A stretch of 64,000 bases of DNA. It comes from Actinomycetota bacterium (GTDB lineage: Bacteria > Actinomycetota > UBA4738 > HRBIN12). The notes below the pieces were generated by a model that was not told the origin of the DNA, did no database searches, and saw only the letters and a list, made by a program, of their open reading frames with translations. Shown piece after piece: positions 1 to 64,000 of the stretch (position 1 is the first letter of the stretch; every line of letters begins with the position of its first letter). The DNA is taken from contig DASSCU010000049.1 in NCBI GenBank assembly GCA_035697485.1, forward strand, positions 81,200 to 145,199, written 5' to 3'. A program made the translations under genes and the position numbers.

Positions 1-696
1 CGGGTGCTCGTGAAGGTCGGTGATTCGATCACGACCGACCACATCTCGCCCGCGGGTTCGATCAAGCTCGACTCGCCCGCCGGCGCCTACCTGCGGGACC
101 GGGGCGTGGAGCCCGTCGACTTCAACTCCTACGGCTCCCGGCGCGGGAACCACGAGGTGATGATGCGCGGCACGTTCGCGAACATCCGCCTCCGCAACGA
201 GATCGCCCCGGGCACCGAGGGCTCCTTCACGACTCATCTGCCCAGCGGCGAGGTGACGAGCGTGTACGAGGCCGCGGAGCGGTACCGATCAGACGCCACG
301 CCGCTCGCCGTGCTGGCCGGCAAGGAGTACGGCAGCGGATCGAGCCGCGACTGGGCGGCCAAAGGCCCGAACCTGCTCGGCGTGCGGTTCGTGATCGCGG
401 AGAGCTTCGAGCGCATCCATCGATCGAACCTGGTGGGCATGGGGGTCCTCCCGTTGCAGCATGCGACCGGCGAGAGCGCCGCCTCGCTCGGCCTCACAGG
501 ACGCGAGACCTTCTCGGTCCGCGGCCTCGCCGGCGGCATCACGCCCGGCCAGACGGCGACGGTCCACGCGGCGGCCGACGACGGCGCCTCCACGACGTTC
601 GACGTGACGGTCAGGATCGACGCCGAGGCCGAGCTCGAGTACTTCCGGGCCGGCGGCATCCTGCGGCTCGTGCTCGCCCAGATGCTCGGACGCTGA
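1..696 (+). CDS. acnA: aconitate hydratase, C-terminal part (5' end outside window)
   Basis: The frame is open from base 1. It contains [32 protein letters not shown] and [14 protein letters not shown] blocks typical of the aconitase swivel domain. Stop TGA at 694-696. Confidence 0.9.
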
Positions 697-749
697 CGAA
701 CGAAGTTATGCATGCGGTCCTGGCCGCGGCGCTGGCGAGACCGGTCACC

Positions 750-755
750 TAGCAT
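750..755 (+). promoter_or_regulatory. candidate -10 hexamer TAGCAT, 6 nt upstream of the heliorhodopsin ATG (leaderless transcript predicted)
   Basis: TANNNT hexamer at 750-755 and ATG at 762, with no Shine-Dalgarno sequence between them. The same geometry recurs at many genes in the window. Confidence 0.45.
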
Positions 756-761
756 CGAGTC

Positions 762-1541
762 ATGTCCGCTGCCGTCAACGTCGTCGCCACCGGTGTCACC
801 GACTCACGCCTGCGGAACCTGCGCCGGTGGAACCTCGGCCTCACGGTGCTCCACATCGCCCAGGCCGTGGCGGTACTGCTGCTCGCAGACGACTTTGCGA
901 TCGCGGTGACGTCGTCGTTCCCCGAGGGCCCGCCGGGCGCGCCGATCCCGGCTCCCGAGACGCTGTTCGAGGTGACGATCGGCTGGGCCGTCGCCTCGTT
1001 CCTCGGTCTCGCGGCGCTGGACCATCTGCTCACCGCGACCGTCGGTAGAGGCACGTACGAGCGCGACCTGCGCCGCGGCATCAACAGGTTCCGCTGGGTG
1101 GAGTACGCGGTCAGCGCGACGCTGATGATCGTGCTGATCAACTTCTACTCGGGGACCACCTCGATCAACGCCGTCATCGCGATCGCCGGAGCGAACGTGG
1201 CGATGATCCTGTTCGGCTGGATCGAGGAGGCGATGAATCCTCCGAGCCGCTCGTCGACGACGATGCTGCCATTCTGGTTCGGCACCATCGCCGGCCTTGC
1301 GCCGTGGGCCGTCGTCGCCGTGAACATCGTCGGCTCGGCGACCGTGCCAGGGTTCGTCTATGGCATCGTCATCGCGCAGTTCGTCTTCTTCTTCAGCTTC
1401 GGGCTGAACCAATGGCTCCAGTACCGAGGAGTCGGTCGCTGGACGGACTACGCGTTCGGCGAGAAGGCCTACCTCGTGCTCAGCCTGGGGGCGAAGTCCG
1501 CGCTCGCCTGGCAGATCTTCGCGGGCTCGCTCGCGGGCTGA
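762..1541 (+). CDS. heliorhodopsin (7-TM retinal protein, inverted topology family)
   Basis: 259 aa. It shows block-by-block identity to my recollection of heliorhodopsin 48C12: LHIAQAVAVLLLADDFA, GPPG, FLGLAALDH, RFRWVEYAVSATLMIVLI, NVAMILFGWIEE, LPFWFGTIAGLAPW, VPGFVYGIVIAQFVFFFSFGLNQWLQY and GEKAYLVLSLGAKSALAWQIFAGSL. The Schiff-base Lys is K245 (aag 1494-1496) and the counterion Glu is E114 in WVEY. Confidence 0.9.
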   Translation: MSAAVNVVATGVTDSRLRNLRRWNLGLTVLHIAQAVAVLLLADDFAIAVTSSFPEGPPGAPIPAPETLFEVTIGWAVASFLGLAALDHLLTATVGRGTYERDLRRGINRFRWVEYAVSATLMIVLINFYSGTTSINAVIAIAGANVAMILFGWIEEAMNPPSRSSTTMLPFWFGTIAGLAPWAVVAVNIVGSATVPGFVYGIVIAQFVFFFSFGLNQWLQYRGVGRWTDYAFGEKAYLVLSLGAKSALAWQIFAGSLAG

Positions 1542-1554
1542 GCCCGAACGTGGA

Positions 1555-1582
1555 GGAAGGCGGGGCGTGTGCCCCGCCTTCC
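1555..1582. terminator. bidirectional intrinsic terminator hairpin between convergent heliorhodopsin and DoxX genes
   Basis: Perfect 12-bp stem GGAAGGCGGGGC / GCCCCGCCTTCC with loop GTGT, placed 14 nt after the heliorhodopsin stop and 22 nt after the DoxX stop. Confidence 0.7.
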
Positions 1583-1603
1583 GTTCGCCGTTCCTCGTCG
1601 TGC

Positions 1604-2230
1604 TCAGGCGAGGATCGGGTGCTTCTTCACCAGTTCGGTCTGCTGCCACACCTTCCCGAGCCCGAGGTAGATGCCCGCGTTCGCGAAGAACAGGGCTCCC
1701 AGCACCAGCGCCGAGACGACGTGGTCGTCGACGAACGGGTTGTGCTCGGGCCAGATCGCCGTGGCGGTGTAGAAGATCGCCATCCAGATGATGCCGCCGA
1801 TGCTGGCGAGCTTGACGCCGATCCCGAGGATCAGCGCGAGGCCGATCAGTAGCATCGAGGCCATGTAGACCCAGTCCACCCAGGCCGCCGAGGTCGGTCC
1901 GGCCTCGGTCATCTGGAACCCGGTGATCGTCTGATAGAAGTCCGTGAACGGACCCTTCATCGCGAACCCGAGTACGCCGGCCGTCGGCGATCCGCCGTTG
2001 ATCCAGGCGGCGTCACCGAAGAAGTCGATCGAGCTGGCGCCCGAGGCCTCGTCGACGACCCGCCCCGTCGAGAAGCCGAGGGCGAACGCCTTGTCGAGGA
2101 AGGCCCACAGGAAGGTCCAGCCCATCGCGAACCGCAGCAACCCCATCACCACGCCCAGGCCTTTGCGGGTCTCCGGCGTCGCCTCGGGGATCGTGATCGG
2201 CTCGACGGCCCTCCGAACCTGCGTGTCCAT
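1604..2230 (-). CDS. DoxX-family membrane protein
   Basis: Four predicted TM helices and an N-terminal LLRFAMGWTFLWAFLDKAFALGF block typical of actinobacterial DoxX proteins. AAGGAGG lies 8 nt upstream of the ATG at 2230; the track ORF starts 9 nt earlier at a GTG. Confidence 0.75.
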   Translation of the reverse strand: MDTQVRRAVEPITIPEATPETRKGLGVVMGLLRFAMGWTFLWAFLDKAFALGFSTGRVVDEASGASSIDFFGDAAWINGGSPTAGVLGFAMKGPFTDFYQTITGFQMTEAGPTSAAWVDWVYMASMLLIGLALILGIGVKLASIGGIIWMAIFYTATAIWPEHNPFVDDHVVSALVLGALFFANAGIYLGLGKVWQQTELVKKHPILA

Positions 2231-2310
2231 GTACCCCACCTCCTTCGTTTCTTCGGTGATGTTCCCCCGGAGGGAGGCACGTCGAACCAGGCTCGTGGCC
2301 CCATGAGGGC

Positions 2311-2324
2311 GGGACCGTGGACCC
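2311..2324. promoter_or_regulatory. DosR-like box candidate GGGAC-CGTG-GACCC (one arm mismatch) upstream of DoxX
   Basis: Matches the GGGAC-N4-GTCCC core except for one base. It lies in the 137-nt gap upstream of the DoxX start. Confidence 0.3.
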
Positions 2325-2348
2325 CGGGCCGGGTGGGCTCGTCCGAGC

Positions 2349-2362
2349 GGGACCTTCGGCCC
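2349..2362. promoter_or_regulatory. DosR-like box candidate GGGAC-CTTC-GGCCC (one arm mismatch)
   Basis: Second near-palindrome in the same gap, 24 nt from the first. Confidence 0.25.
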
Positions 2363-2367
2363 TGCCG

Positions 2368-3039
2368 CTACTCCTCCACGGTGCCGGGCGTGGTGGTGTG
2401 GCGGGCGAGGTAGGCGGCCGCCTCGGCTCGGCGGGCGACCTCGAGCTTGGACAGGATCGACGAGACGTAGTTCTTCACGGTCTTCTCGGCGAGGTTCAGC
2501 TCGTCGCCGATCTCCCGGTTCGTGCGCCCGTCGGCCACGAGGGTGAGGATGCGCTCTTCCTGGGGTGAGAGCCGCGCGAGCTTCTCGTCCTTCATCAGGT
2601 GCTTTCCCTTGCGCAGACGGTCGAGCACGGCGCTCGTGACGCTCGGGTCGAGCAGGGAATCGCCCGCGCCTACCGCGCGGATCGCGCGGAGCAGGTCGCC
2701 CGACTTCACTTGCTTCAGCACGTAGCCGGACGCTCCCGCCATGATCGAGGCGAACAGCGCCTCGTCGTCGGCGAACGATGTGAGCATCAGCACCCGGGTG
2801 TCGGGATGATCCGCGCGGATCTCTCGGGTGGCCTCGATACCGCTGCCGTCGGCCAGGCGCACGTCCATCACGACCACGTCGGGACGGGTGCGGTGCGCCT
2901 CGTCGATCGCCTCGCGCACCGTGCCCGCCTGGGCCGTGACGACGACGTCGTCCTCGGTGTCGAGCATGGCCTTGATGCCGTCGCGCACGATCTCGTGGTC
3001 GTCGACGAGCATCACCCGCAGCGGCGCCTTCTTCGTCAT
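2368..3039 (-). CDS. NarL/LuxR-family response regulator, DosR/DevR-like
   Basis: REC domain (VMLVDDHEIV, DVRLADGSGIE) plus LuxR HTH (LAEKTVKNYVSSILSKLEV). Long blocks match my recollection of M. tuberculosis DosR (LTSxxxDEAxxxxIxAGASGYVxK, VGAGxSLLD). A -10-like TAGGAT lies 7 nt upstream of the ATG at 3039; an alternative ATG is at 3048. Confidence 0.9.
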   Translation of the reverse strand: MTKKAPLRVMLVDDHEIVRDGIKAMLDTEDDVVVTAQAGTVREAIDEAHRTRPDVVVMDVRLADGSGIEATREIRADHPDTRVLMLTSFADDEALFASIMAGASGYVLKQVKSGDLLRAIRAVGAGDSLLDPSVTSAVLDRLRKGKHLMKDEKLARLSPQEERILTLVADGRTNREIGDELNLAEKTVKNYVSSILSKLEVARRAEAAAYLARHTTTPGTVEE

Positions 3040-3060
3040 GGCGCCCATCCTATCGGGGGC

Positions 3061-3537
3061 TCACACGGGCCGGTGCACGTCCTCCGGGTCGGCGAGCAGC
3101 GAATCCTTCACCCGATCGAGGAAGTCCTTGAGGGTCGCCTCCGCGACGCGGAACAGGACCGCACGGTCGATCGCGCGCCCGACGGCCCCGAGGGGCGGCA
3201 CGTATCGTGCGCTCATCGCCAGCTGCGACCGGTGGGGGCCCAGCGGCGCGATCTCGAGATCGGCGTCGAGCGACGGGAACAGTCCGGCCGCTCCGACCGC
3301 GGACCAACGGATCGGCACGACGGTCTTGCTCGGCATCTTCACCGGCTCCCCGAGTTCGATCGCCACGCGCCGAGCGACGCGGACGTCGTCGCCGAACCCC
3401 ACCTCGGCGAGCAGGGCGTCACCGTGGAAGTTGGCCTGCCCGGCCAGCCCGGGCAGCCAGGAATGCGGATCGCGCAGCAGCGCGTCCTCGACCCGCTCGG
3501 GGTCCATCGGAAGCTCCACGAAGTAACGAGCGAACAC
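3061..3537 (-). CDS. hypothetical protein, possibly SRPBCC/START-like fold
   Basis: 158-aa ORF with GC-rich third codon positions, 12 nt upstream of the regulator gene on the same strand. I recognise no diagnostic motif. Confidence 0.6.
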   Translation of the reverse strand: MFARYFVELPMDPERVEDALLRDPHSWLPGLAGQANFHGDALLAEVGFGDDVRVARRVAIELGEPVKMPSKTVVPIRWSAVGAAGLFPSLDADLEIAPLGPHRSQLAMSARYVPPLGAVGRAIDRAVLFRVAEATLKDFLDRVKDSLLADPEDVHRPV

Positions 3538-3573
3538 GCGACCCAGTGTCGCGGCAGGGGCGGGCCCGACGCA

Positions 3574-3587
3574 GGGACACAGGTCCC
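3574..3587. promoter_or_regulatory. DosR-like box GGGAC-ACAG-GTCCC (perfect arms) in the divergent promoter region
   Basis: Perfect 5-bp inverted arms with the 4-nt spacing of the mycobacterial DosR core. It lies 37 nt upstream of the 3537 start and 97 nt upstream of the oxidase ATG at 3684. Confidence 0.45.
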
Positions 3588-3683
3588 GCCCGGGTGGGGT
3601 CTCCTGGCACCCCCATCGGCCCGACGACGCCCGCAGACTCGGCCCTCATGTACGCACGAACGCCCCGGTCCGGAAGGAGATCG

Positions 3684-5051
3684 ATGATGCGAAGGTTCCG
3701 TGTGGGAGCCGCGGCACTGGCGACGGTGCTCGCGCTCGTGGCCGTCGCGTGCAGCGGCGACGGTGGGCAGGCCCCGGCCGCCGGCGACGGCGAGGCTGCG
3801 GCCGCCGCCGGTCCCGTCTCCGTCGACGTGATGTTGACCGACTTCGCGATCGATCCCGCCGCGATCGAGGTGCCGGCGGGCAGCGACATCACGTTCAACG
3901 TGATGAACCACGGGCAATCGCCGCATACGTTCGGCGTGGTGGTGGACGGCGAGACGATCGAGACACCGAGCATCGACGTCGACGGTTCGACCACGCTCGA
4001 GGTGCCTGCCCTGGCGGCGGGCACGTACGACACGTTGTGCACGGTGCCAGGTCACGACCAGCTCGGCATGGTCGGAACGCTCACGGCGACGGACGGGGCG
4101 GCCGACGGGACGACGACGGCGAGCGGCGAGGGGAGCAACGCGACCTCGCACGCCGGCATGACCGCCGAGGAGATGGCCGCGGGCCACGAGCAGGGCGTGA
4201 AGGACTTCCTCGCGGGCAAGGAGACCGACACGTACGGCAACCAGCCGATGGAGCCCGAGATGGACGGCGACGTGGAGGTCTACAACTTCACGGTCGAGGA
4301 GATCCAGTGGGAGATCGCCAAGGGCGAGTTCGTCGACGCCATGGCCTTCAACGGGCAGGTGCCCGGCCCCGAGCTCCGCGTCAACGAGGGCGACCGCGTG
4401 CGGTTCGTCGTCCAGAACCAGATGACCGAGCCGTTCGTGCTGCACTTCCACGGCCTGACGGTGCCAAACAGCGAGGACGGCGTGCCCTACGTGACTCAGC
4501 CGCCGATCATGCCCGGGGAGTACTGGACGTACGAGTTCACGATCAAGGATCCCCCCGGCATGTACGTCTACCACTCGCACTTCAACTCCGCGGAGCAGGT
4601 CGACAAGGGCCTCTACGGCTCATTGATCGTGGAGCCCAAGAACGGGAACTGGGCACCCGTGTACGGGGCCGACCCGGCCGTCGAGTACACGATGTTCGTG
4701 GGTGACGGGACGCTCGGGTACAACCTGAACGGGAAGTCGTTCCCGGCCACCCAACCGATCGTGGCGGCCAAGGGCGATTGGGTGCTGATCCACCTCGCGA
4801 ACGACGGCGCGTTGTTGCACCCGATGCACCTGCACGGCTTCCACTTCATGGTCGTGGGCGAGGACGGATACCCGCTGGCCGAGCGGAACCGGTACCTCGC
4901 GGACACGCTCGTGATCGCGCCCGGGTCGAGGTTCGACATCATGGTCAAGGCCGAATACCCCGGGGCGTGGGCCTTCCACTGCCACATCCTGCCGCACGCC
5001 GAGGGGCCGGAGGGCATGTTCGGGATGGTGACCGCGCTCGTCGTGCAGTGA
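3684..5051 (+). CDS. multicopper oxidase lipoprotein with N-terminal fused cupredoxin domain
   Basis: GGAAGGAGA lies 4 nt upstream of the ATG at 3684. Signal peptide with lipobox LVAVAC. Blue-copper ligand pattern H..CTVPGHDQLGM. MCO motifs HFHG, HSH, HPMHLH and HCHILPHAEGPEGM. The track ORF from 3207 is an Arg/Pro-rich artefactual extension. Confidence 0.85.
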   Translation: MMRRFRVGAAALATVLALVAVACSGDGGQAPAAGDGEAAAAAGPVSVDVMLTDFAIDPAAIEVPAGSDITFNVMNHGQSPHTFGVVVDGETIETPSIDVDGSTTLEVPALAAGTYDTLCTVPGHDQLGMVGTLTATDGAADGTTTASGEGSNATSHAGMTAEEMAAGHEQGVKDFLAGKETDTYGNQPMEPEMDGDVEVYNFTVEEIQWEIAKGEFVDAMAFNGQVPGPELRVNEGDRVRFVVQNQMTEPFVLHFHGLTVPNSEDGVPYVTQPPIMPGEYWTYEFTIKDPPGMYVYHSHFNSAEQVDKGLYGSLIVEPKNGNWAPVYGADPAVEYTMFVGDGTLGYNLNGKSFPATQPIVAAKGDWVLIHLANDGALLHPMHLHGFHFMVVGEDGYPLAERNRYLADTLVIAPGSRFDIMVKAEYPGAWAFHCHILPHAEGPEGMFGMVTALVVQ

Positions 5052-5111
5052 CGTTCGCGATCCGACCAGTCGCTGCGAGGCCGCGGCGTCCTGCCCCGGC
5101 CCTCGTCGTTC

Positions 5112-6278
5112 CTAGAGGGGGAGCCGCGCCCTGATCGTGGTGCCTTCGCCGGCGACGCTGAGGATCGTGAGCTCGCCGCCCAGCGAGGTCACCCGCTCAC
5201 GCAGGTTGCGCATGCCCATGCCCGACGAGGGGGCCGACGGGTCGAACCCCATGCCGTCGTCGTCGACCTCGAGCTCGGCGCCGCCGTCGGAGCGTCGCAG
5301 GCTGATGCGGCACGATGTGGCCTGGGCATGGCGGCCCACGTTCGAGAGGGCCTCGCGCACGAGCTGTACCACGTCGGCCGCGCGACTCGCGAGCTCGGCC
5401 GCAACGCCGTCGTCGACGTCGACGATCGTGAGCACGTCGGACCGCCCCTGGAACTCGAGCGCGAGCTGCTGGAGCGCCTGGTCGAGCTGACGGTCGGCGA
5501 GGATGCCGGGCCGCAGCCCGAAGATGTAGTTGCGCAGGTCGCGGATCGCGCGGTCGACCTCTTCCGTCGCGTTCTCGATGCGTCGGGCGATCTCGGGGTC
5601 GTTGGCCATCGCCGCGGTGCCCTGCAGCCCCATGCCCACCGCGAACAGCGCCTGGATCACGCCGTCGTGTAGCTCCTTCGCGATGCGCTCGCGTTCCTCG
5701 AGCAGCTCGAGCCGGGCGAGCTCCTCGTGAGCTCGCCGCATCTCCTCGTACAGCCGGGCGTTCTCGATCGCGACGCCGGCCTGCGTGGCCAGCACGACCA
5801 ACGCGGCCTCGTCGTCCTCGGTGAACTCCGAGGCCCCTTGCTTCTCGGTGAGGTAGATGTTGCCGAAGACCTGGCCGAGGGCCGTGACCGGCGCCCCGAG
5901 GAACGAATGCATCGGCGGGTGGTTCGGCGGGAAGCCGGCCGACCTCGGGTCGGCACCGATCTCGGGGATGCGCATCGGTCGCCGTTCCCGGATCAGCAGC
6001 CCGAGGATGCCGTGACCCACCGGCGGGTGCCCGATCGCGGCTCGCTCCTGCTCGGTCACGCCCTGGGTGATGAATCGCTCGATGCGAGGAGTGTCCTCGC
6101 CGAGCACGCCGAGCGCTCCGTAACGGGCCCCCGTGATCGCCACGGCCAGCTCCACGATCCGCTGGAGCACGGCTTCGAGGTCGAGCTCCGCTGCGAGGGC
6201 GAGTCCCGCCTCGATCAACATGCCCGTGCGGGCGTCGTCGGAAGGCACGCTCGTCGACGGCTCGCGATGGCTCACCAC
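5112..6278 (-). CDS. GAF-domain sensor histidine kinase (HisKA_3 / NarL-partner type)
   Basis: N-terminal GAF (HPPMHSFLGAPV block), HisKA_3 H-box ERERIAKELHDGVIQ, and a HATPase C-terminus (DDGMGF, GMGMRNLRERV). A -10-like TAGGCT at 6282-6287 precedes the tandem GTG codons at 6278 and 6275. Confidence 0.9.
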   Translation of the reverse strand: MVSHREPSTSVPSDDARTGMLIEAGLALAAELDLEAVLQRIVELAVAITGARYGALGVLGEDTPRIERFITQGVTEQERAAIGHPPVGHGILGLLIRERRPMRIPEIGADPRSAGFPPNHPPMHSFLGAPVTALGQVFGNIYLTEKQGASEFTEDDEAALVVLATQAGVAIENARLYEEMRRAHEELARLELLEERERIAKELHDGVIQALFAVGMGLQGTAAMANDPEIARRIENATEEVDRAIRDLRNYIFGLRPGILADRQLDQALQQLALEFQGRSDVLTIVDVDDGVAAELASRAADVVQLVREALSNVGRHAQATSCRISLRRSDGGAELEVDDDGMGFDPSAPSSGMGMRNLRERVTSLGGELTILSVAGEGTTIRARLPL

Positions 6279-6414
6279 CCGAGCCTAGCAACGGGGTCGG
6301 TCCGTCCCGTCCGTTGGGGGGCACCGGACCCGGGTCTCGAGCGAGCACCCGTCCTACGGTGACCGTGGGGCTCGAGGGCCGAGCGGTCCGGTGCCCCGCG
6401 AGGAGGTGTCCGAG

Positions 6415-7095
6415 ATGACACGCACCGTGGCCGACGTGATGACCAGGACCGTCGTGGTGGTGCCGGGCTCAGCACCCTTCAAGCAGGTCGTCCGCGCGAT
6501 GAGGGAGTACCGGGTGAGCGCCCTGCCCGTGACCGACGCCGACGGCTTGATCGTGGGCGTGGTCTCCGAAGCCGACATGATCCTGCGTGAGGACCCATCC
6601 GTGCTCGAGCCGCACTTCTTCGAGGGGCACACTCGTCGTGACGAGCGGAAGAAGGCCGAGGCGTTGGTGGCCCGCGATCTGATGACCGCCCCGCCGGTGA
6701 CGATCGGCCCGCAGGCGTCGGTGGCCGAAGCCGCGCGGATGATGCACGAACGTGACGTGAAGAGACTACCGGTGATCGATCTCGAAGGAAGAATCGTCGG
6801 CATCGTCTCTCGCATGGACCTGCTGGCGGAGTTCCTGCGCGACGACGACGACATCAAGACCGAGGTCTGCCGGGTGCTCGCCGACGATCTCGCGATCGCC
6901 GCCGATCAGGTGCTGGTGCTCGTCGAGGACGGCGTCGTGCATCTCGAAGGACGCATCGAGCGCAGGTCGCTCGTCCCGACGATCTGGGGAGCCGTGCGCG
7001 CTGTACCCGGTGTCGTCGGCCTCGACGAACGGCTCACCTGGGAGCTCGACGACACCATCACGCCGGTGTCACCGGTTCCCTGGGTCGGCTTCTGA
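6415..7095 (+). CDS. CBS-pair plus BON domain protein
   Basis: Two CBS motifs (VADVMTRTVVVV.., ARDLMTAPPVTI..) followed by a BON-like C-terminus (VLVEDGVVHLEGRI). GAGGAGG lies 8 nt upstream of the ATG at 6415. Confidence 0.85.
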   Translation: MTRTVADVMTRTVVVVPGSAPFKQVVRAMREYRVSALPVTDADGLIVGVVSEADMILREDPSVLEPHFFEGHTRRDERKKAEALVARDLMTAPPVTIGPQASVAEAARMMHERDVKRLPVIDLEGRIVGIVSRMDLLAEFLRDDDDIKTEVCRVLADDLAIAADQVLVLVEDGVVHLEGRIERRSLVPTIWGAVRAVPGVVGLDERLTWELDDTITPVSPVPWVGF

Positions 7096-7636
7096 CGGGC
7101 GGAGCCGGCCGCGGCGAGCGGTAGCCGTACGTCAGCGCTCGCACGATCGTGAGGAAGACGACCATCAGCCCGGTGATCGCGTAGATCGCGAACATCCACG
7201 GGCGCTCGGTGTCGGTGCCGGCGAAGACGCCGTGCAGGAGCGCGAGCGTGAACGCGGGCACCGCGAGCACGTGGAGCCGCCGCCACCACGTCGTGCCGAG
7301 CGGCCTGCGGAGCCATGAGGACACGACCACGACCACGATCGCGTACATGGCGATCACACCGGCCGAGATCGCGACGGGGCGATAGTCCGACGCCATGGGA
7401 ACCGTGAGCGCGCTGAACGAGAACGGCATGAACTCATCGATCAGCAGCAGGCCGAGGTGAACCCCGAGCAGCGCGAGGCCCGTCGAAGCCACGAACGCGT
7501 GGAACAGGTTCGCCGACGGCTTCGAGATGCGCTTCGTCACCACCGACGTGGTCGCGATGAGCCCCCAGGCGACGGAGAGGAACAGCATCAGGTAGCTGCC
7601 GATGCCGGCAGCCCGCAACAGGATCCACGTGCTCAT
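7058..7636 (-). CDS. ferric-reductase-like / MsrQ-like di-haem transmembrane protein
   Basis: 192 aa and polytopic. Two His pairs sit in TM helices (HAFVASTGLALLGVH = H-x13-H; HVLAVPAFTLALLH = H-x12-H), as in haem-b binding ferric reductase domains. Its start overlaps the ApbE stop (ATGA). Confidence 0.75.
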   Translation of the reverse strand: MSTWILLRAAGIGSYLMLFLSVAWGLIATTSVVTKRISKPSANLFHAFVASTGLALLGVHLGLLLIDEFMPFSFSALTVPMASDYRPVAISAGVIAMYAIVVVVVSSWLRRPLGTTWWRRLHVLAVPAFTLALLHGVFAGTDTERPWMFAIYAITGLMVVFLTIVRALTYGYRSPRPAPPVRSRPREPVTPA

Positions 7637-8529
7637 GCCGCCTCCAGACGGGGGCCACGATCGCCCCGGATCGAGTGGCGGACGGTGCCGTCGACCCCGA
7701 CGACCACGCTCGGCGCATCGTGGACCGATCGCGTTCCCCGCAACAGCGCGACGGTGGCCGCGACCTCGGCGTCGGCGCACGTGGGACCCCAGACGGTGAC
7801 TTGGATCGCGTCGGTGATCGCGGGCGCTCCCGTTCGCGGGTCGATCACGTGGTGCAGACCGGTGCCCCACGAGCGCTTCGCCGTGCTCGAAGTGGCGAGC
7901 GCGCCACGGTCGACCAGCAGCGTCAGGATCGATCCGCCGGCCACCTCAGGGTCGTCGACGTCGATCGGCAGCAGCGGCGCGTGCTCGCTCACGCGCAGGT
8001 CACCTCCGGCTGCGACGAGTACCCACGGGATCCCAGCCGAGATCGCCGCGTCGACCGCGAGGTCGACGCTCCAGCCTTTGGCGACGCCACCGAGGTCCAG
8101 CCCGACGCCGGGAGGGAGGCGGACCTCCCCGTCTCCCAGCTCGATCTCTGCCCATCGCCCGCAGGGGACCGGGGGTCCCAGCACGCCCCTCGCCGCGCGG
8201 ATCACCTCGTCGAGATCCCGATCGTAGCCGGCGGATTCGACGGCACGAAGCACGGTGGGGTCGAACGCTCCCTCGGTCGATGCGGCTCGATCGAGCGAGT
8301 AGCGGAGCAGCGACCCGAGGCCGTCCGAGAGGCGCGTCCACGAACCCGCGCGACGGTTCAGACGCGACAGCTCGCTGTCGGGGCGGAACCGACTGCACCG
8401 CCGTTCCTCGCGACGGAAGGTGGCTACCACGGCCTCCCAGCCCTCGTCGAAGGCCTCGGGTGGGCCGTACATGCTGAGGGTGGTTCCCATCGCCGGCGTG
8501 TCGATCCGTCGGGTGCTCCCGGTGACCAT
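7633..8529 (-). CDS. apbE: FAD:protein FMN transferase (ApbE family)
   Basis: AMGTTLS near the N-terminus, FDPTV, and LDLGGVAKGWSVD, GDL and HHVIDPRTG blocks typical of ApbE. The start ATG at 8529 overlaps the upstream stop by 1 nt (TGATG). Confidence 0.85.
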   Translation of the reverse strand: MVTGSTRRIDTPAMGTTLSMYGPPEAFDEGWEAVVATFRREERRCSRFRPDSELSRLNRRAGSWTRLSDGLGSLLRYSLDRAASTEGAFDPTVLRAVESAGYDRDLDEVIRAARGVLGPPVPCGRWAEIELGDGEVRLPPGVGLDLGGVAKGWSVDLAVDAAISAGIPWVLVAAGGDLRVSEHAPLLPIDVDDPEVAGGSILTLLVDRGALATSSTAKRSWGTGLHHVIDPRTGAPAITDAIQVTVWGPTCADAEVAATVALLRGTRSVHDAPSVVVGVDGTVRHSIRGDRGPRLEAA

Positions 8530-8861
8530 CACGAGCCTCCCGTCGATGGAGGAGGCGCAGGGGCGGGAGCGGGGACTCCTACCGTGCCCGACGAGCTCAC
8601 CTGCACGTAGGTGATCGGCGCGCTGGTCGCCGGCTCCACTACCACGACCCGTCTGGTGATGCGCCGAACGATCACCCGCTGTCGAGGGGCCCACCGGCCC
8701 CTCGACAGCTGGGCCTGCTCGGGCATGGGGGCTGCACCGAGCGCACCGACCCCGGCGAGGAAGGTGGCGATCCCGGTCGTCCAGGCGATGGTGCGCAGAC
8801 GGCTGCGGCTCCAGCGAGCCTTCCGGCGGGGGGCGTCAGTCGTCGTCACCGTGGTCCTCAC
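8529..8861 (-). CDS. small signal-anchored Arg/Pro-rich protein, unknown function
   Basis: 110 aa. One N-terminal TM segment (IAWTTGIATFLAGVGALGAA), a basic segment RVIVRRITRRVVVV and a Pro/Ala tail. Translationally coupled to apbE. The start is a GTG and is uncertain. Confidence 0.5.
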   Translation of the reverse strand: MRTTVTTTDAPRRKARWSRSRLRTIAWTTGIATFLAGVGALGAAPMPEQAQLSRGRWAPRQRVIVRRITRRVVVVEPATSAPITYVQVSSSGTVGVPAPAPAPPPSTGGS

Positions 8862-9219
8862 CGTGGTCTTCGGCGTGGTCCTCGTCCCCGTGGCCCTCGT
8901 CCTCAGGCTCGGCGCCCTCGGACCCGTCCTCGTAGGACTCGTCGTCCTCCGACGACTCGGTCGAGTCGTTCGAGGGCGTGGTCGTCATCGCCGGTGCGGC
9001 GATCTGCACGACCTCGCCCGCCTTGGCCTCGGCCTTCTTGTGGACCGTCACGGTGCGCCGCACGGTTCGGACGACCGGCTCCGACTCTGCCCGCCGGTCG
9101 ACCCGAGGAACCGCGCTGCTCACGCTCGGTCCCGTCAGCCCGACCGCGACGGCAAGTCCGCCCACGATCAGGGTGAGCACCAGTCCTGCAGCCACCAACA
9201 GTGCGGATCGCTTGTTCAT
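8836..9219 (-). CDS. small membrane-anchored protein with acidic His-rich tail
   Basis: 127 aa with a Shine-Dalgarno-like AAAGGGGA upstream of the ATG at 9219. N-terminal TM segment, basic segment VVRTVRRTVTVHKK, and C-terminal EDEGHGDEDHAEDHGEDHGDDD. Confidence 0.6.
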   Translation of the reverse strand: MNKRSALLVAAGLVLTLIVGGLAVAVGLTGPSVSSAVPRVDRRAESEPVVRTVRRTVTVHKKAEAKAGEVVQIAAPAMTTTPSNDSTESSEDDESYEDGSEGAEPEDEGHGDEDHAEDHGEDHGDDD

Positions 9220-9463
9220 CGCGCGTCCCCTTTCGTTGGGTTCCCGGATCAGCGATCGTCGTCGGGCCCGTTCGAGCCGGTACCGTCGTCCGAGCCGGAG
9301 CTCATCGAGGACCTCATCCGGGTCGCGGCGGGCTCGTTCCCGCCGAGGACCACGCTATGGAGGCGCCCTCAAGGCCCGGTGCAAGCCAGGGTTAAGGTTC
9401 GGGTAAGCCCTCGAGGACGCAGGGTGCCCGCCCACCGGGGAGGCATTCCCTCCGGAGCCGCGG

Positions 9464-10189
9464 TCAGACCACGGTGGTCAGGTCCGCGACGAGGACGGGA
9501 TCGCCCGAGGGCGTCGAGGGGCAGTCCGACGGCTCGGTCGTCACGGCCATCGTGTCGGTCGTGCCGACGCTCGCCTCGACCCGCACGGCGACCACTCCGT
9601 CGGTCGGTGAGACGCATCCCCCCGACACGGCCTCGTCGCCCTCGATCATCCAGATCTCGTAGACGCGATCCGCGCCGGGCTCGGGGAGGTCACTGCCCCA
9701 GAACACCGCTCCGGGCTCGCCGGGCGTGAACGCCATCGCGAGGCTGCCCTCGGTGTCGCCGGTGAAGGCGACGAGTCGCTGGGACGTCGTCGCCCGCACG
9801 CTCGTGGTCGACGGCACGATCGCGCCGACAGCCACGAGCGCGATCGCGACGACGGCCGCCGCCGCGACCAACGCCTGCCAGACACGCGGGCGTCGCGCCC
9901 TGTGCTCCTCGAGCTCATCGGGGATCTCGACGATCGTCTCGGTCGTCGCCGATGCGCCGCCCCCGCCCAGGATGCGATCGGCTATGGCGTCATCGACCGG
10001 CTCGGGGTCGAGCGCGAACGCCAGACGGCCCGCGATCTCCGCGAATCCAGCCTCGAGGGCGGTGCAGTCGGGGCAACCCGTTCCGTGCGACGCACGCTCA
10101 AGCTCGAGCAGGCCTCGGTCGCCGCCATCGAGCCCGCCGAGCGCGTCGACCGCCAAGAGCTCCTCGATCACGGTATGGTCGCGCGTCAT
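9464..10189 (-). CDS. anti-sigma factor, ZAS motif plus RskA-like extracytoplasmic domain
   Basis: H-x3-C-x2-C motif (HGTGCPDC), one central TM segment (ALVAAAAVVAIALVAVGAIV) and a C-terminal YEIWMIEGDEAVSGG block typical of anti-sigma-K (RskA) domains. Its start overlaps the sigma gene stop (ATGA). Confidence 0.8.
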   Translation of the reverse strand: MTRDHTVIEELLAVDALGGLDGGDRGLLELERASHGTGCPDCTALEAGFAEIAGRLAFALDPEPVDDAIADRILGGGGASATTETIVEIPDELEEHRARRPRVWQALVAAAAVVAIALVAVGAIVPSTTSVRATTSQRLVAFTGDTEGSLAMAFTPGEPGAVFWGSDLPEPGADRVYEIWMIEGDEAVSGGCVSPTDGVVAVRVEASVGTTDTMAVTTEPSDCPSTPSGDPVLVADLTTVV

Positions 10190-10809
10190 CGCTCCACCTC
10201 CGCGAGCACCTCGCGCATCCGGCGCATGCCGAGCAGCGTCCGGGACTTCACGGTGCCGAGCGGGCTGCCGGTCTTCTCGGCGATCTGCGATTGGGACAGG
10301 CCGGCGAAGTACATCATCTCGAGCACGTCCCGCTGTTCGGCGGGCAGGTCGGTGAGGGCGGCCCGCACGATTCGACGCTCCTCTGGCCGCCCGAGCTGTC
10401 GGACGACGTCGTCGGCGTGATCGGCCTGCTCCTCGAGCGCCTGCGGGATGGCCGCCTCGGCGCGCCGTCGGTGCGCCTCCTCTCGGCGCACGAGATCGAC
10501 GGCACGGTGGTGCACCATGCCCATGAGCCAGCTCTTCACCGAGCCCCGATCGCCGTCGTAGGCGCCCGGATCCCTCCAGACCGCCATGAACGCCTCCTGC
10601 ACGATCTCCTCCGCCAGATGCGATTGCCGCACGACCCTCTGCGCGAGCGCCTTGGCCGTCGGCGCGTATCGATGGAACAGACCGCGGAACGCCTCCTCAT
10701 CGCGGCGATGGAGGCGAGCCATCAGCTCACGGTCGCGCGCCTCGGACAGGTCAACCGTGCCCATCGGCGCGCTCCGATCCAGCATCAGCGTCCCCTGCGA
10801 CAACGGCAC
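10186..10809 (-). CDS. ECF-type RNA polymerase sigma factor
   Basis: Region 2 (EEIVQEAFMAVWRD, SWLMGMVHHRAVDLVRR) and region 4 (LPAEQRDVLEMMYFAGLSQSQIAEKTGSPLGTVKSR). The start is ambiguous: GTG 10809, ATG 10785 or ATG 10764. Confidence 0.85.
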   Translation of the reverse strand: MPLSQGTLMLDRSAPMGTVDLSEARDRELMARLHRRDEEAFRGLFHRYAPTAKALAQRVVRQSHLAEEIVQEAFMAVWRDPGAYDGDRGSVKSWLMGMVHHRAVDLVRREEAHRRRAEAAIPQALEEQADHADDVVRQLGRPEERRIVRAALTDLPAEQRDVLEMMYFAGLSQSQIAEKTGSPLGTVKSRTLLGMRRMREVLAEVER

Positions 10810-10867
10810 CTTCCTCGGAGCGGGCCAGGTCCGGGAGGTATTCGCAGCTCGCGGCGGAGCGGATGGA

Positions 10868-11668
10868 TCAGCCCTCCGAGCGATCGTGCAGCCTGCGACC
10901 CGCGGTCTCGAGGATCTCGGACAGCGTGTTCGGCGATGCCGGGTCGTAGAGGGCGCTGCCGACCGAGAGCGAGAGTGGGTGGGGAGGATCCTGCGCGGCG
11001 TTGTGCACGGCGATCGCCTCCACCAGCCGAGAGAGCACGAGGGTCTCGGCGCCCAGGGCGTTGCCGGTCAACAACACGGTGAACGTGTCGTCGGTGATGC
11101 GGGCGGGCAGGTCGGCGTCGCGAACGGCCTCGAGCAGCACCTCGGCCGCCTGCCGCGCATCCTCGTCGGTGATCTCGCCCTCGAGGCGTACGAACAGGAA
11201 GACGACGGGGTTCTGGCTGCGATCGGCCATGTGCAGGTGATGCTCGGCGATCGGCACGAAGCCGCGCAGGTTCGGCAGGCCGGTCGCCTCGTCGGTCGTC
11301 GCGAGCTCGCGTCGGAGCCGGCGGATCGACACCGCGTAGTGCACGGCCCTGGGCAGGAGCCCGTGCGGGATCGAGCCGACGACGAGGTGGTCCTCGGCAC
11401 CCGCGTGCATCGCGACCGCGCCGTCGGCCTCACGGCCGGCCTCGGTGACGACCACGATCGCGGCCTCGGGTGCCTTGCCGCGCAGGGAGCCGAGCAGCTC
11501 CAACGGTCCCGGCCCGTCCATCGCGACGACCACCGCGTCGACGGGCTCCCCGGTGTCGATCTGATCGACGCTGTCGGCGGACCGTACGTCGAACCGCTCG
11601 TCGTCGGCGAGCTCGTCGGCCATCGTCGTCTCGAGTCCTACGAGCATCACCGTCATCGCGTCGTCCAT
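10868..11668 (-). CDS. REC-like domain fused to a degenerate GGDEF domain
   Basis: 266 aa with AGGAGG upstream of the ATG at 11668. The GGDEF-domain entry motif TGLPNLRGF is present, but the active-site position reads ITDDTF instead of RxGGDEF. Confidence 0.75.
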   Translation of the reverse strand: MDDAMTVMLVGLETTMADELADDERFDVRSADSVDQIDTGEPVDAVVVAMDGPGPLELLGSLRGKAPEAAIVVVTEAGREADGAVAMHAGAEDHLVVGSIPHGLLPRAVHYAVSIRRLRRELATTDEATGLPNLRGFVPIAEHHLHMADRSQNPVVFLFVRLEGEITDEDARQAAEVLLEAVRDADLPARITDDTFTVLLTGNALGAETLVLSRLVEAIAVHNAAQDPPHPLSLSVGSALYDPASPNTLSEILETAGRRLHDRSEG

Positions 11669-11764
11669 CTCGCCTCCTGTCGGTGGCGGGATTATCCCAT
11701 CCGTGAACCCTCTCGCCGCCCCGACCGAGCCGGCCGGTCGTCCGACGGCGGAACGCCTGCCCTG

Positions 11765-11782
11765 CCACGGTTCCGCCACATG
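11765..11782 (+). promoter_or_regulatory. 18-nt element CCACGGTTCCGCCACATG, copy 1 (upstream of the LCP gene)
   Basis: Exact repeat of 18478-18495. It is also half of an inverted repeat: GGCGGAAC 11747-11754 / GTTCCGCC 11770-11777. Confidence 0.5.
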
Positions 11783-11823
11783 ATCGCCACGCGGTGTCCC
11801 AGCGGGTCCTCGGATCACCCGGG

Positions 11824-11829
11824 TACGCT
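11824..11829 (+). promoter_or_regulatory. candidate -10 hexamer TACGCT, 7 nt upstream of the LCP ATG
   Basis: TACGCT-TGGCGGC-ATG. The same arrangement occurs at 18503 and 49525. Confidence 0.45.
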
Positions 11830-11836
11830 TGGCGGC

Positions 11837-13294
11837 ATGTCCGAGGTGCCCTCCGGCGACGGTCCCGCGGCCGGTCACGGCCGCGTCGCCCGCATCGCCG
11901 TCGCGATCACCGCGACGCTGTCGCTCCTGATCGGCATCGGCAGCGCCTACGGCTTCGTCGCCTACAGGCAGGCGGGTGCAGAGGGAACGAATCCGCGCGG
12001 TGAGTGGATCCCCCCGAGCGCGGAAGGGTCGACCTCCGACGACCCGTGCGCACGCGACGTCTGCAACTACCTCCTGCTGGGCAGCGACTCCAGAGCCGGT
12101 CTCACGCCCGAGGAGCGCGACCAGTTCGGGACCGATGAGGAGATCGGGGGCGAGAACCGCGCCGACACGATCATGCTCGTTCACACCGACCCGAACCTCG
12201 AGAAGGCGATCATCCTGTCGTTCCCTCGAGATCTGTGGGTGCAGATCCCCGGTCACGGCTGGGACAAGATCAACGCGGCGTTCGAGGGCGGGCTCGATGG
12301 CGGCGGTCCGCTCCTGATGGCGAAGACCGTCCAGAAGCTCACGGGCCTGCCGATCGACCACGCCTTGTACGTCGATCTCGCGGGCTTCCAGGGACTCGTC
12401 GAAACGCTCGGCGGGGTGGACATGTGCATCTCCGGCGAGAACGTGAACACGCCTGGCTCGGTCGCGGCCCCGGGAGGTGGCACCGTCTACTACGAGGAGC
12501 CCGGTTTCATCGCCGATCCGTACACGGGATTGCTGGTCAAGCCCGGTTGCAGCACGTTGCCGGCCGACCAGGCGCTCGCGTACGTGCGAACCCGCCACCT
12601 CAAGTGTGATGCCGCCGCACCGGACTTCTTCCGGATCGCGAGGCAGCAGCAGTTCCTGCGAGCGGTCATCAACGAGCTCCTGAAGCCCGATCAGCTCGCA
12701 CAACTGCCGTTCCAGATCAAGCCGATCCTGCGCAACCTCGAACGCGACGACGGTCTCAAGATCGCCGATCTCGCGTACCTCGTCGGGCAGCTCGAGGGCA
12801 TCTCATCGGGGGCGGCAGAGTTCCGAACGGTGCCGGGCATCCCGACGACGGTGGACGGGCTCGCCGTCATCCGCCTGGACCCGGCAGCCAGGCAGATGTT
12901 CACGGCCGTCGGCGACGGCAAGCAGCTCGGATCGACAGGCACGGCCGTCTACACCCAATCGGAGGCGACGATCCCCGTCCTCGTGGTCGACCACGCGTCG
13001 GAGGGGAAGGCCGCCGAGGTGCAGGACGTGCTCTCGCAGGCCGGGTTCGACATCTCGCCCGGCACGACCACGTACATCGCCTCCTCCGAGAAGGTCGCGG
13101 GAAGCGTGATCGCTCACGCGCCCGGCGCCGACGTCGAGGGGCAGGTCGTGCAGAAGTACTTCCCCGGGCTCCAACTGAAACAGGTGAAGGGTCTGCCCGA
13201 CGACGTCGTCGTCTTCGTCGACGCGTCGTACGGACCGGCAGCCGTCGGCGGCGATGGCGGCGCGCCGCCCGAGTGCCCCTCGCCCGACGTCTGA
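11837..13294 (+). CDS. LytR-CpsA-Psr (LCP) family glycopolymer ligase with LytR_C-like C-terminal domain
   Basis: N-terminal TM anchor followed by NYLLLGSDSR, ADTIMLVHTDP, ILSFPRDLWVQIPGHGWDKINAAF and the ALAYVRTRH block. An alternative in-frame ATG is at 11780. Confidence 0.9.
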   Translation: MSEVPSGDGPAAGHGRVARIAVAITATLSLLIGIGSAYGFVAYRQAGAEGTNPRGEWIPPSAEGSTSDDPCARDVCNYLLLGSDSRAGLTPEERDQFGTDEEIGGENRADTIMLVHTDPNLEKAIILSFPRDLWVQIPGHGWDKINAAFEGGLDGGGPLLMAKTVQKLTGLPIDHALYVDLAGFQGLVETLGGVDMCISGENVNTPGSVAAPGGGTVYYEEPGFIADPYTGLLVKPGCSTLPADQALAYVRTRHLKCDAAAPDFFRIARQQQFLRAVINELLKPDQLAQLPFQIKPILRNLERDDGLKIADLAYLVGQLEGISSGAAEFRTVPGIPTTVDGLAVIRLDPAARQMFTAVGDGKQLGSTGTAVYTQSEATIPVLVVDHASEGKAAEVQDVLSQAGFDISPGTTTYIASSEKVAGSVIAHAPGADVEGQVVQKYFPGLQLKQVKGLPDDVVVFVDASYGPAAVGGDGGAPPECPSPDV

Positions 13295-14352
13295 TGCGCG
13301 CGCTGGTGCTCTCGGGAGGCGAGGGCTCGCGCCTGCGTCCGATCACCTCGACGAACGCCAAGCAGCTGATCCCGGTCGCCGGCACCCCGATCCTCTTCCA
13401 GGCGCTCGAGGCGATCGCCGACGCCGGCATCACCGAGGTCGGCATCGTGATCGGCGCGACCGGCGACGAGGTGCGTGCCGCCGTCGGCGACGGGTCCCGC
13501 TGGTCCCTCGACGTGACCTTCATCCCGCAGGAAGCGCCACTCGGCATCGCGCACGCGGTGATGACGGCCGAGGCGTTCCTGCAGCGGGATCCGTTCTTGC
13601 TCTACCTGGGCGACAACGTGCTGCTCGGCGGCGTGGCGCGATTCGTGCAGGAGTTCGAACGCAGCGACGCCGATGCCCACATCCTGCTCGCGAAGGTGCC
13701 CGAGCCCGAGCACTTCGGCGTGGCAGTGCTCGTCGGCGACCAGGTCGTGCGGCTCGTCGAGAAGCCGGTCGAACCGCTGAGCGACCTCGCGCTCGTCGGC
13801 GTCTACCTCTTCCGCGGCTCGATCCTCGACGCGTGCCACACCCTCGCGCCCTCGGGGCGCGGTGAGTACGAGATCACCGAAGCGATCCAGTGGCTGCTGG
13901 ACGAGGGCCGCGAGGTGCGCGCCGAGATGGTGAGCGGCTACTGGAAGGACACCGGGCGCCCCGAGGACCTGCTCGAGGCCAACCGGATGATGCTCTCGAC
14001 GATCGAACCCGCGACCGAGGGCGCCGTCGACGGCGCGACGACGGTCGATGGACCGGTCGTCGTTCGACCCGGCGCCTCGGTGGCGGGCAGCACCCTGCGG
14101 GGGCCGCTCGTGATCGGCGAGGGTTCGACGATCGTGGGGTCCACGATCGGCCCCGACGTCTCGATCGGCCCCGGCTGCCGCGTCGAGTCCAGCGAGGTCG
14201 CCGACTCGATCGTGATGGAGGAGTGCACGATCGCCGACGTCCACGGGCTCACCGGCTCGATCCTCGGTCGCCGGGTCGAGGTGCGGCACTCCGGCGGACG
14301 CGGAACCCATCGCTTGATCGTGGGGGATCAGAGCCGCGTCGAGGTCGACTGA
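13294..14352 (+). CDS. rmlA: glucose-1-phosphate thymidylyltransferase (long RmlA-type with C-terminal left-handed beta-helix)
   Basis: ALVLSGGEGSRLRPITSTNAKQLIPVAG, YLGDN and hexapeptide repeats at the C-terminus. The ATG overlaps the LCP stop (TGATG). Confidence 0.85.
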   Translation: MRALVLSGGEGSRLRPITSTNAKQLIPVAGTPILFQALEAIADAGITEVGIVIGATGDEVRAAVGDGSRWSLDVTFIPQEAPLGIAHAVMTAEAFLQRDPFLLYLGDNVLLGGVARFVQEFERSDADAHILLAKVPEPEHFGVAVLVGDQVVRLVEKPVEPLSDLALVGVYLFRGSILDACHTLAPSGRGEYEITEAIQWLLDEGREVRAEMVSGYWKDTGRPEDLLEANRMMLSTIEPATEGAVDGATTVDGPVVVRPGASVAGSTLRGPLVIGEGSTIVGSTIGPDVSIGPGCRVESSEVADSIVMEECTIADVHGLTGSILGRRVEVRHSGGRGTHRLIVGDQSRVEVD

Positions 14353-14417
14353 CGGTGCGGCGCCGAGTAGGTCCTTCGATGGTTCCCGGGGGTTCCGCCC
14401 CGCCCAGCATCATCGCG

Positions 14418-14780
14418 ATGGAGCAGCTCCCCAGCGTCGTGCCGGGTCGCCGCAAGGCTCTCTCGGCGTTCGTACTCGCCTGCTTCGGCCCGTTCACCAT
14501 GGGGTGCAGCTCGCCCGCCGCGATGGTCCTCGGCTTCCGCTCGCTCGACGAGTCAGCCGTCGCTGGCGCGCGGGCACCGGGCCGCGCCACCGCGTACGGC
14601 GCGATCGTCGTGGGCGCCCTCGGGCTGTGGTTCTGGGGATGGGTGGTGGCGAGGCTCGCCGGCGAGCTCTCGGAACGGGGGAAGGATCCGAACTTGGTGA
14701 TCCCGCTCGTCGTCGGGCTCGTGTTCGTCTGGGCTGTCTCGGCGCTCGCCGGGTGGCTCGCGGGGCGCGGTCCCCGCTGA
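14418..14780 (+). CDS. small membrane protein, unknown function
   Basis: About 120 aa with three hydrophobic segments. The start is uncertain; ATG 14418 is chosen. Confidence 0.5.
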   Translation: MEQLPSVVPGRRKALSAFVLACFGPFTMGCSSPAAMVLGFRSLDESAVAGARAPGRATAYGAIVVGALGLWFWGWVVARLAGELSERGKDPNLVIPLVVGLVFVWAVSALAGWLAGRGPR

Positions 14781-14823
14781 GCCCACAGCGCCGGCGGTCA
14801 CGGCCGGGTAGGGTTCGGGTTTC

Positions 14824-15981
14824 ATGCGAGCGGTGATCGACGCCCGGCCGGCGCTCGACCCACGCCGCACGGGCGTGGGTCAGTACACGCAGCAGCTGAT
14901 CCGTCACCTGCCGCATGCCGACCCCACCAGCGACTACATCGCGTGGTACCTGCACGCGAAGGGACTGCTCCGCCCACGGTCGTTCTTCTCGGGCGTGCAC
15001 GCCCCGAACCTCGCCGAGAAGGCATCGCGGTTCCCCGCCCGAGTCTTCGGGCCGATGTCATCGCGGTTGGGCGTGCCTCGCATCGAGTGGTCCGTCGGGT
15101 TCGACGTGCTGCTCGCGACGAACTTCCTGCCTCCGGCCACGAAGAGCCCGGGGGTGGTGATGGTGGTGCACGACCTCGCCTACGAACGGCTGCCCGACAC
15201 GGCTCCCCACATGGACGGCCGGTGGAGGCGGAGGTTCGATGCCTGGCTGCAGCGCGCTGCTGGGGTGCTCGTGCCCTCACGCTCGACGAAGCGTGACCTG
15301 CTCGATGCCCATCGCGTCGACGAGGCCCGCGTGCACGTGACGCCGCTCGGCGTCGACATGGCGGCGTTCGCGCCGGCGCCTCCCGAGGCCGTCGACGCGG
15401 TGCGGCGCAAGTACGGCATCGACCAGCCCTACGCGCTGTTCGTGGGCGGCATCGAACCCCGGAAGAACCTTGACGCGCTCGTGCGGGCCTTCGCGACCAC
15501 GGACGCCGGGACGCGGCTCGTGATCGCCGGCGGGCCCGTCCGATGGGACCCGAAGGCGGCCGACCGGCTCGATGCCGTGATCGCGCGCCTCCCGAACAGC
15601 GCCCGTGCTCGCTTCGTGCGCACCGGCTACGTGAGCGACCGCGAGAAGGTCGCGCTGATGAGCGGCGCGACGATGCTCACCTACCCGTCGTTGTACGAGG
15701 GGTTCGGCTTCCCGGTGCTGGAAGGTTTCGCGGCCGGGCTGCCGGTGCTCACGTCCGATGTATCGTCGCTGCCGGAGGTGACCGGCGACGCCGCGGTCGC
15801 CGTGGACCCCCGCGACGAGCGGGCGATCGCGGCCGGCATCGCCCAGCTCTTCGACGACCCGGACCTGCGGGCGATGCTCTCGGCCGCGGGCCTGACCCGG
15901 GCCACGCGCTTCACCTGGGAGGCGACGGCCCGCGGCACCGCAGAGGCGTTGCACGCCGCCCACGAGGTCGCGCACGGGTAG
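14824..15981 (+). CDS. GT4-family glycosyltransferase
   Basis: GT-B fold signatures, an E-x7-E motif (EGFGFPVLEGFAAGLPV) and GIEPRKN. A -10-like TAGGGT lies 9 nt upstream of the ATG. Confidence 0.85.
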   Translation: MRAVIDARPALDPRRTGVGQYTQQLIRHLPHADPTSDYIAWYLHAKGLLRPRSFFSGVHAPNLAEKASRFPARVFGPMSSRLGVPRIEWSVGFDVLLATNFLPPATKSPGVVMVVHDLAYERLPDTAPHMDGRWRRRFDAWLQRAAGVLVPSRSTKRDLLDAHRVDEARVHVTPLGVDMAAFAPAPPEAVDAVRRKYGIDQPYALFVGGIEPRKNLDALVRAFATTDAGTRLVIAGGPVRWDPKAADRLDAVIARLPNSARARFVRTGYVSDREKVALMSGATMLTYPSLYEGFGFPVLEGFAAGLPVLTSDVSSLPEVTGDAAVAVDPRDERAIAAGIAQLFDDPDLRAMLSAAGLTRATRFTWEATARGTAEALHAAHEVAHG

Positions 15982-16029
15982 ACTCGGCGCGTTCCCTCGA
16001 CCCGTGTGGTCCAGCCCAAGGAGCGTCGC

Positions 16030-17031
16030 ATGGCCGACTCCCACGTGCTCGTCACCGGGGGCGCCGGATTCATCGGTTCCCACCTCGTCGACGCGCTGCT
16101 CGAGCGCGGCGATCGCGTCACCGTGCTCGACCGCCTCTCGGCCGGCGGCAGCCTCTCGAACGTCGTGCATCACGACGGCGACCCGCGGCTGCGGTTCGTG
16201 CAGGGCGACGTGTGCGACGCTGCAGCGGTCGACCGCCTCGTCGACGAGGCCGACGCGGTCGTGCACGCGGCCGCCGAGACGCACGTCGACCGCAGCATCG
16301 ACGAGCCCGCGGCATTCCTGACGACGAACGTGCTCGGCACCGAGGCCGTGCTCGAGGCGGCGCGACGGCACGGGACCCGCGTGCTGATGATCTCCACCGA
16401 CGAGGTGTACGGGCCGGGGGACGCCGCGGGGGGCCTGTTCGACGAGGACGCCCCCGTCCGCCCGCGCAGCCCATACGCGGCCAGCAAGGCCGCCGCTGAT
16501 CTGCTGTGCGCCGCGTACGTCTCGACCTACGACCTGCCCGTCATCGTGGTCCGGGGCACGAACGCCTTCGGCCCCCGACAGATCGAGCGCGTCGTGCCGA
16601 CGTTCGCCGTGAATGCGCTGCGGGGCCTGCCAGTGCCGGTCTACGGCCGGGGCCACCAACGACGCGAGTTCCTCTACGTCGAGGACTGGGTGCGGGGCGC
16701 GTTGACGGCCCTCGACCGGGGCGAGCCTGGAGTCGTGTACAACGTCGGTGAGGGTCACGAGCTGGCGAATCTCGAGCTCGCGCGCCGCGTCTGCGAGCTC
16801 GCCGAGGCGCCGATGGACCTGATCGAGTTCGTCGTGGACAGGCCCGGACACGACTTCCGGTACGGCGTGCGCTCGGACCGTCTCGCCGCGCTTGGTTGGC
16901 GTCCCGAGTGGGGGTTCGATGAGGCGTTGGCCCACACCGTCTCCTGGTACCGCGGCCACCTCGACGGTCTCGAAGCGGCGCACGTGGTCCCGGTCGTAAC
17001 CGCCCCTCGCGTCGCGGGAGGACGGGCATGA
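16030..17031 (+). CDS. rmlB: dTDP-glucose 4,6-dehydratase
   Basis: VTGGAGFIGSH Rossmann motif, STDEVYG, and the catalytic YAASKAAAD (YxxxK). AAGGAG lies upstream of the ATG at 16030. Confidence 0.9.
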   Translation: MADSHVLVTGGAGFIGSHLVDALLERGDRVTVLDRLSAGGSLSNVVHHDGDPRLRFVQGDVCDAAAVDRLVDEADAVVHAAAETHVDRSIDEPAAFLTTNVLGTEAVLEAARRHGTRVLMISTDEVYGPGDAAGGLFDEDAPVRPRSPYAASKAAADLLCAAYVSTYDLPVIVVRGTNAFGPRQIERVVPTFAVNALRGLPVPVYGRGHQRREFLYVEDWVRGALTALDRGEPGVVYNVGEGHELANLELARRVCELAEAPMDLIEFVVDRPGHDFRYGVRSDRLAALGWRPEWGFDEALAHTVSWYRGHLDGLEAAHVVPVVTAPRVAGGRA

Positions 17032-17873
17032 GGATCGTGGTCACCGGCGCTGGCGGCGACCTGGGACGCGCCGTCCTGGCGCGCATGCCTGGCCACCACG
17101 AGGTGTTCGCCTTCGATCGCGACGCCCTCGACGTCGGCGACCACGACGCGGTGCGCCAGGTGGTGGAGCCGCTGCGCGCCGACGCGATCCTGAACCTTGC
17201 AGCGTTCACCCGCGTGGACGAGAACGAGACCGATCAGCCCCGTGCCTTCCGGGACAACGCCCTCGGGCCGCAGCATCTCGCCCTCGCGGCGCGCGCGAGC
17301 GGCGCGGTGCTGCTGCACGTTTCCACCGACTACGTGTTCGATGGAGAGAAGGGCGTCCCCTACGACGAGACGGATGAGCCCGCCCCCTTGTCGGTGTACG
17401 GACGTGCGAAGCTCGCGGGCGAGCGGTTCGTGCGTGAGGTCGCCCCCGAGTCGTTCGTGGTGCGGGTCGGCTACGTCTACGGCGGAGGCAACGACTACCT
17501 CTCCCGCACGGTGCGCCGCCTCGCGGCGGGGGAACCGGTGGGCGGCCTCGCTGACCGCTGGGGCTCACCGACCTTCGTGGGGCATCTCGCGGACCGCATC
17601 CTGCCGCTGGTGCTCTCCGGGCGGTTCGGCCTCTATCACCTCGGGGGCCCTCAGCCGGCCTCGTGGTACGAGGTGCTGACCCGCGTTCACGGACTGATCG
17701 GCTCCGCCGGCTCGGTCGAGCCGCAGCATGCCGCCGACCTCGGCCTGCCGGCGCCCCGTCCGGTGTACTCGGCGCTCACGAGCGTGTTCACGACCCACCT
17801 CGGCATCGATCCGATGCCTCCGTTGGATGAGGGCCTCAAGGACTTCGTGGCCGACGCACTCGCCGCCTCGTAG
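17028..17873 (+). CDS. rmlD: dTDP-4-dehydrorhamnose reductase
   Basis: VTGAGGDLG, STDYVFDG and SVYGRAKLAGE (YxxxK). ATGA overlap with rmlB. Confidence 0.85.
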   Translation: MRIVVTGAGGDLGRAVLARMPGHHEVFAFDRDALDVGDHDAVRQVVEPLRADAILNLAAFTRVDENETDQPRAFRDNALGPQHLALAARASGAVLLHVSTDYVFDGEKGVPYDETDEPAPLSVYGRAKLAGERFVREVAPESFVVRVGYVYGGGNDYLSRTVRRLAAGEPVGGLADRWGSPTFVGHLADRILPLVLSGRFGLYHLGGPQPASWYEVLTRVHGLIGSAGSVEPQHAADLGLPAPRPVYSALTSVFTTHLGIDPMPPLDEGLKDFVADALAAS

Positions 17874-17915
17874 CGTTCCCGGCATGGGTGCGCGGCGTGG
17901 CCGGACGGAGCGCCG

Positions 17916-18464
17916 ATGACCGAGCGTTCGATCCGGCTCCTGCCCACGTCGGATCTCGGGCAGCTCGGCGGCGAGTTGCGGGCGCTGTTCGACGCGGCCT
18001 GGGCCGGGAAAGAAGACGAGTTCTCCGACACCGACTGGGGGAGCGCTCTGGGCGGTACGCACGTCCTCCTCGAGGTCGGCGGGGCGATCGCGTCGCACGC
18101 GTCGGTCGTCGAGCGCATCCTCGAGAGCGGCGAGCACGCGATGCGCACCGGCTACGTGGAGGCGGTCGCGACCTGGCCCGAGCAGCAGGGGAACGGCTAC
18201 GCGACCGACGTGATGGGCGCCGTCGCGAGGGTCCTCGACGAGCGCTACGAGCTCGGGGCGCTCGACACGGGCCTGACGAGGTTCTACGAGCGGCTCGGGT
18301 GGGAGGTGTGGCGAGGTCGAACCACCGTGCGAACGGATCGCGGCATGATCGGGACGCCGGAGGAAGACGGCCTGGTCATGGTTCGGCGCACGCCGACGAC
18401 CCCGTCGGATCTCGACCTCGACGCGCCGATCAGCTGCGACTGGCGCCCGGGCGACGTCTGGTGA
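17916..18464 (+). CDS. GNAT acetyltransferase of the aminoglycoside 2'-N-acetyltransferase AAC(2')-I type
   Basis: 182 aa. GNAT core (QQGNGYATDVMGAV) and the characteristic C-terminal SCDWRPGDVW, as I recall it for mycobacterial AAC(2')-I enzymes. Confidence 0.7.
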   Translation: MTERSIRLLPTSDLGQLGGELRALFDAAWAGKEDEFSDTDWGSALGGTHVLLEVGGAIASHASVVERILESGEHAMRTGYVEAVATWPEQQGNGYATDVMGAVARVLDERYELGALDTGLTRFYERLGWEVWRGRTTVRTDRGMIGTPEEDGLVMVRRTPTTPSDLDLDAPISCDWRPGDVW

Positions 18465-18477
18465 CCACCGCGATGCA

Positions 18478-18495
18478 CCACGGTTCCGCCACATG
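18478..18495 (+). promoter_or_regulatory. 18-nt element CCACGGTTCCGCCACATG, copy 2 (upstream of the GT4 operon)
   Basis: Exact repeat of 11765-11782, located 14 nt after the AAC(2') stop. Confidence 0.5.
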
Positions 18496-18502
18496 CCGGT
18501 GC

Positions 18503-18508
18503 TACGCT
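18503..18508 (+). promoter_or_regulatory. candidate -10 hexamer TACGCT, 8 nt upstream of ATG 18517
   Basis: TACGCT-CGGCGCCG-ATG, closely resembling TACGCT-TGGCGGC-ATG at 11824. Confidence 0.4.
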
Positions 18509-18516
18509 CGGCGCCG

Positions 18517-18936
18517 ATGACGCCGGACACCGATGCCGCCGCGTCCTCACCTTCCGACGACGGTGAGAGCGAGGCCTTCCGCGACCTCTCGCGCGAGATG
18601 TACTGGGCCCGCGAGACAGCGGCCCGTGCGCGCATGGAGACCCCGGAGATCCGTGACCGCCTGCACGACTTCGCCGCCCAGATGCGCACCGACGAGGCCG
18701 TCCTGATCCCGATGGGGGAGGGGAACCTCGCGTCGCCCTCGAAATGGCGCCGACAGCTCAAGCGCCGCCTCTGGCGCGTGATGCGCCCGGCGACCTGGCG
18801 CTACGACCGTCTGCTCGCCGACCACGCCGAGCTCACGACCAGCCTCGCCGAGAAGGTCATGGTGCTCGAGACGGAGGTCGACCGACTCAAGGCCGAGCGA
18901 GGGGACGCCGCCCCGCGAGGAGATCTCGCCGAGTGA
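18517..18936 (+). CDS. hypothetical coiled-coil protein
   Basis: About 139 aa with a heptad-like C-terminus (LTTSLAEKVMVLETEVDRLKAE). The stop overlaps the next gene's start (GTGA). An alternative ATG at 18493 lies inside the repeated 18-mer. Confidence 0.55.
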   Translation: MTPDTDAAASSPSDDGESEAFRDLSREMYWARETAARARMETPEIRDRLHDFAAQMRTDEAVLIPMGEGNLASPSKWRRQLKRRLWRVMRPATWRYDRLLADHAELTTSLAEKVMVLETEVDRLKAERGDAAPRGDLAE

Positions 18937-19982
18937 GGGTCGCGGTCCTGCACCCCCAGACCGCGTTCGTGCGCGGAGGCGCGGAGACGCACACCGAGGC
19001 CCTGGTCAGGGCCCTGCGCGACGCGGGCCACGAGGCCGACCTCGTGCAGATCGCCGGCAAGTGGTACCCGCCGAGCCAGCTCGCCCACCAGATGGCGGTC
19101 TGGCGCAGCTTCGACATCTCTGAGAGCAACGGCCTGAAGGTCGACGCGGTGATCGGACTGAAGTTCCCCGCCTACCTCGCCCAGCACGAGCGCAAGATCG
19201 TGTGGTTGATCCATCAGCACCGCACCGCGTACGAGCTGTGGGACCACCCCGACTACGCCGACCTGAAACGCCAGGACGACGGCGCGAAGGTCCGCGACAT
19301 GGTCTGGGAAGCCGACCGGGTCTCCCTGGGCGAGGCCAAACGGGTGTTCACGAACGCGAAGAACGTGCGCGACCGTCTCTGGAGCACGCTCCGCATCCCG
19401 GCTGAGCCCCTCTACCACCCCAGCCACGTGGCCGAGGAGCTCCTCGACACGCCGAGCGGTCCGCTGGGCGACTTCCTGCTCTTCCCGAGCCGCATGGAGA
19501 GCCTCAAGCGTCAGTCGCTCGCGATCGACGCGTTGAAGCACGTCTCGACCGACGTGCGGCTCGTGCTCGTCGGCCGCGGCCCCGACGAGCCACAGCTGCG
19601 TGAGCAGGTCGAGCGGCTCGGCGTGGGGAACCGCGTCACGTTCGAGATCGGCGTGAGCGACGAGCGGCTGCAGCAGCTCTACAGGGAGGCGCTCGGCGTG
19701 TACTTCGGGCCGTTCGACGAAGACTACGGCTATGTCACGATCGAGGCGTTCGCGGCCTCGCGCCCGGTGGTCACCCTCACCGACAGCGGTGGTCCGCTCG
19801 AGTTCGTCCGCGATGACGAGACCGGGCTCGTCCGTCCGCCCGACGCCAAGGCCATCGCCGATGCGTTCGATCTGCTCTGGCAGGACCGTGCCGGTGCGCA
19901 GCGCATGGGCGCAGCGGGCCATGCCCTCGTGCGCAGCGAGGTGCCGCGCTGGCCGGACATCGTCGCCCGTCTGCTCGATTGA
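18933..19982 (+). CDS. GT4-family glycosyltransferase
   Basis: VAVLHPQTAFVRGGAETH N-terminus and an E-x7-E region (EDYGYVTIEAFAASRPVV). GTG start overlapping the upstream stop. Confidence 0.8.
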   Translation: MRVAVLHPQTAFVRGGAETHTEALVRALRDAGHEADLVQIAGKWYPPSQLAHQMAVWRSFDISESNGLKVDAVIGLKFPAYLAQHERKIVWLIHQHRTAYELWDHPDYADLKRQDDGAKVRDMVWEADRVSLGEAKRVFTNAKNVRDRLWSTLRIPAEPLYHPSHVAEELLDTPSGPLGDFLLFPSRMESLKRQSLAIDALKHVSTDVRLVLVGRGPDEPQLREQVERLGVGNRVTFEIGVSDERLQQLYREALGVYFGPFDEDYGYVTIEAFAASRPVVTLTDSGGPLEFVRDDETGLVRPPDAKAIADAFDLLWQDRAGAQRMGAAGHALVRSEVPRWPDIVARLLD

Positions 19983-21373
19983 TGCGGACGATGCGCACGG
20001 TCGGCCGACGCCTGCGCCCTTCCCCGGCGGCCGTCGAGGTGCAGCACGGGCGCGGCCCCGGGTCCCGGGGCGACGTGATCTTCGCGGGCCCGCTGCCACC
20101 CGCCCCCACCGGCATCGCCACCTACGACCGGGCGGTGCTCGATGGCCTCGACCGCATCGGCTTCGCCGACCGCATGCGCATGGACGTCGTCTGGCCCGTT
20201 GACACCCAGGACGCCGGGCGGTTCCCGGGCTACCACCTCGGCGTCTTCCAGCTCGGGAACAATGTGGAGTTCCACCTCGAGATCTACCGCGCCGCGTACC
20301 TCACGAGCGCGTTGGTGGTCCTTCACGACCTGGCGCTCGACGACTTCGTGCGGGGACTGAAAGCGGCCGGCGAGCCCCTCGGATACATGGCCGCTCGGGA
20401 GGCGGCGCGTCTGCGCCGCGAGCTCACCGACCCCGACGTGCTCCGCAACGACCCCCTGCGCGAGCCGTGGTGCGCACACGTCGTCCGACGCGCGCGAGGC
20501 GTGATCGTCCATTCCGAGTTCGGCCGCCGGTACCTGGAGGGGTTCGGGTGCCGCACGCCGGTCTTCGTCGTCCCGCATCCGGCGATCGAGGCCCCGGACG
20601 CGTTCGATCAGCTCGCACCGAGGGCGGGCGAGCTGCGAGCGGGTCTCGGCGATCCGTCGTTCCTCGTCGTGGCTCCCGGCGATATGAACGAGGCGAAGCG
20701 GTTCGACGCCCTCGCGCAGGCGGTGGCGGGCCTGGGAGAGGGCACGCACGTCGCGATCGTGGGCCGTCGCATCGAGGGGTACGCCGTCGAACCGGTCGTC
20801 GAGGCGGCGCGGGCCGGTCGCAGGGTCAGCGTGCATGCTGACGTCTCCGACGCCGACTTCCTGGCCTGGCTCGCCGCGGCCGATGCGGTCGTCGATCTGC
20901 GCTTCCCGCACCGCGGCGAGGTGAGCGGATCGCTCAGCAGGGCGATGCAGGCGGGCAAGCCCGCGGTCGTGAGCGCGACCGGCACCTACTTGGACGTGCC
21001 GGACGACGCCGTGCTCCGTGTGGCGCCCGGTCCGACCGACCCCGCCGAGCTGATGCGCGTCTTGGTCCGCCTGCGCGACGATCCGGGCCTGCGCGGGCAG
21101 GTCGGCGCGGCCGCGGCGGCTCACGTCGCACACCTGCGCGAGACCGAGGCGACCGCCCGCGGATACGAACGGGCGATCACGGACACTCTCGCGCTGGTTC
21201 GTGATCCGGCCCGGAAGGCGATGGCGATCTGGGGAAAGGCGCTCGTCGACGCGGGCATCACCGAGGAGATGGTCGCCGAGGGCTACGGCATGGAGTACGC
21301 GAGGGCGCTCGGGAGCTTCCAGCCCGGGCCAGAGGTGCCCGCGCACCGACGGAACGTCGAAGGATCGCCATAG
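19982..21373 (+). CDS. glycosyltransferase (GT4-like)
   Basis: PPAPTGIATYDRAVL N-terminal sugar-acceptor domain and GEVSGSLSRAMQAGKPAVV in the C-terminal domain. TGATG overlap with the upstream gene. Confidence 0.7.
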   Translation: MRTMRTVGRRLRPSPAAVEVQHGRGPGSRGDVIFAGPLPPAPTGIATYDRAVLDGLDRIGFADRMRMDVVWPVDTQDAGRFPGYHLGVFQLGNNVEFHLEIYRAAYLTSALVVLHDLALDDFVRGLKAAGEPLGYMAAREAARLRRELTDPDVLRNDPLREPWCAHVVRRARGVIVHSEFGRRYLEGFGCRTPVFVVPHPAIEAPDAFDQLAPRAGELRAGLGDPSFLVVAPGDMNEAKRFDALAQAVAGLGEGTHVAIVGRRIEGYAVEPVVEAARAGRRVSVHADVSDADFLAWLAAADAVVDLRFPHRGEVSGSLSRAMQAGKPAVVSATGTYLDVPDDAVLRVAPGPTDPAELMRVLVRLRDDPGLRGQVGAAAAAHVAHLRETEATARGYERAITDTLALVRDPARKAMAIWGKALVDAGITEEMVAEGYGMEYARALGSFQPGPEVPAHRRNVEGSP

Positions 21374-21577
21374 CCTCGGACCGCGGCCGGGCCACCGCCC
21401 GTTGCTAGACTCGTCGCCGCGCTGACCTGCGGGTTCGCGCCCCACGATCCCACTCGACCGGAGTACATCGCCATCGCCACGACGACCGTCATCGAGCGCA
21501 CGTCCGAGGCGCCGCACCTGCGCCTCCTGCCGCGCCTGCGCGAACTCTGGGCGTATCGCGAGATCATCGCGAACCTC

Positions 21578-22369
21578 GTGCGCAAGGAGCTGAAGGTCAA
21601 GTACACGGCCTCGTTCCTGGGCGCGGTCTGGTCGGTGCTGAACCCGATCGTCTTCCTCGCCGTCTTCTCGTTCGTCGCGGTCGTGCTCGACAACCGCGTG
21701 CCCGACTTCCCGGTGTTCCTCCTGTCGGGGCTGCTCGCGTGGAACCTGTTCTCCGCGTCGCTCCTGTCGGGTTCGAGCGCGGTGATCGACAACGCGAACC
21801 TCGTGAAGAAGGTGGCCTTCCCGCGGGAGATCCTGCCGCTCGCATCGGTCGGCGTCGCGCTCTTCGACTTCGTGCTGCAGACGGCGGTGCTGCTGGTGTT
21901 CATCGTCGCGAGCGGCCACGGCATCGGCCCCGAGGCGATCGTGCTCTACCCCTTGGCATTCGTCACCCTCACGGTCTTCACGACCGCGATCACGTTGTGG
22001 ACCGCCGCGCTGAACGTGCGCTACCGCGACGTCGGGCACCTGCTGAACCTCGGCCTGCTGGTCTGGTTCTGGATGACACCGATCGTCTATCAGGCCGCGC
22101 TGGTGCAGGAAGCTGTCGCCGGCCGATCCGTGGCCGGCGTGAGCCTGTGGGGCCTCTACCTCGCGAACCCGCTCACCCCGATCGTGCTCGGGTTCCAGCG
22201 GGCCCTCTACGGCGACCCCGAACAGGGCGGCATGCAGGTGCTGCCCGACGTCACGGTCGCGTGGCAGGCCGGACTCCTCGCGATCGTGCTCGCGCTGGCG
22301 ACGGCGTTCCTCCTGCTGGCGTGGCGGACGTTCTTCCGCCGGTCGGGCGACTTCGCGGAGGAGCTGTGA
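21578..22369 (+). CDS. ABC-2 type polysaccharide/teichoic-acid export permease (Wzm/TagG-like); true start probably further upstream
   Basis: Six TM helices and the hallmark [24 protein letters not shown]. Family-typical residues ([11 protein letters not shown]) continue upstream of the first canonical start codon at 21578. Confidence 0.8.
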
Positions 22370-23538
22370 CGAGCGCGGTCGAGGTCGAGGGCGTCTCGAA
22401 GCGCTTCCGGCTCTACCGGGAGCGGCCGAGCAGCGTGAAGCAGCGCCTGCTCGTCACCCGCTCGAAGGCCGAGGACTTCTGGGCGTTGCGCGACATCTCC
22501 GTCTCGATCGAGGAAGGCTCCTCGATCGGCCTGATCGGGCACAACGGCTCGGGCAAGACAACGCTGCTGAAGTGCGTCGCCGGCATCCTGCGGCCGAGCG
22601 AGGGCACGATCCGCTCCCGAGGGCGCATGGCCGCGCTGCTCGAGCTCGGCGCCGGGTTCCACCCCGAGCTCACGGGCCGCGAGAACGTCTACCTGAACGC
22701 GTCGTTCCTCGGACTCACCCGGCGCGACACCGAGCGGGTCTACGACGACATCGTGGCGTTCGCCGAGCTCGAGGACTTCATGGACAACCAGGTGAAGTTC
22801 TACTCCTCGGGCATGCTCGTCCGGCTGGGGTTCGCGGTCGCCGTGCACGTCGACCCCGAGATCCTGCTGATCGACGAGGTGCTCGCGGTCGGTGACGAGG
22901 CGTTCCAGCAACGGTGCATCGACCGGGTGCGCGGATTCCAGCGCGACGGCCGCACGATCGTGCTCGTCACCCACGCGCTCGACACGGTCGTCGACGTCTG
23001 CGACCGCGCCGTGATGCTCGACCACGGCGTGCTGCACATGAGCGGCGAGCCGGCCGACGTCGTGCGAGAGCTGCGCCATCGGCTGCTGAGCCGTGACCCG
23101 CACTTCGTGGCGGAGGAGGGAAGCCGCGAGGTCGAGGTGAAGGCGGTGAGCTTCGACTCAGGCGGCGACGGCAACGGCACCGTGTGGCCGGGAGCCGAGT
23201 TCAGGATCGCCGTCGACGTGGAATCGAACACCCCGGTGCCCGATCTCGACGTCTCCTTCGCCGTGGTCTCGGCTGCCACGAACCACCCGGTCGTCGAAGG
23301 GCGCACGAGCGCGATGGGCATGGAACTCGGGCCGGTCGACGGCAAGAAGCGGGTGGTCTTCCGGGTGCCCCCGGCCGAGTGGGTGGGCGGCAAGTACTTC
23401 GTCACGGTCGGGCTCGAGTCGCTCGAGGGCCGTCCGTACCACATCCAGACGCAGCGGTACCTGGTCCAGGTGCCCGTCGACGTCCAGGTGCCCAAGCGCC
23501 TCGAGGTCGAACCCGTCGCCACGGTGGAGGATCTGTGA
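22366..23538 (+). CDS. ABC exporter ATPase (Wzt/TagH-like) with C-terminal beta-sandwich extension
   Basis: Walker [10 protein letters not shown], signature [12 protein letters not shown], Walker B ILLIDE, and an extra C-terminal domain of about 140 aa. GTGA overlap with the permease gene. Confidence 0.9.
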
Positions 23539-23630
23539 ACCCGAATCCCCCCGTCACCGATCGCGAGGCGCATGATGCGCACCTCGCCGAGCGCACCGCA
23601 GGCCAACCTGCCGGAAGGAAGGACCGCACG

Positions 23631-24002
23631 ATGTTGATCGGTTTGATCCTGCTGTCGGTGGTCCTCGCGGCCGTCGCCCAGCTCACCCTGAAGCACGGCA
23701 TGAACCAGGTCGCAGCCAGCACCGGCGAGCTGCAGCTGAACACACATTCGTTGAAGGATGTCGCGTCGACCTGGGCGGTGTGGGGGGGGCTGCTGCTGTT
23801 CGGGCTGTCGGCCTTCGTCTGGCTCGCGGTGCTCTCCCGTGCGTCGCTCTCGTTCGCGTATCCCTTCGCGTCGCTGACCTACGCCCTGATCCTGTTGGCC
23901 GACCGGTTCCTGCTGCACGAGCAGATCCCGCCGCTGCGATGGGCCGGGGTCTTCTTCATCATGCTCGGCATCGTGCTCGTGGCGCAGACACCCCACCAGT
24001 GA
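23631..24002 (+). CDS. small 4-TM EamA/SMR-like membrane protein (ArnE/ArnF-like candidate lipid-linked sugar flippase)
   Basis: 123 aa with four hydrophobic helices. GGAAGGAAGGA lies upstream of the ATG at 23631. An alternative GTG at 23535 overlaps the Wzt stop. Confidence 0.6.
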   Translation: MLIGLILLSVVLAAVAQLTLKHGMNQVAASTGELQLNTHSLKDVASTWAVWGGLLLFGLSAFVWLAVLSRASLSFAYPFASLTYALILLADRFLLHEQIPPLRWAGVFFIMLGIVLVAQTPHQ

Positions 24003-24880
24003 CGGTCACCGTCGCCCCCGAGGCCGCCGAGCTCGCGGTCGTGATCGTGAACTACAACGCCGGTGCGTTCCTCGATCGCTGCCTCGCTTCGCTCGAGCGG
24101 CACCGCGGGGACGTCACGCTCGACGTGCTCGTGATCGACAATGCGTCGGTCGACGGTTCGCACACCGCGGCGGCCGCCGCGCATCCGTGGGCCAGGTTGA
24201 TCGAGAACCCCACGAACGTGTTCCTCTCGCCGGCATGGAACCAGGGCATCCGCGAGACCGTCGCCCCATACGTGCTGCTCCTGAACCCCGATGTCGAATG
24301 GTGGAAGGGCACGCTCGCCGAGTTCGTGGGGGTGGCGCGGACGCATCCGCGCGCCGGCATCGTCGGGCCGCTCGTGCGCAACTCGGACGGCACGATCTAC
24401 GAGAGCGGACGTTCGTTCCCGAGCGTGGTCGACGCCGTCGGACACGCTTTCCTGGGCTCGGTGTGGCCCGGGAATCCCTTCACTCGCCGCTACCACATGG
24501 ACGGGTGGGACCGCCTGTCGGAGCGTGCCGTGGACTGGGTCAGCGGCTGTTGCATGCTGTGCCCGCGCGAGGCCGTCGACCAGGTAGGGCTCTTCGACGA
24601 GGCGTTCGCGCTCTACGGCGAGGAGCTCGATATCGCCACGCGGCTGCGCGAGACTGGGTGGTCGGCCCTGTACACGCCGCAGGTCGAGATCGTGCACGAG
24701 ATCGGGGTTTCGACGGGACGGAGCAGCGAGATGCTCCGGATGCACTCCGACAGCATCTACCGTTACTACCGCAAGCACCGCGCCTCCGGGTGGCGGCGAG
24801 CGACCCTGCCGGCGGCGTGGGCGGTCCTGCGGCTGCGCGCCGAGCTCGAGGCTCAACGAGGGAGGCTCACGACACGATGA
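23999..24880 (+). CDS. GT2-family glycosyltransferase (WbbL-like rhamnosyltransferase type)
   Basis: AVVIVNYNAGAFLDRCL, VIDNASVDGS and the LLLNPDV motif set. GTGA overlap upstream and ATGA overlap downstream. Confidence 0.8.
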   Translation: MTVTVAPEAAELAVVIVNYNAGAFLDRCLASLERHRGDVTLDVLVIDNASVDGSHTAAAAAHPWARLIENPTNVFLSPAWNQGIRETVAPYVLLLNPDVEWWKGTLAEFVGVARTHPRAGIVGPLVRNSDGTIYESGRSFPSVVDAVGHAFLGSVWPGNPFTRRYHMDGWDRLSERAVDWVSGCCMLCPREAVDQVGLFDEAFALYGEELDIATRLRETGWSALYTPQVEIVHEIGVSTGRSSEMLRMHSDSIYRYYRKHRASGWRRATLPAAWAVLRLRAELEAQRGRLTTR

Positions 24881-25896
24881 AGGCCGTCGTCCTGGTCGGG
24901 GGAGAGGGCACGCGCATGCGACCGCTCACCGAGACCGTGCCGAAACCCTTGCTGCCTTTGATGGACCGGCGCTCTCTCGATCACGTGCTCGATCACGTGG
25001 CGCGCCACGGGGTGCACGAGGTCGTGCTCTCCTCCCCCTACCTCGAGGAGGTGTTCCACCCGTTCATCGAGGCTCGCCACGGCGACCCGAGCATCATGTG
25101 GATCACCGAGACGCACGCCCTCGGCACGGGCGGCGCGATCGTGAACGCGCTCGAGGCCGTGGGCAGCGAACCGTTCTTCGCACTGAACGGCGACATCCTC
25201 ACCGATCTCGACCTCACGGCCATGAGGGCGTTCCACGTTTCGAACGACGCGGCGGTGACGATCGCTCTGCACCACGTCGACGACGCTCGCGCCTTCGGAC
25301 TGGTGGCGACCGATGCTGCGGGGAAGGTGCTGGAGTTCCGCGAGAAGCCCGAGGATCCGATCCCCGGCGACGTGAACGCCGGCACGTACCTCCTCGACCC
25401 TGCCGTGCTGCGCGGCTGGACACCGGGCGCGACCGTCTCGATCGAGCGGGACATCTTCCCTGCGGTGATCGACGCCGGCCATCCGGTCTACGGGTACGTG
25501 GCCGACGCCTACTGGCTCGACCTCGGCACGCCCGAGAAGTACCTGCAGGCCCACTTCGACATGTTCGAGGGCAGGGTGCACGACGTGACATATCCGGCGC
25601 CGTGGATCGCCGAGGGTGCCGTCGTCGACCTGCGGGCCCACCTCGGCCGCTGGGTGGCGGTGGGCCGGGGCGCGACGGTCGGCGCCGATGCGCAGGTCGA
25701 CGACTCCGTCCTGCACGAGGGAGCGCGGATCGGTGCCGGCGCCCGGGTGAGCGGTTCGGTGCTCGCGGCGAACGCGACGATCGGCGAAGGCGCGATCGTC
25801 ACTTCGAGCGTGCTCGGCGAGGGCAGCGTCGTGCCGACCGGGGCACGCCTGGCCGACGCGAAGGTGCCGTCGGGCACGGAGGCCACGGCATCGTGA
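24877..25896 (+). CDS. NDP-hexose pyrophosphorylase (mannose-1-phosphate guanylyltransferase-like)
   Basis: AVVLVGGEGTRMRPLTETVPKPLLP, GTGGAI, NGDILTD and C-terminal hexapeptide repeats. Confidence 0.85.
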   Translation: MKAVVLVGGEGTRMRPLTETVPKPLLPLMDRRSLDHVLDHVARHGVHEVVLSSPYLEEVFHPFIEARHGDPSIMWITETHALGTGGAIVNALEAVGSEPFFALNGDILTDLDLTAMRAFHVSNDAAVTIALHHVDDARAFGLVATDAAGKVLEFREKPEDPIPGDVNAGTYLLDPAVLRGWTPGATVSIERDIFPAVIDAGHPVYGYVADAYWLDLGTPEKYLQAHFDMFEGRVHDVTYPAPWIAEGAVVDLRAHLGRWVAVGRGATVGADAQVDDSVLHEGARIGAGARVSGSVLAANATIGEGAIVTSSVLGEGSVVPTGARLADAKVPSGTEATAS

Positions 25897-27755
25897 ACGC
25901 GCGTGATGCGACCCGTCTCAACCGCGCGGGCGGGCGCGCCGATGCTCGCCGTGTGAAAACGGCCGGGGGGTCGACCCGCATCGCACGCGCGCTCGTCTGC
26001 GCGCTCACCGCCGCCCTGCTCTGCGGAGCGGTGCCGTCGGCGCTCGCGGCCGGTGAGGGCACGACCGCACCCGGCGTGACCGACGATCCGTTCACCGGCT
26101 CGCCGGCGCCGGTGAGCCCGAGCACCGCGGGCAGCGACGGGTTCCGGTTCTTCGGCTCGGGGTTCGGGCACGGCGTCGGCATGTCGCAGTGGGGCGCGTA
26201 CGGGCTGGCGCAGATGGGGTGGTCCCACAAGCGCATCCTCAAGCACTTCTACCGAGGCACGCGCGTGGGCCGGATCGCCGATCCGGTTGGCAGGATCCGC
26301 GTCGGGCTCACGTGGGACGAGAAGGTGGTCCACGTGGCCGCCAAGGGCGGGCCGGTGAAGCTCTCGGTCGGCAGCCGGGGAGGCCGCACGGTCGCCCGCA
26401 TCCCCGAAGGACGAACCTGGACGGTACGCGCGAAGGCGGCCGGGTTCGCCGTGCGCAACCACGACGGCTCCCTCGTCGGCGGCCAGACCTGGGGCGGCAC
26501 GTCGTTCGACCTGATCGCCACGTATGGGCGCGGCGCGCGCGCATCGGTGGCCGAGGGCGGTGCCTCCTACAACCGGGGCCACCTGGAGTTCGAGCTCTAC
26601 CGGCGCGCAGGATCGTGGAACCAGCGGCTGGTGCTGCCGATCGACCTCGAGGAGTACCTCTACGGGCTGGGCGAGATGCCGAGCTCGTGGTCTCCCGCTG
26701 CGCTCCGGGCTCAGGCCGTCGCCGGTCGAACGTTCGCGACGTCGCGGGTGAGGCGCTCGGCGCCCGGCACGCAGTGCAACTGCGACATCACGGACGGTAC
26801 GAACGATCAGGTCTACATCGGCTACAACAAGGAGGGTGGCACCGACGGCAACCGATGGGTGGCCGCGGTGAACGACACCCGCGGACAGGTCGTGACGAAC
26901 GGCGGGAACGTGATCCAGGCGTTCTACGGGGCTTCCGACGGCGGACACTCCGACGCGGTCGAGGACGTCTGGCACGGCGGGAACGACGCCTACGCCGTGC
27001 CCTACCTCAAGGCCGAGTGCGATCCGGGGGAGGACATCGCCGCGAACCCGTGGACCGACTGGCAGAAGTCGTACTCGGCCGGCGAGCTCACGGACCGGCT
27101 CGCGCCGTACACCGGCTCGATCGGCACGGTCCGTGGATTCCCTGGGGTGCGTCGAGGCAACGGGGGGCGCATCATCACCGCGACGGTCCGGGGCTCGAAC
27201 GGGTCGGCGTCCATCACCGGATCGGAGCTCCGCTGGGCGATCGGGGCCTGGGACGGGCGCATCTGGATCAACCAGGACAAGAACATCGTGGGGCCGATCC
27301 GCGATCGCTACGACGCGCTGATGTGTCGACCGGGATTGCCGACCTCGCGGATCGAGCGCGTCGAGGGAGGCTCGCGCCAGCGGTTCGAGAAGGGCGCGAT
27401 CCTCAGCAACGGCGGGCAGGGTGTGACCGTCTGGCTTCGAGGAGCGATCTACCGCGAGTACAAGGCGGTCAAGGGCCCCAAGAGCCGACTCGGCATGCCG
27501 ACCGGCCAGATCGTCGATATCGGGGCGGGGACCCGTGCGCTGTTCGAGGGCGGCCGCATCCTCGCCAAGTCCGGCGTCGGTGCCCACGCGCTCTGGGGTC
27601 GCGTGCTGAGCGAATACCTCGATCGCGACGGAGCCGACGGGCCGCTCGGCTTCCCCACGAGCAGGGTGCGCGGCGACGGGAACGGTGGGTCGCTCGCCAA
27701 CTTCGAGCACGGCACGATCGTGTGCCCCGACGGTCAGCGGTGTCGACTCGCCTGA
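25893..27755 (+). CDS. secreted SpoIID/LytB-domain protein with C-terminal LGFP repeats
   Basis: Signal peptide. SpoIID-type blocks (GHGVGMSQWGAYG, EEYLYGLGEMPSSW, QVYIGY, FYGASDGGH). Repeated G.LG.P units at the C-terminus (SRLGMPTGQ, GPLGFPTSR). Confidence 0.8.
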   Translation: MNARDATRLNRAGGRADARRVKTAGGSTRIARALVCALTAALLCGAVPSALAAGEGTTAPGVTDDPFTGSPAPVSPSTAGSDGFRFFGSGFGHGVGMSQWGAYGLAQMGWSHKRILKHFYRGTRVGRIADPVGRIRVGLTWDEKVVHVAAKGGPVKLSVGSRGGRTVARIPEGRTWTVRAKAAGFAVRNHDGSLVGGQTWGGTSFDLIATYGRGARASVAEGGASYNRGHLEFELYRRAGSWNQRLVLPIDLEEYLYGLGEMPSSWSPAALRAQAVAGRTFATSRVRRSAPGTQCNCDITDGTNDQVYIGYNKEGGTDGNRWVAAVNDTRGQVVTNGGNVIQAFYGASDGGHSDAVEDVWHGGNDAYAVPYLKAECDPGEDIAANPWTDWQKSYSAGELTDRLAPYTGSIGTVRGFPGVRRGNGGRIITATVRGSNGSASITGSELRWAIGAWDGRIWINQDKNIVGPIRDRYDALMCRPGLPTSRIERVEGGSRQRFEKGAILSNGGQGVTVWLRGAIYREYKAVKGPKSRLGMPTGQIVDIGAGTRALFEGGRILAKSGVGAHALWGRVLSEYLDRDGADGPLGFPTSRVRGDGNGGSLANFEHGTIVCPDGQRCRLA

Positions 27756-27775
27756 CGCAGGCTCGTCGGATCGGC

Positions 27776-28531
27776 TCAGCAGTCGTCCGCGGCGTTCGCT
27801 TCCGGTGCGTTGGACGTGCACGCGAATGCCCGGGCGAAGCCGTCGGCGATCGTCGTGGCCTGCTCGGCCGTGATCGTGCCGGGGCAGGTCTGCAGCTGAT
27901 CCCAGGCGGCCAACGCCACCGACGTACCATCGGGAAGGCCTTCGTAGGGCGCTGCGACGGTCATCGACCGGTCGGTCGCGACCCCCTTCAGGGCGTCGGC
28001 CACCTCGGGTGAGAGCGCCTCGTTGCCCTCGGCGCGGAAGTACAGCATCACGCCCGAGTGCTCCAGGAAGTGCACCGCCGCGGGCTCGCTGCCGATCGGC
28101 TGGTCGTAGGTCTCGGGGGAGGACGGCAGCACCTGTCCGCCGTAGTGCTCGCCCGACGTCGCGGGCTTCTGCGCGTACGTGATCGGTGTCCCATCGGCGA
28201 CGTGCTGACCGGCCTGCGCGTCGCCCACGGGCTGCTGCACCTCGGTGCAGCCGGCGGCCTCGGCCGCGGCGACCGCGGCCGCGGGGATGTCACGCGGGCT
28301 GGCCGCGCGTGTCAACCAGTAGAACGCTCCGACGCCGACGACCCCCGCGACCGCGAACACGGCGGTTCGGCGGACGAAGGCGCTCCTCTCCGCTCGTTTG
28401 CGCTGCGCGGCCCGGGCCTGCCGGGCCTGCTCTTTGCGCTCGCGCCTGGCATCGTTTCCAGCGGCCGCCGGACGGGGCTTGGGCGGCGCGGTCGCCTGCG
28501 GTGATCGTCGCTTCTTGTTCTTGTTCGTCAT
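27776..28531 (-). CDS. DUF3105-like membrane-anchored protein (paralogue 2)
   Basis: Lys/Arg-rich N-terminus, one TM segment and an FLEHSGVMLYF block paralogous to the next gene. Its ATG directly follows the upstream TAG. Confidence 0.7.
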   Translation of the reverse strand: MTNKNKKRRSPQATAPPKPRPAAAGNDARRERKEQARQARAAQRKRAERSAFVRRTAVFAVAGVVGVGAFYWLTRAASPRDIPAAAVAAAEAAGCTEVQQPVGDAQAGQHVADGTPITYAQKPATSGEHYGGQVLPSSPETYDQPIGSEPAAVHFLEHSGVMLYFRAEGNEALSPEVADALKGVATDRSMTVAAPYEGLPDGTSVALAAWDQLQTCPGTITAEQATTIADGFARAFACTSNAPEANAADDC

Positions 28532-29329
28532 CTACATCGCCGCCCCGCGCTCGGGGGCCTCACCGGCGTACTCGCGATCTTGGGTGGTGGGGTAGGAGTA
28601 CTGGCTCGTGAAGTCGAACGCCACCGGCAGGCTCGGCGCGGCGCACGAGCGGAGGCGTCGCCATCCCACGAGCGCCATCTGCACGCCCTCGGGCAGCTGC
28701 CCGCCGGCCCCTTCGTAGTCGTACGGCGCCACGATCACGCGGTCCTGGCCGACTGGGTCGTTCTGATCGTAGAAGTCGACGATCGGCTGCAGGGCATTCG
28801 CCGGCGCGTCAGGGTCGTACCAGACCACGGTGCCCCCGTGTTCGAGCGAGTGCAGCAGCGGTCCCAGGTCGGGCGGCGCCGAGTACACGCCTGCCGGCAG
28901 CGTCGAGGCTCCCACGTGCGGCCCCGAGGCCGGCGGCGTGCTCGGGTACGTGTCGAGCGGCGGAAGCTCGGGGAACCGCTCATCGCCCTCGATGTGCGCC
29001 TGATCGGCGTAGTCGGGGGAGGTCTGGTCGAACCCGTCGTAGAAGTCGGTCGTCGTGACCTCGTCGCATGCGGCCGTCTGGGCTTCGCCGCCGGCCTGGT
29101 CGAGCAGGTCGGCGGGCGCGGGCAGCGCGGCGTCGGAGCCGCTGGAAGGCTGAAGCACGACGACGGCCACGATCGCCCCCACCGCCGCCAGGACGACGAG
29201 TGACAGCCCGATCGTCCGGTTGCGCTTCCTCGCGGCCATCTGCCGCTGGATCGCCTCACGCTCGAGTCGGGCCTGCTCCTTCCGCTCGGCCTTCGTCGGC
29301 CTGCGGGCGTCGTTCGGTCGGTTGGGCAC
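28532..29329 (-). CDS. DUF3105-like membrane-anchored protein (paralogue 1)
   Basis: Same architecture as paralogue 2: basic N-terminus, TM segment, PPASGPH, and SLEHGGTVVWYDP. Confidence 0.7.
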   Translation of the reverse strand: MPNRPNDARRPTKAERKEQARLEREAIQRQMAARKRNRTIGLSLVVLAAVGAIVAVVVLQPSSGSDAALPAPADLLDQAGGEAQTAACDEVTTTDFYDGFDQTSPDYADQAHIEGDERFPELPPLDTYPSTPPASGPHVGASTLPAGVYSAPPDLGPLLHSLEHGGTVVWYDPDAPANALQPIVDFYDQNDPVGQDRVIVAPYDYEGAGGQLPEGVQMALVGWRRLRSCAAPSLPVAFDFTSQYSYPTTQDREYAGEAPERGAAM

Positions 29330-29426
29330 GTCCGATGAGTCTCCCCTCGAGGCTGTCGGGGGTCCGCCTCGGAGGCTAGAGGGTACCCAACGATCGGCCG
29401 GGCGAGCGGAGGCACGACGGACGACC

Positions 29427-30731
29427 TCACCGCCAGTCGGTGACCTCGCCGGGATCGATCGTGTGCCGGGCGCGAGGGTCGGGATGGGTGGGCGTCGGCC
29501 CGCCGGCGACGGCGCCGAGGGGCAGCCATCCCCGGTCCACGCCGAGCGCGTTGCGGGCGAGCTCGGGGCAGGAGAGCGGGGAGCCGACCCAACCGCCCGC
29601 CAGACCCTGGGCCGAAAGGGCGAGCAACAGGCTCTGGATCACCGCGCCCCCCGACAGGAGGGGCGTCATCAGGTCGGCGTCGGGCCCCCCGGCGTTCGGA
29701 GACGCGTCCGTCCCGTCGAGCCGCAGCCATGGCACGATCAGCACCGGGGCGGCGGCAAGGATCTCGTCGTCCCGCACGAGTGCGTGCGCCGCCGCCAGCT
29801 CGTCGGGGCCGCCGGCCGGCGCTGATCGGCACGCCGCCATCGCCGCGCGGAAGCCGCGTCTGGCTGCCCCCGAGATCAGGACGGTGAAGCGCAACGGTCC
29901 CGGGTCGTGGGAGAGCCGGGCCGCGCACGCGGCGGCGATCGCCTCCTCCACCGATGTGCGCGGCACGTCGCCGGGGCCGAACGCGTCGCTCGTACGACGG
30001 TCGTGCAGCGCCTGCATCGGCGAGGCACGGAACAGGTCCTCCTCGGCGGGACGCACGAGGTCGAGCGCCGACCCGTCCTTCCCACCGAGGCGGTCGACCC
30101 CTCGCACGATCGCGACGGGGATCCGCGAATCCTTCGCGATCACGAGACCGCTCGCCGCGGCCACTTCGTCCGCGAGCGCGATCTCGGTCGCCTCGAGCGT
30201 GCGCCCTCGGTCGTCCGCGCGTCCGCGTAGGTCCACGATCGCCGGCAGCCCGTCGCATCCGATCGCCACGTTCACCACGCCCGTGCGCCACGCGCGGCCG
30301 AACGTGTCGGTCACGACGACGGCGACGTCGCCCAGTTCGAGCCGGGCCGACAGCTGTGACCGCAATCGGCGCGCGCTCGCGTCGGGGTCCTCGGGCAGCA
30401 GCGCGAGCGAGCCGGCGTCCACGTTCGAGGCATCGACGCCGGCGTTCGCGCAGACGAAGCCGTGCGCGGTCTCGGCGATCACCAGGTCGCCGCGTCGGGC
30501 GACGACGCGGCTCGTCTCGGTGATCACCGCGTCGGCTCGACCGACACCGCGCACGATGCGGCCCTCGGCCTTCGAGACGACCTTCGAGGTGACGACGACG
30601 ACGTCGCCCGCTCGTGCGCCCGCCGCCCTGAGCGGCGCGTCGAGCACCGCCGCGAGGTCGTCTCCCGGTCGCACCTCGGGCACGCCCTGGACCGGAACCA
30701 CGAGCACCGGCGGCCGTGACGTGGACGTCAC
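29427..30731 (-). CDS. fbiB: bifunctional F420 biosynthesis protein FbiB (gamma-glutamyl ligase CofE domain plus nitroreductase-like domain)
   Basis: CofE blocks (VVVTSKVVSKAEGR, CANAGVDASN, VVVTDTFGRAWR) followed by a nitroreductase-like C-terminal half. GTGA overlap with fbiA. Confidence 0.85.
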   Translation of the reverse strand: MTSTSRPPVLVVPVQGVPEVRPGDDLAAVLDAPLRAAGARAGDVVVVTSKVVSKAEGRIVRGVGRADAVITETSRVVARRGDLVIAETAHGFVCANAGVDASNVDAGSLALLPEDPDASARRLRSQLSARLELGDVAVVVTDTFGRAWRTGVVNVAIGCDGLPAIVDLRGRADDRGRTLEATEIALADEVAAASGLVIAKDSRIPVAIVRGVDRLGGKDGSALDLVRPAEEDLFRASPMQALHDRRTSDAFGPGDVPRTSVEEAIAAACAARLSHDPGPLRFTVLISGAARRGFRAAMAACRSAPAGGPDELAAAHALVRDDEILAAAPVLIVPWLRLDGTDASPNAGGPDADLMTPLLSGGAVIQSLLLALSAQGLAGGWVGSPLSCPELARNALGVDRGWLPLGAVAGGPTPTHPDPRARHTIDPGEVTDWR

Positions 30732-31675
30732 CGCGCGACGTCCAGCACCACCGAGGCGAGGCGCTCGGCGGCCTCGTCGTCGCGCATCACGGTGTCGGTG
30801 ACGACGACCCGTATCCCGGTGGCTTCGATCCGAGCCGCCAGCGCGCGATCGCGCTCGTCGATGACCCACGCGCCGAGCAGGCCTTCGTACGCCGTCGCGG
30901 CACCGGCGGCGGTGACCTCCAGGCCCACGGCCGGCATCAGCTTGTCGGCCATGCCCGCGAGTGGCGCCCCGCCGACGATCCCGCTCACGCCGACGACTGC
31001 CGGGCGGCGAGCCCCGACAGCATCACGCACGCCCCGCACCGCGAGGATCGGCCCGAGCGAGACGACCGGGTTCGACGGCGGAAGAACCACCACGTCGGCC
31101 TGCTCGATCGCCGCGAGCACCCCCGGGGCGGGACGTGCAGCCTCGACGCCCACGAACCGCACGGACTTGACCGCGTCAGCGGCACGGCGCTGCACCCAGT
31201 ATTCCTGGAAGTGCAGGTCGAGTCGCTCGCCGGTCCGGGCGTCGACGGCGTCGATCCGGGTCTCGACGCGATCGTCGGTGACGGGCAACAGCCGGGCGCC
31301 GACGCCGAAGCGCTCCGCCACGCGCGCGACGACTTGTGACATCGTCGCGCCTTGTCGCAGCATCGAGCTTCGCAGCACGTGGGCCGCGAGGTCGAGATCG
31401 CCGAGGTTGAACCACGCGTCCGGGGCGCCGAACGCCCGCAACTCATCGGTCGCTCGGAAGGATTCGTCGCGTCGACCCCATCCGCGCTCGCGATCGAACG
31501 CGTCGCCGAGCCAGTACGTCACGGAGTCGGGGTCGGGGCTCACGTGCAGCCCGTGTACGACGATGTCGTCAGCCACGTTGAGGATGACGGTCAGGTCGTC
31601 GCCGGGCACGACGCGTGCCATGCCGCGCAGGAACCTCCCCGCGCCGATGCCTCCGGCGAGCGCCGCAACCTTCAT
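30728..31675 (-). CDS. fbiA: 2-phospho-L-lactate transferase (CofD/FbiA)
   Basis: MKVAALAGGIGAGRFLRG N-terminus and LPPSNPVVSLGPIL, typical of CofD. Confidence 0.85.
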   Translation of the reverse strand: MKVAALAGGIGAGRFLRGMARVVPGDDLTVILNVADDIVVHGLHVSPDPDSVTYWLGDAFDRERGWGRRDESFRATDELRAFGAPDAWFNLGDLDLAAHVLRSSMLRQGATMSQVVARVAERFGVGARLLPVTDDRVETRIDAVDARTGERLDLHFQEYWVQRRAADAVKSVRFVGVEAARPAPGVLAAIEQADVVVLPPSNPVVSLGPILAVRGVRDAVGARRPAVVGVSGIVGGAPLAGMADKLMPAVGLEVTAAGAATAYEGLLGAWVIDERDRALAARIEATGIRVVVTDTVMRDDEAAERLASVVLDVAR

Positions 31676-31690
31676 CGAGGGACAGCGTAG

Positions 31691-31696
31691 TAGGCT
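31691..31696 (+). promoter_or_regulatory. candidate -10 hexamer TAGGCT, 7 nt upstream of the fbiC ATG
   Basis: It is the only TANNNT in the 28-nt fbiA-fbiC gap, and there is no Shine-Dalgarno sequence. Confidence 0.4.
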
Positions 31697-31703
31697 CGCC
31701 GAC

Positions 31704-34199
31704 ATGCCCCAGGCACCCGCCCCGCCCAGCGGCCAGCAGCTGCGCCGGGCCCTGGTGCGAGCGGAGCGGGGCGTGGCGCTGAGCCTCGACGAGACCGTCG
31801 CGTTGCTCGGCGCGAGGGGTCCGGAGCTCGACCGGCTGCTCGCGGTCGCCGCGCGGCTGCGCGACCTGGGGCACGGCGATGTCGTCACCTACTCCCGCAA
31901 GGTGTTCATCCCACTCACGATGCTGTGCCGGGACCGCTGCCACTACTGCGTGTTCGCGAAGGCGCCCGCGAAGCTGGAAGCGCCGTTCCTCACGCCGGAG
32001 GAGGTCGTATCGATCGCACGGACCGGCGCCGAGGCCGGTTGTAAGGAGGCGCTCTTCACGCTCGGCGACCGGCCCGAGGACCGCTACGAGGTCGCCCGCG
32101 ACTGGCTCGACGAGCGCGGCTTCGACTCGACGCTCGACTACCTGCGCGCGGTGGCGATCCGCGTGATCGAGGAGACGGGCCTGCTGCCGCACCTCAACCC
32201 TGGCGTCATGAGCTACGAGGAGATCGCGCGGCTGAAGCACGTGAGCGCCTCGATGGGCATGATGCTCGAGACCGCGAGCCCCCGTCTGTCCGCGAAGGGC
32301 GGCCCGCATCACCGATCGCCGGACAAGGTGCCGGCCGTGCGGCTGCGCACGATCGAGGATGCCGGCCGGCTCGCCGTGCCGTTCACGACAGGCATCCTCG
32401 TCGGCATCGGCGAGACCGATCGGGAGCGCGCCGAGGCGCTGTTCGAGATCCGCGACCTGCACCGGCGCTACCGGCACGTGCAGGAGGTGATCGTGCAGAA
32501 CTTCCGTGCGAAGCCCGGCACGGCGATGCGATCCTCGGCCGAGCCCGGCGACGAGGAGTTCCTCGCCGCCGTCGCCACCGCCCGTGTCGTGCTCGGGCCA
32601 CGCATGCACGTGCAGGCTCCGCCGAACCTCTCCGACCCTGCTCAGCGTCTCCGTCTGCTCGATGCCGGCATCGACGATTGGGGCGGCGTCTCGCCGATCA
32701 CCCCTGACCACGTGAACCCCGAGAAGCCCTGGCCGTCGATCGATGGGCTGCGCGAGACGACGGCCGCCCGTGGCAAGACGCTCCTCGAACGCCTGACCGT
32801 GTACCCGGAGTTCGCCGCGAAGCCGGACCCGTTCCTGGCTGGGAAGATGCGCGCCCCGGTGACGAGGCTGCTCGGCGGCGACGGACGCGCGAACGAGGGG
32901 CAGCGCCCCGCGCCGATCCGGTGGCAGGACCCCGACGTGCGATGGAAGCCGCGCACGATCGCGCTCACGTTCTCGAAGGTGGCCGGCGCAGGCCTGCGCG
33001 AGGATGCCGACGCCGTGTACGGGGAAGCGGATCTGCCGGCCACGACGGCGCAATGGAGACGCCACCGGGTCGCGCCCACACGGCTCGAGGGCGAGATCCG
33101 GTCCGCGCTGACGAAGGCGTCAGCCCATCGTGCGCTCTCCGATGAGGAAGCGCTCGCCTTGTTCCGCGCCGAGGGGGGCGCGCTCGACGCGCTGTGCCGG
33201 GTCGCCGACGACCTTCGTGCCGAGGCGGTGGGTGACGACGTCACGTACGTGATCAACCGGAACATCAACTTCACGAACGTGTGCTACGTGGGGTGCCGCT
33301 TCTGCGCGTTCGCACAGCGCGAGGTCGACGAGGAGTCGTACACGCTCACCCTGACGGAGGTCGCAGACCGCGCCGAGGAAGCCTGGGACCGCGGCGCCAC
33401 CGAGGTCTGCATGCAGGGAGGCATCCATCCCGACCTCCCCGGCTCCTTCTATCTCGACGTGGTCGACGCCGTGAAACGCCGGACCCCGTCGATGCACGTG
33501 CACGCGTTCAGCCCGATGGAGATCCTCAACGGGGCGACGAAGCTCGACGTGTCGTTCGCCGAGTTCCTCTCGGAAGCGAGGGCTCACGGCCTCGACACGA
33601 TCCCGGGCACGGCGGCCGAGATCCTCGACGATGAGGTGCGTTGGGTGCTGACGAAGGGCAAGCTCCCGGCTGCGACATGGGAGCAGATCGTCCGCACCGC
33701 ACACGGTCTCGGCATCCGCAGCTCGAGCACGATCATGTTCGGTCACGTCGATGCGCCGCCGCACTGGGTGGCGCACATCCGGCGCATCGGTCGCATCCAG
33801 GCCGACACGGGGGGATTCACGGAGTTCGTACCGCTGCCGTTCGTGCACCAACATGCCCCGATCTACCTGTCCGGCAAGGCGCGCCCGGGGGCGACGTTCG
33901 AGGAGAACCTGCGGATGCACGCGGTTGCCCGCATCCTGCTCGACGGACTGATCCCGAACATCCAAGTCTCGTGGGTGAAACTCGGTGTCGACGCGTGCCG
34001 CTCGATCCTGCGTGCGGGCGCCAACGACTTCGGCGGCACGCTGATGGAGGAGACGATCAGTCGCATGGCGGGCGCGGAGTGGGGGATCGAGATGACGCCC
34101 GAACAGTTCGACGACGCGATCCGCGCGATCGGGCGCACGCCGGCGGTCCGTACGACGACGTACGACGCCATCCGCCGGAAAGCACGTCAGGCATCCTGA
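31704..34199 (+). CDS. fbiC: FO synthase, fused CofG-CofH (FbiC)
   Basis: 831 aa with two radical-SAM cysteine motifs (CRDRCHYCVF and CYVGCRFCAF). Confidence 0.9.
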   Translation: MPQAPAPPSGQQLRRALVRAERGVALSLDETVALLGARGPELDRLLAVAARLRDLGHGDVVTYSRKVFIPLTMLCRDRCHYCVFAKAPAKLEAPFLTPEEVVSIARTGAEAGCKEALFTLGDRPEDRYEVARDWLDERGFDSTLDYLRAVAIRVIEETGLLPHLNPGVMSYEEIARLKHVSASMGMMLETASPRLSAKGGPHHRSPDKVPAVRLRTIEDAGRLAVPFTTGILVGIGETDRERAEALFEIRDLHRRYRHVQEVIVQNFRAKPGTAMRSSAEPGDEEFLAAVATARVVLGPRMHVQAPPNLSDPAQRLRLLDAGIDDWGGVSPITPDHVNPEKPWPSIDGLRETTAARGKTLLERLTVYPEFAAKPDPFLAGKMRAPVTRLLGGDGRANEGQRPAPIRWQDPDVRWKPRTIALTFSKVAGAGLREDADAVYGEADLPATTAQWRRHRVAPTRLEGEIRSALTKASAHRALSDEEALALFRAEGGALDALCRVADDLRAEAVGDDVTYVINRNINFTNVCYVGCRFCAFAQREVDEESYTLTLTEVADRAEEAWDRGATEVCMQGGIHPDLPGSFYLDVVDAVKRRTPSMHVHAFSPMEILNGATKLDVSFAEFLSEARAHGLDTIPGTAAEILDDEVRWVLTKGKLPAATWEQIVRTAHGLGIRSSSTIMFGHVDAPPHWVAHIRRIGRIQADTGGFTEFVPLPFVHQHAPIYLSGKARPGATFEENLRMHAVARILLDGLIPNIQVSWVKLGVDACRSILRAGANDFGGTLMEETISRMAGAEWGIEMTPEQFDDAIRAIGRTPAVRTTTYDAIRRKARQAS

Positions 34200-34351
34200 C
34201 GGCTATCGTCAGTCGGTCTGACGACCGCGCCACCTGCCAGATCGACTTGCGACTTGGCGTCAGGTTCGACACGATGGGGGCGACGGACGAGGGATTGAGG
34301 CAGGGAACTTCCTCGATGGAGGGCTTGTCACCGGGGCGGTTCTTCCCTCAG

Positions 34352-34369
34352 AATCACATGAATGTGATT
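34352..34369. promoter_or_regulatory. AT-rich palindrome AATCACAT-GA-ATGTGATT, 16 nt upstream of the whiB start
   Basis: 8-bp perfect arms with a 2-nt spacer. Only 5 of 18 bases are G or C in a very GC-rich genome. It lies immediately upstream of the GGGGGGAGA ribosome-binding region. Confidence 0.5.
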
Positions 34370-34385
34370 TCGGGGGGAGACGAGC

Positions 34386-34613
34386 GTGCATCACTACATC
34401 CCTTGGCAAGAGCGAGCGCGGTGTCGCGAATACGACCCGGAGATCTTCTTCCCCGAGAAGGGAGGCTCATCGAGGGAGGCCAAGCGGATCTGCAGCGAGT
34501 GTCCCGTGCGCATCGAGTGCCTGAACTACGCCCTCCGTCGTGACGAGCGTTACGGCGTGTGGGGAGGCATGAGCGAACGGGAACGCCGACGCCTGAAGCG
34601 CATGGCGTCCTGA
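34386..34613 (+). CDS. whiB: WhiB-family Fe-S transcription factor (WhiB2/WhiB position by synteny)
   Basis: 75 aa with four Cys (C-x22-C-x2-C-x5-C), a GVWGG turn and a basic C-terminus. GTG start. Confidence 0.9.
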   Translation: MHHYIPWQERARCREYDPEIFFPEKGGSSREAKRICSECPVRIECLNYALRRDERYGVWGGMSERERRRLKRMAS

Positions 34614-34675
34614 GAACGGCCACCACGGTTCGACGAACCGGCTCGACGAGACGACGCAGGGAAAGGGGAGGAGGC

Positions 34676-34927
34676 ATGGCAGCAGCCAAGAAGACGACCG
34701 CGAGGAAGAAGACCGCGGCTCGCAAGCCGGCGGCCCGTAAGAAGACCGCCGCCAAGAAGACCACGGCCAGGAGGCCGGCCGCCAAGAAGACGGCACGCAA
34801 GAAGACCGCGGCACGCAAGCCGGCGGCCCGGAAGAAGACCGCGGCACGCAAGAAGACCGCGGCACGCAAGCCGGCCGCCCGGAAGAAGACGACGGCTCGC
34901 AAGAAGACCGCGGCACGCAAGCGCTGA
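34676..34927 (+). CDS. Lys/Ala/Arg-repeat histone H1-like basic protein
   Basis: 83 aa made almost entirely of KKTAAR / KPAAR units. GGAGGAGG lies upstream of the ATG, and a strong terminator follows. Confidence 0.75.
   Translation: MAAAKKTTARKKTAARKPAARKKTAAKKTTARRPAAKKTARKKTAARKPAARKKTAARKKTAARKPAARKKTTARKKTAARKR
34685..34921 (+). repeat. in-frame tandem direct repeats (18- and 33-nt units) inside the histone-like gene
   Basis: The 21-mer AAGAAGACCGCGGCACGCAAG occurs four times (starts near 34800, 34834, 34852 and 34901), with diverged copies upstream. Confidence 0.8.
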
Positions 34928-34946
34928 TCGCCACCGTCGCGATCTC

Positions 34947-34970
34947 GAAGGGGGGCTCATGCCCCCCTTC
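34947..34970 (+). terminator. intrinsic terminator hairpin
   Basis: Perfect 10-bp stem GAAGGGGGGC / GCCCCCCTTC with loop TCAT, 20 nt after the stop codon. Confidence 0.65.
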
Positions 34971-35024
34971 CGCGTTCTCCGAGTGGCGCATGCTAGGCTC
35001 GCCGCCGCTCGGTAGAGCCCTCGC

Positions 35025-38000
35025 ATGACCCAGTCCCCAGCCGCCACGCCCGAGCGCACGCCCACCGTCCTCGTCGTCCTGGTGGCCCGTGACGCAGCCG
35101 CCTGGCTCCGCGAGACCATCGCGGCGCTCGCCGCTCAGTCGTACCCACGCATGGCCGTGCTCGGCGTCGACGACGGATCCGACGACGACACGCGGCAGAT
35201 CCTGGAGCAGGCCCTCGGTGAGCGCCGGGTGATCGCGCTGCCCGATCCAGGCGGCCTCGCGCCCGCGTTCCGCGAGGCCATGGAGCAGCCCGCCGCGTCC
35301 GAGGCCGACCTCATCCTGCTGCTCCACGACGACGCCGCGCTCGACCCCGACGCCGTGCAGCGACTCGTCGAGGCCGCTGTGGGCATCCGTGGTCTCGACG
35401 AGGTGGGCATCGTCGGATGCAAGGTCGTCGACTGGGACGAGCCCCGCCGTCTGCTCGACGTCGGTCGCTCCGCCGACATCTTCGGCCACGCGTACACGCC
35501 GCTGCAGCCCGACGAGATCGACCAGGGCCAGTTCGACCGGGTCCTCGAGGTCCTGTGCGTGTCGTCGTCGGCGATGCTCATCGCGAGAGCGGCGTGGAAG
35601 CGCGCCGGCCTGCTCGACGAACGACTCGACACCGAGCACCAGGGACTCGATCTGTGCTGGCGGGTGCGTCTGGCGGGGTTCCGTGTGGTGATGATGCCGT
35701 TGGCGCGGGTCCGCCATCGCGAGGTCACGCGCTCCCGCGAACACGCGCGGCGCTCGCGACGTCACAGCATGCGATACGAAGAGGACCGAGCCGCGATCGC
35801 CACGATGGCGAAGAACTACGGCCTGATCTCACTGTTCTGGGTCACGCCGTTGGCGCTGCTGCTCGGGCTCGTCCGACTGCTCTTCCTGACGCTGGCGCGA
35901 CGGTTCGAGGAGGCCTACGACGTGCTCTCCGCGTGGGGCTGGAACGCCGCGCATGTCGGGGGCACGCTCTCCCGCCGCCGGCGCATCCAGCGCGAGCGCC
36001 GGGTCAAGGACCGCACGGTCCGTCGCTTCATGGAGACCGCGGGGGTCCGACTGCCCCGGTGGTTCCAGACGGCGGAACGCATCCTCGTGGAACAGCGCGA
36101 GATCGACGAGCGCGACGAGGACGAGACGACGTCCCGTCGGCTCCGCGACCGCACCGCGTCGCTCGTCGGATCGCACCCCGTGATCGTCGGCTCGTTCCTG
36201 GGGATCGTGGTCGGCGCCGTCACGATCCGCTTCCTCTTCGGAGCAGACGCGTTGGCGGGCGGGGTGTTACCGGCCTTCCCGGCGGGTCCCGACGGGTTCT
36301 GGGCCGAGCTGGTCTCCGCCTACCGGACGACACCGTTGGGGGGCACGCTCGCCGCAAGTCCTGCCTTGGGGGCGCTCGGGGGTTTGTCGTGGCTGATGCT
36401 CGGCAGCGCTTCGCTCGCGCAGAAGGTGGTGCTCGCCGGAGCCCCGGTGTTGGCGGCGATCCTGACCTACCGCGCGGCGATTCGGCTCACGGGGCGACCC
36501 GGCCCGTCCGTGCTGGCCTCCGGGGTGTACGTGCTCTGCGGTCTCACGCTGTGGTCCTTCTCCCAGGGGCGCCTCGATCTCCTCGTGGCGCTCGCGGTCC
36601 TGCCGGCGATCTTCGAGCGGATCGAAACCGCGTTCGGGCCCGACGAGCCGCAGGGCGGGCGACGGCGATTCGCCGCGGGTGTGGGGGTCACCCTCGCCGT
36701 GCTGGTGGCGTTCCTGCCGGGCGCGTTGCTCGCCGTCGGCGTGCTCGTCGTGGTCCAACTGGTCGCCGGCTCGTCCCGCGCCCGCGGCCTCGCCTCGATG
36801 GCGCTCGCATCCGCGATCGCCGCCGTGCTGCTCTTCCCGTTCGTGCCGACGCTCGCGGCGGGCGGAGGAGCTGCGCTGGTATCACAGATCGGCACCTCGG
36901 ACCTGTCGCAGCTGGCGCGGCTAGCGCCGGGTGACGGGCCCGGCACGTGGGTCGTGGCCCTCTTCCTGCCGGTGGCCGCACTCTTGTCGTTCGCCTTGGT
37001 GGGCGCCGAGCTCCGTGGACGGGCGGTCCGCGCGGTGCTGGTGGTCCTGGTCGCCCTGGCGTTGTCGTGGCTCTCCGCCGCGTGGTGGGTTCCGGCGCCG
37101 TTGTCCAACCCGCTCGCGTATCTCGCCGTCGCCGCCGTCGGGGAAGTGATGCTGGTCGCGTACGGTGTCTCCTCGGCCGTGACCGGCCTCGGCCGCGAGG
37201 CGTTCGGCATGCGCCAGATCCTGACCGCGATGCTCGCGGTCGTGATCGGCGGCGGTCTCCTGCTCCAGTCGATCGCGGCGCTCGTGGGCGGATGGGCGGT
37301 CGGCGGTCCCGAGCAGGTGCCGGCGGCGTGGTCCGTGCTCGAGAGCACCGCGAAGGGCGACTTCAGGGTGCTGTGGGTGGGCTCCCACACGAACGATCCC
37401 TTCCCCGCGCCCGGCGGCGACCCCTCGGGACTGGCCGAGTCGGGTCGGGCCACCCTGCGTTACGGGCTCACCGGTCGCGACGGCACGGTTGCGATCGACC
37501 TCGCGCGTCCCTCGGTCGGCCCGGGCCCCGATCACCTCAGGGAAGCGCTCGACGAGATCCTCGCAGGGACGACCCGCCACGGGGGGGCGCTGTTGGCCCC
37601 CTTCGGCGTGCGGTTCGTGATCGCCGCCGACGACGACGTGCCCCCGCAAGCGCAGGCGCTGCTCGACGCCCAGGTCGACCTCGACCTCGTGCCGGCTGCC
37701 GGTCTCGTCGTCTACCGCAACGCGCGGGCGATCTCGCCCGCGGCGGTGCTCGAGGACGACCCCCTCTCGGTCGAGGCGATGCGATCATCCGATCCACCTG
37801 ATGTCGTGCGCGCGTCTCTGCGTCGAGGGTCCCCCCTCGCGCAGGTGATGGGGGGCTGGGAAGGAGGCGAGGGCTCGGGGCCGGTCTACGTCTCGACGGA
37901 GTTCCAGGGTGCCTGGCAGCTGGAGGGCTCCGAGGACGAGCCCCTCACGGCGTTCGGTTGGGCGACCGGGTTCGAGACGCAGCAAGCACCGGTGGCCGTG

Positions 38001-38099
38001 CGGTACGGGTCCCAGTTGCCCGCCACGATCCAAGTGTGGCTCCTCGGGCTCGTGTGGGCCGTCGCCCTCTGGGTCACGAGGAAGCCAGTGGCGCGATGA
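35025..38099 (+). CDS. GT2 glycosyltransferase domain fused to a large polytopic membrane domain
   Basis: 1024 aa. The N-terminal ~250 aa are GT2 (VLVVLVARDAAAWL, GVDDGSDD, LLLHDD). The remainder contains more than 12 hydrophobic helices plus a C-terminal extracytoplasmic region. Confidence 0.8.
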   Translation: MTQSPAATPERTPTVLVVLVARDAAAWLRETIAALAAQSYPRMAVLGVDDGSDDDTRQILEQALGERRVIALPDPGGLAPAFREAMEQPAASEADLILLLHDDAALDPDAVQRLVEAAVGIRGLDEVGIVGCKVVDWDEPRRLLDVGRSADIFGHAYTPLQPDEIDQGQFDRVLEVLCVSSSAMLIARAAWKRAGLLDERLDTEHQGLDLCWRVRLAGFRVVMMPLARVRHREVTRSREHARRSRRHSMRYEEDRAAIATMAKNYGLISLFWVTPLALLLGLVRLLFLTLARRFEEAYDVLSAWGWNAAHVGGTLSRRRRIQRERRVKDRTVRRFMETAGVRLPRWFQTAERILVEQREIDERDEDETTSRRLRDRTASLVGSHPVIVGSFLGIVVGAVTIRFLFGADALAGGVLPAFPAGPDGFWAELVSAYRTTPLGGTLAASPALGALGGLSWLMLGSASLAQKVVLAGAPVLAAILTYRAAIRLTGRPGPSVLASGVYVLCGLTLWSFSQGRLDLLVALAVLPAIFERIETAFGPDEPQGGRRRFAAGVGVTLAVLVAFLPGALLAVGVLVVVQLVAGSSRARGLASMALASAIAAVLLFPFVPTLAAGGGAALVSQIGTSDLSQLARLAPGDGPGTWVVALFLPVAALLSFALVGAELRGRAVRAVLVVLVALALSWLSAAWWVPAPLSNPLAYLAVAAVGEVMLVAYGVSSAVTGLGREAFGMRQILTAMLAVVIGGGLLLQSIAALVGGWAVGGPEQVPAAWSVLESTAKGDFRVLWVGSHTNDPFPAPGGDPSGLAESGRATLRYGLTGRDGTVAIDLARPSVGPGPDHLREALDEILAGTTRHGGALLAPFGVRFVIAADDDVPPQAQALLDAQVDLDLVPAAGLVVYRNARAISPAAVLEDDPLSVEAMRSSDPPDVVRASLRRGSPLAQVMGGWEGGEGSGPVYVSTEFQGAWQLEGSEDEPLTAFGWATGFETQQAPVAVRYGSQLPATIQVWLLGLVWAVALWVTRKPVAR

Positions 38100-39517
38100 G
38101 AGCCCGGGGGCAGGGTGTGTTGTCCCTCGTGGTCGCCGGCATCGTGGCGCTCGGCGTGGTCACGTTCGATCGCCTCGGTGAGCGCGAGCCGGCGGGATCC
38201 GCGGGAGGATCCGCGACGTCGGCTACCTGGCTGTGTCCCCACGGCGGCGGGAAGGCTTACGAGGGCACGGTCTTCCTGGCGAACCCTGGCGAGGTCGAGG
38301 TCTCGGCCCGGGTGAGCGAGCTCTCCGACGACGGCGCCGAGGGGTCGTCGGAGGTCCGCGTCCCGCCGCGCTCCCAGGTCGAGGTCGTCGTCGACGCCTC
38401 CGATCGATCTTCGTCGACGTTCGTCGAGACGTTCGGCGGCTGGCTGGCGGCGGGGTGGCTGATCCGAGGAGCCGAGGGCGAGGTGGGCATCGGCGCCGAA
38501 CCGTGCGTCGCCGAGGCGGGACGGGGCTGGGTCACCGCGGCCGCCTCGACGGACGAAGGCGACGACGCCTTCCTCGTCGTCATGAACCCGTTCGACACCG
38601 ACGCGGTGTTCGACGTCGCTCTGTTCGCGGCCGATCGAGCGCCTGTGCGCGACTCCGAGCTCACCGACGTCACGCTTCGGCCGCGAAGGAGCACGGCGAT
38701 ACGACTGAACGACTTCGCGCAGGGCGAGCTGGGGCTCGGCGTGTCGGTCGAGGTCTCCTCGGGCAGGCTCGCTGCATCATCGCTCGTCGTCTCCGAGGGC
38801 CGCGGCATCTGGAGCGTGATCGCTTCCGCGGCACCAGGTCAGCGGCAACTGATGCTCACCTCCACGGGGTCGGGCCGGTCCGTGCTGAACGTCGCGGTGC
38901 CCACGGTGAGGACCGACCCCGACGGCGTGACCCCGCTGCCTCCGGGGCAGTTCGGCTCGACGTTCGCCGCGATCCTACGGTCGGAGGCGCCTCCGCAGCC
39001 CGCGGGCGGACTGGCCGAGCAGCCGCAGGAACCGGAGTCGGCGGCGGCCTACCCGCTCACGACGACCGGTCCGTCGGCGGTCGATCTCTCCGTCCGTGAG
39101 GGCGCAGCTGTCGTGTCGGCGCTGCGCACGATCGGCGCGGGCAACGACGGTGGTGCGACCGCCGGGTCGACCGGCCCTGCGACGTCGTGGGTGGTCACGC
39201 CCACGGTGGCGGGAGATCCCGCCCGCCCCGGGTTGCTCGTGCTGAACCCTGGACAGTCGCAGGCGTCGGTCTCGATCACAGGCCTCCCCGCCGAAGAGGA
39301 GGGGTCGGCCGAGTCCACCACGATCTCGGTCCCCCCGGGGTCGGTCGCGGGGGTGCCCCGCGAGTTCCTCGACCGTGTGGGCGGCGCCTCGTTGCTCGTC
39401 ATCAGCGACGGCGTGCCGGTCGTCGCGCTCGGTGCGTCCACGTCGCTGGGCAACGAGGGGCTGTCCGTCTACGGTCTGGCCGCGGGGCTGCCGATAGTGG
39501 AACCGGGAACAGCCTGA
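38096..39517 (+). CDS. DUF5719-like secreted/anchored protein
   Basis: 473 aa with an N-terminal TM anchor and a beta-rich Ser/Val/Ala composition. ATGA overlap with the GT2-membrane gene. The family assignment is from memory of this conserved gene pair. Confidence 0.6.
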   Translation: MRARGQGVLSLVVAGIVALGVVTFDRLGEREPAGSAGGSATSATWLCPHGGGKAYEGTVFLANPGEVEVSARVSELSDDGAEGSSEVRVPPRSQVEVVVDASDRSSSTFVETFGGWLAAGWLIRGAEGEVGIGAEPCVAEAGRGWVTAAASTDEGDDAFLVVMNPFDTDAVFDVALFAADRAPVRDSELTDVTLRPRRSTAIRLNDFAQGELGLGVSVEVSSGRLAASSLVVSEGRGIWSVIASAAPGQRQLMLTSTGSGRSVLNVAVPTVRTDPDGVTPLPPGQFGSTFAAILRSEAPPQPAGGLAEQPQEPESAAAYPLTTTGPSAVDLSVREGAAVVSALRTIGAGNDGGATAGSTGPATSWVVTPTVAGDPARPGLLVLNPGQSQASVSITGLPAEEEGSAESTTISVPPGSVAGVPREFLDRVGGASLLVISDGVPVVALGASTSLGNEGLSVYGLAAGLPIVEPGTA

Positions 39518-39586
39518 TCGGCCGACTGGAGCCCGATGCGCCGTCGCGTATCATGTTCCGGTCCGCGACCCAACGGACACCTTGCC

Positions 39587-40705
39587 ATGGCCAGAGGAAC
39601 GCATGCACCCGCGCGCAAGCATCGCGCGATCGCGATCGTTGCGATCGTCGCGGGCGTGCTCGTGCTCGCCGTCGGCGGTGCCGCGTACTCGGCGTACCGC
39701 TACGAGCAGTCGCGAGCCGACCGCATCCTTCCGGGGGTGACGGTCGGCGGCGTCGACGTCGGGGGCATGACCAAGGCCGAGGCGGTCCAGGCCGTCCGCG
39801 CCGCCTCGGCGGTGGCGTTGCAGCGGCAGGTCGAGCTCCGGGCGCGCGGGCGGAGCTGGCAGGTCACCCTCGAGGAGCTCGGCCAGCGTTCCAACGCCGT
39901 GGGCGCCGTGAACAGGGCGCTCGGGCTGAGCGAGTCGATGGGCACGTTCTCCCGCTTCTGGCACCGCTTCAACGACGATCCGATCGGGCAGGAGGTCGAG
40001 CTGACGTTCTCGGGCGACGGTCGGGTCGACGTCGTGCTCGGGCGCATCGCTCGTGACGTCGCCGTGAAGCCGGTGAACGCCGACGTCACCTACGACGACG
40101 GTGAGGTGCGCTTCGTGAAGCCCAAGCCGGGCCGAGCGCTCGACTTCGTCGAGGCTCGCGCGTCGGTGCGAGCCGCGCTCAAGGCCGGTGGCGCCTCAGA
40201 GGTCTCGCTCCCCGTGCTGAAGGTCAGCCCCAAGGTCACCGAGAAGACCATGCCGCGCACGATCGTCGTCAGGGTCGACGAGAACAAGCTGTACCTCTAC
40301 GACGGGTTCGACGTGGTTCGCACTTGGGCGGTCGCGACCGCGATGCCGGGGTGGACCACTCCGCAAGGGGACTGGAACCTCTACCGCAAGGCCGTGAACC
40401 CGACGTGGTACAACCCCGCGCTCGACAGCTGGGGGGCCGATCTCCCGGCGGTCGTCCCGGGCGGACCGAGCGCGCCGATGGGGACCCGCGCGCTCTACAT
40501 CACGGCGCCGGGATTGATCCGCATCCACGGGACTCCGGCCGACAGCTCGATCGGCACATACGCGTCCCACGGCTGCATCCGCATGCACAACTGGGAGGTC
40601 GAGGAGTTGTATCCGATGGTCGACGTCGGCACCCGCGTGATCGTCGTCGGGTCGCGTCCGGCCAACGCGGTCGAGGGCGACACGCCAGCGTCGGTCAACG
40701 TCTGA
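39587..40705 (+). CDS. L,D-transpeptidase (YkuD domain) with N-terminal anchor and accessory domains
   Basis: Catalytic motif SHGCIRMHN, LYLYDG, and a TM anchor (AIAIVAIVAGVLVLAVGG). Confidence 0.85.
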   Translation: MARGTHAPARKHRAIAIVAIVAGVLVLAVGGAAYSAYRYEQSRADRILPGVTVGGVDVGGMTKAEAVQAVRAASAVALQRQVELRARGRSWQVTLEELGQRSNAVGAVNRALGLSESMGTFSRFWHRFNDDPIGQEVELTFSGDGRVDVVLGRIARDVAVKPVNADVTYDDGEVRFVKPKPGRALDFVEARASVRAALKAGGASEVSLPVLKVSPKVTEKTMPRTIVVRVDENKLYLYDGFDVVRTWAVATAMPGWTTPQGDWNLYRKAVNPTWYNPALDSWGADLPAVVPGGPSAPMGTRALYITAPGLIRIHGTPADSSIGTYASHGCIRMHNWEVEELYPMVDVGTRVIVVGSRPANAVEGDTPASVNV

Positions 40706-40779
40706 GCGTCGTCGTCGTTCTTGTCACACTTCCTCGGCTCGCACCTTGTCGATGCCGGTCGGGGTGACGTAGGGTTCTC

Positions 40780-40894
40780 GATGTACCCCGTAGCGACGCG
40801 ATGGGAAACCGGAGCGCCACTGCGGGGTACATCTGTGTGCGGCGCACGCCGGCGGCGTGCGGGAGCGCGATCTCCTCGAAGATGCTTGGAGATC
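40780..40894 (+). ncRNA. candidate structured RNA (three consecutive hairpins) with its own promoter-like elements
   Basis: TTGTCG (40746-40751), then 18 nt, then TAGGGT (40770-40775). Hairpin 1 has 11-bp arms at 40780-40790 / 40823-40833. Hairpin 2 has an 8-bp stem at 40843-40850 / 40854-40861. Hairpin 3 has a 7-bp stem at 40869-40875 / 40888-40894. Third codon positions are not GC-biased, which argues against coding. Confidence 0.35.
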
Positions 40895-40922
40895 ACACGT
40901 ATGTCATTTACTCTTCGGCGCG

Positions 40923-41150
40923 ATGCGAACCTGCGCGAAGATGCGATGTGACGCCGAGCCAGTCGCCACCGTCTCCCTCCGATACGCCGATCGTGAGGTC
41001 GCGATCGGCGATCTCGTGGCGGAGCGCGACCGCAACCTGCTCGACCTGTGCCGCGAGCACGTCGAGCGCCTGACGCCTCCCGTCGGCTGGACGGTGCGGG
41101 ACGCGCGGGCCGTGACGATCTCGGAGGCAGCCTCGGCCCTGGCCGTCTGA
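40923..41150 (+). CDS. DUF3499-like protein (Rv3258c-type)
   Basis: 75 aa. Contains MRTCAKMRCDAEPVATVSLRY..LLDLCREHVERLTPPVGWTV, the pattern I recall for DUF3499. A -10-like TACTCT lies 8 nt upstream of the ATG. Confidence 0.7.
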   Translation: MRTCAKMRCDAEPVATVSLRYADREVAIGDLVAERDRNLLDLCREHVERLTPPVGWTVRDARAVTISEAASALAV

Positions 41151-41170
41151 CCTCACCCGGGCTCCCACCT

Positions 41171-41188
41171 CGTCGTCGGCCGACGACG
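41171..41188 (+). terminator. palindromic hairpin CGTCGTCGGCCGACGACG after the DUF3499 gene
   Basis: 18-nt perfect palindrome, 21 nt after the stop and nested inside a 9-bp outer pairing (41155-41163 / 41210-41218). There is no U-tract. Confidence 0.35.
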
Positions 41189-41315
41189 GGCGGCTGTCCC
41201 CCCGATGGGGGCCCGGGTGTGGCGCGGGGGCCATGGGTGAGCCCCTCGGCGGACCCGAGGAAATGAGCGCAGGGTGCTATGGTCCCCGACCCCTGTCAGA
41301 GCCGAACCTATCGGT

Positions 41316-41492
41316 ATGGAAACCGGAACCTGCCCCCAGTGCCGCGCGGGCGACCTCATCGCCATCTCGATGTCGGTCGGCGGCCGAGACCTGTCCTTCC
41401 GCACCTGTCACCACTGCGAGGCGAAGTGGTGGTACCGCGACGGCGACGAGGTGCCGCTGGCGTCGGTGATCGGGCTCGTCGTCGAGAAGTGA
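41316..41492 (+). CDS. small zinc-ribbon protein (TFIIB-type zf pattern)
   Basis: 58 aa. CPQC ... CHHC followed by a WWYRDGDE pattern (CPxC-x18-20-CxxC-xxxW-x-D-xGE). The start is uncertain; the track ORF starts at 41274. Confidence 0.55.
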   Translation: METGTCPQCRAGDLIAISMSVGGRDLSFRTCHHCEAKWWYRDGDEVPLASVIGLVVEK

Positions 41493-41567
41493 TGCCCCGC
41501 GGCTTCGCCGGGCACCCCTTCGACTCCGACGCCTGACGCCCCCGTCGTCCGCCCGTAACATGCGGGC

Positions 41568-42920
41568 GTGCCCAGCGACCTCGACCGCATCTTCAAGGCG
41601 TACGACGTGCGTGGGGTCGTGCCCGACGAACTCGATGCCGACCTCGTCCGCGACATCGGAGCGGCGTTCGCGGCGTGGAGCGGCGCGTCGAGCATCGTCG
41701 TCGGCCGCGACTGCCGCCTGAGTTCCCCTGAGCTCGCGGCCGCGATCGCCGACGGCGCCACCTCGCAAGGCATCGATGTGGTCGACCTCGGGCTCGCGTC
41801 GACCGACCTGCTCTACTTCGCGTCCGGCTCGCTCGACATGCCCGGCATCATGCTCACGGCGAGCCACAATCCCAAGCAGTACAACGGCATGAAGTTCTGC
41901 CTGGCGGGCGCGAAGCCGGTGGGGGAGGACACCGGGCTCCGCGAGATCCGCTCGATCGTCGAGCTGGGGTCGTCTCCGGCCGCGGCAGCGCGGGGCTCGG
42001 TGCATCGTCGCGAGCTGCTCGAGGCATACGTGGAGCACGTGCTCTCGTTCGTCGACGTCGGAGCCATGCGGCCGTTGACGATCGTGGCCGACACGGCGAA
42101 CGGCATGGGGGGCCTGGTGGTGCCTGCCGTGATATCGAGGCTGCCCGTCACCCTGCATCACCTCTATCCAGAGCTCGACGGCACGTTTCCCAACCATCCG
42201 GCGGACCCGATCGACCCGGAGAACCAGAAGGACCTGAAGGCCGCCGTGATCGAGCACGGCGCCGACGTCGGGCTCGCCTTCGATGGCGACGCCGATCGCG
42301 TGTTCCTGATCGACGAGCGGGCCGAGGACGTGAGCGGTTCGCTGCTCACAGCCCTCGTCGCGATCGCGATGCTCGAGCGGGAGCCAGGCGCCAAGATCGT
42401 CCACAACCTCATCTGCTCGTGGACCGTGCCCGAGGTGATCCGCGAGCATGGCGGCGAACCCGTGCGCACCCGGGTGGGTCATTCGTTCATCAAGCAGGTG
42501 ATGGCCGAGACCGGCGCGATCTTCGGTGGTGAGCATTCGGGTCACTACTACTTCCGAGACAACTACCGGGCCGACTCGGGACTGATCGCGGCGGTCGCCG
42601 CTCTGGGAGAGCTCTCCAAGGCAGATCGCCCCCTCTCCGAGCTCCTGGCGCCGCTGCGCCGCTACGCGGCGTCGGGCGAGATCAACTCGGTCGTGGACGA
42701 TCAGCAGGGCCGCATCGGGGCGATCGCCTCCCACTACTCGGACGGCCGGCAGGACCGGCTCGACGGCCTGACGGTAGAGTTCGACGACTGGTGGTGCAAC
42801 GTGCGTCCCTCGAACACCGAACCGTTGCTCCGGCTGAACGCCGAGGCGCGCACCCCTGAGCTGCTGGCCGAGAAGACGGCCGAGGTGCTCGCGCTGATCC
42901 GAGGCGACGGCGACGCGTGA
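41568..42920 (+). CDS. manB: phosphomannomutase / phosphoglucomutase
   Basis: FKAYDVRG, the active-site loop TASHNPKQYNGMKF, GFAFDGDADR-type (LAFDGDADR) and GEHSGHYYF. GTG start 6 nt after a TAACAT hexamer. Confidence 0.9.
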   Translation: MPSDLDRIFKAYDVRGVVPDELDADLVRDIGAAFAAWSGASSIVVGRDCRLSSPELAAAIADGATSQGIDVVDLGLASTDLLYFASGSLDMPGIMLTASHNPKQYNGMKFCLAGAKPVGEDTGLREIRSIVELGSSPAAAARGSVHRRELLEAYVEHVLSFVDVGAMRPLTIVADTANGMGGLVVPAVISRLPVTLHHLYPELDGTFPNHPADPIDPENQKDLKAAVIEHGADVGLAFDGDADRVFLIDERAEDVSGSLLTALVAIAMLEREPGAKIVHNLICSWTVPEVIREHGGEPVRTRVGHSFIKQVMAETGAIFGGEHSGHYYFRDNYRADSGLIAAVAALGELSKADRPLSELLAPLRRYAASGEINSVVDDQQGRIGAIASHYSDGRQDRLDGLTVEFDDWWCNVRPSNTEPLLRLNAEARTPELLAEKTAEVLALIRGDGDA

Positions 42921-42948
42921 GACCTGCCCCGGACGAGAAGGAGGCATC

Positions 42949-43137
42949 GTGACCCTCGATCCTCAGCTGCTGGAGATCCTCGTGTGCCCCAACGACCGGG
43001 GTGACCTCGACTATCGCGAGGCCGAGCAGATCCTGGTCTGCACGACGTGCGGATACCGATACCCGATCCGCGACGACATCCCGGTGATGTTGATCGACGA
43101 GGCCGAGAAGCCCGGCCAGAAGCCGGGAACGAAGTGA
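42949..43137 (+). CDS. Trm112-family small zinc-ribbon protein
   Basis: 62 aa with LLEILVCPNDRGDL...LVCTTCGYRYPIRDDIPVML. GAAGGAGG lies upstream of the GTG. Confidence 0.8.
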   Translation: MTLDPQLLEILVCPNDRGDLDYREAEQILVCTTCGYRYPIRDDIPVMLIDEAEKPGQKPGTK

Positions 43138-44197
43138 CGGACCTGAACGACGTCGAGGCGCTCCGGGCGCTCGACGTGGGCGACATGCTCGGAGCCGTCG
43201 CCTCGATGCCGCGACACGCGCGCGAAGGCTACGCGGCCGGGATGGGTGCCGAGGGTCTGGCTTCGGCCGACGGCGTGACGGCGATCACGTTCTGCGGCAT
43301 GGGGGGTTCGGCCGTCGCCGGCGACGTGCTCCGCTCGCTCTACCGCGACCGGCTGATCGTGCCCGTCGAGGTGAACCGAAGTCCCGAGTTGCCCGCGTAC
43401 GCCGGCCCGCGCACGATGGTCGTGGTCTCGTCGTACTCGGGGAACACGGCGGAGACGCTCGCGAGCTTCGAGGAAGCGGTGGCACGCGGCTGTCGGGTGC
43501 TACCGATCACGTCGGGGGGCACGCTGGCGGCCCGCGCGGGGGAGCTCGGCCTCGGAGCCGTCCGGATCCCCGGCGGCTACATGCCCCGCGCGGCGCTCGG
43601 CTACCTGTCGTTGTCCCTGCTCGGCGCGATGGAGGCCGTGGGGCTCTTGCCGCGCCTCGCGGGCGATGTGGACGAGGCGACGGGTGAGCTGGACCGACTC
43701 GCCGAGGCGCTGCGACCCGACCTGCCGACGCACCGAAACGAGGCCAAGGCGCTCGCGGAGCGCATCGGCCATCGTCAACCGGTCGTGTGGGGAGCCGACG
43801 GACTCGGCGCGGTCGCCGCCGCGCGGTGGAAGACCCAGCTGAACGAGAACGGGAAGGTCCCCGCCTGGTCGGCCGCGCTGCCAGAGCTCGACCACAACGA
43901 GGTCGTGGGGTGGTACGCCGACCACGGCGAGGACTCGTTTATCGTGGCGCTCCGACACGAGGGTGAACACGATGAGGTGGCGGTGCGTTTCCCGATCTCC
44001 CTCGAGATCGTTCGAGACGCAGGGGCGATCACCGATGAGGTCTGGGCGACCGGACGGAGCGCGCTCGCGCGGTTCCTGTCGCTCGTGATCATGGGGGACT
44101 ACGTGAGTTGCTACGTCGGCCTGCGCCAGGGTGTCGATCCCTCGCCGATCGCGTCGATCGACCGGCTGAAGGCGTTCCTGGGCGGAGCGAGGTCGTG

Positions 44198-44198
<1 letters not shown>
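43134..44198 (+). CDS. SIS-domain bifunctional phosphoglucose/phosphomannose isomerase-like protein
   Basis: SIS motif (FCGMGGSAVAGDV, VVVSSYSGNTAETL) and a C-terminal WKTQLNENGK block. GTGA overlap upstream. Confidence 0.75.
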
Positions 44199-46296
<2,098 letters not shown>

Positions 46297-46299
46297 CCG

Positions 46300-46926
46300 G
46301 TGGGCGGCCGTGTCTCGATCCGCGCGCACTTCGAGCGGTTCCCCGCGACCCTCAAGGGGGCGTTCGTCCTGCGGGGGGACGATGCCGACCCGCATCAGGT
46401 GCGCATCGAAGCGGCTCGGGTCGCCGAGCTCGCCGGTCGGCCCGGCCAGCCGATGGGGGTCGAACCCGTGACCCTCGACGTCGCGCCGCACCTCGACCTG
46501 TTCGTGCCGTTCGAGGTGCCGCTGCTCGACCTGGCCCCGGGGTGGTACCGCCTCGAGCTCGACGTCACGATCGACGGCGACCCGGGGGTAGTGCACCCCG
46601 GCGATCGGTTCGTCGTCGCGTGGCCACGCGGCTCGATGCGGCGGGGCTCGGCATCGGTCGGGCGCAGGATCGAAGCCGGCGCGACGACCGTGACGATCCA
46701 GCAGGTGGAATGTGCCCCCGACGGTGTGCGTGTGACCTACGAGGCGCCCACCCGCGTCGGCCTCTCGCTCGCCGCCGACGACGTGATGCTGCCTCAGGTC
46801 GACGAGGGCTTCGACGACGAGTCGCAACGTGGCACCGTCGTGACCTATCCGGCCGCGAAGAGCCAGTCTCGGCTCGCGATCCTCGCTCGCGGGGCCGATC
46901 GAGCGATCGAGATCGACCTGCCCTGA
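46300..46926 (+). CDS. hypothetical protein
   Basis: 208 aa with strong GC3 bias, beta-rich and with no recognisable motif. The GTG start lies 3 nt after the ahcY stop. Confidence 0.6.
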   Translation: MGGRVSIRAHFERFPATLKGAFVLRGDDADPHQVRIEAARVAELAGRPGQPMGVEPVTLDVAPHLDLFVPFEVPLLDLAPGWYRLELDVTIDGDPGVVHPGDRFVVAWPRGSMRRGSASVGRRIEAGATTVTIQQVECAPDGVRVTYEAPTRVGLSLAADDVMLPQVDEGFDDESQRGTVVTYPAAKSQSRLAILARGADRAIEIDLP

Positions 46927-47016
46927 CGCCCGAAGCGTCCCACCGGCGCGGGCTTCACCCCACCGGGGTTGTCCGACCGGCCTGGTCCTGTCGCACCTCG
47001 GCCGTATCGTCGGCCG

Positions 47017-47790
47017 ATGTTGTCCCGGGCCCTCGACGTCGTCTTCCCGCCCCGCTGCGCGGGTTGCGGCGCACCGGCGTGGCCGTTCTGCGAGCGATGC
47101 ACGCGCGGGCTCCGCGCGCTGGCACCCCCGTGGTGCCATCGCTGCGGCGCCCCGTCGCTCGGCGGCGACGTGGCGGCATGCGGGGACTGTCCGCCCGAGG
47201 AGATCGCGCAGGCGCGGGCGCCGTTCGCGTTCGAAGGGCCGGCTCGGGCCTCCGTCCATCAGTTGAAGTACCGGGGGGTGCGGGGCGTCGGCAGGGCGCT
47301 CGGCGCGGCGATGGCGACGTGTGCACCGCCGGGGGCCGATGTCGTCACGTGGGTCCCGTTGGCGCGGCGGCGCAAGGCCGAGCGGGGGTTCGATCAGGCG
47401 CGGGTGCTCGCACTGGCGGTGGGCAAGGAGTCAGGGCTGCCGGTTCGACGGCTGCTGCGGCGGATCGCCGCGACCGGCCCGCAAGCCAAGCGGGACGCCG
47501 TGGCGCGCCGGGAGGCGATGCGAGGATCGTTCGTGCTCCGCGATCGCGCGATCGTGCCGGGCCACGTGCTCCTCGTCGACGATGTGCTCACCACCGGGGC
47601 GACCGCGGCCGCGTGCGCCGAGGTGCTGCTCGCGCACGGGGCCTCGCGGGTGTCGCTGCTCGTGGCCGCGCGGGCGCTCCTGCGCACCGGTCGACCTGCC
47701 TATACTCGACCGGGCCCTCGTCCGGGTCTGTGGTTGCCCGGGGACGACCCCGGTAGTCGATGCCAGCCGCGGGCGAAACGACCCACGTAA
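47017..47790 (+). CDS. comF: ComF-family phosphoribosyltransferase-like protein
   Basis: N-terminal double CxxC (PPRCAGCG, CERC, CHRCG, CGDC) and the PRTase motif VLLVDDVLTTGAT. A TATCGT hexamer lies 6 nt upstream of the ATG. Confidence 0.8.
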   Translation: MLSRALDVVFPPRCAGCGAPAWPFCERCTRGLRALAPPWCHRCGAPSLGGDVAACGDCPPEEIAQARAPFAFEGPARASVHQLKYRGVRGVGRALGAAMATCAPPGADVVTWVPLARRRKAERGFDQARVLALAVGKESGLPVRRLLRRIAATGPQAKRDAVARREAMRGSFVLRDRAIVPGHVLLVDDVLTTGATAAACAEVLLAHGASRVSLLVAARALLRTGRPAYTRPGPRPGLWLPGDDPGSRCQPRAKRPT

Positions 47791-47978
47791 GGCGACCCTT
47801 GGTCGCTGAGCATGGCGCGGTTTAGATGTAAGTCCTGCCTCGCCCTCGGGCGAGAGAGGGTGGGAGTCTCCGGTCCTCGCGACCGGGCGGCGATCGCCCC
47901 GGCAGGCGAGTGTGGGGGAAAAGACCAGGTCAGCCGGTGGAGGGCCCGCCGAACCCGAACAGGAGACGACCGACGCGT

Positions 47979-48365
47979 ATGGATCTGACGTTCACGGGCC
48001 GAGGACTCCCGGTCACCGATGAGGTGCGGGAGACCGCCGGCCACAAACTCGCGTACCTGCAACGCATGGAACCGCGGACCACCCGTATCGACCTCGAGTT
48101 CATCGGCGAGCACTATCCCGCCCCCGATGGCGTCAAGCGGGTCGAGGCCGCGCTGCACATCCCGCGGAGGACCTTCCGGGCACATGCCGAGGCCGACGAC
48201 GTCCCCACCGCGATCGACCGGGTGGCGGACAAACTCGAACGGCAGCTCCGCGACCATCACGGCAAGCGTCGCGCCTCGGTGCACAAGAGCCCACTAGAAT
48301 CCGCTCACCTGAATGTCGCGGCTGCCGATACCGAGGGAGAGGACGAGACCGAGGGGGACCGGTGA
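47979..48365 (+). CDS. hpf: ribosome hibernation factor, short form (HPF/RaiA N-terminal domain only)
   Basis: MDLTFTGRGLPVTDEVRETAGHKL ... AIDRVADKLERQLRDHHGKRR matches the S30AE/HPF fold pattern. It is 128 aa, ends in an acidic tail and has no long-HPF C-terminal domain. AGGAGA lies upstream of the ATG. Confidence 0.8.
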   Translation: MDLTFTGRGLPVTDEVRETAGHKLAYLQRMEPRTTRIDLEFIGEHYPAPDGVKRVEAALHIPRRTFRAHAEADDVPTAIDRVADKLERQLRDHHGKRRASVHKSPLESAHLNVAAADTEGEDETEGDR

Positions 48366-49048
48366 CGAAGGACGCGAGCGAGGCGCCCGAGCGACTGCGG
48401 GTCATGGTGGTCGACGACCATGCATTGTTCCGCCGCGGGCTCGAGATGGTGCTCCAGCAGGAGTCCGACATCGAGCTCGTGGGTGAGGCGTCCGACGGCG
48501 CAGAGGCCGTCGAGCGTGCGCAGGAGACGATGCCCGACGTCGTGCTGATGGATGTCCGTATGCCGAAGCGCTCCGGTATCGAGGCGGCCGGACAGATCAA
48601 GGACCTCCTCCCACACTGCAAGATCCTGATGCTCACGATCAGCGACGAGGAAGGCGACCTCTACGACGCGATCAAGGCCGGGGCAAGCGGTTACCTCCTC
48701 AAGGAGATCCCGATCGAGGAGGTCGCCGATGCGATCCGCAGCGTGTGGGCCGGCCAGTCGCGTATCTCACCCTCGATGGCCTCGAAGCTGCTGACCGAGT
48801 TCGCGGCGATGTCGAAGTCGGCCGAGGAACAGCCGCGCATGCCCGCGCCGAAGCTCACCGACCGCGAGATGGAGGTGCTGCGGCTCGTCGCCCAGGGCCT
48901 GAACAACCGCGACATCGCCAAACAGCTCTTCATCAGCGAGAACACGGTGAAGAACCACATCCGCAACATCCTCGAGAAGCTGCATCTGCACTCGCGCATG
49001 GAGGCGGTCGTCTACGCCGTGCGCGAGAAGATGATCGAGATCAGCTGA
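48362..49048 (+). CDS. orphan NarL/LuxR-family response regulator
   Basis: REC (VMVVDDHALFRRG, DVRMPKRSGIE) plus LuxR HTH (LTDREMEVLRLVAQGLNNRDIAKQLFISENTVKNHI). GTGA overlap with hpf. Confidence 0.9.
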   Translation: MTKDASEAPERLRVMVVDDHALFRRGLEMVLQQESDIELVGEASDGAEAVERAQETMPDVVLMDVRMPKRSGIEAAGQIKDLLPHCKILMLTISDEEGDLYDAIKAGASGYLLKEIPIEEVADAIRSVWAGQSRISPSMASKLLTEFAAMSKSAEEQPRMPAPKLTDREMEVLRLVAQGLNNRDIAKQLFISENTVKNHIRNILEKLHLHSRMEAVVYAVREKMIEIS

Positions 49049-49050
49049 TC

Positions 49051-49512
49051 GTGACCGACCCGACGATCGAAGCGGCACGCGACATCCTGGGCGACTCCCT
49101 CGACGAGCTTCACCATGCCGTCGACGGATGCTCGGTTGAGATGCTGAACCGCCGCCCGGTCGACGACGACACGAACCCCCTCGCGGTGCTCGTAACCCAC
49201 GCGATGCACAGCACCCGGTCCTGGCTGAGCCTCGCGACCGGCGCGCCGCTGCCCGACCGCGACCGCGACGCGGAGTTCCTCGTCGTGGTCGACGACGGTG
49301 ACGCGTTCCGCTCGTGGCTCGACGCGATGAGCGACGAGTGCCGGGCGCTGCTCGACGGCGACGTGGCGTTCGATCCTGCCGCCCTGGGGGAAGCGCCGTG
49401 GCGGGCGTACCGGGCGGACGAGCCGGTCACGGCGGCCTGGGCGTTGCTCCACGCCCTCGAGCATCTCCGGGAACATGTGGGGCACGCCCAGCTCACGCGG
49501 CAGCTGCTCTAG
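49051..49512 (+). CDS. DinB-family protein
   Basis: 153 aa with His-containing helices (THAMHSTRSW, HALEHLREHVGH) in the DinB four-helix pattern. Confidence 0.6.
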   Translation: MTDPTIEAARDILGDSLDELHHAVDGCSVEMLNRRPVDDDTNPLAVLVTHAMHSTRSWLSLATGAPLPDRDRDAEFLVVVDDGDAFRSWLDAMSDECRALLDGDVAFDPAALGEAPWRAYRADEPVTAAWALLHALEHLREHVGHAQLTRQLL

Positions 49513-49536
49513 ACGAGCGTCCGATACGCTGGCGGC

Positions 49537-51186
49537 ATGAGCGCTTCGAGTCGCACCGTCGCTCGTGCGATCGTCGAGTGCCTCGAGAACGAGGGTGTCG
49601 AGATCGTCTTCGGGCTCCCCGGCGAGGAGAACCTGCACACGATCGACGCCCTCGCCGAGAGCTCGATCCGTTTCGTCACCACCCGCGACGAGCGCGGCGC
49701 CGCCTTCATGGCCGACACGTATGGTGCGCTCACCGGCACGCCCGGTGTCTGCCTGGCCACCTTGGGTCCCGGCGCCATCAACCTGATGCTCGGGGTCGCG
49801 AACGCCCAGCTCGACTCGCACCCGCTCGTGGCGCTCGTCGCGCAGGCGAGCCTCGACCGCGTCTACAAGGAATCGCACCAGTTCGTCGACCTGGTGTCGC
49901 TGTTCCGTCCGATCACGAAGTGGGGCGACATGGTCACGGTGCGCGTCGCCGCACCGGAGATGGTTCGCAAGGCCTTCAAGCAGGCCACGACCGAGCCGCC
50001 GGGTGCGACGTTCATCGTGCTTCCCGAGGACGTCGCCGAGCGCCGAACCGACGCACCGGTCCTGCGGGTGAACACGCCCGTCGACCCGGCTCCCGACGAG
50101 GGTCAGGTGCATCGCGCGGCCCACGTGCTGGCCGGGGCCATGCACCCGATCGTCCTCGCGGGTCCCGGCGTGGCCCGCGACGGGGCGACCGACGCGCTGA
50201 TCCGGTTCAGCGAGGCACTCAACATGCCGGTGGCGACGACGTTCCTCGGCAAGGGGACGTTCCCCGACCACCACCCGAACGCGCTCGGCACGATCGGCTT
50301 CATGGTCAAGGACTACGCGAACTTCGGGTTCGACCGTGCCGACGTGGTCATCGCCGTCGGGTACGATCTCGTCGAGTACTCCCCCTCGCGGTGGAACCCG
50401 CTCGCCGACAAGGAGATCGTGCACGTGCACCGCACGGTCGCCGAGGTCGACGCCCACTACACACTCGCGGTCGGCCTCCAGGGCAGCATCGGTGAGACGC
50501 TCGACGCGATCGCCGCTTCGAGCGAGATGCACGATATCCGCGGGGAGATCTTCCCGGTCCGCGATCTGGTGCGTGAGGAGCTGCAGCGGGGGGCCGGCGA
50601 CGATGCGTTCCCCATGGCCCCCGCCCGGGTGGTCTCCGACATCAGATCGGTACTCGACGACGACGACATCGTGCTGTGCGACACGGGCGCGGTGAAGATG
50701 TGGATGGCGCGCCTGTACCCGACGTACCGGCCGAACACCTGCCTGATCTCGAATGGTCTCGCGACGATGGCGTTCTCCTTGCCGGGTGCCATCGCCGCGA
50801 AGCTCGTCCATCCCGACCGCAAGGTGCTCGCCGTCATGGGCGACGGTGCGTTCGCGATGAGCATGGCCGAGATCGAGACCGCGGTGCGCGAGAACGTGCA
50901 CCTCGTCGTGCTGGTGTGGGTCGACGGCGGGTACGGACTGATCGGGTGGAAGCAGGACATCAATTTCGGGCGACGGGCAGCCGTGTCGTTCACGAACCCG
51001 GACTTCGTGAAGCTCGCGGAGAGCTTCGGCGCGAAGGGTATTGAGATCGGCTCGGCCGATGAGCTCGCACCCACGCTGCGCAAGGCGCTCGACGACGACG
51101 CCGTGTCGATCGTGGCCTGCCCGATCGACTACGCCGAGAACGCCAGGTTGATCGAGCGTCTCGGAGCGCTCACCGACCCGCTCTGA
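49537..51186 (+). CDS. thiamine-diphosphate enzyme of the acetolactate synthase family (AlsS/IlvB-like)
   Basis: VFGLPGEEN, and the TPP motif GDGAFAMSMAEIETAVRENVHLVVLVWVDGGYG. TACGCT lies 6 nt upstream of the ATG. Confidence 0.85.
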   Translation: MSASSRTVARAIVECLENEGVEIVFGLPGEENLHTIDALAESSIRFVTTRDERGAAFMADTYGALTGTPGVCLATLGPGAINLMLGVANAQLDSHPLVALVAQASLDRVYKESHQFVDLVSLFRPITKWGDMVTVRVAAPEMVRKAFKQATTEPPGATFIVLPEDVAERRTDAPVLRVNTPVDPAPDEGQVHRAAHVLAGAMHPIVLAGPGVARDGATDALIRFSEALNMPVATTFLGKGTFPDHHPNALGTIGFMVKDYANFGFDRADVVIAVGYDLVEYSPSRWNPLADKEIVHVHRTVAEVDAHYTLAVGLQGSIGETLDAIAASSEMHDIRGEIFPVRDLVREELQRGAGDDAFPMAPARVVSDIRSVLDDDDIVLCDTGAVKMWMARLYPTYRPNTCLISNGLATMAFSLPGAIAAKLVHPDRKVLAVMGDGAFAMSMAEIETAVRENVHLVVLVWVDGGYGLIGWKQDINFGRRAAVSFTNPDFVKLAESFGAKGIEIGSADELAPTLRKALDDDAVSIVACPIDYAENARLIERLGALTDPL

Positions 51187-51199
51187 GCCGAGCACGTCG

Positions 51200-52441
51200 A
51201 TGAAGGGCGAGGTCGACCGGGATGTCGCGGTCCACCGGAACGCCCGTCTCCTCGCGGCCGCGCAAGGGTTCGCGCAGCTGACGTTCCCCGTGCTGCTCGT
51301 GACCGGTACGGTCGCCGCGACCGAGCTCTCGCACCGCGACGGAGCCAGCGGACTCGTGTGGGCCGTCTACTTCGGGGTCGCGGCTGTCGCGGCCGTCGTG
51401 ATCGGGCGATGGATGGACCGAGTCGGTCGACGTCCCGGCCTCCTCGTTGCCCTGGCGTTCACCGCGCTGGGCGGCCTGGGGTGCGCGGCCGCGGTCCTCG
51501 TCGGCTCCTTCCCGCTGTTGATCCTCTCCGTGGTGCCGTTCGGGATCGGATACGCCGGCGTGAACCTCACGAGGGCGGCGGTCGCCGACATGTATCCACC
51601 CGCTCATCGAGCCAGAGCGGTCGGGATCCTCTTGGCGGTCGGGACGATCGGCGCCGTCGGTAGCCCGCTGCTCATCGCCTTCCTCCGAGGGCGGGCGGCC
51701 GATCCTCGGACGGCCGATCTGCTCCCGTGGCTGATCGTGCCTCTCGGAGCACTCATCGCGGGGGGGTTCGTGATGCGGGTCCGGCCCGACCCTCGCGATC
51801 TCGCGCCGCCGATCGAAGGCGACTTCGGACCCGAGAGCCGGCCGGCACGGTCGCCTCGCGAACTCCTCCGGGTTCCTGCGTTCCGCACGGCGATCCTCGC
51901 CGCGGCCGTCGGGCAGATCGCGATGGTCGGGGTGATGGGCGTCACGCCGGCGGCACTGCACCACCTCGGACACGGCGATGCCACGATCGCGTGGATCATC
52001 AGTCTCCACATCGGGGGTATGTTCGCGTTCTCTCCGCTGATCGGCGCGGCGATGGATCGGTGGGGCAGACGTCTCGGCCTGATCGCCGGCTGCTCGGCGA
52101 GCATCGTGGGGGCGTTGGTCGCGGGTACGGGCGGGTCGGCAGCCGTCGTCGGGGGCGGACTGTTCGCTCTGGGGATCGGCTGGTCGGCGACCTTCCTGGG
52201 CGCGACCGCGGTCATCAGTGACGTGACGACTCCGGCAGAACGGGCGGGCGCACTGGGGTTCACCGACCTGTTCGTGAGCGCCTGCTCCGCAACGGCCGGC
52301 GTGGTCTCCGGTATCGTGCTCGAGACCGCTGGCTACCCCACGCTGGGTGTGGTCACGGCCGTCCTCGTGACGCTGGTCCTCGGGGTCGTACTGTGGATGC
52401 GGCCCGTCGCCGGCGATGCTGTGGCCGTCGCCCGGGACTGA
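51200..52441 (+). CDS. MFS transporter
   Basis: 12 hydrophobic helices and MFS motif A ([12 protein letters not shown]). Confidence 0.8.
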
Positions 52442-52503
52442 ACCGGTCGCGGGCTAGAATCGGTACCCGAGACGACCATCCTCGACCGCCCGAAGGGACC
52501 CTC

Positions 52504-55224
<2,721 letters not shown>

Positions 55225-55233
55225 CCGCGCCGC

Positions 55234-56619
55234 TCAGTCGCCGACGGTGAGCCAGGCCGTCACGCCGCCGATCGCGAGCAGGCCTGCCGTCATCAAGGTC
55301 GCGCGAGCGTAGCCCTCGGCGAACGCCTCGGTGCCCACTTCAACGCCGGCGAGCCCGGCCGCGAAGGGGAGCAGGGCGATCGCGAGCAGCTGAGCGACGC
55401 GCGAGACCGCGTTGTTGATGCCCGACGCCGTGCCCGTGTATCGCTCCTCGACCGACATCAGCACGGCGCCGACCAGGGGGGCCACCGTGATCGCGAGGCC
55501 GAGACCGAAAACGACCATACCTGGGAAGACGCCGGTCCAGTACGTGGTGCCAGCGTCGACCCGGGACAGCAGCAGATAGCCGACCGCCGCCACCAGGGGA
55601 CCCACGGTCATCTGCGGGCGCGGCCCGATGCGCTGGGCCAGCCGTCCGCTCCGCGTCGAGAGGACGGCCAGCAGCACGGTGATCGGCAGGCTGGCGGCTC
55701 CCGCTTCCAGCGCCGAGTAGCCGAGCACGGTCTGCAACTGCAGCGAGACGAAGAAGAAGCCCACGCCCAGCGCCGCGTACACGGTGAACGTCGTGAGGTT
55801 GGCGCCGGTGAACCTGCGCGAGCGGAAGAGGCTGAGGGGCACCATCGGCGCCGGCGACCGTCGCTCGATCTCGACGAAGGCGACGAGCAGCGCCGCCCCC
55901 GCGACACCCGCGAACGCGATCGCCGGTGTCCCGAAGCCGCGGACCGGACCCTCGATCAACGCGTAGACCACGCCGGCGAGGCCGAGCGTGACCGTGATCG
56001 CCCCCGGGACGTCGAGCCGGGGGTCGGCCCCGGCGTCACTCGTCTCGGGGATCGCACGGGCGAGCCACCACGTCGTGACGGCCAGGGGGGCGTTCAGCAG
56101 GAACGCCCATCGCCACGACCAGGCGTCGACCAGGTAGCCCCCGATGAACGGTCCGATCGCCGTCGAGAGCCCCGAGAGTCCCGACCAGGCCCCGATCGCC
56201 GCGCCGCGGTCCTCGTCGCAGAAGGCGACGGTGACGATCGCGAGGCTCTGGGGCACGAGCATCGCGCCGCCGACCCCCTGCAGCACGCGGGCGAGGATCA
56301 AGACCTCGAGCGACGGTGCGGCGGCGCACAGCGCGGAGGCGAGCGTGAAGAGCAGCAGCCCCGCGAGGAATACCTTCCGGCGGCCACGGAGGTCGCCGAG
56401 CGCCCCGCCGATCAGCAACAAGGCGCCGAGCGTCAGGAGATAGCCGGTGACCACCCACTGCAGTCCGGTCAGGTCGGTGTCCAGGTCGCGACGGATCGCG
56501 GGCAGCGCGACGTTGACCACCGTGCTGTCGAGGAACACCATGCCCGACCCCACGATCGTCGCCGCCAACGCGCGGCGACCCTGGTCCGAACGCAGCCGCA
56601 GGTTCGGGGCAACGCTCAT
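55234..56619 (-). CDS. MFS transporter, 14-TMS DHA2 (EmrB/QacA) type
   Basis: 461 aa with motif A (GALGDLRGRRKVF) and about 14 hydrophobic segments. Confidence 0.8.
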   Translation of the reverse strand: MSVAPNLRLRSDQGRRALAATIVGSGMVFLDSTVVNVALPAIRRDLDTDLTGLQWVVTGYLLTLGALLLIGGALGDLRGRRKVFLAGLLLFTLASALCAAAPSLEVLILARVLQGVGGAMLVPQSLAIVTVAFCDEDRGAAIGAWSGLSGLSTAIGPFIGGYLVDAWSWRWAFLLNAPLAVTTWWLARAIPETSDAGADPRLDVPGAITVTLGLAGVVYALIEGPVRGFGTPAIAFAGVAGAALLVAFVEIERRSPAPMVPLSLFRSRRFTGANLTTFTVYAALGVGFFFVSLQLQTVLGYSALEAGAASLPITVLLAVLSTRSGRLAQRIGPRPQMTVGPLVAAVGYLLLSRVDAGTTYWTGVFPGMVVFGLGLAITVAPLVGAVLMSVEERYTGTASGINNAVSRVAQLLAIALLPFAAGLAGVEVGTEAFAEGYARATLMTAGLLAIGGVTAWLTVGD

Positions 56620-57095
56620 GCGATCGGGCGCACCACGGGGCGAGCCAACAACTGGCAGGGGTTCTCCGGCCCCCAGATGTCCAGCTCGGCGACCGGCACG
56701 AACCCTCGCGAGAGGTAGAAGGCGCGCGTCGCCGCGTACTCAGCCCCCGGGTCGCCGTCGCGGTCCGAGAGGGTCCTGACCAGCACCGCCCTCGCATCGT
56801 CTGGCAGACGGTCCAGCAGTCCGTCGACGAGGCGCGTGCCGACGCCCGTTCCACGCAGATCGGCCCGGGTGGCGATCCACGTGAGCTCCCACCAGGTGCT
56901 CGTGCGACGTTCGTACGTGAGAAACCCGCTCAGCCGGCCCTCGTCGATCGCGACCAGTCCGGGGTGGGAACGCACCGCGGCGGCGCACTCTTCGACGCCC
57001 TCCTCGAGGCCGAACCAGTCGGGCAGACCACGCACGATCGCGTCGCACGCCTCGGCGTCGAGCGTGGGGTCGAGGGGCCGGATCATGGCGGCCAC
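56616..57095 (-). CDS. GNAT-family N-acetyltransferase
   Basis: 159 aa with the acetyl-CoA loop RGTGVGTRLVDGL. ATGA overlap with the downstream MFS gene. Confidence 0.75.
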   Translation of the reverse strand: MAAMIRPLDPTLDAEACDAIVRGLPDWFGLEEGVEECAAAVRSHPGLVAIDEGRLSGFLTYERRTSTWWELTWIATRADLRGTGVGTRLVDGLLDRLPDDARAVLVRTLSDRDGDPGAEYAATRAFYLSRGFVPVAELDIWGPENPCQLLARPVVRPIA

Positions 57096-57129
57096 CGTAA
57101 CGCAGGGGCGCTGCTACGATGCGCGGCGC

Positions 57130-58240
57130 ATGAGCGAGCACACCGAACGCCTGCAGAAGCTCCGCGAGCGGGTTCTGGCCGCCAAGGAGTTCCTTTGACG
57201 TCGACGGCAAACGTGCCCAGGTCGAGGAGCTCCAGCGACAGGCGAGCGATCCGGCGCTCTGGGACGACCAGCAGCGCGCCCAACAGATCACGTCGAAGCT
57301 CTCGCGTCTGAACGACGAGGTCGCCCGGTACGACGGGCTCATCGCCCGGGTCGACGATGCCGTGGCGATCGACGAGCTCCTGGCCGACGAGGTCGATCGC
57401 GATCTCGCGGCGGAGCTGGTCGCCTCGATCGCGGGGCTCGAAGCCGACGTCGACAAACTCGAGCTCGCCGCGCTGCTCTCGGGGCCGTACGACGCTTCCG
57501 ACGCGATCGCCACGATCAACGCCGGCGCCGGGGGGACCGAGAGTCAGGACTGGGCGGAGATGCTGCTGCGCATGTACACGCGGTGGGCCGAGCGCGAGAG
57601 CTTCGACGCCGAGATCGACGACATCCAGCACGGGGACGAGGCGGGCATCAAGTCCGCGACGTTCACCGTCCGTGGCACGAACGTATACGGCCTGCTGTCG
57701 GCCGAGCGCGGTGTGCACCGCCTCGTGCGCATCAGTCCGTTCGACGCGCAGAAGCGGCGACACACCTCGTTCGCCTCGCTCGACGTGATCCCGATGCTCG
57801 AGGAGGCGGACGAAGAGGACATCGAGATCCCGCCCGACGAGCTGCGCATCGACGTCTACCGCTCGAGCGGACCCGGGGGTCAGTCCGTGAACACGACCGA
57901 CTCGGCCGTGCGGATCACCCACATCCCCACCGGGCTCGTGGCCGCCTGTCAGAACGAGCGATCGCAGCTGCAGAACAAGGCGGTGGCGATGCGGATCTTG
58001 AAGGCGCGCTTGGCCGAGCAGGAGCGTCAGAAGCGCGAGCAGGAGATGGAATCGATCAGAGGCGAGCGCAAGGCCGTCGACTTCGGCTCCCAGATCCGTT
58101 CGTACGTGCTCGCCCCGTACCAGATGGTCAAGGACCACCGCACGGACGAGGAGATCGGGGACCCGCAGCGGGTGCTCGACGGCGACATCGACCGGTTCAT
58201 CGAGGCCGAGCTGCGCCACCGGGCTTCGCAGACGGACTGA
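57130..58240 (+). CDS. prfB: peptide chain release factor 2, requires programmed +1 frameshift (57130-57195 joined to 57197-58240)
   Basis: Frame 0 (MSEHTERLQKLRERVLAAKEFL) ends at the in-frame TGA at 57196-57198. The +1 frame continues DVDGKRAQVEELQ... and carries the SPF tripeptide (RISPFDAQ) and GGQ (SGPGGQSVN). Confidence 0.9.
57184..57199 (+). other. RF2 autoregulatory +1 frameshift site AAGGAG-TTC-CTT-TGA-C
   Basis: Internal Shine-Dalgarno-like AAGGAG, 3 nt upstream of the slippery CTT TGA C. This is the same geometry as the E. coli prfB site (AGGGGG-TAT-CTT-TGA-C). Confidence 0.85.
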
Positions 58241-60704
58241 CGCGACGGGCACGCAGGCGTTCCACGAGGAACGCGGCGAGACCGACGAGCGCGAGCACGG
58301 TCCACGCTACCCCCCCGGCTCGTACGCCCGAAGACACGGCCGCGTCACGGTAGGTGAGGCGCACGTCGTGCTCGCCGGCGGGAACCGCGACCCCCTGCAA
58401 GAAGCCGTCGACGGGGACGACTTCGGCGGCCTCGCCGTCGACGGTCGCCTGCCAGCCGCCGTCGAACGAGGTCCGCACGACGACGATCGAGGGAGCGGTC
58501 GCACGCACGTCGATGTGCACGTCTTCAGGGGCGTCCTCCCGGTACGTGGCCTCGCCGGATTCGGCGTCGGGGGTCGGCTCGATGCCGGGGTAGGACTCCA
58601 CGACGGCGAGCCGGCTGGGGTCGAACGTCGGGGGCAGGATCGTGCGTAGCGCGCCGGTCACCGTCGGCACCGTGCGGAAGTTGGGCACCACCGAGACCCT
58701 CGGCTGCCACCCCTGCACCTCGACGAGGTCGTACCCCTGCGCCCTGCCGACGACATCGCCAGCGAGCGGTGACGGGATGCCGGTCGGCACCACGAGGTAG
58801 CGCGCTCCGAACAGCCGGACGTCGCGGAGCAGCGGGACGTCGATGACCGAGGCGTTGTAGAAGACCGGCAGCGAGGTGCGCACGCGGATGTAGTCCCAGT
58901 AGCGGCGGAGCTGCATCGGGTTGTACCCGAGCGTGTCGTGCAGGCCGAACAGCGTGCCGCGCTCCATCGCGAGCGCCGGCCAGTCGGGCTCGAGCTGCAT
59001 GAACAGGTAGCCCTTCTCGAACGACGACGCTGGGGGCGCCCACGTGAGGTAGCGATCGTGCGTCGCCTTCAGGCGAGGCACGAACGCGGTCGGCGTGACG
59101 AACGCGGATGCATCGACCCGTGGCAAGGGCAGCGGCTGGGGGACCAGGTTCGGGTGGGCCCCGGCTTCCAGGTTCAGGTGGATCGTGTCGCCGGGTGGCG
59201 TGAGTTGGGAGAACAGCGCGCTCACGGCCAGCTCGAGGGCGAGCACCGAACCGACGGCGACGTGTGCCCAGGCGCGGCGTCTCGTGGCGAGCTGGAACAG
59301 CGCCCATGCCCCGGCGGCGAGGCCGAGCGCGAGCACGATGAAGCGGAGAGGGTTCGCGAATGCGAGCAGCGGCACGCCGAGCCACAGGAACGCCCCAGCC
59401 GCGAGCCAACGCACCGCGTCGCGAGGCGGCAGCGGGTCGTCGCGGAGGCCCTGGATGCCCACCGCCCCGAGCACCGGCACGGCGATCACGGCGAGGTAGC
59501 GCATGCGCCCGGGGTTGTGCAGGTAGACGTCGCCGAACGGGATGCGCAGGAAGACGTCGCGGATCCAGGGCGCCGTGACGACCGCGTCGAGCATCAGGAC
59601 CCAGGTGAGCGCGAACGCACCACCGAACGCCCACACCAGGGCGCGGCGCCGGCGCGCCTTGAGCGCCAGCGGGACGCCCAGCAGGATCGTCGCACCCGCG
59701 TAGGCGCCGGGCGTCGCGCCGAACGCGAGCGGCCACGCGGCCCACACGCCGTTCGCCTGGATCGAGCCGGTGTCGCTGCCGCCGAGCGTGCCGATCGCAT
59801 CCCCGAGCCGGTCGTAGCCGGCCGCCAGGCTCGACGCATCGAGCGCGTCGATGCGGGGAAGCAGGATCGCCAGCGACAGGAGCGGCAGCACGACGAGGAA
59901 GAGCGCGGCCCGTCCGCCGGCGGTGAACGCGAGCTGGGGCGTGCGCGCGGGTTCCTCGCCGCCGTCCGTCGCCGCTGCGCGCGAGGCGATGACGTCGAAC
60001 ACGGCGCCGGCGAGCAGGTACGCGGTGAGCAGGGCCGTGCACACGACGAGGCCGTGGCTCAGGTGGGCGGTCGCGACCTGGGACCACCCCAGCGCCCCGA
60101 CGCCGATCCACGCGATCCTCGCCGACCAACGCCGGCTCCGCCGGTAGCCCGCGGCCCCGACCAGCGCCACGCAGCACCAGGCCATCGCACCCGCGAACGG
60201 CATCGAGATCGCGATCTCCGAGCTGGACATCAGCATCGCGAGCGAGAGCCCGCCCGCCGTGGAGGCCACCCGGGAGAGTCGTTCCGTCCGCAGGAACGCG
60301 AAGAGCGCGAGACCGGCGATCAGCGGATTCGCGACGATGAACGCCCGCATCGCTACCGCGGGGGAGAGCCAGGAGAACAGCCCCATCGGCAACAGGTAGA
60401 GCCACCCGCCTTGGGGGTCGGCCGCGTATCGATAGCCCGCCATCTCGAACGGGTTCCACAGCGGCACGTGCCCTGCGGCGATCGATCGGCCGAGGAACGA
60501 GAAGCGGGGGAGCCAGAACGTGAGGATGTCGGGGTGGGCGTCGCTCAGCCGGTCGGCGAACACGAAGCCCCGCAGGGCGAACAGCACCCCGACGACGATG
60601 ACCGCCGGACCGACCACCGCGAGGGCGATCCGACGGCCCCGCTCGTGCGCGCGCGGCCGATGATCGGCCGTCCTCGCAGGGGTTTCCACCGTGGTCGCGC
60701 CCAT
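58197..60704 (-). CDS. large polytopic membrane protein, YfhO/ArnT-like (putative glycosyltransferase)
   Basis: About 835 aa with more than 12 TM helices and a C-terminal extracytoplasmic domain plus terminal TM. The N-terminal block [33 protein letters not shown] resembles YfhO-family proteins. ATG at 60704 (TTG at 60713 in the track). Confidence 0.6.
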
Positions 60705-60796
60705 GGCGCCCAAGCTTACGGAGTCCGCTCCCAGCCGCGTCGAGGAGGTCTGGTAGGGTGACTCGGTTCGCCCTTCCCCACTCTCCTGAGGTCCAG

Positions 60797-61474
60797 ATGA
60801 TCAGTCTTCAGCGTGTCACGAAGACCTACAAGAACGGCGTCACCGCCCTCACCGACGTCACCGTCGAGGTCGACAAAGGTGAGTTCGTCTTCATCGTCGG
60901 ACAGTCCGGTTCGGGCAAGTCGACGATGATCCGCCTGCTGATCCGTGAGGAAGACGCGACGAAAGGTCAGATCTTCGTGGGCGGCAAGAACCTCGCGAGG
61001 ATGGCGAATCGCGATGTGCCGAAGCTCAGGAGGAACGTCGGCACGGTCTTCCAGGACTTCCGCCTCCTGCAGGACAAGACCGTGTTCGAGAACGTTTCGT
61101 TCGGCCTCGAAGTGATCGGGAAACCGAAACACGTCATCGAACAACGCGTCCCGGAGATCCTCGAGTACGTGGGACTCGGCGACAAACTCCGCAGCTACCC
61201 TGATGAGCTCTCGGGGGGGGAGCAGCAACGAGTGTCGATCGCGCGTGCGTGCGTCAACCGGCCGCTCGTGCTGCTGGCCGACGAGCCCACCGGCAATCTC
61301 GATCCAAGTACCAGCGTCGACATCATGCGCCTGCTCGACAAGGTGAACCGCATCGGCACGACGGTCGTCATGGCAACCCATGACCAGGCCATCGTCGACG
61401 CGATGCGCAAGCGGGTGATCGAGCTCGACAAGGGGTTCGTCGTGCGGGATCAATCCCGAGGTGTGTATAGCTGA
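60797..61474 (+). CDS. ftsE: cell-division ABC ATPase FtsE
   Basis: Walker [10 protein letters not shown], signature LSGGEQQR, Walker [12 protein letters not shown]. Confidence 0.9.
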
Positions 61475-62385
61475 TGCGCCTAGAACAGTATTTCCGGGAG
61501 ACGGCGACCGGCCTCCGGCGCAACGGCGTGGTGGCATTCGCGGCGATCTCCACCGCGTTCATCGCCCTCTTCTTGTTCGGACTGGCGTGGCTGATCGGTC
61601 GGCAGTTCGACCTCGTGATCGATGCGTGGACTGGGAACGTTCAGGTCGCCGTCTATCTGAGCGATCCGGTCCAGGACGACACCGTTTCACGCATCCAGAC
61701 GAAGCTCAGTGAGCTACCGGCTGTCGCATCGATCGAGTATTGGGACAAGGACCAGACCTGCTCGCACTTCGACGAGTTGTTCGAAGGCCAAGAGGCCTTC
61801 CAGGAAGGCGTGGACTGCGAGAAGTCGATCCCGACCTCGCTGCGCATCAACCTCGCAGATCCCTCGCAGTTCGACCAGATCATGGCATCGCTTGGCTGTG
61901 AGGCAGATGCCACGACCGATCAGATCCAGTGCACGGAGCCAGGGGTTCGAGATGTCTCGGACTACCGGGATCTGCTGGAGCGCCTTTCGACGATTACGAG
62001 GGTCCTGTCGATCGTGGTGTACGTGATCGCCTTCATCATGCTGGTCTCGGCCATCTTGCTGGTTGCGAACACCCTCCGTATGGGCATGTTCGCCCGGCGC
62101 AAGGAGATCGGGATCATGCGGCTCGTCGGCGCGACGAACTGGCGCATCAGGATGCCGTTCCTGATCGAGGGTTTGGTTGAGACGATGGTGGGAGCGCTGG
62201 TTGCGATCGCCTTCCTGTTCCTGGTCAAGGTGTTCGGCATCGACAACCTGCGAGGAACGGTGAGGTTCTTCCCGTGGGTCCGCAACATCGACGTCCTTGC
62301 GGTGATCCCGTGGATCCTGATCGCGGCGGTGGCGGTGGCCGTGATCGCTGGCACGATCGGCATGCGCCGGTTCCTCGACGTCTGA
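61474..62385 (+). CDS. ftsX: cell-division ABC permease-like protein FtsX
   Basis: TGATG overlap with ftsE. The layout is one N-terminal TM, a periplasmic domain and three C-terminal TMs. RKEIGIMRLVGATNWRIRMPFLIEG is the conserved FtsX block. Confidence 0.9.
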   Translation: MRLEQYFRETATGLRRNGVVAFAAISTAFIALFLFGLAWLIGRQFDLVIDAWTGNVQVAVYLSDPVQDDTVSRIQTKLSELPAVASIEYWDKDQTCSHFDELFEGQEAFQEGVDCEKSIPTSLRINLADPSQFDQIMASLGCEADATTDQIQCTEPGVRDVSDYRDLLERLSTITRVLSIVVYVIAFIMLVSAILLVANTLRMGMFARRKEIGIMRLVGATNWRIRMPFLIEGLVETMVGALVAIAFLFLVKVFGIDNLRGTVRFFPWVRNIDVLAVIPWILIAAVAVAVIAGTIGMRRFLDV

Positions 62386-62397
62386 GGCGGCGCAAGC

Positions 62398-62874
62398 GTG
62401 ACCCCGCAGAAGCATGGCGATCCCGGCGAGAAGGTCGTCGCCTCGAATCGCAAGGCTCGCCACGACTACCAGATCCTCGAGACGATCGAGTGCGGCATCG
62501 TGCTCACCGGCGACGAGGTGAAGTCGCTGCGCGGCGGCCGGGCCTCGCTCACCGAGTCCTACGCGCGGGTGCGAGACGGCGAGGTCTGGCTCGAGGGCAT
62601 GCACGTACCGCCGTACGAGCAGGGCGACAAGCGGCGGCACCTGCCGACTCGGCCCCGCAAGCTGCTGCTGCACCGCCGGGAGATCGAGAAGCTCTCCGCC
62701 TGGCAGCAGGAGCAGCGCCTCGCCCTCGTGCCGCTGCGCGTCTACTTCACGCACGGCATGGCCAAGGTCGAGATCGGGGTGGCGCGCGGCAAGCGGGAAC
62801 ACGAGAAGCGCCAGTCGATCGCGAAGCGTGAGCAGGAGCGCGAGATCGCACAGGAGCTCGGCCGCCGCCGCTGA
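62398..62874 (+). CDS. smpB: SsrA-binding protein SmpB
   Basis: VASNRKARHDYQILETIECGIVLTGDEVKSLR and a basic C-terminal tail. Confidence 0.9.
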   Translation: MTPQKHGDPGEKVVASNRKARHDYQILETIECGIVLTGDEVKSLRGGRASLTESYARVRDGEVWLEGMHVPPYEQGDKRRHLPTRPRKLLLHRREIEKLSAWQQEQRLALVPLRVYFTHGMAKVEIGVARGKREHEKRQSIAKREQEREIAQELGRRR

Positions 62875-62902
62875 TCACCCCGGCTGCGGCTACCATCGGA
62901 CG

Positions 62903-64000
62903 ATGGCCGAGCCCACGGCGCCCCGCACCGACGAGATCGACCCCGTCATCGCCATGCTGGCGAAGGAGGCCTCGACCTACCTCGGGGCCCTCGACGAACT
63001 GCCGGTACGCGACGCCGCCGCGGAATCGGTCGCCGCCTCGTTCGACGAGCCGTTGCCCGAGCGAGGCGTGGGCGCGGAACCGGCGCTCCGCGAGCTCCTC
63101 GCGGGGCTCGACGGGGCCGTGCACACGTCGGGGCCGCGATGGTTCCACTTCATCACCGGGGGCACCACGCCGGCCGCGCTCGGCGCCGACTGGCTCGCGA
63201 CCGTGCTCGATCAGAACCCTGGGGCCTGGGTCGCCTCACCTCTGGGCGGCCAGCTCGAGCTCGTCGTGCTGCGATGGCTGCGATCGCTGTTCGGCCTGCC
63301 CACGACGTGGGGCGGCGTCCTCACCACGGGCGCCACGATGGCGAACTTCACCGCGCTCGCCTGCGCCCGGCGCTGGTGGGCACTCCGCCACGACGTCGAC
63401 ATCGACGAGCAGGGCGCCGCGGGCCTGCCACCGATGCCGGTGTTCGGATCCGGGTACGTGCACGCGAGCGACGTGAAGGCGCTCGCGATGCTGGGGCTCG
63501 GCCGGTCGAGCGTCCGCAAGCTCGCGCGCGACGCGGTGGGGCGGCTCGATCTCGACGCCCTCGATCGGGAGCTCGCGGCGCTCGGAGGCGCCCCGGCCGT
63601 GCTGATCGCCAGCGCCGGCGAGGTGAACGCCGGCGATTTCGACCCTATCGACGCGATGGCCGATCTCGCCGAACGCCACGGCGCATGGCTGCACGTCGAC
63701 GGCGCGTTCGGGCTGTTCGCGGCCGTCTCCGACCGCACCCGTCACCTGGTGGCGGGGGTGGAACGTGCCGACTCGGCGATCGCCGATGGCCACAAGTGGC
63801 TGAACGTGCCGTACGAGTCGGGCTTCGCGTTCGTGCGTGACCCGTCGCTCCTGCCCGCGATCTTCGGCAGCGGAGCCGCCTACCTGCCGGGTCTCGACGA
63901 TCCTCGCCCGAACTGGGGCTACCTCGGCCCGGAGATGTCCCGGCGGGCCCGTGCGTTTCCCGTGTGGGCGACGTTGCGAGCCTACGGACGCGAGGGGTAC
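62903..64000 (+). CDS. PLP-dependent group II (aromatic-L-amino-acid type) decarboxylase, 3' end outside window
   Basis: Not in the supplied ORF track because the frame is open from ATG 62903 to the window edge (366 codons). Contains TTGATMANFTALACAR, HVDGAFG, and the PLP-lysine motif DGHKWLNVPY. Confidence 0.75.
   Translation, partial: MAEPTAPRTDEIDPVIAMLAKEASTYLGALDELPVRDAAAESVAASFDEPLPERGVGAEPALRELLAGLDGAVHTSGPRWFHFITGGTTPAALGADWLATVLDQNPGAWVASPLGGQLELVVLRWLRSLFGLPTTWGGVLTTGATMANFTALACARRWWALRHDVDIDEQGAAGLPPMPVFGSGYVHASDVKALAMLGLGRSSVRKLARDAVGRLDLDALDRELAALGGAPAVLIASAGEVNAGDFDPIDAMADLAERHGAWLHVDGAFGLFAAVSDRTRHLVAGVERADSAIADGHKWLNVPYESGFAFVRDPSLLPAIFGSGAAYLPGLDDPRPNWGYLGPEMSRRARAFPVWATLRAYGREGY

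Follow-up and report, generated by a model that had tools for sequence, protein, structure and literature searches.

The locus described here raises the question of whether the gene at the beginning of a 64-kb stretch of DNA (the whole of which is hereafter called the window) encodes, as a sequence-only reading had proposed, a heliorhodopsin (HeR), and, on the assumption that it does, whether its residues, transcription signals and neighbours allow anything to be said about the way in which the protein works. The ATG of the reading frame (Table 1) is the earliest possible start downstream of an in-frame stop, and a protein begun at the next in-frame start (a GTG at codon 29) would lose part of the conserved domain, which sets in at residue 20. 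The frame has a GC3 of 0.91, like the other real genes of the window (70% GC), and the long antisense or off-frame ORFs that overlap it failed the codon-position GC filter of the gene calling. Furthermore, comparison with four orthologues gave dN/dS values of 0.12-0.28, and the gene is under purifying selection.

Table 1. Coordinates of the heliorhodopsin gene, its key codons, candidate signals and neighbours in the window
Feature	Position	Strand	Remarks
Aconitase gene, 3' part	4..696	+	Aconitase_C E = 1.4e-43; 65 nt upstream of the HeR gene; context only
TAGCAT, -10-like TANNNT hexamer, candidate leaderless promoter	750..755	+	6 nt (CGAGTC) 5' of the ATG
Heliorhodopsin (HeR) CDS	762..1541	+	259 aa plus stop; PF18761, NF038020, 48C12 match, model
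His31 codon (CAC)	852..854	+	aligns with 48C12 His23, TM1; His in 61/97 family representatives
His88 codon (CAT)	1023..1025	+	aligns with 48C12 His80, TM2; His in 88/97 representatives
Glu114 codon (GAG), predicted Schiff-base counterion	1101..1103	+	48C12 Glu107, TM3; Glu in 86/97 representatives
Lys245 codon, predicted retinal-binding lysine	1494..1496	+	48C12 Lys241; inside last predicted helix 230-257
Perfect 12-bp GC-rich hairpin, loop GTGT	1555..1582		arms 1555-1566 and 1571-1582; starts 14 nt past the HeR stop
Convergent 211-aa membrane protein	1604..2239	-	no Pfam match at 1e-3; sub-threshold MauE and DoxX similarity
LuxR-type response regulator	2368-3048	-	98% identical in relatives
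Clade-conserved module	2368-7095		kinase, response regulator, CBS-BON protein, multicopper oxidase, 158-aa protein without family
GAF-HisKA_3 histidine kinase	5112-6278	-	soluble

Family identity and predicted fold

As judged by its sequence, the product is a genuine, canonical prokaryotic heliorhodopsin. The Pfam family PF18761 (Heliorhodopsin) matched it over the full profile (1-242 of 242; 325.3 bits, cut-off 26.7, E = 2.6e-97), as did the NCBIfam equivalog NF038020 'heliorhodopsin HeR' (267.4 bits, cut-off 100), whereas the type-1 rhodopsin profile of Pfam (Bac_rhodopsin) gave no match to the protein at E<=1. The domain spans residues 20-257 of 259; as there is neither a second domain nor an additional N-terminal one, the domain-fused types (MORN-HeR, Znf-HeR) are ruled out. 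Among solved structures the best sequence match was 48C12 (E about 1e-67), a heliorhodopsin from a freshwater actinobacterial fosmid (PDB 6SU3, 6SU4, 6UH3, 9LJJ), followed by the Thermoplasmatales HeR (E about 5e-48). The protein and 48C12 have 49% identity over 241 aligned positions, the same length and the same 7-TM fold, and the blocks from which the family had been recognized in the sequence-only reading (RFRWVEY, MIVLI, MILFGW, LPFWFG..PW, VPGFVYGI and AY.VLSL.AKSALAWQIF.G) are all present in the HMMER alignment of the two. The residues singled out in that reading (K245, E114, H31 and H88) had been numbered correctly, and belong to a larger set of kept pairs (48C12/this HeR: K241/K245, E107/E114, H23/H31, H80/H88, S237/S241, N101/N108, E149/E156, E230/E234, Q213/Q217 and W246/W250). 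The alignment places a single glutamate counterion in TM3 and a histidine pair in TM1 and TM2. The proposal that the gene encodes a heliorhodopsin is borne out by these profiles and residues, and by the predicted fold.

The AlphaFold2 model, for which 56 homologues were used (pLDDT 82.9, pTM 0.81), has seven long helices (14-41, 73-92, 109-129, 135-158, 169-191, 197-221 and 230-257). Its first outer loop forms a beta-hairpin (strands 46-51 and 66-72), and its first inner loop contains a short helix. In Foldseek searches the model was matched to 6su3 and 6is6 with a TM score of 0.87 (rmsd about 2.1 A, E about 1e-17), and type-1 rhodopsin structures reached TM <= 0.66 at best (E about 1e-3). Counted over the predicted segments, lysines and arginines amount to 14 on one side of the membrane (N-terminus 4, ICL1 6, ICL2 1, ICL3 3), and the outer loops and the C-terminus have none, which by the positive-inside rule argues for an N-terminus-in topology. 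In silico, the product is predicted to cross the membrane seven times, with its N-terminus in the cytoplasm and Lys245 in TM7, in agreement with the topology first proposed for it and with the fold of the solved heliorhodopsins.

The likeness to 48C12 is accompanied by a number of replacements (S76 to Ala84, F79 to Asp87, V83 to Thr91, L202 to Gln206, N207 to Phe211, A210 to Gly214 and C166 to Thr175); moreover, the dimer-interface residues of 48C12 (Y179, D127, Y151 and D158) are not conserved, and ICL3 carries three basic residues as against five. The hosts differ as well, ours (70% GC) being probably a soil or sediment actinomycete and that of 48C12 freshwater planktonic. The idea that Ala84, Gln206, Phe211 and Gly214 mark an unusual HeR subtype was rejected, since all are recurrent variants among 97 full-length family representatives (Ala84 in 39, Phe211 in 8, Gln206 in 8; Gly214, and likewise Asp87, Thr91 and Thr175, also recur). 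Two of these positions are occupied by minority variants, which are seen across this HeR clade: Gln206 (codon 1377-1379) corresponds to E191 of V2HeR3 and L202 of 48C12, and Phe211 (codon 1392-1394) to the 'fenestration' Asn (N207 of 48C12). Both may influence colour tuning or carotenoid access.

Relatives, host and gene neighbourhood

The gene adds one member to a large, automatically annotated family. A word-indexed search retrieved at least 5,020 proteins at E<=1e-10. When representatives at 50% identity were searched exhaustively, 2,943 clusters passed E<=1e-3 and 1,292 passed E<=1e-10. The best 120 of the at least 5,020 relatives all carry PF18761 and are 73-95% identical to the query. 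Among the matches listed, one relative (91% identical) already bears the name 'heliorhodopsin HeR [Actinomycetota bacterium]', and another (80% identical) comes from the cultured Amorphoplanes nipponensis. Beyond the correct annotation, the importance of the find is small: one more soil or sediment actinomycete joins the HeR family.

The nearest genomic loci (L001-L004) come from four MAGs whose labels read uncultured Actinomycetes or Actinomycetota. They run collinear with the window for 9 kb or more, and their nucleotide identity to it is about 86%, a combination that points to other species of the same genus-level clade. The HeRs of this set (L001-L004 and P0001-P0007, from uncultured Actinomycetes MAGs) are 91-95% identical to ours at the protein level, and the hexamer and hairpin of Table 1 are shared. 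The gene order is that of the window (aconitase, HeR, 211-aa membrane protein, response regulator, 158-aa protein, multicopper oxidase, histidine kinase), except that L004, unlike the window, has no multicopper oxidase gene. Apart from aconitase, the window also contains genes for WhiB, F420 biosynthesis, SecA, RF2, FtsEX and SmpB, which, together with the collinear Actinomycetes MAGs, back the earlier assignment to a high-GC actinobacterial chromosome. A monoderm host is indicated by the Actinomycetes/Actinomycetota origin of the nearest loci and by the WhiB, DUF3499, F420 and LCP protein genes of the window. In a MAG of the Acidimicrobiales we observed a second HeR copy (L016:367-1105) broken into three pieces in different frames, an intact copy being present on a different contig (L012); the broken copy is possibly a pseudogene or an assembly frameshift.

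To look for a conserved partner, we compared the surroundings of the gene across 17 loci from genomes, 4 long contigs and 80 loci from metagenomes. The aconitase gene (of which an orthologue in L018 has the full 902 aa) is followed beyond HeR by a module (Table 1) whose genes look like a redox module of the DosS/DosR type. When ten window neighbours were searched for with tblastn, they co-occurred with HeR only in the collinear genus-level clade, and their arrangement is absent from the 13 other genome loci, the 4 long contigs and the 80 metagenome loci. On the four long contigs, in which HeR is 78-82% identical to ours, it stands beside an MFS transporter, a NUDIX protein, an alpha/beta hydrolase, or a MerR-B12 regulator with DUF2238. 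When neighbouring ORFs from about 102 loci were clustered de novo, no family exceeded 7 loci; the most frequent ones, judged by eye only, were an ANTAR-type regulator, a GTP cyclohydrolase I-like and a NAD-epimerase/SDR-like family. Ten classes of recurrent HeR neighbours have been reported (GS, NAD synthetase, photolyase, MerR, TerC, ABC transporter, SDR, alpha/beta hydrolase, DUF2177 and DUF2238; PMC11109279), and none of them adjoins this HeR on the same strand. The HeRs whose partners have been demonstrated, AbHeR (glutamine synthetase), TfHeR (photolyase) and OcHeR (ABC transporter OmrDE), are members of the family whose cytoplasmic loops, like those of this protein, are positively charged, but their partner genes do not lie beside this HeR. 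Because the neighbourhood is kept only within the clade, no partner recurs in the loci compared and no known class is adjacent, the locus yields no reliable pointer to an HeR partner. It illustrates two published points: the contexts of HeR genes vary without a universal partner, and genes for retinal synthesis are usually not found nearby.

Transcription signals

The sequence-only reading had described the gene as an independent unit, with a TANNNT hexamer 6 nt ahead of the ATG and a perfect 12-bp hairpin after the stop. Both elements were found as described. The hexamer stands at the same spacing in L001-L003 and takes the form TACCAT in L004, the most distant locus; on the + strand of the window TANNNT occurs with a frequency of 0.00075 per position. 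Between the hexamer and the ATG no SD-like sequence was seen. Going by actinobacterial leaderless genes generally, this geometry suits a leaderless transcript, and HeR is probably transcribed as a leaderless mRNA from its own promoter. Some 35 nt upstream of the hexamer lies a block, TATGCATGCG (707-716, +), that contains overlapping palindromes and is nearly invariant in the orthologous loci; it is not enriched within the window.

The hairpin sits between the convergent genes for HeR and the 211-aa membrane protein, and the segment that contains it (1536-1600) folds with -41.7 kcal/mol (z = -5.65 versus shuffled sequence). Across five orthologous loci its arms are invariant, and the loop differs in sequence and length. 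It has no U-tract, and is a probable bidirectional terminator, common to both convergent genes. Scans of positions 500-2500 for consensus sigma-70 promoters and U-tract terminators found nothing; such patterns suit high-GC actinobacteria poorly (the alignment of orthologous intergenic regions was used instead), and the terminator scan was silent on the hairpin because the latter lacks a T run. In the 65-nt spacer between the aconitase gene and HeR no terminator-like structure was detected (z = 0.53), so that read-through or co-transcription from the aconitase gene into HeR may occur. The notion of an independent unit is upheld only in part: by the conservation of hexamer and hairpin in the orthologues, but not by the gap that follows aconitase.

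Possible mode of action and source of retinal

By homology with the characterised 48C12, TaHeR, AbHeR, TfHeR and OcHeR, the protein is most likely a slow light sensor or regulator and not a pump. To the whole of this reading (a canonical heliorhodopsin of such a kind, transcribed from its own leaderless promoter and ending at a shared hairpin) we would assign a probability of roughly 0.8. By analogy, K245 would bind all-trans retinal as a protonated Schiff base with E114 as its counterion, and light would isomerise the retinal; the Schiff-base proton would then pass to a polar cavity on the cytoplasmic side and back (with zero net ion transport), and a long-lived photo-intermediate would alter the Arg/Lys-rich cytoplasmic loops, which in turn may modulate a partner protein or pathway. 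Bacterial HeRs have been described in such a regulatory mode (PMC9529153, PMC9769723, PMC11109279), and this model comes from a few in vitro studies, the literature regarding the function of HeRs as unsettled.

Within the locus itself, two groups of neighbours could be thought of as recipients of a light signal. The aconitase gene adjoins HeR and is read in the same direction, nothing terminator-like was seen between the two, and known bacterial HeR partners have all been found as same-strand neighbours; by parallel with AbHeR and glutamine synthetase, or TfHeR and photolyase, HeR might in this genus have been recruited to modulate, through its Arg/Lys-rich cytoplasmic loops, the Fe-S enzyme and RNA-binding regulator by light. 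If true, this would add a new HeR partner from central metabolism (the TCA cycle), with a bearing on iron or oxidative stress. We regard it as very unlikely. The adjacency is confined to L001-L004 within the synteny sample, and carries no independent weight there because the entire 9-kb region is collinear; moreover, aconitase is mentioned neither in the text nor in the supplements of two surveys of HeR neighbours, and the conserved -10-like hexamer suggests that HeR has a promoter of its own. Input of HeRs to two-component systems, for its part, has been proposed generally by Bulzu et al., and two-component genes are reported to be enriched near HeRs (PMC8612252). Here a kinase and a response regulator lie within 4.7 kb of HeR, on the opposite strand and separated from it by other genes; they resemble a soluble redox module (DosS/DosR type, with a CBS-BON protein), and their proximity to HeR is kept only in the collinear clade. 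Two-component systems are, besides, very frequent in actinobacterial genomes, which counts against a specific link, and the window holds a second LuxR-type regulator (48362-49048). That HeR passes a light signal to this pair is, in our estimate, very unlikely.

Two further readings concern the protein rather than its neighbours. Proton transport exists in some HeRs (PMC9448325), and with the proton-transporting viral V2HeR3 group our protein has the family and the counterion glutamate in common; it also places a polar residue (Gln206) in an otherwise hydrophobic outer half, at the very position of V2HeR3 E191. This residue is, however, not the carboxylate: the TM6 hallmarks E191 and W195 are replaced by Gln206 and Phe210, and we have rejected membership in the V2HeR3-type group on these two positions. 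Since the change E191Q abolishes the current of V2HeR3 (PMC9448325) and the partner Trp is replaced by Phe, and with 48C12 and TaHeR (the closest characterised relatives) showing no transport, a light-driven or light-gated proton transporter is extremely unlikely. The HeR might also work mainly by way of a second pigment or a lipid, either with a xanthophyll taken up from outside as an antenna bound at the lateral fenestration, or by a light-dependent reaction on membrane lipids. A 2025 preprint reports fenestration or carotenoid-site residues for 91% of HeRs, and F171, G178 and F210 are conserved in our protein, in which A210 of 48C12 is replaced by Gly214; HeRs have furthermore been linked to DegV and DUF2177 (Chazan et al.). 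Yet the Asn highlighted in the preprint (48C12 N207) is Phe211 here and C166 of 48C12 is Thr175, neither DegV nor DUF2177 genes occur in the 64-kb window, and both the antenna and the lipid idea are still hypotheses, for which reasons we consider this mode very improbable as the main one. The slow sensor or regulator is the reading that we retain.

As to the source of the chromophore, about 65 candidate ORFs covering the window were scanned against Pfam, and no phytoene synthase, phytoene desaturase, lycopene cyclase, Blh or second rhodopsin was found in the 64 kb, as had been noticed before for the crt and blh genes. This absence says little, because it follows a pattern already described for the family and covers 64 kb of one genome: blh is rare beside HeRs, and co-occurs with them genome-wide mostly when another rhodopsin is present (Chazan et al.).

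Several other features of the window were recorded along the way. A DUF5719 protein (37958-39517, +; 36 kb from HeR) showed a weak, sub-threshold match (21.6 bits, cut-off 25, E = 2e-4) to PF07100, the family of the Anabaena sensory rhodopsin transducer, which probably reflects a common beta-sandwich fold. The coenzyme F420 biosynthesis cluster (29427-34199; 28 kb from HeR) comprises an FbiB-like gene (F420 ligase plus nitroreductase, -), a CofD/FbiA gene (-) and a divergent FbiC-like radical-SAM CofG/H fusion, and is followed by the WhiB gene (34386-34613). At 47717-47942 (+) there is a raiA RNA motif (Rfam RF03072; 143.9 bits, gathering score 101.3), which overlaps a ComF-like gene (46969-47790) at the 3' end of that gene and extends into the start of a gene for a ribosome hibernation factor (47910-48365). 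The release factor 2 gene (57103-58240, +) carries the classic programmed +1 frameshift site at 57193 (GGAG..CTT TGA C), its first frame having 22 codons (MSEHTERLQKLRERVLAAKEFL, then a stop) ahead of the PCRF/RF-1 frame. Lastly, two DUF3105 paralogues stand in tandem at 27776-29329 (-).
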